Origin: an uncultured virus (IMG/VR IMGVR_UViG_3300020576_008020)
Lineage: Duplodnaviria; Heunggongvirae; Uroviricota; Caudoviricetes
Virus record (IMG/VR): IMGVR_UViG_3300020576_008020
Reading direction: 5' to 3' (one strand)
DNA length: 20,000 nucleotides
Positions 1 through 20,000 of the stretch are shown here, one piece after another (positions within the stretch are counted from its first letter, which is position 1; every line of letters starts with the position of its first letter). The translations under genes and the position numbers were made by a program. Below the pieces are notes generated by a model. It saw nothing but the letters and a program-made list of their open reading frames with translations. It searched no databases and was not told the DNA's origin.

Positions 1-3
1 TAA

Positions 4-219
4 TTATTTTTCTTTTACATCCTCTACTGTAGGGCTGGTAAATGATATTTCAATAGATTTTTGAACTTTTAATCTGCTCACACTGCCAAGTATTATATTC
101 TTTATAATACTTTCTCGTATGGCCGTCTCTGTCTCTTCGGCGGTTTTATAATATATTTCTTGTATACAGTTAGTAACAACAAATCCGTTGTCTATTCGCT
201 TAACAATTATTTTCTCCAT
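4..219 (-). CDS. Hypothetical protein (71 aa, MEKIIVKRIDNG...)
   Basis: Track ORF 4..264 begins at a TTG inside the sigma54 motif; the in-frame ATG at 219, 30 nt downstream of the -12 box, is the likelier start. Confidence 0.65.
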   Translation of the reverse strand: MEKIIVKRIDNGFVVTNCIQEIYYKTAEETETAIRESIIKNIILGSVSRLKVQKSIEISFTSPTVEDVKEK

Positions 220-247
220 CGCTTTTTTTAGTTGATACCATACATAA

Positions 248-264
248 TGCAATTCCCGTGCCAA
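248..264 (-). promoter_or_regulatory. Sigma54 (RpoN) -24/-12 promoter
   Basis: Minus strand TTGGCACGGGAATTGCA = TGGCAC-N5-TTGCA, intergenic, facing ORF 4..219. Confidence 0.8.
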
Positions 265-268
265 AAAT

Positions 269-298
269 TATAAAGGCCACCAGATAGCGGCCTTTATA
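269..298 (-). terminator. Intrinsic terminator-like hairpin after the DUF932-like gene
   Basis: TATAAAGGCC (269-278) / GGCCTTTATA (289-298), followed on the minus strand by ATTTTT. Confidence 0.65.
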
Positions 299-323
299 TT
301 AATATTTATTAGCACAAAACGAC

Positions 324-1454
324 TTAGTTGTTCTTTGCGTTGAACTTCTTTTCGCTGTAGGGCTTATCAAATTTGCTTATCTTTTCTACGTGCTCAATGA
401 TGGCGCCCTCTACATCATATTGCAGGTCCGCATGCATGTTTTGGGACTCCCTGGTCACCGCATGCAGAATTCCGGAGGCGTCATGTACGCCATCGTTGAG
501 AAAGTAGTTCATGATATTTTTTCGGTGGTCTTCAGGTATGGACAATTCCCTGCACACATTTTTTACGGCATCCGTGGGGTATTCCAGCTTAATATTACGG
601 GTTGCTGCCACGCGCTCTACCATCTTGCCTAGGTAGTCTTTGTTAAGGAATGTGGCTACGGCATCCTGTACCTGGCTGATAATCAGCTCGTAATTTTTAT
701 TTCTGGTGCGCTCGCTCCAGATAATTTCTCCCGGCGCCAGACGCTCACCCAGGTGTATTTTACTGAAGCTATCGTCTTTAATGGTCAATCCATTGTTGCA
801 GATGGGGGCCACCGCGCGGCTCATAACCTCAAATTTGCCGCAGCCAATTTCTGAGTTGGCAAGAGAAAAGCCGGACATGATACCGTAGCCAACACCATTA
901 TTTCCTTTGCGCATGTAGTCTTTCAAAAAGGCCTCGGCCTGTATTTCTACTTCCGGACATACAACTTGCAGGTACATGCGCTTTTCCGTAACCTCGGCTT
1001 TCAGTATCTCTACCTTTACCCGCATGCGGGAGATGGCCTCAAGTGCTGCATACAGCACATCGTAGTTGTCGATGCAGTTGTAGGAATTGGAAAGGAAGGC
1101 CCGCGCTATAGCTGTTCTGTCGTCTTTGAGGCAGCGCAGCAGGTACTTGGACACGCCGTCCTCGCGTAGCCAGGCATTGATGTTCTCTTCAAACAGTGCC
1201 GGCCTTTCCACCATCATTTTTTTGAAATATATAAGCGGAATTTCCAGCTTTTTTGCTATCTGCTCATGGCAAAAGTCGGAAACCTCATATGCGGCAACAT
1301 CCGTAGGATTTTCTCCGGTCAGAAACAGGTGCTTATCTGCATAGGTAATTGTCTTGGCCGGAGCGATAAAGTCTTTTTTCTTCTCGTTTTGCTCTTTCAG
1401 CGTCGCTTCTATGCTTGTCAGCACATCCTTGGTTCTAAATTGCATCGTACTCAT
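324..1454 (-). CDS. DUF932-like phage protein (376 aa)
   Basis: Motifs ARAFLSNSYNCIDNYDVL, GFSLANSEIGCG and ICNNG resemble the DUF932 family. Confidence 0.7.
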   Translation of the reverse strand: MSTMQFRTKDVLTSIEATLKEQNEKKKDFIAPAKTITYADKHLFLTGENPTDVAAYEVSDFCHEQIAKKLEIPLIYFKKMMVERPALFEENINAWLREDGVSKYLLRCLKDDRTAIARAFLSNSYNCIDNYDVLYAALEAISRMRVKVEILKAEVTEKRMYLQVVCPEVEIQAEAFLKDYMRKGNNGVGYGIMSGFSLANSEIGCGKFEVMSRAVAPICNNGLTIKDDSFSKIHLGERLAPGEIIWSERTRNKNYELIISQVQDAVATFLNKDYLGKMVERVAATRNIKLEYPTDAVKNVCRELSIPEDHRKNIMNYFLNDGVHDASGILHAVTRESQNMHADLQYDVEGAIIEHVEKISKFDKPYSEKKFNAKNN

Positions 1455-1493
1455 AGCTGTTTTTTGTTTTTTTAGTTTTAGAATAACTGTACC

Positions 1494-1508
1494 ACAATTC
1501 CCGTGCCA
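1494..1508 (-). promoter_or_regulatory. Sigma54-like promoter (variant -12 box TTGT)
   Basis: Minus strand TGGCACGGGAATTGT, 14/15 identical to the motif at 249-263; 40 nt upstream of ATG 1454. Confidence 0.65.
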
Positions 1509-1513
1509 GACAT

Positions 1514-1864
1514 TTATTTAAAATCTTCAGGAAAGTTGGCCCGGCACATTTCCTCCACGGTATCAAACATAGGTGTATTACAGTGTAGCTGGTCTAAATA
1601 TTCAGCAGTAACATTATTTTTTGACAAAGATAAGCGCAATGCTATGGATGGTAACCTTCGCTTTTCCTGATTCATTAACCAGCCCACGCAGACATTGCCA
1701 TCTTTCTTATGGCATTGATAAACCTTGCCTATATAATCTTTGTCGGATGCCAGAAGAGCTTTGAATTCATCGACACTCCACAGCGCCAGTGGCGCATCCT
1801 TTCTCTATGGACAGTTGGCGCAAGGTGTAGTCTTGCAAAATTTTGTTTTTTGAGCTACAGCCAT
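1514..1864 (-). pseudogene. DUF6283-like Cys/His protein with an internal TAG at codon 20 (absent from the ORF track)
   Basis: Manual translation MAVAQKTKFCKTTPCANCP*RKDAPLALWSVDEF...YQCHKKDGNVCVGWL...ALRLSL...ANFPEDFK*; TAG at 1805-1807; fills the gap between neighbouring minus-strand genes. Confidence 0.7.
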
Positions 1865-2244
1865 TTTACTTCGAAATGGTTAGAAAAATCATCCTCAGTT
1901 GCGGAATACAATAGTCGCTTGGTGTCAATAATGGTATCTGCCGGTAAGCCGCATGAAAACAGGCATTGTTTCCAGAATTCACCGGTTGAACCATTATTAG
2001 CTACAATAGCTTCCAACTTTATTATTTCTTCGTCATCTAGCGTAACGCCATGGCAATTTACAGGCCCATCCCACCATTCAATAAATACATGAGGTATAAT
2101 TGTGTCGGTACCAAAGGATTTAATTTCAATGTACCCATGGCCATGAGTATATGTGCCGGTAATAATATTTCCCCCATCAATATGACGGCATATAATGTTG
2201 TCCCAAGAGTCGGGCTGCCTGTCGCTTGCTTTTATCCAGCTCAT
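1855..2244 (-). CDS. Hypothetical phage protein (129 aa; DUF551-like N-terminus MSWIKASDRQP)
   Basis: ORF with an ATGA overlap with the upstream gene. Confidence 0.7.
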   Translation of the reverse strand: MSWIKASDRQPDSWDNIICRHIDGGNIITGTYTHGHGYIEIKSFGTDTIIPHVFIEWWDGPVNCHGVTLDDEEIIKLEAIVANNGSTGEFWKQCLFSCGLPADTIIDTKRLLYSATEDDFSNHFEVKWL

Positions 2245-2441
2245 GTCGTTTGCTTAAGGGATTGCAGGTAGCTTGTGAGGTCATTTATTGCTGTGTGTGG
2301 AATAAGCATTTCGGAAAGTACGTGACTGCCAACTACAGCCTGGATGCGAATATCCCGGTCCTCATCTTTTTTAGCAATAATATCGCATGCGCTGCATGAT
2401 ATGCGTATGTCTTCGTTTTCAATTGTTTTGTTTTTTGCCAT
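2241..2441 (-). CDS. Hypothetical protein (66 aa, MAKNKTIENEDIR...)
   Basis: In-frame ATG at 2441 avoids overlap with 2461..2877; A-rich leader. Confidence 0.6.
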   Translation of the reverse strand: MAKNKTIENEDIRISCSACDIIAKKDEDRDIRIQAVVGSHVLSEMLIPHTAINDLTSYLQSLKQTT

Positions 2442-2460
2442 TGGTATCAGTTTTTTTGTT

Positions 2461-2877
2461 TTAATGTTTTGTGGGTTTTTTAGGAATATGATAGTCAAAC
2501 CGCCAGAGCGGGTAGCCATTGTTTCTACAATATTCCATAATCAAAATCAGTTTTAATTCCGGCTCGTCATTATATTCCTGCAAAAAATTTTCTATGTCTG
2601 CCGGATTTTTTGTGTTCCATGAACCTGGATTGCCATATTTTTGTGAAAGGCTATCATACTTTTTGCAGTCCCATTCGCGCAGCCTATCGCTATAGGCCGT
2701 TCCTGTTACTTCTTCATTTTTACCACCACGCCACACAACATACCCATCATAGCTGTATGGGTGTGTGTCTTTTGTTCTTTTAACCGGATTGTCGTACTCA
2801 TCTACATAGTGCAAATTCAAAACATGTCCATCTTGGGTAATGCGCAGCATTTTTTTATTTTGCCTAAATGTATTCAT
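2461..2877 (-). CDS. Hypothetical phage protein (138 aa)
   Basis: ORF in a packed minus-strand run; ATGA overlap with 2874..3065. Confidence 0.75.
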   Translation of the reverse strand: MNTFRQNKKMLRITQDGHVLNLHYVDEYDNPVKRTKDTHPYSYDGYVVWRGGKNEEVTGTAYSDRLREWDCKKYDSLSQKYGNPGSWNTKNPADIENFLQEYNDEPELKLILIMEYCRNNGYPLWRFDYHIPKKPTKH

Positions 2878-3065
2878 AGATTCAAAAATATCATTGTTAT
2901 TGAAAAAGCCGCCATGTAAACTGCTATAGCAGCAATACTTTTAATACCTACAGATGCAAGTATTGTAGGACCAGTAACCCGCCATCCGGTTATTTCATCA
3001 TGATACTGCATTGCCCATCCGACTATGAAAAAAAGCACTACCGATAAGGATAAAAGATAAATCAT
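2874..3065 (-). CDS. Small membrane protein (63 aa)
   Basis: Two hydrophobic segments; first gene after a sigma54 motif. Confidence 0.6.
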   Translation of the reverse strand: MIYLLSLSVVLFFIVGWAMQYHDEITGWRVTGPTILASVGIKSIAAIAVYMAAFSITMIFLNL

Positions 3066-3076
3066 TACCTATCAGT

Positions 3077-3093
3077 AGCAATTCTCGTGCCAA
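3077..3093 (-). promoter_or_regulatory. Sigma54 -24/-12 promoter
   Basis: Minus strand TTGGCACGAGAATTGCT = TGGCAC-N5-TTGC at the head of the leftward gene run. Confidence 0.75.
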
Positions 3094-3142
3094 AAAACCA
3101 AATTAAATATATTATAAACTGTTTGTTTTTGAAAAGAATAAT

Positions 3143-3150
3143 TATCTTTG
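3143..3150 (+). promoter_or_regulatory. Bacteroidota primary-sigma -7 box upstream of tnpB
   Basis: TATCTTTG (TAnnTTTG) with TTTG at 3122-3125; GTG start at 3158. Confidence 0.55.
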
Positions 3151-3157
3151 AAAATAA

Positions 3158-3549
3158 GTGCTAAGAGCCTACAAATACCGATTGAACTTAAACAATGAAC
3201 AGAAAACGTTCATAAATAAGTCATTTGGATGTGGCAGGGTAGTGTATAATTATTGTTTGCAGCGGCGCATTGAACTATATAAAGATGGTAAGCAGAAAAT
3301 AAGTGCTTTTGACCTGTGTAAGGAAATAGTGCAGCTTAAAAAGACTGAAGGCTATTATTGGTTATCTGAAGTAGACCACCAATCATTGTGCTGTTCGGTT
3401 ATGAATATGGACAACGCCTACAAGCATTTTTTTAACCGTGGTTTCGGTTTCCCAAAGTTCAAGTGTAAGTATTTCAGGCAGTCTTGCAAATTTACTCAAG
3501 GCATAAAAATAGATTTCTCGGCCAATAAAGTACGTTTTCCTAAAATAGG
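3158..3549 (+). pseudogene. tnpB: TnpB (IS200/IS605 family), 5' part, interrupted by the IS1-family element
   Basis: MLRAYKYRL...FGCGRVVYN...GFPKFK is the typical TnpB N-terminus; the frame is cut after FPKIG at the TSD. Confidence 0.92.
3542..3549 (+). repeat. Target site duplication, left copy (AAAATAGG)
   Basis: Identical to 8494-8501; abuts the left IR. Confidence 0.92.
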
Positions 3550-3590
3550 GGTAGTGCGTCCTTTTGAATGTTAATGTTTTTTAACAAAAA
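3550..3590 (+). repeat. Left terminal inverted repeat
   Basis: GGTAGTGCGTCCTTTTGAATGTTAATGTTTTTTAACAAAAA; 39/41 match to the reverse complement of 8453-8493, first 25 nt identical. Confidence 0.93.
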
Positions 3591-3620
3591 ACGGTATTGA
3601 GTTTTTGGTAACTTTGTGGT

Positions 3621-3762
3621 ATGGTAAAGAAGAACCCTCCACGTCCCAGAGATATGAACCAGCTCGCAAAGCGCATTTGTCGATATTTCCACAGGGCAAT
3701 ATACGGAGAAAGAGCCTATTACAACACCTAAGCCTACAAAAAAGAGAAAGCCCAAATCTTAG
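3621..3762 (+). pseudogene. Small basic protein of the RPRDxNQLAKxIVDIxTG type, with a +1 frameshift
   Basis: MVKKNPPRPRDMNQLAKRI; deleting one T at about 3676-3678 continues VDISTGQYTEKEPITTPKPTKKRKPKS*. TAACTTTG box at 3609-3616. Confidence 0.6.
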
Positions 3763-3847
3763 CCTTACAAGGCTTGTTTCAAGTCTGCTTTACGTATTGC
3801 ATATAAATATCCATTTACATTGCGTACCTTTATGCAAACAAATTCTC

Positions 3848-4084
3848 ATGGATAATTCAACTAAGATTCTTATTGGTCTTTTAGGCTTAGGTACAATCTA
3901 TTTGCTGTATGAAAATATGCAGTTTAAAAAATCCAATTTAAATAAGAAAGTTAGCTCTACATCCACTCAAACATCCTTTCCGCCACATCATAATGCGTAT
4001 CCTGTTCCTGTGGCTGGTCAAAAACCCGCCCCCACACCAGAAAGTGTAATGCGTAGAGCAGCAAAAAATCAGATGCCTAAATAA
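3848..4084 (+). CDS. Small membrane-anchored protein (78 aa, MDNSTKILIGLLGLG...)
   Basis: In-frame ATG within track ORF 3605..4084; N-terminal hydrophobic helix and Pro-rich tail. Confidence 0.55.
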   Translation: MDNSTKILIGLLGLGTIYLLYENMQFKKSNLNKKVSSTSTQTSFPPHHNAYPVPVAGQKPAPTPESVMRRAAKNQMPK

Positions 4085-4086
4085 TG

Positions 4087-6039
4087 TTATTTAACCACAG
4101 CAAGCCGTTCACTTTTAATTAGACTACCAGCTAATATAATGCTGACTATATAATGTCCACTCGGCAAATCCTGAGTACTAAGACTTATCCTATGTTCTCC
4201 TTCTGGTATGTTGTCATTATGCAATCGCTCACTATACTTTCCATCAACACTTCTAATTTCGATAGTACAAATACCTTCGTAGTCGGTATTAAATTCAATG
4301 GTGAAATTATTTGAGGCGGGATTAGGATATAGTTTTGTATTTACTGCCTCGTTGACATTTATGGTATTTAATGCAAAGAAGTTACCTTTTGCTATTTCGC
4401 CTATCCATGTGCCACCAGTATTATCAGCTTTTCCATAGCAGCCAGAAGCCCAAACAATTGGGGTTAATGAATTTTGTTTTCTGCATAAACCTGTATAATC
4501 CCCCCATCTTCCCATGTTGTGTGGTATTGCTTGGTAGTCCCATACAAAACTGCTGCCTGATTTTATTAATAGAGCGGGTGAGTAATTATTGCTAGCATCA
4601 GAACTATATGCGACATAGTATGGGTATGTTGTTGATAAGCTAACATTAGAACACATAATTACATTTTCATCAGCACCATTTAATCCATAAGAGGCAATAT
4701 TGGAATGACAAAAATCCCCTGATGTGGTTCCAAATAGCGACCAGCTTGATGGCGGCACAGATGCGCTCGAGGAACTCCAGATAAGCTTGGCTTTCATTGC
4801 ATAATTGGCAGAAGCCGAAGCGGAGCTAATAGAAGTAAACGTGAAATAAACACTCCATATTGATGTGGTAGGATTTCTTATAACAAACCCACCAGTTACT
4901 CTGCAATCGCCAACATCCAATTGGTTTGTACTTCCTAGTTGAAAGGCATCATAGCCTATTTCATAGTGAGGAGAAGCAACATCAATACCAGCAAAAGCAT
5001 CTGTTGGTTCATACCATGTCCAGAATTGTACAGAGTTACCAATTTGTGATTTTGTGCTGACAAAAGCCATTGTAGTTGAATATAATCCTGCTTGCCCATA
5101 ACTTAATGGATAAATAGTAAACCCCTGGTTACCTAAATCATCCAATGGATTTGACCTTTGTAAAGCTGTCCATCCAGTTGTAGAGCCACTTAATATTCCA
5201 GCCTTAGAGAATCTGAATATAATAGGATATTGAAAAGAATTACTCGAATTATACGCATTGATACTAACATAAAGAGAGCTTGCATTAATACCAATACTTG
5301 GATAATCCATCCAGATGCCCGCTGCTGGTGGTGTATATGTCCAATAACTCCATGCGCCAAGAGGATTTGACGTAAGTGGATATGCAATAATTAACTTTGA
5401 TGTTGACGGTGTTGACCCATCCAAAACAACAAGAAAAAACCTATCTAAAACGTCATCGTAAATTACTTTAGCATCGTAAAGAACACCTGAAAAACTACTG
5501 CTACCTCCCAAAAATGCGTTTATTGAATGCGAGGCCAGCGGAGTTCCAAGAGTATCTTTTATTGTAATGTTAGAGTTTGTTGTGCTGATTATTATTCCTG
5601 AATTTGATATTGCTATGCTATTATCATTCGGGAAGGTTGTGGCGTCATCTGAACTATTAAAGTGATGATTTAGATAAATCGGTGGTGCCGCGGTTGTTTT
5701 ATGCCCGTTATTGTTTTCATCTATGATAAATCCTGCTGGAGATTCCTTTTTAATTTGCAGCGTACTATCGCCACCGTCTTTTCTAAATTTTCTCTTTGAT
5801 TTTTTAAACTCCCTCAATGCCGTGTCGCCACCTTTATTAAATTCTTGCTTATTATGAATTTTAAAACGTAAATCTTTTACAGTATCAGCCTTTATGGGTC
5901 TATTATGCGGTGTTCCAGAAATTGGTGTAGCCTTTTTTACATTTTTATTATTAGGAGTATAATTTGGCGCACATCTTTGTCCAAATAAAATGAAGGTCTG
6001 TAATACTAAGACCAACAATAAAATCAATTTGCCTTTCAT
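4087..6039 (-). CDS. Secreted protein with T9SS type A C-terminal sorting domain (650 aa)
   Basis: Signal peptide MKGKLILLLVLVLQTFILFG; C-terminal KLYPNPASNNFTIEF...DGK...LPSGHYIV...KSERLAVVK; Ser/Thr/aromatic-rich core with DYPSIG and RWGDY. Confidence 0.85.
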   Translation of the reverse strand: MKGKLILLLVLVLQTFILFGQRCAPNYTPNNKNVKKATPISGTPHNRPIKADTVKDLRFKIHNKQEFNKGGDTALREFKKSKRKFRKDGGDSTLQIKKESPAGFIIDENNNGHKTTAAPPIYLNHHFNSSDDATTFPNDNSIAISNSGIIISTTNSNITIKDTLGTPLASHSINAFLGGSSSFSGVLYDAKVIYDDVLDRFFLVVLDGSTPSTSKLIIAYPLTSNPLGAWSYWTYTPPAAGIWMDYPSIGINASSLYVSINAYNSSNSFQYPIIFRFSKAGILSGSTTGWTALQRSNPLDDLGNQGFTIYPLSYGQAGLYSTTMAFVSTKSQIGNSVQFWTWYEPTDAFAGIDVASPHYEIGYDAFQLGSTNQLDVGDCRVTGGFVIRNPTTSIWSVYFTFTSISSASASANYAMKAKLIWSSSSASVPPSSWSLFGTTSGDFCHSNIASYGLNGADENVIMCSNVSLSTTYPYYVAYSSDASNNYSPALLIKSGSSFVWDYQAIPHNMGRWGDYTGLCRKQNSLTPIVWASGCYGKADNTGGTWIGEIAKGNFFALNTINVNEAVNTKLYPNPASNNFTIEFNTDYEGICTIEIRSVDGKYSERLHNDNIPEGEHRISLSTQDLPSGHYIVSIILAGSLIKSERLAVVK

Positions 6040-6073
6040 TTTGGTTTGTTTTTATGTATGAGTAAATAAAATA

Positions 6074-6202
6074 GCGTAACCGAAATTCTTCCGCTACTCA
6101 AGGCTCTGGAAGCCCCATCTCACAAAAGACACGATTACGCCATGCGGCGTACCGTAGTCATTTTGTTGCGAGATGTTCAAATTTTCCAGATTTAGAGTTA
6201 GC
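6074..6202 (-). ncRNA. Putative structured 5' leader (long imperfect hairpin) upstream of the T9SS gene
   Basis: Nested pairings 6093-6099/6195-6202, 6105-6111/6184-6190, 6116-6130/6157-6175, TACGCC 6136-6141/GGCGTA 6146-6151. Confidence 0.55.
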
Positions 6203-6366
6203 AACTAAATGTTACAATACAAACTTGTATATGTCCTGTCTTTTATCTATTCATTCATTCTATTTTCGTCAGCAATATATTTATCTTCAAGGATAAACAA
6301 CTTTAGCAAAAGTAATTATATTTACGATATGTAGTGTGTGGTAAATATAATAAATATTGGCACAGG

Positions 6367-7086
6367 ATGTCTGACGATAAGTTGCTTGACGATTATAAGA
6401 TATTGGGAGAGTACGGTGTTAAAATGACACTGTTCCATAAGTTCCAATACTACCAGAACATAATTGATACCTGTATTGATAATAATAAGCCTATTCCTGC
6501 TACTATTGCCAAGCTCTACTTTACGCTATTTCAGAACTTATGGCATGTAAAAAAGAAACGAACAAAAAAGATAACTGATGCGCTTATAAAAAGGTTTTCC
6601 AAAGAGGTCATCAGGTACTTTGAATCAGATAAAGGCAAAGGGTACAATTTTTCTGGCGAAAGGCTGGTTCACGGCAATACCTACAATGTTTTGACAAGGA
6701 CGGTCGAAGATTCTACTCACTATGAAAGCTATTCATTAGCCCAAATGATTAAAAGCTGTGTTAATAGCTACGTCTTGCTGGTGCAAGTGTTAGATTTTAA
6801 TAAGGATGAGGTAATCAGGTATCTATACGATGACATAGAGGATTACTGCGCAAAAAATCTTACAGAGCAACAGAAAGTACAATTCCCTGTTTATAAAAGG
6901 AGAGTAGTTGCCGCATATATTACCATGTGCGTAACCGAGAATTATTTTGAGGGTAAAACACGGGTCGGTAAAAAAGACGGTCAACCAGTCATTATAGAAC
7001 TCTCCACCGATTTCAGGAACGAGGATTTATTCCAGTCAACCCGGACAGCGTTAGACCCGCCAAAGCTTAAAAAAAGAAAGGCTTGA
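6367..7086 (+). CDS. Hypothetical protein (about 239 aa)
   Basis: Long ORF; ATG 6367 preferred over GTG 6334; no motif recognised. Confidence 0.75.
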   Translation: MSDDKLLDDYKILGEYGVKMTLFHKFQYYQNIIDTCIDNNKPIPATIAKLYFTLFQNLWHVKKKRTKKITDALIKRFSKEVIRYFESDKGKGYNFSGERLVHGNTYNVLTRTVEDSTHYESYSLAQMIKSCVNSYVLLVQVLDFNKDEVIRYLYDDIEDYCAKNLTEQQKVQFPVYKRRVVAAYITMCVTENYFEGKTRVGKKDGQPVIIELSTDFRNEDLFQSTRTALDPPKLKKRKA

Positions 7087-7101
7087 GTTTCCCCAAACCT
7101 A

Positions 7102-7116
7102 CTGCTTTGACACCAG
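7102..7116 (+). repeat. 15-bp direct repeat CTGCTTTGACACCAG
   Basis: Exact copy at 7328-7342, the anticodon arm of the tRNA-like gene. Confidence 0.85.
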
Positions 7117-7140
7117 TCATGTAAAAATATAAAACCTGCG

Positions 7141-7255
7141 CATTACTGCAAATTTTTTCTTTTGGCACATTACTGTGGAAATTTCATTTTTTCACAGTAG
7201 TGTGGATTTTTTCGTTTTCCGCACTACTGTGAATTCTGCCAAAAGAAACACTACC
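7141..7255. repeat. Array of CA(T/C)TACTG motifs with 27-bp periodicity, middle copy inverted
   Basis: Direct copies at 7141, 7168, 7222 and partial 7249; inverted CACAGTAGTG at 7193-7202; 7191-7206/7218-7233 form a 15/16 inverted repeat. Confidence 0.75.
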
Positions 7256-7299
7256 CATAGTTTTCATTTGCAATATACCGTGCCATACTTTCGCTATAT

Positions 7300-7372
7300 G
7301 GGAGATTGTTGGTAGTGGTCACCATGTCTGCTTTGACACCAGACGAGATGGGTTCAATTCCCTTATCTTCCA
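7300..7372 (+). tRNA. Atypical tRNA-like gene (anticodon ambiguous; 9-nt loop CTTTGACAC)
   Basis: Acceptor GGGAGAT/ATCTTCC plus A; D arm TGGT-AGTGGTC-ACCA; anticodon stem GTCTG/CAGAC; T arm GGG-TTCAATT-CCC. Confidence 0.6.
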
Positions 7373-7424
7373 TCATTTTATTTCTCTAAAAAAATCTTTG
7401 TAAACACCAGTAAAATCAACACTT

Positions 7425-7440
7425 TGGCATCTTATTTGCA
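7425..7440 (+). promoter_or_regulatory. Sigma54-type promoter upstream of the IS1 transposase
   Basis: TGGCATCTTATTTGCA (GG-N10-GC), about 67 nt before ATG 7507. Confidence 0.55.
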
Positions 7441-7506
7441 CTATGCTATACAGCATACGGATAATAGAGAGGAAGGGAATAATAGCACAGAAAAAGGACT
7501 CACAAA

Positions 7507-8403
7507 ATGAACAGGCTCAGTATAGAAGAAAGAGCAAAAATAATTAGGATATTAGTAGAAGGAACAAGCCTTAGAGCTTGCACCCGTATTTCCGGGCTAT
7601 CCTACAACGCAGTGAAAAAACTGCTGATTGATGTTGGTAAAGCCTGCCAGCAATTCCACAACGATAATGTAGTGAATGTTGCCGCTAAGAAAGTACAATG
7701 TGACGAGATTTGGAGCTACGTTTACTGTAAAGACCGCAATGTGGACTTTTGCACAAAGAAAGACGAACAGCACGTAGGGGATGCGTGGACATGGGTAGGA
7801 ATAGACGCTGATACCAAGCTGGTAATTTCATGGCTGGTAGGTAACAGGGATGCAGATTGCGCACATGAATTCATGCTCGATGTAGCAAGTAGGCTTAGGA
7901 GCAGGGTACAACTATCCACCGATGGCTTTAAGCCTTATTTGCGGGCGGTAGAAAACGCCTTTGAAGATGAGATTGACTACGCCATGCTCATTAAGACGTA
8001 TGGGCAGCCAGAGGGTGGCAGCAACGAAAGAAGGTATAGCCCTGCCGTTTGTACAGGAATAACAAAAAGGTGGGTGTCTGGCGACCCTGTTGAAGAAGAT
8101 ATATCCACCAGCTATATAGAACGTCAGAACCTCACTATGCGTATGCATATGCGCAGGTTCACAAGGTTAACCAACGCATTTTCCAAGAAAATAGAGAACC
8201 ATTGCCATGCTATTGCCATCCACTATGTCTATTACAACTTCATCAGGAGGCATAATACACTAAAAGTTACCCCCGCAATGGCAGCAGGGCTAACTTCCAG
8301 ACCAATGACCATAGAGGACATGGTTCGCATGGCTTACGCTGATGAAATAGCAAAAGAAGAAAAGATTAAAGCCCGATACAAACGTCCAGCCCCGGCAGTC
8401 TAA
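7507..8403 (+). CDS. IS1-family DDE transposase (298 aa, single ORF)
   Basis: N-terminal HTH (EGTSLRACTRISGLSYNAV); catalytic motifs QCDEIWSYV, STDGFKPY, TSYIERQNLTMR, followed by RRFTRLTNAFSKK and TPAMAAG. Confidence 0.92.
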   Translation: MNRLSIEERAKIIRILVEGTSLRACTRISGLSYNAVKKLLIDVGKACQQFHNDNVVNVAAKKVQCDEIWSYVYCKDRNVDFCTKKDEQHVGDAWTWVGIDADTKLVISWLVGNRDADCAHEFMLDVASRLRSRVQLSTDGFKPYLRAVENAFEDEIDYAMLIKTYGQPEGGSNERRYSPAVCTGITKRWVSGDPVEEDISTSYIERQNLTMRMHMRRFTRLTNAFSKKIENHCHAIAIHYVYYNFIRRHNTLKVTPAMAAGLTSRPMTIEDMVRMAYADEIAKEEKIKARYKRPAPAV

Positions 8404-8408
8404 GACAC

Positions 8409-8438
8409 AAAACCCGCAGTTGATAGCTGCGGGTTTTT
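8409..8438 (+). terminator. Intrinsic terminator (probably bidirectional)
   Basis: AAAACCCGCAG / CTGCGGGTTTTT just after the transposase stop. Confidence 0.8.
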
Positions 8439-8452
8439 CTCTAACTTTATGC

Positions 8453-8493
8453 TTTTTGTTAAAATACGTTAACATTCAAAAGGACGCACTACC
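8453..8493 (-). repeat. Right terminal inverted repeat
   Basis: Ends ...TTAACATTCAAAAGGACGCACTACC; reverse complement of 3550-3590 with 2 mismatches. Confidence 0.93.
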
Positions 8494-8501
8494 AAAATAG
8501 G
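8494..8501 (+). repeat. Target site duplication, right copy (AAAATAGG)
   Basis: Identical to 3542-3549. Confidence 0.92.
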
Positions 8502-9342
8502 TTGGGTGCGAGCTTATATTGACCGGGAGTTTACAGGAACGATAAAAACCACTACAGTAACAAAAAATGCCAGCGGAAAATACTATGTAAGCATTTTAGT
8601 CGAAAACGGCATGGAGCTACCTGCAAAGCCAGCAGTTCACCCACAAACAACGATTGGCATAGACGTAGGGGTAAAGAATATTGTAACTTTTAGCGACGGT
8701 ACCACCATTGCCAACCCGAGAAACTTCTTTAAGTACGAAGAGCGGCTGGCATTACTACAGCAACGACTTTCTCGCCGGGACAAAAACCGTTATCCGGATG
8801 AAAAAGATAAAAGCAGTAGGCGCCGGCGCAAAGCGCAAATGGCCGTTGCCAAAATGCACCAGAAAATACAAAATACCCGGAGTAATTTACTGCAAAAAAT
8901 TACCTCAAAAATTATTAGCGAGAACCAAACTATAATCATTGAGGATTTGAATATAAAAGGCATGACGGCTACCTGTAAACCAAAACCTAACGAAGACAAC
9001 ACAGGCTTTCTTCCAAATGGGCAAGCCGCTAAAAGCGGCCTGAACAAATCTATTTTGGATGTGGGTTTGGGTAAGTTCTTTGATATGTTGGAATATAAAG
9101 CTGAGTGGCACGGAAAAAACCTCATTAAAATAGGCAGATTTGAGCCATCAAGCAAGCTTTGTAGTAATTGCAAGCACAAAAACGCAGACCTGAAGTTAAA
9201 AGACCGGGTCTGGACTTGTGTTAACTGCGGGACAGAGCATGACAGGGATGTAAATGCCGCGGTCAACATTAAGGAAATTGGATTGAAACAATATTATTTA
9301 CAAACAAAGTCAGGGCAGGGCATGCCCGTTGCGGACGTATGA
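8502..9342 (+). pseudogene. tnpB: TnpB 3' part (RuvC and zinc finger)
   Basis: IGIDVG, IIIEDL, CSNC...CVNC, HDRDVNAAVNI; joins the 5' part in frame as FPKIG|WVRAYIDREF. Confidence 0.92.
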
Positions 9343-9412
9343 GTTATAGATGTAAATCTGGGATTTCTACGTCAAGTCATCATGCTAGCTTTATGCTACC
9401 AGTAAGTATGAC
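9313..9412 (+). ncRNA. Putative TnpB omegaRNA scaffold / IS right end (boundaries approximate)
   Basis: Overlaps the tnpB 3' end; stems GGGCA/TGCCC (9313-9327), GACGTA/TACGTC (9334-9373), TAGC/GCTA (9386-9398), GTCAT/ATGAC (9376-9412). Confidence 0.45.
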
Positions 9413-9639
9413 AAGCCAAGGCTGCACCACAGAGCGCAAACCTTTGACTTCTAACTTTTTTGAGAGGGGGAATATTTAGAGCGGACCAAAGATAAGCTAT
9501 CTATTATACATAACCAAAATGACATTAACTTATTTTTATAAAAGTCACAAGCATTTAAGCATACGGTTACCTTTGACAAAACTAAGTTTCCGGACCAGAC
9601 AGAATAACCATATCTGATTTTATTTCATAATTTCGCATC

Positions 9640-9966
9640 ATGGTGGAGTATAACGGGGTGCGGCTATATAAATTTTATTTTTCCGGCATATCCATTCCGG
9701 TCACCATAGAGTCGCTGACGCTGGATGAGGCTAGGCGTACTATTATTAGAAATTGGCGAAAGCTCCACCCGCCATATCAGAAAAGCTACATTATTAACGA
9801 GACCGTGACTGTGCCACTGGAAGGGGTATCTACTAAGCTGGTAAACGGCATAGAATATACCTGGGTAGGGTACAAAAAGTCTAAAGATGGTTGGCAGGAT
9901 ACCGAAAGTCTTTCGAAAGAAGCTCGGGCTTTTGAGCAAATCAGCAAAATTCATAGATTAGACTAA
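9640..9966 (+). CDS. Hypothetical protein (108 aa)
   Basis: ORF with a TACCTTTG box at 9568-9575 upstream. Confidence 0.7.
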   Translation: MVEYNGVRLYKFYFSGISIPVTIESLTLDEARRTIIRNWRKLHPPYQKSYIINETVTVPLEGVSTKLVNGIEYTWVGYKKSKDGWQDTESLSKEARAFEQISKIHRLD

Positions 9967-10015
9967 AAATTTTATTATCTTTGAAGCACAACTACAGTAA
10001 CAAACATCATTATTC

Positions 10016-10267
10016 ATGCAGGTAAACTCACAGCCCAAGCCACAAACCCGGTTAGCTAAAATATTGCAGGAAAAAGGATTGAATCAAAAACAATTCAGTG
10101 CTCTTATCAAAAAAAAGACCGGCTGCGAAATAACCAACTGCAACATCAGCAAGCATGTAAATGGGCAAAAGGCCTTTATGTCTACGCAAACCCTCATGAT
10201 ATTTGCAGTCACCCTTGATGTTACTGCGGATTCCCTTCTGGATTGGCCGGCGCGTTACAAAAGATAG
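10016..10267 (+). CDS. XRE/Cro-like HTH regulator (83 aa)
   Basis: RLAKILQEKGLNQKQFS...ISKHVNG...TLMIFAVTLDVTADSLL; TATCTTTG box at 9976-9983. Confidence 0.8.
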   Translation: MQVNSQPKPQTRLAKILQEKGLNQKQFSALIKKKTGCEITNCNISKHVNGQKAFMSTQTLMIFAVTLDVTADSLLDWPARYKR

Positions 10268-10286
10268 GGTGTAGCTAACGCTAATT

Positions 10287-10302
10287 CGGCACGATTTTTG
10301 CT
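10287..10302 (+). promoter_or_regulatory. Sigma54 -24/-12 promoter
   Basis: CGGCACGATTTTTGCT (GG-N10-GC); -12 C is 32 nt before ATG 10333. Confidence 0.72.
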
Positions 10303-10332
10303 GCATATATACTTTAATGTCTTTTTCAGTTT

Positions 10333-10707
10333 ATGCAGAATTTTATTTCGGACTTTGAAGAAGCCTGCGCAAAGCTTGGTCGCAGCACTGTTCTTCCCGA
10401 CGTTTCCCAGTTTAATCTCCGCCTACGGGCTTATATTATTGCACTTCATAAGCTGAGTATACTTTTGGAGGTAAATAATGGTGGTGTAAAAATGAAAACG
10501 GCGGACATTAAACAGTGGAAGTTTTATCCACGGTTTACGATTATTCCCGATGCAAGTTGTTTGTTTGGTTTTCAATTGGCGTGTAACGACTTTGAATCCG
10601 ACCGCTCGTCTTCGCTACTTGGTACAAGCTTGGCCTGCGCAAGCGCGGAACTTGCAATATTTATGGGGAGAAACTGCACTGAATTATACGAACCGTTGAT
10701 GGCATAA
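10333..10707 (+). CDS. Bacteroidota phage-type hypothetical protein (124 aa)
   Basis: FEEACAKLG...KLSIL...WKFYPRF...AELAIFMG...ELY pattern that I recall from Bacteroidota phage proteins; not searched. Confidence 0.7.
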   Translation: MQNFISDFEEACAKLGRSTVLPDVSQFNLRLRAYIIALHKLSILLEVNNGGVKMKTADIKQWKFYPRFTIIPDASCLFGFQLACNDFESDRSSSLLGTSLACASAELAIFMGRNCTELYEPLMA

Positions 10708-10721
10708 ATACTACTTACGCT

Positions 10722-11237
10722 ATGAAAAGCCCCGATTTTGAAATAATACCGGTTGAAAACTACCAAAAGTATATTGACAAGTGCATAAGGCTAGCCTTGC
10801 AGTCTAAGTGCAGCCGGCGCAGGTGCGGGTCGGTAGTAGTAAATGTTGATTTTAAGCCAGCCCAGGTAATTGGTGAGGGCTGGAACAGTATGCCCTGCAA
10901 TGTCGATGGGGTGTGTTTTAAGGATAGCCTACCCGTTAATTTCAAGAGCGATAAGACCTGCTGTATACATGCTGAGCAGCGTGCCATTATGCAGGCTTTG
11001 CGTTATCCGGTAATGATAATAAATTCCCTGCTGTTCTTTGTCAGCATAGACGAAAATGGCAAGCCTGTTAATAGCGGCGAGCCATACTGTACTATTTGCA
11101 GCAAGATGGCGCTGGATGCCGGTGTGGGTCGGTTTATATTGTATCATGAGGATGGCCTGCGCTCATATGACACCAGGTATTACAACGAACTTTCTTTTAA
11201 ACATCAATATCAACATCAACATACTCCACATGGATAA
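10722..11237 (+). CDS. dCMP deaminase-like zinc-dependent deaminase
   Basis: SKCSRRRCGSVVV, GEGWN, HAEQRAI, EPYCTICSK. Confidence 0.88.
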   Translation: MKSPDFEIIPVENYQKYIDKCIRLALQSKCSRRRCGSVVVNVDFKPAQVIGEGWNSMPCNVDGVCFKDSLPVNFKSDKTCCIHAEQRAIMQALRYPVMIINSLLFFVSIDENGKPVNSGEPYCTICSKMALDAGVGRFILYHEDGLRSYDTRYYNELSFKHQYQHQHTPHG

Positions 11238-11907
11238 GTCATCGTCATTTTGTATTGTTATTCCGACCTACAACAGGTTTGATTTGCTGTTGCCTGCATT
11301 GCTGTATTATGTATTAAATTTTCCTGAAACAAAGATTGTTATTTACGACAATGGCTGCCAGCGCATAAAAGAAAGGCTGGAAGGCATTAGAAACGTGCGT
11401 GGAAATCGCAGGCAATACGAAAAGCTTTCGCAGGTAATTGTGCTGGGTGGCAATGGTAAAAACATAGGCGTATCTGCTGCCTGGAATATTTTGCTTCAGG
11501 AAGCTTTTGAAACGCATGCATGTACGCATGCGCTGGTGCTTAATGATGATGTGTATCTGGACCGTAATGAAATTTCGGTGAACTCTCTTATTGGCAACAT
11601 TGAGTTTCAAAACAATTTGCTGGTATGTCTTCCAACGTTTGATTGGAGTGTGTTTATTATGCCTAAGTACGTATATAATAAGGTCGGGCCGTTTGATGAA
11701 GGGATGTTCCTGTACTATAGCGATAATGACATGGCAGTGCGCCTGAAAAAAATAGGTATTGATGTTATACCGGTACCCTTTCTAAACCCCGCTGTTTTTT
11801 CGCGCAGCTCTACCATATTGCAAGCGCCGGAGTTAAATGAGCACATAGAAAGAGATAAGCAACATTATATCAGCAAGTGGGGCGGGACTCCGGGTAATGA
11901 GTTGTAA
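11230..11907 (+). CDS. Glycosyltransferase family 2 (about 225 aa)
   Basis: IVIPTYNR, IYDNG, NIGVSAAWN, VLNDD, VGPFDE, YYSDND; likely start ATG 11230, overlapping the deaminase 3' end. Confidence 0.85.
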   Translation: MDKSSSFCIVIPTYNRFDLLLPALLYYVLNFPETKIVIYDNGCQRIKERLEGIRNVRGNRRQYEKLSQVIVLGGNGKNIGVSAAWNILLQEAFETHACTHALVLNDDVYLDRNEISVNSLIGNIEFQNNLLVCLPTFDWSVFIMPKYVYNKVGPFDEGMFLYYSDNDMAVRLKKIGIDVIPVPFLNPAVFSRSSTILQAPELNEHIERDKQHYISKWGGTPGNEL

Positions 11908-11939
11908 TATAAAAAACGCTCAATAAAATATGACCAGTA

Positions 11940-12743
11940 ATGGCAGAAAAAACAAACATAAGCTGGACTGATGCGACCTACAACGTCGCTAGGGGCTGCA
12001 CGCCTGTTAGTGAGGGATGTGCTCGGTGCTACATGATGCGCGATGGCGACAGGTATAAGTACGATGGCAGGGTTGTGCAGAGGACCAAGACTGTATTTAC
12101 AATGCCGCTGAAATACAGACAAACCAAATCTGCTGTGTGGTCCGGTAGGCCATTGATATTTACCTCATCTCTTACTGATTTTTTTCATAAAGACATTGAT
12201 TCTTTCCGGCATGAGGCCTGGGACATAATCCGTAAATGCCCGCATCTTATATTTCAGATACTTACTAAGCAGCCAGAGCGAATAAAGGACCATCTTCCTC
12301 CGGACTGGGGAAAAGGCTGGGACAATGTATGGCTGGGGGTATCCGTCGAAAACCAGCGGCGCGCAGATGAGCGTATTCCTATTTTGCTGGATATACCGGC
12401 CAAGGAGCGTTTTTTATCGTGTGAGCCCCTGCTTGAAAGCATAGATATTACTATGTACTTGTATACCAGGTATATTATGGGCGGCCCGCGCCATGAAAGC
12501 AATCAGGTTTCCTGGGTAATTGTAGGCGGCGAAAGCGGCAATGATACCGGGAGATGGAAGTACCGGCCCTGTGATGATGTCTGGATAGCGCAAATTGTAA
12601 ATCAATGCAAATCAGCCAAGGTGCCTGTTTTTGTAAAACAAATGGGGACGCACATAGCCAAAAAGTATGGTATGACACGACACGGCGCTGATATAAATGA
12701 GTTTCATCCATTTTTGCAGGTACGGGAGTTTCCGGAGCCATAA
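11940..12743 (+). CDS. DUF5131 (phage Gp37/Gp68) family protein
   Basis: TNISWTDATYN, GCTPVSEGCARCY (CX6CX2C), FQILTK, NVWLGVSVENQ, FLSCEPLL, WVIVGGESG, FVKQMG. Confidence 0.9.
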   Translation: MAEKTNISWTDATYNVARGCTPVSEGCARCYMMRDGDRYKYDGRVVQRTKTVFTMPLKYRQTKSAVWSGRPLIFTSSLTDFFHKDIDSFRHEAWDIIRKCPHLIFQILTKQPERIKDHLPPDWGKGWDNVWLGVSVENQRRADERIPILLDIPAKERFLSCEPLLESIDITMYLYTRYIMGGPRHESNQVSWVIVGGESGNDTGRWKYRPCDDVWIAQIVNQCKSAKVPVFVKQMGTHIAKKYGMTRHGADINEFHPFLQVREFPEP

Positions 12744-12754
12744 AAAACATATTT

Positions 12755-13030
12755 ATGCATTTTTTTGATGAAAGGCTGGGGAAAATTAAAAAAGGTGATT
12801 GGCTGAAGGGAGCAGATGGACAGTCTGGCTTGGTCTATTCGTATGATAATATTGAATATAGAATTGTTTTCCATAACAAGCATAATTACCCCATAAGTAC
12901 TTATGAGCTTGCCAATTGGCTAAAAAACAATTCCAATGCCGAAAAGTGCAAAGCTGCATTTAATTATGAGCCTAGTGCTGGTGCGAGTAGTTTACTTTCA
13001 AGGTTCAAAGTAAACTTAGGGATTTCATAG
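12755..13030 (+). CDS. Hypothetical protein (91 aa)
   Basis: ORF in co-directional run. Confidence 0.65.
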   Translation: MHFFDERLGKIKKGDWLKGADGQSGLVYSYDNIEYRIVFHNKHNYPISTYELANWLKNNSNAEKCKAAFNYEPSAGASSLLSRFKVNLGIS

Positions 13031-13114
13031 TTTACTTTTGGTCGTTAAAATATTTTTTCAAATACTACCTACCTAACCGATTATTATTATATATTTGTTA
13101 TACAATCATAAAAC

Positions 13115-13369
13115 ATGCCAAAACTTACTGTAAAGCAATGGTTTGAAACCATAAGTGATGATTATATTCGTCATACCGCGCTAAAAAATCTGGAAGATTA
13201 TTTGAAGGTAAACAAAGATGCCAATATTGAGGTAGATAGCCTTCATGATGCCATTATGAATGGTTTCCCGCATTCCTTTACAAAGGATGGCGTGGAGTAC
13301 TGGGCAGACATTGAAGAAAAAGCGTTTAATGGAACGCTTGCTGTAATGGCCAGCCCGGTTTCTGCGTAA
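13115..13369 (+). CDS. Hypothetical protein (84 aa)
   Basis: ORF with TATATTTG box at 13090-13097 and A-rich leader. Confidence 0.7.
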   Translation: MPKLTVKQWFETISDDYIRHTALKNLEDYLKVNKDANIEVDSLHDAIMNGFPHSFTKDGVEYWADIEEKAFNGTLAVMASPVSA

Positions 13370-13423
13370 TTGTTGTTTTTTAAAAAGAAAAAAACTAACT
13401 TTTTTAAAATAAATTGTTTTTTT

Positions 13424-13585
13424 ATGGAAAATCTGATAAATGATATTAAGGGCAAGTCGCCAACCTTTTGGCTGGGTGTCATGGGTGTAGTCATTATAGG
13501 CTATCTGGCATATGTTGCCTATTATAATCCCGGAAGCCATAATCCATACCACAGTATCCCCGAAGATAAATTACCTCAATTCTAA
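13424..13585 (+). CDS. Small single-TM protein (53 aa, MENLINDIKGK...)
   Basis: In-frame ATG in track ORF 13370..13585; one hydrophobic segment. Confidence 0.55.
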   Translation: MENLINDIKGKSPTFWLGVMGVVIIGYLAYVAYYNPGSHNPYHSIPEDKLPQF

Positions 13586-13609
13586 TGCCGTTTTATTCTG
13601 TTCCAGGTC

Positions 13610-14245
13610 ATGCACATGCTTAATACCCTTTTTGACAAAATATACATTATAAATCTTGAGCGCCGACCAGAGCGCTGGGCACTGGCAGAGCAGGAATTGA
13701 AACGCTGGGGTATAGCCGCATGCCGGGTTGCTGCCGTTGACGGCAATACGCTTAAGGATGCCGGGTACCGGCTGGCGCTTGGGGCCGTAGGTCTGATAAA
13801 AACCAACATTAATATACTCCAGCATGCAAAAGCAAATGGGTATAAGCGGATATTGATTCTTGAAGACGATGTGGTATTTAGCCAGGAGATAAATAAAATA
13901 GGCGAGTATCTTGCCGCGGTTCCTGCGGATTATGACATGCTGTACTTCAGCGGCAATCATAATGACCATGTGGTAGGTGTTATGCCTCCACATGTCATCA
14001 ATGATAAAGTGCTGCGCGTGCATGAGACTTATAGTACGCACTGCGTGGCTATGCAGGAGCACATGTTTGATGTAATTATTAATGCTATCCAGCCCTGCCA
14101 TAAGCCGCTGGATGTATACTATACTGAATTGCAAAAGAAGCATAACGTATATTGCCTGAAAGGCCCTGTTCCTATAGCTACGCAGCGTGTGGGCTTCAGT
14201 GATATACTTGCTGAGCATGCAGATTATCAATGGCTAATAAAATAG
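13610..14245 (+). CDS. Glycosyltransferase family 25
   Basis: KIYIINLERRPER, AVDG, ILILEDD, YDMLYF, PLDVYY. Confidence 0.85.
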   Translation: MHMLNTLFDKIYIINLERRPERWALAEQELKRWGIAACRVAAVDGNTLKDAGYRLALGAVGLIKTNINILQHAKANGYKRILILEDDVVFSQEINKIGEYLAAVPADYDMLYFSGNHNDHVVGVMPPHVINDKVLRVHETYSTHCVAMQEHMFDVIINAIQPCHKPLDVYYTELQKKHNVYCLKGPVPIATQRVGFSDILAEHADYQWLIK

Positions 14246-14257
14246 TAAATAAATTTT

Positions 14258-14536
14258 ATGCAGACAATAAGAAAAGTTGTTAAGATTGGTGGCCGGGAAA
14301 TACCCCGGACTATGATACGTGGCGGCCAAAGAGAATGGCAAAATTTTCTAAACGCCTACGATATGACTTCTAATGGTATTGCGCGAGGTGAAAATTTTAG
14401 TCTTTATTCTGTGCTGCATTATTATATAAGGTACCGGCCTGTCAAGTACCGTAACAATCACAGCAGGAAGATAAGCAGGTCAGAGCGCATCGCGTATCGA
14501 ATGGTGTACACTAATGGAAAAACAAACTGGAGGTAA
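14258..14536 (+). CDS. Hypothetical basic protein (92 aa)
   Basis: ORF in co-directional run. Confidence 0.6.
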   Translation: MQTIRKVVKIGGREIPRTMIRGGQREWQNFLNAYDMTSNGIARGENFSLYSVLHYYIRYRPVKYRNNHSRKISRSERIAYRMVYTNGKTNWR

Positions 14537-14538
14537 TT

Positions 14539-14754
14539 ATGGAGCTTTCTTTTTCTTTTCTATATGTTGTATTTTTATTGTCTGTATTTGTACCATATGC
14601 TGTACTGTATGTTATCGCATATAAAATACTTCGTCTTGATAAGAAAATAAATGAACGTCATTTGGCGTTAATACTATTGTGTATAGCCATTTTTCTATCT
14701 CCTCTTCTTTTTTCTCCCATTTTTGACGTGGCCAGCTATTTTATTTTGTGCTAG
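14539..14754 (+). CDS. Small 2-TM membrane protein (71 aa)
   Basis: Hydrophobic ORF 2 nt after the previous stop. Confidence 0.6.
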   Translation: MELSFSFLYVVFLLSVFVPYAVLYVIAYKILRLDKKINERHLALILLCIAIFLSPLLFSPIFDVASYFILC

Positions 14755-14806
14755 TATGCAAATTGATTTTTTGTGTGTAGACATTTGCATGAGCAATGTT
14801 AAAGTT

Positions 14807-14822
14807 CGGCACGATTATTGCT
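14807..14822 (+). promoter_or_regulatory. Sigma54 -24/-12 promoter
   Basis: TTCGGCACGATTATTGCTGCA (14805-14825) is 20/21 identical to 10285-10305; -12 C is again 32 nt before an ATG (14853). Confidence 0.72.
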
Positions 14823-14852
14823 GCAATAATAATATTCTTTATTGCATTTTTA

Positions 14853-15110
14853 ATGGATATTTTATATACACCTCCGTCTACGTCTGCCCATAATGCTAAA
14901 GCTCAATTGCCGCCAGAAAATGCTGATGGCGATTTGAATCTTGCCAACATGGAGATACGGACAATAAAAAAAGCATTTAGGATATTTCCTAAAGACCCCG
15001 TAAAGGAAATAGCAAAAAAATTATGCATTTCCGAGCGCACTCTTAACAGGAAAATAAAGCAGTATAATCTGGGAGGTCCAAGGCAATTAAGGTATCCGGA
15101 TGTAAAATAA
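14853..15110 (+). CDS. Stand-alone Fis/NtrC-type (HTH_8) DNA-binding protein (85 aa)
   Basis: LNLANMEIRTIKKAF...KEIAKKLCISERTLNRKIKQYNL resembles the C-terminal HTH of sigma54 enhancer-binding proteins; no AAA+ domain. Confidence 0.75.
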   Translation: MDILYTPPSTSAHNAKAQLPPENADGDLNLANMEIRTIKKAFRIFPKDPVKEIAKKLCISERTLNRKIKQYNLGGPRQLRYPDVK

Positions 15111-15117
15111 AAAACGC

Positions 15118-15681
15118 ATGAATTACAGGGACGCATTTTTTGCAATGCAGGATGGCCAAAAGGTAAAGTTACCTGAATGGATAGGTTACTGGTGGATGCC
15201 GGATATAAATTTTTCCGGAGACCGGGAAAAATGTATTCGCGTTCTTACTAAGAACGGCGACATTCTTGATACGCCCTGGATTGATAAATATCGTAGCCGC
15301 GATGATTGGGAGATTACTGACGGCGCTCTTGGCTTTGAGTTTGCTATACTGGCGCTGAAAAATGGCAAAAAAGTGACTTGTCGTGCTCTGGGCTTTAATT
15401 GGCTCCAGTTAAGCAAATTTGAGGTGAAGAAGGGAGATGAAGAGGCTGTTATTGTTAGTGAAATAATTCGATGTGCGCCGGAAGGTTTTGTGAGTGATGC
15501 AACTGATGATGCTCAAAAATTAGTATCAAATGTTGTATATCAGCCATGGGAGATGTCTTCCAAGTGGTTGCTTTTTACGGACTATTCATTGTGTCAATTT
15601 TCTTTTATTACTGATAAGCCATTGGTGTATACTCCCGTGCAGGTATTATGTAATCCCAGTTTTAAAATAATATTGGAATAA
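15118..15681 (+). CDS. DUF2829 / Tad2-like protein with two tandem units
   Basis: MNYRDAFFAMQDGQKVKLPEW...DDWEI, then GFEFAILALKNGKKV...YQPWEMS...FTDY. Confidence 0.65.
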   Translation: MNYRDAFFAMQDGQKVKLPEWIGYWWMPDINFSGDREKCIRVLTKNGDILDTPWIDKYRSRDDWEITDGALGFEFAILALKNGKKVTCRALGFNWLQLSKFEVKKGDEEAVIVSEIIRCAPEGFVSDATDDAQKLVSNVVYQPWEMSSKWLLFTDYSLCQFSFITDKPLVYTPVQVLCNPSFKIILE

Positions 15682-15693
15682 GCTAACCGGTGT

Positions 15694-15960
15694 ATGGAAA
15701 AAGACATTAAAAACATTGAGCTAAAAATTTACAAGAAACTGTACGAAATAAATAGCGCAGTGTTGCGGGCTATTGTTCATAGAGTTGACGATAGGCTTGC
15801 ATACAGAGATAAGGTTGATGTAGATAAGAAAGAAAAAAGAGATATTGAGCTGATGGAGGCTATTGCCAATAAGGATAAGTGGGATTTTCATGGAATTTGC
15901 AGCAACGATAAAATTAAGTTGATGGAGTTTTTGGAGTATTTGCTTGATGATAAGGCGTAA
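15694..15960 (+). CDS. Hypothetical protein (88 aa)
   Basis: ORF in co-directional run. Confidence 0.65.
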   Translation: MEKDIKNIELKIYKKLYEINSAVLRAIVHRVDDRLAYRDKVDVDKKEKRDIELMEAIANKDKWDFHGICSNDKIKLMEFLEYLLDDKA

Positions 15961-15977
15961 GTATAAATGGTCTGATA

Positions 15978-16370
15978 ATGTACATGCACACCAATAAAGG
16001 AATATTTTTTTATTTTCTTGAATTACCGGCAGATACCCGGAAATTCATTTTTGATATTGGTTCCGAGTCTGTTAATTATATAGGCGACTATAGTCCTTTG
16101 CCAACAGATTTATTGCCGTCAGCTTTATTACATACACTTCCCAATGGAAGATATGAGGTATTAGGCTCTGCTGATAGGCTGCTTGGACAGCAATGGGAGG
16201 AGATTGTTGATAAGCCGGATACCTGTAGTTATTTTGGCATTCCGCTTTATACAAACTATCTGTTTCCGGGAGAATGGAACCAAACTTTTACAAACCCAAG
16301 AGATAGCGGCCTGTCATTGCTGGAGTCTGTTGGTTTTAAGCCAGGTACATTTATTATAAAGAAAAAATAA
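15978..16370 (+). CDS. Hypothetical protein (130 aa)
   Basis: ORF in co-directional run. Confidence 0.7.
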   Translation: MYMHTNKGIFFYFLELPADTRKFIFDIGSESVNYIGDYSPLPTDLLPSALLHTLPNGRYEVLGSADRLLGQQWEEIVDKPDTCSYFGIPLYTNYLFPGEWNQTFTNPRDSGLSLLESVGFKPGTFIIKKK

Positions 16371-16381
16371 AGCAACAATAC

Positions 16382-16681
16382 ATGCCTATACAAAAGTTTA
16401 CAATCAAAGGTTCTGACTCCGGCAGTGTGCCGCCTATTGATGTTGATATGGTGCAGTACAATCTCAATGCTAACCAGCAGTTTATTGTGCTGTCTGTTGA
16501 TTTCAACAAGTACCCAGTAGAATTTGAAAATTATGCAGGCATTGAATACGATAAGCTTGGCAAGTTGCAGGACCAGTCTGCAATATTTCAGCAGCAGATT
16601 ATGAATTCCCTGACTCTTGATGGTTGGGACTTTGTCGCCTGCGCTAACCCGGAGATTGTAATAATGACCAATAAAAAGTAA
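16382..16681 (+). CDS. Hypothetical protein (99 aa)
   Basis: ORF in co-directional run. Confidence 0.7.
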   Translation: MPIQKFTIKGSDSGSVPPIDVDMVQYNLNANQQFIVLSVDFNKYPVEFENYAGIEYDKLGKLQDQSAIFQQQIMNSLTLDGWDFVACANPEIVIMTNKK

Positions 16682-16684
16682 CAT

Positions 16685-16861
16685 ATGCTAAGCAAAAAGT
16701 TTTTGAACATTGCGGGTTTTATTGCCAAGAATATTGGTGTTTGTGTGATTTTGTATTTATTGGACTTGCTATTTAATACTTTTACAGTAGTTATTATAAT
16801 ATTTTTTGTAGTTGGTGTTTTTTCAATATTGCAAGAAGTTTTAGAAAAAAAAGAGCAGTAA
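16685..16861 (+). CDS. Small 2-TM membrane protein (58 aa; not in ORF track)
   Basis: MLSKKFLNIAGFIAKNIGVCVILYLLDLLFNTFTVVIIIFFVVGVFSILQEVLEKKEQ*; fills the gap between neighbours. Confidence 0.55.
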   Translation: MLSKKFLNIAGFIAKNIGVCVILYLLDLLFNTFTVVIIIFFVVGVFSILQEVLEKKEQ

Positions 16862-16874
16862 TATATTTTATAAG

Positions 16875-17150
16875 GTGGACATCTTTGAGCGCATAATGTT
16901 TAATCGGTACTTTAAAACCAAACAGGCGGTAAAGCGTGCGGAAGCTTACCGGGATGCATATCATTACGAATGTTCTAAAAAACATGAAACAGAAAAAAGA
17001 CATCGTTTTAATATTTTTGTTCCGTATAACCCTATAAAGCCCAGTGACCTTTCGCTTGAGAAATTTTTACAACAAAATCCCCGGTATAGACAGATAGGTA
17101 TATCAAAAAATCTGAACAACAAAGAAGACAAAACAGAAAACAATGATTGA
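16875..17150 (+). CDS. Hypothetical protein (91 aa)
   Basis: GTG-start ORF overlapping the next gene. Confidence 0.6.
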   Translation: MDIFERIMFNRYFKTKQAVKRAEAYRDAYHYECSKKHETEKRHRFNIFVPYNPIKPSDLSLEKFLQQNPRYRQIGISKNLNNKEDKTENND

Positions 17151-17493
17151 CAAGCTATTTACCATACTCAGCAAGCACCGCTTTTCTTTGGAGAAGGAAA
17201 AAGAAACTCAGGTAGAGATAGCGGCCCTGCTAAAAAGCAACAACATTGACTATGCCCGAGAATTTATACTGGATAAAGAGAATACTATCGATTTTATGTT
17301 TGAGGAAGCGGGTATTGGTATGGAGGTGAAAATAAAGGGCGGAAAGCGGGCTATATATCGCCAGTGTGAGCGCTATTGCAGCTTTGACCAGGTAAAGGTA
17401 CTTATACTGGTTACTAGTCGCAGCATGGGTATGGTGAAAGAAATTAATAACAAACCTGTATACCTTATAAATTTATCTACTGCATGGTTGTAA
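17143..17493 (+). CDS. PD-(D/E)XK-fold nuclease-like protein (116 aa)
   Basis: EKETQ...REF...IDFM...GMEVK...YRQCERY; overlaps the SNF2 helicase start. Confidence 0.7.
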   Translation: MIDKLFTILSKHRFSLEKEKETQVEIAALLKSNNIDYAREFILDKENTIDFMFEEAGIGMEVKIKGGKRAIYRQCERYCSFDQVKVLILVTSRSMGMVKEINNKPVYLINLSTAWL

Positions 17494-19169
17494 GAACATA
17501 CGGCACTTTAGAGTACGACAAAAGTAAAAACAGTTTTTGCATATCGAAGGCAGAGCCGCACATATGCATCAAGCTGAAGCACATATTTCAGGTCCTACGT
17601 AAAGGAGGTACCGTACCTTTCTATTTTAGTAATACCCCGGAGCATAGCCATGACCTGCTGTGGTTTATGGAGCGGTACCCGTTGGATGTTACCCCGGAGG
17701 CTGCAAAGCTGTTAAAGGTAGGAAGAAAAAAATACGTTAATGACCTCAATGAGCGGGAGCGTATACTGTTGCCGGACTATGTGCCTGTACCGGCTGCCTT
17801 GAATAGTGGGGAACATGCCAGGCATTATCAGCTTCAGGCGCGGGACATGCTCATGCAGATGAAAAGGCTGCTGCTGACTGACCACATGGGTTTAGGTAAG
17901 ACGGTATCAGCGATATTATGTATGCTTTTCGGTGCATGCAGGCCTGCTGCCGTTGTATGCCAGACACACCTGCCAATACAGTGGAAAAGGGAGATAGAGC
18001 GGTTTACCGGACTTACGGTGCATATAGTCAAAACAAGGAAGGCGTATAACCTGCCACCTGCGGACGTATACATTTTCAAATACACGTCGCTGTCCGGTTG
18101 GGTAGACCTGTTCGGTACTTCTTTTTTTAAGTTGGCGGTATTTGATGAGTGCCAGGAACTGAGGTGTACCGGTTCTGATAAATACAATGCTGCGCTAGCC
18201 TTATCAAATAATGTCAACTATTGCCTGGCCATGTCGGGTACGCCGATATATAATTATGGCATAGAAGTATATAATATACTTAATTTGATTAAACCCGGAT
18301 GCCTTGGTGAGGTATCTGATTTTATCTGGGAGTGGTGCAAGGGTAATCTAAAGGAGGTGGATGACCCTAAAGCTCTGGGTACCTACCTGCGGGAGAACAT
18401 GCTGATGCTCAGGAGGACTCGGGAGGATGTTGGCCGGGAGCTGCCAGTAGTTAATAAGCTGGTATATGAAGTGGAATACGACCAGCATGAAGTAAAAAAA
18501 GTAGAAAAGCTGGCGCAGCAACTGGCTCTGGCGACTACTACAGGTTCTTTTATGGCCCGCGGGGAAGCAGCCCGTGAGCTGGATATTCGGGTGCGCCATG
18601 CAACTGGGGTATCCAAGGCATTGTCTGTATCTGCCTGGGTAAGAATGTTCCTGGAGACCGGCGAGCCTATAGTACTTGCCGGGTGGCACCGGGAGGTATA
18701 TGATATTTGGCTGAAGGAGCTGGCGGACTTTAATCCCGTAATGTATACCGGGTCAGAATCACCTAAGCAGAAAGATGAGGCCGCGGCTAAGTTTATAGCC
18801 GGTGAAACCAACTTGTTTATTATATCTTTAAGGTCGGGTGTGGGCCTTGATGGTCTTCAAAAGCGTTGTAAGACAGTGGTTTATGGTGAGCTGGACTGGT
18901 CTCCAAAGGTGCATGACCAGCTTACGGCAAGATTGGACAGGGATGGGCAGCAGGAGCAGGTAACGGCTATATTTTTGGTTACAAACTGGGGTAGCGACCC
19001 GGTAGTCATTGATATGTTGGGCGTAAAATCGTCACAGGCTCACGGTATTGTCGACCCGTTATTGGCGCCTGCGGCACAGCATAGCGATGAAAGTAGAATT
19101 AAAAAGCTGGCGAAACAGTTTCTTAAAGGCAAAAATATTGAGGTGGAAGAGCCGTCGGTTGTTGATTAA
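17484..19169 (+). CDS. SNF2-family helicase/ATPase (561 aa)
   Basis: HYQ, DHMGLGKT, VFDECQ, MSGTPIYN, GVGLDGLQ, ARLDRDGQ. Confidence 0.9.
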   Translation: MVVRTYGTLEYDKSKNSFCISKAEPHICIKLKHIFQVLRKGGTVPFYFSNTPEHSHDLLWFMERYPLDVTPEAAKLLKVGRKKYVNDLNERERILLPDYVPVPAALNSGEHARHYQLQARDMLMQMKRLLLTDHMGLGKTVSAILCMLFGACRPAAVVCQTHLPIQWKREIERFTGLTVHIVKTRKAYNLPPADVYIFKYTSLSGWVDLFGTSFFKLAVFDECQELRCTGSDKYNAALALSNNVNYCLAMSGTPIYNYGIEVYNILNLIKPGCLGEVSDFIWEWCKGNLKEVDDPKALGTYLRENMLMLRRTREDVGRELPVVNKLVYEVEYDQHEVKKVEKLAQQLALATTTGSFMARGEAARELDIRVRHATGVSKALSVSAWVRMFLETGEPIVLAGWHREVYDIWLKELADFNPVMYTGSESPKQKDEAAAKFIAGETNLFIISLRSGVGLDGLQKRCKTVVYGELDWSPKVHDQLTARLDRDGQQEQVTAIFLVTNWGSDPVVIDMLGVKSSQAHGIVDPLLAPAAQHSDESRIKKLAKQFLKGKNIEVEEPSVVD

Positions 19170-19174
19170 AAGAA

Positions 19175-20000
19175 GGTAATGACATATTTTAGTGTACCGC
19201 CAAATATTTTAATAAATATTTATTGAATTACTTGCACGTACCGAAAATAGGTATTATATTTGTGTTGAACAATTAAAGACTAATAGAATGGAAAAAGCTA
19301 AAAAGACCGTACAGTTCAATTCATTTCCCGCAATGATTAACGCATTGCCTGACGACAAATCTTGTCGTGAATACTTAGAGCAAAAAATATGGAAAGGTGG
19401 CAATCCAGTATGTCCCTACTGTGGTGGTCATAAACATTACAGGCTCACAGAGCATGGAGAATTTAAGGGGCAATACAAGTGCGCTGATTGCAAAAAGCGT
19501 TATAACGTAATGGTGGGTACAATGTTTGAAGGTACACACATCGGATTGCGCAAATGGTTTATTGCTATCTACATCTTTTCATTGCATAAAAAGGGTGTTA
19601 GTTCACATCAATTAGCAAGTGATTTGGACATAACCCAAAAGAGTGCTTGGTTCTTATTGAGCCGCATACGCCACGCATTTGCACCAGACCAACCAACCGA
19701 AGCAATAGATGGTTTGTTTCATGCCGATGAAACGTTCGTGGGCGGGAAAAATCGCAACAGGCATGAAGATAAAAAGGTAGAGCAATCACAGGGTCGTAGC
19801 TATAAGGATAAAACACCTGTATTCGGACTGATGCAGGAGGGAGGCAAGGTAAGCACCCACGTTGTACCAAATACAAAAGCCATAACTTTGAAGCCGATTA
19901 TTGAGGGTATGGTAAAGAAGGGGTCTATCATTGTAACAGACGAATGGCTTGCCTATAAAGGCTTGGCAAAGAATTATAACCACGTTGTTATAAATCATCT
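19175..20000 (+). mobile_element. IS1595-family element, left part (truncated by the window)
   Basis: Candidate left end GGTAATGACATATTTTAGTGTACC just after the helicase stop; TATATTTG box at 19255-19262; transposase from 19288. Right end not visible, so the boundary is tentative. Confidence 0.65.
19288..20000 (+). CDS. IS1595-family transposase (partial, runs off window; not in ORF track)
   Basis: MEKAKKTVQF...CPYCG...YKCADCKKRY...KKGVSSHQLASDLDITQKSAWF...HADETFVGG...IVTDEWLAY: zinc ribbon, HTH and DDE motifs. Confidence 0.92.
   Translation, partial: MEKAKKTVQFNSFPAMINALPDDKSCREYLEQKIWKGGNPVCPYCGGHKHYRLTEHGEFKGQYKCADCKKRYNVMVGTMFEGTHIGLRKWFIAIYIFSLHKKGVSSHQLASDLDITQKSAWFLLSRIRHAFAPDQPTEAIDGLFHADETFVGGKNRNRHEDKKVEQSQGRSYKDKTPVFGLMQEGGKVSTHVVPNTKAITLKPIIEGMVKKGSIIVTDEWLAYKGLAKNYNHVVINH

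Follow-up and report, generated by a model that had tools for sequence, protein, structure and literature searches.

A probable autonomous IS1-like transporter insertion sequence with cargo in a phage-borne tnpB gene

The window analysed here is a 20,000-nucleotide stretch of DNA from an uncultured virus of the Caudoviricetes (IMG/VR IMGVR_UViG_3300020576_008020). Within it, a unit of 4,944 bp (3550–8493) is enclosed by two 41-nt terminal inverted repeats, IRL (3550..3590, plus strand) and IRR (8453..8493, minus strand), both with the tip GGTAGTG. The repeats agree at 39 of 41 positions (95% complementary), and the unit is flanked by exact, unstranded 8-bp target site duplications, AAAATAGG at 3542..3549 on the left and at 8494..8501 on the right; both features are as a sequence-only reading of this DNA had described them. 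A search with the 25-nt repeat tip, allowing up to three mismatches, returned the two ends only (0.00 matches expected from 200 shuffles). An internal repeat bounding the transposase gene alone, which the same reading had named as evidence against a single unit, was not found at this threshold, and the best internal look-alike (14/19) is in the wrong orientation. IRL differs from the family consensus GGTAGTGTCTCAGTTTGAA at four positions. Inverted repeat tips of the IS1 family follow the ISfinder rule GGnnnTG and target duplications in this family are 8–9 bp long; the GGTAGTG of both ends and of the consensus fits the rule. No exact match to the 21-nt tip was present in viral_contigs or metagenome_contigs, nor could a further copy of precisely this element be counted.

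Three protein-coding cargo genes could be delineated, each corresponding to a passenger proposed earlier. The 78-aa ORF at 3848..4084 (plus strand) has an N-terminal hydrophobic helix, on which its membrane character rests as read from the sequence, and it returned no family match in PHROGs, NCBIfam or PADLOC. The 650-aa protein encoded on the minus strand (4087..6039) comprises a signal-like N-terminus, a beta-propeller core and a C-terminal T9SS sorting domain, as judged from Pfam, NCBIfam and AlphaFold; its assignment as a T9SS protein is confirmed by a match to Por_Secre_tail (35.9 bits) and to TIGR04183. The AlphaFold model (pLDDT 77, pTM 0.74) gave beta-propeller glycosidases and sialidases as top Foldseek matches (E 2e-7, TM by query 0.25–0.39), and none of the 20 homologues carries a name. 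Upstream of this gene lies a conserved leader or promoter region of about 230 nt (6040..6270, minus strand), recognised by its similarity to the related element L081. Over 250 nt it shares 74% identity with L081 4917–5163, where it precedes another cargo ORF, and has no match in Rfam; pieces at 5977–6063 and 6200–6231 were found in other contexts in sequencing runs X1, X2 and X24. The third gene, a 239-aa ORF at 6367..7086 (plus strand), is an orphan as previously stated, with no family in Pfam, PHROG, NCBIfam or PADLOC and a single other homologue of 79% identity.

The cargo is followed by a non-coding block. An unstranded repeat array at 7141..7255, defined by motif count and folding, contains five GTARTG motifs resembling the inverted repeat tip, against 0.6 per kb inside the 99 complete elements of the family described below, and a cluster of five occurs in the window element only. 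The array includes a terminator-like hairpin (7166–7204) with a T run, a 16-nt hairpin (7191–7233) and, on the minus strand at 7237–7255, a 19-mer matching the inverted repeat at 14 of 19 positions with a perfect 7-nt tip. Folding of 7087–7300 gave -53.1 kcal/mol (z = -6.1). Of the proposal that this is a regulatory array, the repeats themselves stand, but an ordinary hairpin of the terminator type accounts for at least part of the structure. Next comes a tRNA-like gene without encoded CCA (7300..7372, plus strand), scoring 32 bits against Rfam RF00005 (gathering score 29); it had been noticed from the letters, and the match upholds it weakly. It has a 7-bp acceptor stem with G3:U70, A73 and a good T arm, whereas the anticodon arm is irregular, with a C31–C39 mismatch, the loop UUUGACA and C37. 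ARAGORN called it at a lowered threshold and not at default, a purpose-built tRNA model scored it at 50 bits with the gene itself among the model's 14 training sequences, and the z-score of its minimum free energy is -0.66. A 15-nt exact copy of its anticodon arm (7328–7342) is present at 7102..7116 (plus strand), where about 0.014 such pairs would be expected in 5.5 kb by an arithmetic estimate; the copy is absent from the nine other tRNA-like-bearing elements checked. Finally, a -24/-12-like motif, TGGCAT-N5-TTGC (7425..7439, plus strand), which we take to resemble the sigma-54 consensus, lies 82 nt before the transposase start and is common to the four closest relatives only (the window element, L001, L081 and L083).

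The transposase gene (7507..8403, plus strand) is a single ORF encoding a 298-aa IS1-type DDE enzyme with an N-terminal HTH and the catalytic residues D66, D139 and E205, assigned from Pfam, NCBIfam and the family alignment. Its match to Pfam PF03400 (DDE_Tnp_IS1) reaches 34.9 bits (cut-off 24.1) and covers profile positions 83–122 of 131 only, and the IS1 equivalog NF033558 scores 61.8 bits, below its cut-off of 100, so that membership of the IS1 family is distant. NF033558 is still the top NCBIfam family, with IS6 next at 23.9. All 52 positions that are near-invariant among 157 aligned relatives are retained, and the catalytic triad is conserved in 156–157 of them, in agreement with the earlier identification of one intact IS1-type transposase.

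At the opposite end of the element, a small basic gene is recognised by a family HMM at 3621..3762 (plus strand), in a short form of 46 codons once an extra T at 3676 is left out. In the window record, which has a TTT run at this position, HMM positions 7–25 fall in one frame and 24–45 in the next. A contig of run X22 is one T shorter there at a depth of 44.4 of 44.4, which gives an intact gene; the frameshift noted from the sequence is thus probably an error of the record. The gene had also been counted as cargo. It is instead a core gene of the family: the HMM matches 98 of the 99 complete elements, in 96 cases on the strand of the transposase gene, and an AlphaFold model based on 55 sequences shows three helices (pLDDT 84). 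Of the conserved helices, the window gene retains the N-terminal one (the first third to half of the protein) and lacks the two C-terminal ones; in L081, the closest complete relative, the gene is likewise in the short form, at 50 codons. The missing half may accordingly be dispensable or supplied in trans, or the lineage of the window element and L081 may work differently.

The insertion target is a gene for an IS605 OrfB-type TnpB protein. Its N-terminal part lies at 3158..3549 (plus strand; HTH_OrfB_IS605, 63.4 bits in Pfam) and its C-terminal part, with OrfB_IS605 and Cas12f1-like_TNB matches, at 8502..9342 (plus strand). Joining the flanks without the element and one copy of the duplication yields 410 codons without internal stops. 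Read-level support was drawn from Logan contigs rather than raw reads. The empty site that the sequence-only reading had suggested looking for is present in run X2, from another study of an unrelated wastewater metagenome, where a contig of 30,372 nt joins position 3541 to 8494; the contig skips exactly 4,952 bases (4,944 + 8), and the 8 letters fit both sides of the joint. It shows no differences from the window over 2000–3541 and 45 over 8494–10500. Both junctions of the element, on whose support by reads the earlier proposal depended, are bridged by X22 contigs of depth ~44 spanning 2000–6063 and 6034–10500, and an assembly chimera is therefore not the case. Run X22, which contains 0.99 of the words of the sequence, is probably the source sample. 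A third arrangement is seen in run X1, where a 4,872-nt contig matches window positions 5977–8498 with 24 differences and 8 gaps; the alignment ends at 8498 and the other 1,340 nt are foreign to the window. This contig represents the right half of the element, 99% identical and including the 239-aa ORF, at an unrelated site. The insertion is polymorphic among related phages, and the suggestion of recent movement is borne out by the empty site, the restored 410-aa TnpB frame and the existence of 99 related elements.

The comparison set comprised 161 sequences, namely the window and the best 80 loci each from genome_contigs and metagenome_contigs. Both ends could be detected in 99 of these sequences with transposase relatives; in the other 62, many of them short contigs, one or both ends were undetected. 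The complete elements range from 2,053 to 6,911 bp (median 3,092), with no forms of about 1 kb, and an exact 8-bp duplication flanks 82 of the 99 and is missing from 16. The family layout runs from the left end through the gene for the small basic three-helix protein, variable cargo and the transposase gene to the right end. The ends, small gene and transposase are shared and the cargo is unrelated from element to element, as expected from the earlier description of a conserved core with a swappable cargo slot; homologues never carrying cargo had been put forward as the counter-case, and cargo is carried as a rule.

Cargo ORFs of 118 aa or more, 128 in number and drawn from 58 elements, were searched against Pfam. 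The domains found were HTH_3 with Peptidase_M78 (8), SocA_Panacea (4), P63C (4), ClpP/SDH proteases (4), N6_N4 methylases (4, three with Mrr_cat), DUF3467 (3), AAA_21 (2), STAND-type ATPases (2) and PemK, Abi_2, Gp49, NYN and RhuM (1 each), together with three nested transposases. The cargo of the relatives is mostly of toxin-antitoxin, defence or restriction-modification type. Same-strand tRNA-like genes lying no more than 350 nt ahead of the start of the transposase gene were found in 11 complete elements (10 distinct, as L097 and L100 are identical) and in four incomplete loci, so that the feature recurs in about one tenth of the family.

In comparison to classical IS1, with which the element shares an IS1-type DDE transposase, tips fitting GGnnnTG and an 8-bp duplication, several features differ. 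The classical layout of about 0.77 kb, in which the overlapping ORFs insA and insB are joined by a -1 frameshift, is replaced by a single 298-aa ORF, with an HTH in place of an N-terminal zinc finger, in an element of 4,944 bp; the group as a whole spans 2–7 kb, with cargo between the small gene and the transposase and a separate conserved gene for the three-helix basic protein at the far end. The IS1 listing of ISfinder includes subgroups with a single ORF as well as longer ones with passengers, of up to about 4.6 kb, for example ISMhu11, and the concept of the transporter IS reportedly comes from Siguier and colleagues. Single insertion sequences with passenger genes inside their repeats (transporter IS, tIS) are an established category (PMC9330008), and the contrast with classical IS1 drawn in the sequence-only reading therefore overstates the novelty of the element. 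It resembles a tIS in having one transposase, one pair of repeats, passengers unrelated to transposition and movement as a single unit, as seen from the empty site; the concept as published is generic. Unit transposons of class II (Tn3-type) similarly move as single units with terminal repeats and integral cargo, but the window element has no Tn3-type transposase, resolvase or res site, and its duplication is 8 bp rather than the 5 bp of Tn3-type elements. Like phage- or island-borne tRNA genes, the tRNA-shaped gene travels on mobile DNA, in this case an IS within a phage; unlike them, it is a poor copy, with 32 bits and an irregular anticodon arm, and its position is fixed ahead of the transposase gene and not within a tRNA cluster. 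No published account of an IS1-type group that combines a constant small accessory gene with defence- or TA-type cargo and a recurrent tRNA-like gene was found in the literature searched, ISfinder and TnCentral being outside the scope of this search. The element belongs to a very widespread, little-described cargo-carrying group and is not a new kind.

Taken as a whole, 3550–8493 is very probably one autonomous IS1-like transporter IS that moved with its cargo into a phage-borne tnpB. The first proposal, that one transposase and its two repeats mobilise some 3.9 kb of additional DNA in one piece, is borne out by the empty site lacking all 4,944 bp, the restored TnpB frame and the 99 relatives with varying cargo. 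The transposase would recognise the outer two repeats, so that the whole interior moves together, and 8 bp of target would be duplicated on insertion, by a chemistry presumed to be that of IS1-type DDE enzymes. The small accessory gene occupies the left, the passengers the middle, and the transposase with its own regulatory region the right of the unit. The three-helix basic protein may be a DNA-binding accessory or regulator of transposition, and the array hairpin and T run may stop transcription of the cargo ahead of the transposase region. A tRNA that was captured or has degenerated is a plausible source of the tRNA-like gene, whose RNA would be retained for structural or processing purposes and not for decoding. 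The present copy appears to have landed in a tnpB that itself belongs to a different mobile element; the phage genome concerned comes from wastewater and sludge metagenomes.

It is conceivable, but in our estimate unlikely, that the non-coding block between cargo and transposase (the structured array with tip-like motifs, the non-decoding tRNA-shaped RNA, the copy of its anticodon stem-loop and the sigma-54-type promoter) serves this IS1-like lineage as a dedicated module for control at the RNA level. The tRNA-shaped RNA might then function in processing or insulation, with cleavage by RNase P or RNase Z, or might act as a decoy or sensor for nucleases that target anticodon loops, toxins of a kind often encoded in the cargo of the family. 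Such a module would tie transposase expression to the state of the host tRNA pool or to an enhancer-binding activator, and host sensing of this type would be new among DNA transposons.

An improbable alternative to the single transporter IS is a fusion, in which a transposase-less cassette, bounded by IRL at 3550 and, at 7255, by a right end that has decayed, has joined a partial element with the tRNA-like gene, transposase and IRR, and the whole moves by its outer ends like a one-off composite and not through a designed cargo slot. The 19-mer at 7237–7255 is suggestive of such an end, with its GGTAGTG tip and 14/19 matches (equal matches occurred at 0.03 per shuffle, in 1 of 30 shuffles), as is the clustering of five GTARTG motifs at the array, unique among the 99 elements. 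However, the look-alike overlaps a stable RNA/DNA hairpin region, another possible reason for its conservation, and the whole 4,944 bp is missing from the empty site. The order of small gene, cargo and transposase in 98 of 99 elements makes a fusion unneeded.

Still less probable is a functional private tRNA: on this view the tRNA-like gene would serve to read codons maintained in the transposase gene and would thereby control movement of the element at the level of translation. Its recurrence upstream of the transposase, where well under one case was estimated by chance, favours this idea, and several relatives have good cloverleaves, some of them encoding CCA; about 85% of the complete elements, however, have no such gene. 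Codon matching failed in the window, where the anticodon, read as UGA, corresponds to a TCA codon used once in 298 codons (family mean 3.4), and L121 carries ACU yet has no AGT codons. The conserved S178 is encoded by AGC in 122 of 157 genes, regardless of the presence of a tRNA-like gene. The molecule itself is ill-suited to decoding, with its mismatched anticodon stem, C37, an Ala-type acceptor alongside an anticodon of Ser type, and the lack of a long variable arm, and its 32 bits in Rfam compare with 70–88 bits for host tRNAs of the same loci in the purpose-built model.

That the 4.9-kb block is ordinary phage DNA with chance repeats, or an assembly artefact, has a negligible probability: the remainder of the window is indeed phage-like and the records contain no second, identical copy, but the reading is refuted by the tip shuffles, the empty-site and other-context contigs from other studies, the TnpB frame restored without the element and the 99 relatives with the same ends.

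In the X1 contig, the part of the T9SS gene is diverged from that of the window, with 35 differences in 5129–5289 and 568 letters in place of 571.

The element (3550–8493, 4,944 bp) is bounded by a pair of 41-nt inverted repeats (3550–3590 and 8453–8493; 39/41, 95% complementary), both of which adjoin an exact 8-bp direct repeat, AAAATAGG (3542–3549 and 8494–8501), the target-site duplication (TSD). The 25-nt tip of the repeats has no other site in the 20 kb at up to 3 mismatches (shuffle expectation 0.00, n = 200). Between the ends lie a small basic gene (3621–3762), a 78-aa ORF with a hydrophobic N-terminus (3848–4084), a 650-aa gene on the minus strand (4087–6039) which matches no family apart from the T9SS C-terminal sorting domain (35.9 bits in Pfam; TIGR04183), a 239-aa orphan ORF (6367–7086), about 420 nt of non-coding DNA (7087–7506) and a transposase gene of 298 aa (7507–8403). 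The transposase matches Pfam DDE_Tnp_IS1 with 34.9 against a gathering score of 24.1, and the arrangement claimed in the sequence-only reading, in which inverted repeats and an exact 8-bp TSD enclose cargo and one IS1-type transposase, is confirmed. The transposase is intact, with 52 of 52 positions of at least 97% conservation kept in an alignment with 157 relatives, and D66 (QCDEIW), D139 (STDG) and E205 (ERQN) are its likely catalytic triad. The inner part of the repeats contains a small palindrome, GTTAA-N6-TTAAC, that is conserved in the window lineage (3574–3589 and 8454–8469 in the window; 3828–3843 in L081, the closest complete relative), and which could provide a second, predicted protein-binding site within the ends.

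The left flank of the element (3158–3549) carries an HTH_OrfB_IS605 domain and the right flank (8502–9342) carries OrfB_IS605 and Cas12f1-like TNB domains. When the flanks are fused without the element and one TSD copy, 410 codons are read with no internal stops, and both flanks are parts of one TnpB gene (IS605 OrfB/Cas12f-like, 410 aa) in a phage-like genome. The RNA-guided nuclease gene of one mobile element has here been knocked out by the insertion of another. The remainder of the window is phage-like, with PHROG matches that include dCMP deaminase, glycosyltransferases and a DNA helicase, the last being at most 44% identical to the helicases of 233 phage records. The gene content of 9640–19998 looks like that of a region for phage replication and nucleotide metabolism: besides many small ORFs, the interval holds a dCMP deaminase-like gene, two glycosyltransferase-like genes and a phrog_62 helicase.

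The insertion was tested at the read level with Logan contigs from several sequencing runs. Run X22, in which 0.99 of the words were matched, is probably the source sample of the window; two of its contigs, at a depth of about 44, span 2000–6063 and 6034–10500 and so bridge both element junctions. Run X2, a wastewater metagenome from a different study, yielded a 30,372-nt contig that follows the window from 2000 to 3541 and then continues from 8494 onward, skipping 4,952 bases (4,944 + 8), with 8 letters at the joint that fit either side. This contig is the empty site. It shows 0 differences from the window in the left 1.5 kb and 45 in the right 2 kb, and therefore comes from a related phage, not an identical one. 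With the restored 410-codon TnpB frame, the empty site bears out the earlier proposal that the whole unit moves as one piece, and the read-level check suggested with it gave bridged junctions in X22 and an empty site in X2.

The right half of the element was also found at another site. A third study, of activated sludge, supplied run X1, in which a 4,872-nt contig aligns to 5977–8498 with 24 differences and 8 gaps. The alignment stops 5 bases beyond the right inverted repeat (IRR), and the other 1,340 nt are foreign to the window. Over the T9SS gene this contig is strongly diverged (35 differences in 5129–5289, and 571 window letters replaced by 568) and thus carries a different version of the cargo. 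Joints with short sides of 20–24 nt, from 3586 to 6034 in X1 and from 3586 to 6200 in X2, hint at related elements with other cargo; stretches without cover in runs X1, X2 and X24 were left out of the evidence. The window is thus an unusually clean proof of unit movement into a phage gene, comprising both an empty site and a copy elsewhere, and the empty site, which comes from an independent sample, is direct evidence that one IS1-type transposase can bring some 4 kb of unrelated genes into a phage genome. Searches returned no match to the predicted empty-site 27-mer in viral_contigs and no exact match to the 21-nt repeat tip in viral_contigs or metagenome_contigs, and the whole element had no blastn match among INPHARED phages.

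The transposase was used to search for related elements, which returned 139 relative-encoding stretches from species-representative genomes and 260 from JGI metagenomes, the best 80 of each being kept, and 6 further loci from IMG/VR. The closest transposases found share 72% identity in genome_contigs, 70% in metagenome_contigs and 57% in viral_contigs (6 loci), and record titles place the hosts in Bacteroidota, Pseudomonadota, Nitrospirota, Chloroflexota, Acidobacteriota, Planctomycetota and others. The ends were sought in 161 sequences (the 160 loci made up of the best 80 of 139 and the best 80 of 260, plus the window) by matching the 19-nt consensus GGTAGTGTCTCAGTTTGAA, with no more than 4 substitutions allowed, on the upstream side of the transposase gene and its reverse complement on the downstream side. 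Both ends were found in 99 of the 161, the right end only in 34, the left end only in 16 and neither in 12; many of the 62 incomplete sequences are short contigs. The complete elements measure 2,053–6,911 bp (median 3,092), and none of the 99 is close to the size of a transposase-only element (about 1.1 kb). An exact 8-bp TSD flanks 82 of the 99, a 6-bp TSD flanks one and 16 have none, with some rows being one insertion seen in two samples (e.g. loci L093/L094 and L097/L100).

Apart from the ends, the small gene and the transposase, all content varies from element to element, and in some the cargo extends to between the transposase gene and IRR as well, for up to 2.4 kb. The notion of a conserved core with a swappable cargo slot therefore holds for the family. 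A Pfam census covered 128 cargo ORFs (118 aa or longer, from 58 elements) and identified HTH_3 with Peptidase_M78 (ImmA/IrrE type) in 8 ORFs; SocA/Panacea antitoxin domains, P63C, ClpP/SDH-type proteases and N6/N4 DNA methylases in 4 each, with 3 of the methylases fused to Mrr_cat; DUF3467 in 3, each adjoining an HTH protein; AAA_21 and STAND-type ATPases in 2 each; and PemK, Abi_2, Gp49, NYN, RhuM and a Holliday-junction-resolvase-like nuclease in one each. Nested transposases of other families account for 3 more. The insertion in the window is accordingly one event within a very large, cross-phylum group of 2–7-kb elements with mostly toxin-antitoxin, restriction-modification and other defence-type cargo. 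Such elements give small defence and surface-protein modules an inexpensive means of passing between phages and bacterial chromosomes, and annotation easily mistakes them for 'IS1 transposase plus hypothetical genes'.

IS1-family members of up to about 4.6 kb are listed in ISfinder (ISMhu11 subgroup). The window element differs from classical IS1 in both the two-ORF frameshift arrangement and the size, and its best NCBIfam model, IS1 transposase, scores 61.8, below the strict cut-off of 100; on these three counts it falls in a distant single-ORF branch. The 'transporter IS' is a category already in print (PMC9330008), and the window element works likewise with an enzyme of IS1 type. In the literature searched, no IS1-type group with a fixed small gene, such cargo or a tRNA-like gene was found. 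The main interpretation of the sequence-only reading, a unit-transposon form of IS1, is supported overall and its observation confirmed; the element itself is a well-formed transposon, mostly ordinary, and not a new class.

All-against-all comparison of ORFs in the first 59 elements revealed a sole near-universal gene, encoding a basic protein of 63–100 aa on the transposase strand. It starts less than 70 nt from the left inverted repeat in about half of the elements and further in elsewhere (15–1,268 nt overall). With a profile built from 55 of these proteins, 98 of the 99 complete elements were found to carry the gene, 96 of them on the transposase strand. The protein has no family in Pfam, NCBIfam or PADLOC and no sequence relative in the PDB (best E-value 2.4, a chance match); an AlphaFold model from the 55-sequence alignment has three helices (mean pLDDT 84) and returned no similar folds in Foldseek. 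In the window record the gene is split, with profile positions 7–25 in one frame and 24–45 in the next, the shift falling at a TTT run. The X22 Logan contig has TT where the record has TTT (3676), at a depth of 44.4 of 44.4, which removes the frameshift and leaves a 46-codon gene, and the extra T probably entered the record as a homopolymer error. What had been taken for a frameshifted cargo gene reads instead as a shortened core gene of the family. The conserved C-terminal two helices are absent from the window copy, with no trace in any frame. L081 (70% transposase identity, 4,900 bp) likewise encodes a short protein of 50 aa that covers profile positions 4–39 only, so the short form belongs to the lineage and does not result from decay of the window copy.

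The cargo of the window has no defence-like match in any library. In the model of the 650-aa protein (pLDDT 77, pTM 0.74), a predicted beta-propeller follows a signal-like N-terminus and precedes the T9SS tail. Among solved structures its fold comes closest to propeller glycosidases, sialidases and galactose oxidase, at E-values from 2e-7 and modest overlap (TM by query 0.25–0.39), and on this model we call it a putative secreted or surface propeller protein. Its homologues number 20, none of them named, and indicate a host in the Bacteroidota. The 239-aa ORF has one homologue (79% identity), no family in Pfam, PHROGs, NCBIfam or PADLOC and no fold lead in Atlas. A leader of about 230 nt with conserved blocks (6040–6270, minus strand, in the window; 4917–5163 in L081) precedes different cargo genes; it holds a GC hairpin (TACGCC..GGCGTA) and a hairpin and T run directly before the start codon, and its pieces 5977–6063 and 6200–6231 recur in runs X1, X2 and X24 in different surroundings. 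The interval 5950–6400 has no Rfam match at E up to 1. The leader could serve as a portable promoter, as an attenuator or as a cis-regulatory RNA.

Within the non-coding block, GTARTG, the core of the inverted-repeat tip, occurs in 5 copies in 7141–7255, against a background of 0.6 per kb within the 99 elements. Two units of this array form a terminator-like hairpin with a T run (7166–7204, 16 pairs), units three and four form a 16-nt hairpin, and the region folds at −53.1 kcal/mol versus −30.8 ± 3.6 for shuffles (z = −6.1). The simplest reading is that the array would act as a strong terminator or structured insulator ending the cargo transcript. The 19-mer at 7237–7255 (minus strand) matches the inverted repeat at 14 of 19 positions with a perfect tip, for which a fusion origin or extra, putative transposase binding is possible. 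Arrays of the tip motif were rejected as a family feature: three GTARTG within 150 nt occur in none of the other complete elements (n = 99 including the window). Upstream of the transposase gene, CTTGAC, often inside a palindrome, lies 35–45 nt before the start codon in 94 of 156 relatives and looks like a sigma-70 promoter with an operator. In its place, 82–98 nt upstream, TGGCAY-N5-TTTGC/G is present only in the window (7425–7439) and the loci L001 (about 2791), L081 (about 6915) and L083 (about 1222), the four mutually closest; it resembles the sigma-54 −24/−12 consensus and is a candidate element of that type. The window lineage is marked by the shortened accessory gene, this candidate sigma-54-like motif and the structured array.

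The tRNA-like gene (7300–7372, plus strand) passes Rfam narrowly, with 32 versus 29 bits. The acceptor stem has 7 bp with G3:U70 and A73, the alanine identity marks, and the RNA has a good T arm, a short variable arm, C at position 37, an anticodon read as UGA and no CCA. A C31–C39 mismatch widens the anticodon loop to nine bases and the folding energy is unremarkable (z = −0.66); judged by these features, the RNA would be a poor decoder. Our own covariance model, trained on 14 tRNAs and tRNA-like genes from these loci, gives it 50 bits, a score of weak weight as the window is among the 14 training sequences. By this model, 16 of the 99 complete elements (15 distinct) contain tRNA-like genes. 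Eleven of the 16 (10 distinct) and 4 incomplete loci have theirs on the transposase strand, within 350 nt upstream of the start codon. This recurring position is far beyond chance, with well under one expected in 161 × 350 nt by our own estimate, and is a minority feature. The anticodons vary (GUA, GCU, ACU, UUA, UAA and UGA). The functional meaning of this gene is the sole part with real upside, and together with the fixed small accessory protein it provides a testable handle on movement control in the group.

A role in reading codons kept in the transposase gene is unsupported in the present data set: the window gene has one TCA codon, locus L121, with anticodon ACU, has no AGT codons, and the conserved serine S178 is encoded by AGC in 122 of 157 genes irrespective of a tRNA-like gene. 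An exact 15-nt copy of the anticodon arm is found at 7102–7116, directly after the 239-aa ORF. Partial tRNA copies of the kind left by integrase-type att duplication were discarded as a family feature, being seen only in the window among 10 elements. In 7 of the 99 elements (L020, L059, L066, L075, L106, L115 and L126) a normal host tRNA gene, scoring 66–88 bits by our own model, lies 34–155 bp outside the inverted repeat, which suggests one route by which tRNA-like genes may be picked up; alternatively, insertion may favour sites near tRNA genes. Two tandem tRNA-like genes are present in some elements. In three elements ARAGORN reads the anticodon of such a gene as UUA, of the ochre-suppressor type, and two of the three genes have a long variable arm; the tandem or UUA loci are L006 (9658–9857), L023 (1583–1747), L034 (675–770) and L086 (6856–6926).

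Follow-up and report, generated by a model that had tools for sequence, protein, structure and literature searches.

A conserved, apparently undescribed cassette of a tRNA-like gene and a predicted anticodon-loop antisense RNA in Bacteroidota transposons

The DNA analysed here is a stretch of 20,000 nt, referred to as the window (a name also used for its own locus when family members are counted), in which a cargo-bearing transposon of the IS1 family interrupts a tnpB-like gene and carries a tRNA-like gene ahead of its transposase. The following features were assigned:

3158..9342, plus strand: tnpB-like gene, interrupted by the element; left part PF12323, right part PF01385 and PF07282
3542..3549, plus strand, and 8494-8501: left and right copies of the 8-bp target duplication
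3550..8493, plus strand: whole IS1-family cargo transposon, 4,944 bp, with 41-nt inverted repeats at 3550-3590 and 8453-8493
4087..6039, minus strand: passenger gene for a 650-aa protein that ends in a C-terminal domain of type IX secretion (PF18962)
6334..7086, plus strand: orf250, a member of an unnamed protein family that marks the module; likely start at Met12 (6367)
7069..7100, minus strand: intrinsic terminator that overlaps the end of orf250; an independent scan places its 9-bp stem, GAAA loop and U run at 7100-7079
7069..7117, minus strand: predicted 49-nt antisense RNA, a 5' tail complementary to tRNA bases 29-43 followed by the terminator hairpin
7102..7116, plus strand: segment that repeats 15 nt of the anticodon arm (7328-7342) exactly and in direct orientation, from which the antisense tail would be transcribed; 0.04 expected by chance
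7122..7129, minus strand: -7 promoter box that fits the Bacteroidota pattern TAnnTTTG at all but one position and is directed towards the copy, with the +1 predicted at 7117
7139..7231: four imperfect palindromes with a 27-bp period (7139, 7166, 7193 and 7220), between two predicted divergent promoters
7263..7293, plus strand: candidate -7 boxes of the tRNA at 7263-7270 and 7286-7293, one mismatch each
7300..7372, plus strand: tRNA-like gene with G1-C72, G2-C71, G3:U70 and A73, a 9-nt open anticodon loop and no encoded CCA
7425..7439, plus strand: sigma54-like -24/-12 site in the gap between tRNA and transposase (pattern match)
7507..8403, plus strand: IS1-family transposase, single ORF, 298 aa (PF03400, 34.9 bits versus a cut-off of 24.1)

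The element and its tRNA-like gene

The element combines a PF03400 transposase, terminal inverted repeats and a short target duplication, as expected of the IS1 family, and a Bacteroidota host is indicated by the type IX tail domain together with the closest named relatives of the transposase. As had been predicted, the tRNA-like gene lies within the element, which is bounded by the inverted repeats and target duplication, and 134 nt separate it from the transposase ATG at 7507. A related record (X3 record 3, corresponding to window 5129-8498) holds near-identical orf250, tRNA and transposase genes (24 differences over 5977-8498), next to which the passenger gene is represented by a diverged piece; the cargo varies and the cassette stays. 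Directly after the transposase stop, a GC-rich hairpin between A and T runs (8402-8445, with weak Rfam leader matches) is likely a two-way terminator. Elsewhere in the window, copies of a 20-nt intergenic repeat family are located at 250-269, 1495-1514, 3079-3098 and 12928-12947, two of which read as sigma54 -24/-12 sites on the minus strand, and an IS1595 transposase gene at 19288-19998 (plus strand) runs past the window end, with no tRNA-like match before it.

The original prediction of a tRNA-like cloverleaf at 7300-7372 was borne out in coordinates and features. Rfam model RF00005 matched this segment over its full length on the plus strand (32.0 bits versus a gathering threshold of 29, E 0.0029), a covariance model built from 27 ordinary tRNAs gave 33.8 bits (E 1.3e-7), and ARAGORN with relaxed settings scored it 97.2 and called it Ser(tga), while making no call for the gene at default settings. 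The 7-bp acceptor stem, the open 9-nt anticodon loop CTTTGACAC and the T-stem mismatch, which is U.U, are all present as described. The odd linker lengths also reported for this RNA disappear under standard numbering, by which it is of normal length and has U.U at the first D-stem pair and C.C at 31.39. The anticodon arm has a stem of 4-5 bp below the open loop, and differs from the canonical arm (5-bp stem, 7-nt loop, U33 and purine 37) by the C.C at 31.39 and by C37 in the 7-nt register. The CCA tail must be added, because the terminal CCA of the gene is C71-C72-A73. Energy folding of 7300-7372 alone gave no cloverleaf (z -0.8), with pair probabilities of at least 0.94 in the acceptor stem and at most 0.18 in all other stems; support for the cloverleaf lies in covariation among relatives and not in folding energy, and the copy in the window, with mismatches in its D and T arms and no fold by energy, may be a weak one.

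Alanine identity is specified by G3:U70 together with G1-C72, G2-C71 and A73. This complete set is present in the window gene and in 10 of its 12 relatives; the NGC anticodon of tRNA-Ala is absent from the window loop, which reads UGA, UGAC or GAC. The gene is no tmRNA, being 73 nt long with D and anticodon arms and receiving no tmRNA call from ARAGORN or Rfam, and the 8/4 or 9/3 acceptor/T branch of allo-tRNAs is replaced by a 7/5 branch in 13 of 13 aligned genes.

The orf250 cassette family and its predicted antisense RNA

The family of the tRNA-like gene could be reached only via orf250 and not via DNA patterns of the tRNA itself. The 15-mer of the anticodon arm occurred in at least 118 stretches of viral contigs, none of them tRNA-like among the matches listed, and a D-arm pattern gave no match. 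A loop plus T-arm pattern returned seven candidates, all of which were ordinary phage tRNA-Gln genes, and one metagenome scan returned a single chance match within a coding gene. The search of 401 Bacteroidota genomes yielded only one weak partial match and that of phage records only one short match.

A profile of 19 orf250 members was run on 197 IS1 loci and on samples of genomes. Among the IS1 loci it matched only the window and L329, both of which have an Ala-acceptor tRNA approximately 215 nt past the orf250 stop; in the genome samples, which overlap, it matched 10/391, 5/35, 3/87, 1/5, 1/91 and 4/18. This resulted in 17 distinct orf250 loci, including the window and L329 and leaving out L357 and L366 as second pieces of counted genes. 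A tRNA-like gene is present in 13 of the 17, at 171-254 nt past the stop; in three loci with full flanks (L352, L355 and L362) no such gene follows the orf250 homolog, and the contig of L353 stops 54 nt past the orf250 stop. The module is ordered as orf250, terminator, anticodon-arm copy, minus-strand -7 box, phased palindromes, tRNA-like gene and transposase. The gene that follows is an IS1595 transposase in nine loci and an IS1 transposase in two; L347 has an IS1595-like ORF broken off by the contig end, and in L361 an IS1380-type gene follows 458 nt on, with no IS1595 gene adjacent. In one locus, IS1595 ends and an 8-bp duplication surround the cassette. In the IS1595 versions the tRNA ends approximately 3-35 nt ahead of the transposase ATG, whereas the transposase of L329 lies 228 nt past the tRNA. 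The IS1595 transposase of L370 is in two frames, with the break near the first third. Since the cassette is found before IS1595 (9), IS1 (2) and IS1380-type (1) genes, it is not tied to one transposase, and the tRNA-like RNA travels with orf250 and not with the IS1 transposase.

The notion of a decayed tRNA, one of the options of the original prediction, is contradicted by the conservation of the family. The 13 tRNA-like genes have a median identity of 51%, and in their alignment, made on plain sequence, 87.9% of 256 cells are paired, 64 cells being altered on both sides. Acceptor and T stems are 99% paired and the D stem 57%, the latter being partly misaligned and partly degenerate. Both-side changes affect 13 of 20 pairs, so that the stems are compensated; none of 500 shuffles equalled the covariation score, a comparison in which kinship can beat such shuffles, although the per-pair table displays the changes directly, and slid controls were 48-65% paired. 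Pair 3:70 is G:U in 11 of the 13 genes and G-C in two, while pairs 4-7 occur in three or four forms each; G3:U70 with A73 is kept in 11/13, and G3:U70 was found in only one of 27 ordinary tRNAs.

A search of 1.84 billion representatives at E 0.001 gave 21 relatives of the orf250 protein, and no name for it. Its 19 members gave no Pfam match above cut-off, no match was obtained among atlas features, and phage and plasmid records yielded no match for a homolog. The structure model is confident (mean pLDDT 89), and Foldseek returned nothing at E 0.001 from the PDB or viral libraries; the best VIA Z was 5.8 for the whole model, and the C-terminal half reached Z 5.6 with the ColE2 Rep DNA-binding domain (rmsd 4.3, 73 aligned). 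These matches are too weak to name a fold, and they are no proof of a new one. The palindromes are candidate operators, and in several relatives they lie at approximately -130, -104 and -78 relative to the tRNA. Because palindromes follow orf250, also in L355, the protein is proposed, from position only, as a DNA-binding regulator. In L355 and L362 the orf250 homolog is followed by a small helix-turn-helix ORF, excisionase-like by reading of its sequence, in place of the tRNA, which suggests that orf250 also serves integrative elements.

The 15-nt copy of the anticodon arm upstream of the tRNA is longer than any match obtained by shuffling (0/2000 shuffles reached 12 nt), and the antisense tail that it would encode covers the 5' anticodon stem, the loop and part of the 3' stem. 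Per locus, the longest exact match between the tRNA and its own spacer was 7, 10, 11, 13, 13, 14, 14, 14, 15, 15, 15, 16 and 17 nt; when 156 mismatched cross-locus pairs were compared, it never exceeded 10 nt (median 7). The copy is thus present in 12 of 13 loci (10-17 nt), always direct and always comprising the 5' stem strand and loop, and it changes with its own tRNA even in the three closest relatives (L348, L363 and L364). The exception is L329, the sole member with a plain 7-nt loop, in which the longest match is 7 nt and both copy and box are missing. A minus-strand TAnnTTTG box accompanies the copy in 12/13 loci, nine perfect and three with one mismatch (including the window), where the pattern was set after viewing the sequences and approximately 10% of 21-nt spacer stretches hold such a box; on the tRNA side, similar -7 boxes lie 21-28 nt ahead of the gene in 11 of the 12 other loci. 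The -7 box of Bacteroidota is positioned at -12 to -5 according to the available part of PMC9723704. The predicted minus-strand +1 falls opposite the same tRNA base in 8/12 loci and opposite the next base in one; in the other three (window, L348 and L365) the box is displaced outward by 5-6 nt, and the match reaches further in that direction. Complementarity begins at +1, +2 or +3 in all 12, and a hairpin with U run follows 55-83 nt on in each of them (weak in L354), as detected by a script without control. In the window, antisense and tRNA co-fold at -48.9 kcal/mol versus -15.8 and -20.9 apart, and the first 24 nt of the predicted RNAs pair best with their own tRNA in 12 of 12 loci, narrowly so in L361. 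Mismatches between copy and tRNA, scored for G:U tolerance, stand at 1 against 1. A copy that follows its own tRNA and starts at the predicted +1 points to an antisense RNA of 50-85 nt directed against the anticodon loop, and such an RNA very probably exists. A sense-strand leader competing for the 3' stem was considered and rejected, because the loop bases would then not need to match.

tRNA-like genes are also encountered in IS1 elements that lack orf250. IS1 transposase loci were collected from viral contigs, a genome collection, one Bacteroidota order (12/401 genomes) and one family (20/401), and 197 of them, including the window, were searched with the 27-tRNA model after leaving out L006, L220 and L322, known to represent the same place, and swapping 20 short loci for longer cuts. 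After dropping six near-duplicates, matching ends were found in 133/191 and an 8-bp duplication in 115/191. Within 350 nt ahead of the transposase on the same strand, 18 matches of at least 20 bits occurred in 16 of the 180 loci with a full start and 350 nt upstream, versus 0.44 expected from 29 matches elsewhere; by set, 2/80, 5/73 and 8/26 loci bear such a gene. By our own reading, most of their bodies mismatch the anticodon: UUA stands on Ser- or Leu-type bodies, AGG, AGU or GUA on His-type and ACU or GCU on Arg-type ones, while the Ala acceptors among them have a widened loop. None of 21 tRNA-like genes in 17 IS1 elements without orf250, several of which combine G3:U70 with widened loops (L227, L229, L331 and L333), has a copy longer than 10 nt in the 300 nt upstream, and such RNAs can therefore exist without an antisense partner; they may be held down by other regulators, or be harmless.

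Several loci deserve separate mention. Within IS1-family elements, well-formed UUA-anticodon (ochre suppressor) tRNAs with Ser-, Leu- or Ala-type bodies are found at L134:2742-2830(-), L005:5799-5911(-), L243:5776-5859(+) and L328:6438-6511(+), L243 being a 1.3-kb element with little besides this tRNA. Ala-acceptor RNAs, single or in tandem, whose loops are widened or whose D stem is unclear, and which have neither orf250 nor copy, precede the IS1 transposases of L227 (5627-5880), L229 (5726-5892), L331, L333 (7311-7387, minus strand), L342 and L311; L331 has two tRNA-like genes ahead of its transposase, and L227 has an additional gene of Gly type, in which the loop measures 8 nt. At the same position, L167:6783-6856, L278:5820-5894, L327 and L330 have Pro, Thr or Tyr anticodons on His-type bodies (G-1, C73), which resemble the G-1 tRNAs of Mukai et al. 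Low-scoring tRNA-shaped RNAs lie in phage tRNA arrays (L358:2499-2571(-) and L359:2499-2571(-)); a minihelix-like RNA of acceptor and T arm only is found at L360:2499-2545(-). A conserved basic protein of 75-100 aa with a GGLKGG motif is encoded inside the left end of L229, L328, L329, L331, L136, L290, L278 and L167, and downstream of the transposase L167 and L175 carry what we read as an antitoxin-toxin-like pair (DUF4065-like plus a small partner).

Loop reading, proposed mechanism and alternatives

With loop limits set by hand in 12 loci, the loop measures 9 nt in nine and 8 nt in three (L351, L356 and L365); in two of the nine (L348 and L354) a U-A pair could reduce it to 7 nt. When positions are counted from the 3' stem, all 12 have A at 37 preceded by U at a distance of five bases; the four bases between them are UGAC or CGAC in nine loci, with variation only at the wobble-side base, and CCGC, UCGG and AAUC in the rest. 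Under these hand-set limits, U33, a four-base anticodon and purine 37, as in quadruplet tRNAs, are present in all 12, while the window, with 9 nt, deviates from the 8-nt loop on a full stem that such tRNAs have. A triplet read from the 3' side has U33 in only 7/12, reading the triplet from the 5' side gives serine anticodons (UGA or CGA) with position 37 occupied by C in the nine UGAC or CGAC loci, and the window loop reads equally as UGA with C37; an Ala-type loop occurs only in L365. Because only the four-base register keeps both usual flanks throughout, +1 frameshifting at GUCA or GUCG is favoured as the decoding outcome, with alanine at serine codons as the second choice; either would be harmful in bulk. 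Mutants of the sufD/sufA type are known +1 frameshift suppressors. Expression of a four-base tRNA on an alanine scaffold can halt growth of E. coli (PMC9094753), and missense allo-tRNAs killed E. coli, while some irregular tRNAs are charged yet unused in translation (PMC5389517); these and the other papers cited by PMC number are referred to for the parts of their text that were accessible.

Private recoding of the transposase by its own tRNA was considered for 16 tRNA-bearing elements in an alignment of 181 transposases. Only L136 has the codon that its tRNA would read at a conserved column of the amino acid with which that tRNA would be charged (Arg131 as AGT), which is possibly due to chance; this locus encodes an Arg-type tRNA with ACU anticodon (6816-6890), and its transposase codon 131 is AGT (Ser) at a 91%-Arg column, one case in 16. 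For the window's element this candidate was rejected, because its transposase is intact and contains no GTC+A and a single TCA, and the codon test revealed no dependence of any gene in the element on the tRNA.

The reading that we prefer, at a likelihood that approaches but does not reach an even chance, is that of a miscoding tRNA toxin with an antisense antitoxin, forming an RNA-only cassette on Bacteroidota transposons. Two divergent promoters would produce a pre-tRNA and an antisense RNA of 50-85 nt, and the latter would open the arm by pairing, through its first 11-16 bases, with the loop and the 5' strand of the anticodon stem; these two steps are strongly indicated. With moderate confidence, the tRNA would be trimmed, receive CCA and be charged with alanine, because G3:U70 is what AlaRS recognises; that the enzyme does not read the anticodon is stated in PMC9094753. 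Less firmly, an unchecked tRNA would miscode, either by reading four bases (GUCA here) with a +1 shift of the ribosome or by inserting alanine at UCA serine codons. Upon loss or silencing of the element, the short antisense RNA would vanish first and the stable tRNA would poison the cell, which would stabilise the element or abort phage infection, and orf250, judged by its position, may bind the palindromes and control the relative activity of the two promoters. The more specific version, a natural and conserved four-base alanyl-tRNA that poisons by +1 frameshifting at GUC-purine-like sites and is held by an anti-anticodon RNA and a protein regulator, is conceivable and on balance unlikely. 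Confidence in the toxin-antitoxin reading is kept below even because genes without orf250 have no copy, the IS1595 transposases abut the tRNA, the G:U test is even, charged but unused tRNAs exist, and the D and T arms of the window's copy are weak.

Among the functions that had been suggested for this RNA beforehand, frameshift suppressor and transposase regulator have both been retained, as first and second reading, respectively. The latter, antisense control of transposition, is unlikely but has to be taken seriously: the tRNA-like fold would be a 5' leader or processing mark of the transposase message and its loop a pairing site rather than an anticodon, and the antisense RNA, by kissing the loop, would alter processing or trigger double-strand cleavage and thereby limit transposase as copies rise, in the manner of IS10 RNA-OUT. 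The distance of 75-108 nt from tRNA start to transposase ATG in 10 IS1595-type loci, which leaves no room for a separate promoter, suits this explanation, as do the crowding of the IS1 tRNA-like genes within 350 nt before the transposase (16/180 loci) and the U-turn (YUNR-like) motif with which most loops open. Loops targeted by antisense RNAs begin with such a motif. A leader, however, has no need of G3:U70 and A73, both of which 11/13 genes keep while neighbouring pairs change, and its loop could drift with its antisense, yet YGAC-A is found in 9/12 at approximately 50% tRNA identity; moreover, the transposase lies 134 nt further on in the window, with a sigma54-like site of its own, and 228 nt in L329, and L361 has no adjacent IS1595 gene. 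A charged, non-decoding mimic acting in trans, as a nuclease decoy, a sponge for EF-Tu or AlaRS or an alanine donor that is silenced by the antisense RNA until needed, is improbable, the anticodon-nuclease decoy of the original prediction being one possible role. It would account for conserved alanine identity and T arm alongside a loop length of 7 to 9 nt, for the Ala-acceptor RNAs without clear D stem in L227 and L229, and for pyrimidine 37 and the open 31.39 pair in the window RNA, features unfavourable to ordinary decoding. Codon reading, in contrast, agrees with the U-NNNN-A spacing and with variation of the wobble type, and neither a family scan of the window's element nor inspection by eye of the ORF lists of relatives revealed a nuclease or transferase gene. 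Irregular tRNAs that are charged and unused, as on record in PMC5389517, fit the mimic.

The anatomy of copy, box and terminator is easy to explain as a divergent antisense RNA and hard to explain as DNA repeats. Direct repeats, att-like or homologous, would serve one-way deletion of the 226-bp promoter segment plus the 5' half of the tRNA, or be scars; the copies are indeed direct and nearly always exact, the G:U test does not favour RNA pairing, and tyrosine integrases are known to use anticodon loops as crossover sites. This explanation is nevertheless very improbable: the match starts at the predicted +1, shifts with the box and is followed by a terminator, neither of which repeats need, it stops short of both tRNA ends, unlike att sites, orf250 matches no recombinase family, and the deleted form was seen in 0/17 loci. 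Contigs of four runs, probably derived from DNA and uninformative on strand or ends, gave no junction across 7116-7343, a result without weight in either direction. That the gene is a captured host or phage tRNA-Gln(UUG) in decay, with the upstream copy as a chance duplication, is hardly credible. Phage tRNA-Gln genes share the loop and 3' strand, at a 2-nt slip from the window's arm, and the score of 32 bits is low with mismatches in two stems; against this stand the family-wide covariation, G3:U70, the matched copies in 12/13 loci and a contig of approximately 92% identity that spans 7275-7634 without a gap (X9 record 28).

Comparison with known systems

The analysis points to a real, conserved and apparently undescribed cassette that moves with IS1595 and IS1 elements of Bacteroidota. 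No tRNA-like RNA with an antisense partner was found among the open-access papers searched for insertion sequences or toxin-antitoxin systems, nor was anything found there on ISMhu11 with passenger genes. The element resembles IS1-family members with passengers in its PF03400 transposase, GGTAGTG ends and 8-bp duplication, and differs from other IS1 elements in its single ORF, its size of 4.9 kb and a tRNA cassette that is otherwise located in IS1595 elements. In the IS10 RNA-OUT and IS200 art200 systems, as predicted here, the transposase end of the insertion sequence has a divergent promoter for a short antisense RNA, but these RNAs overlap and pair with the translation start region. The present antisense RNA would instead target an anticodon loop and be encoded by a separate copy at a distance of 150-230 nt, in a cassette that moves between IS families.

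Type VIII toxin-antitoxin systems have RNA toxins, and the validated kinds in TADB 3.0 are CreTA and SdsR-RyeA, as far as the accessible text goes (PMC10767807, PMC11951105). The cassette would agree with them (see also PMC8501985) in its two predicted small RNAs on opposite strands within 200 bp, one of which is a predicted neutraliser, and in the addiction role on a mobile element proposed here; neighbouring complementary RNA genes, with complement, box and terminator, are predicted in 12/13 loci. Unlike the type VIII systems described in those parts, the proposed toxin is the tRNA itself, and a protein and phased palindromes are built in. The genes of SdsR and RyeA overlap, whereas the two RNA genes of the window do not, and unlike CreTA, in which CreA guides Cascade and CreT sequesters tRNAs, no CRISPR repeat or Cas partner is apparent: there was no CRISPR family among the Rfam matches in the window and no cas gene among 15 proteins scanned in these 20 kb, the split tnpB aside.

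The mismatch between anticodon and identity and the link to mobile DNA are shared with the allo-tRNAs and irregular tRNA polycistrons of Mukai et al. (PMC5389517), which lie close to toxin-antitoxin and transposon genes and some of which cause missense or nonsense suppression and toxicity in E. coli. The window RNA differs from the allo-tRNAs (8/4 or 9/3) in its 7/5 branch and short variable loop, and its host group is Bacteroidota instead of Acidobacteria; a cognate antisense RNA is not mentioned in the available part of that paper, of which supplementary figures S5-S7 present further irregular tRNA loci that could bear on novelty. With quadruplet or +1 suppressor tRNAs (PMC9094753) the RNA has U33, four bases and purine 37 in common. 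Alanine scaffolds among such tRNAs are charged whatever the loop and can be toxic, and natural quadruplet tRNAs are expected to be rare according to the accessible text of the same paper; the available part of a review of non-canonical tRNAs (PMC7609411) does not mention 'frameshift' or 'quadruplet'. Unlike those quadruplet tRNAs, which are mutants or designs with 8-nt loops, the present family has 8 nt in 3/12 and 9 nt or a weakly closed 7 in 9/12, and its gene is conserved with a regulatory partner.

Irrespective of the mechanism, a tRNA gene together with a predicted RNA antisense to its own anticodon loop, the two co-evolving per locus, is an arrangement not found among the open-access papers searched. 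If the tRNA miscodes, it would be both a tRNA acting as toxin and a natural family of four-base-anticodon tRNAs, and if the four-base reading is true, a toxin-antitoxin system would have a tRNA as its toxin and quadruplet tRNAs would be kept by selection. Its parts are tiny (73 and 49 nt), and a miscoding tRNA that can be switched by antisense would serve synthetic biology. Finally, the 'irregular tRNAs near transposons' of Mukai et al., for which there is no explanation, become accessible to testing through the cassette.
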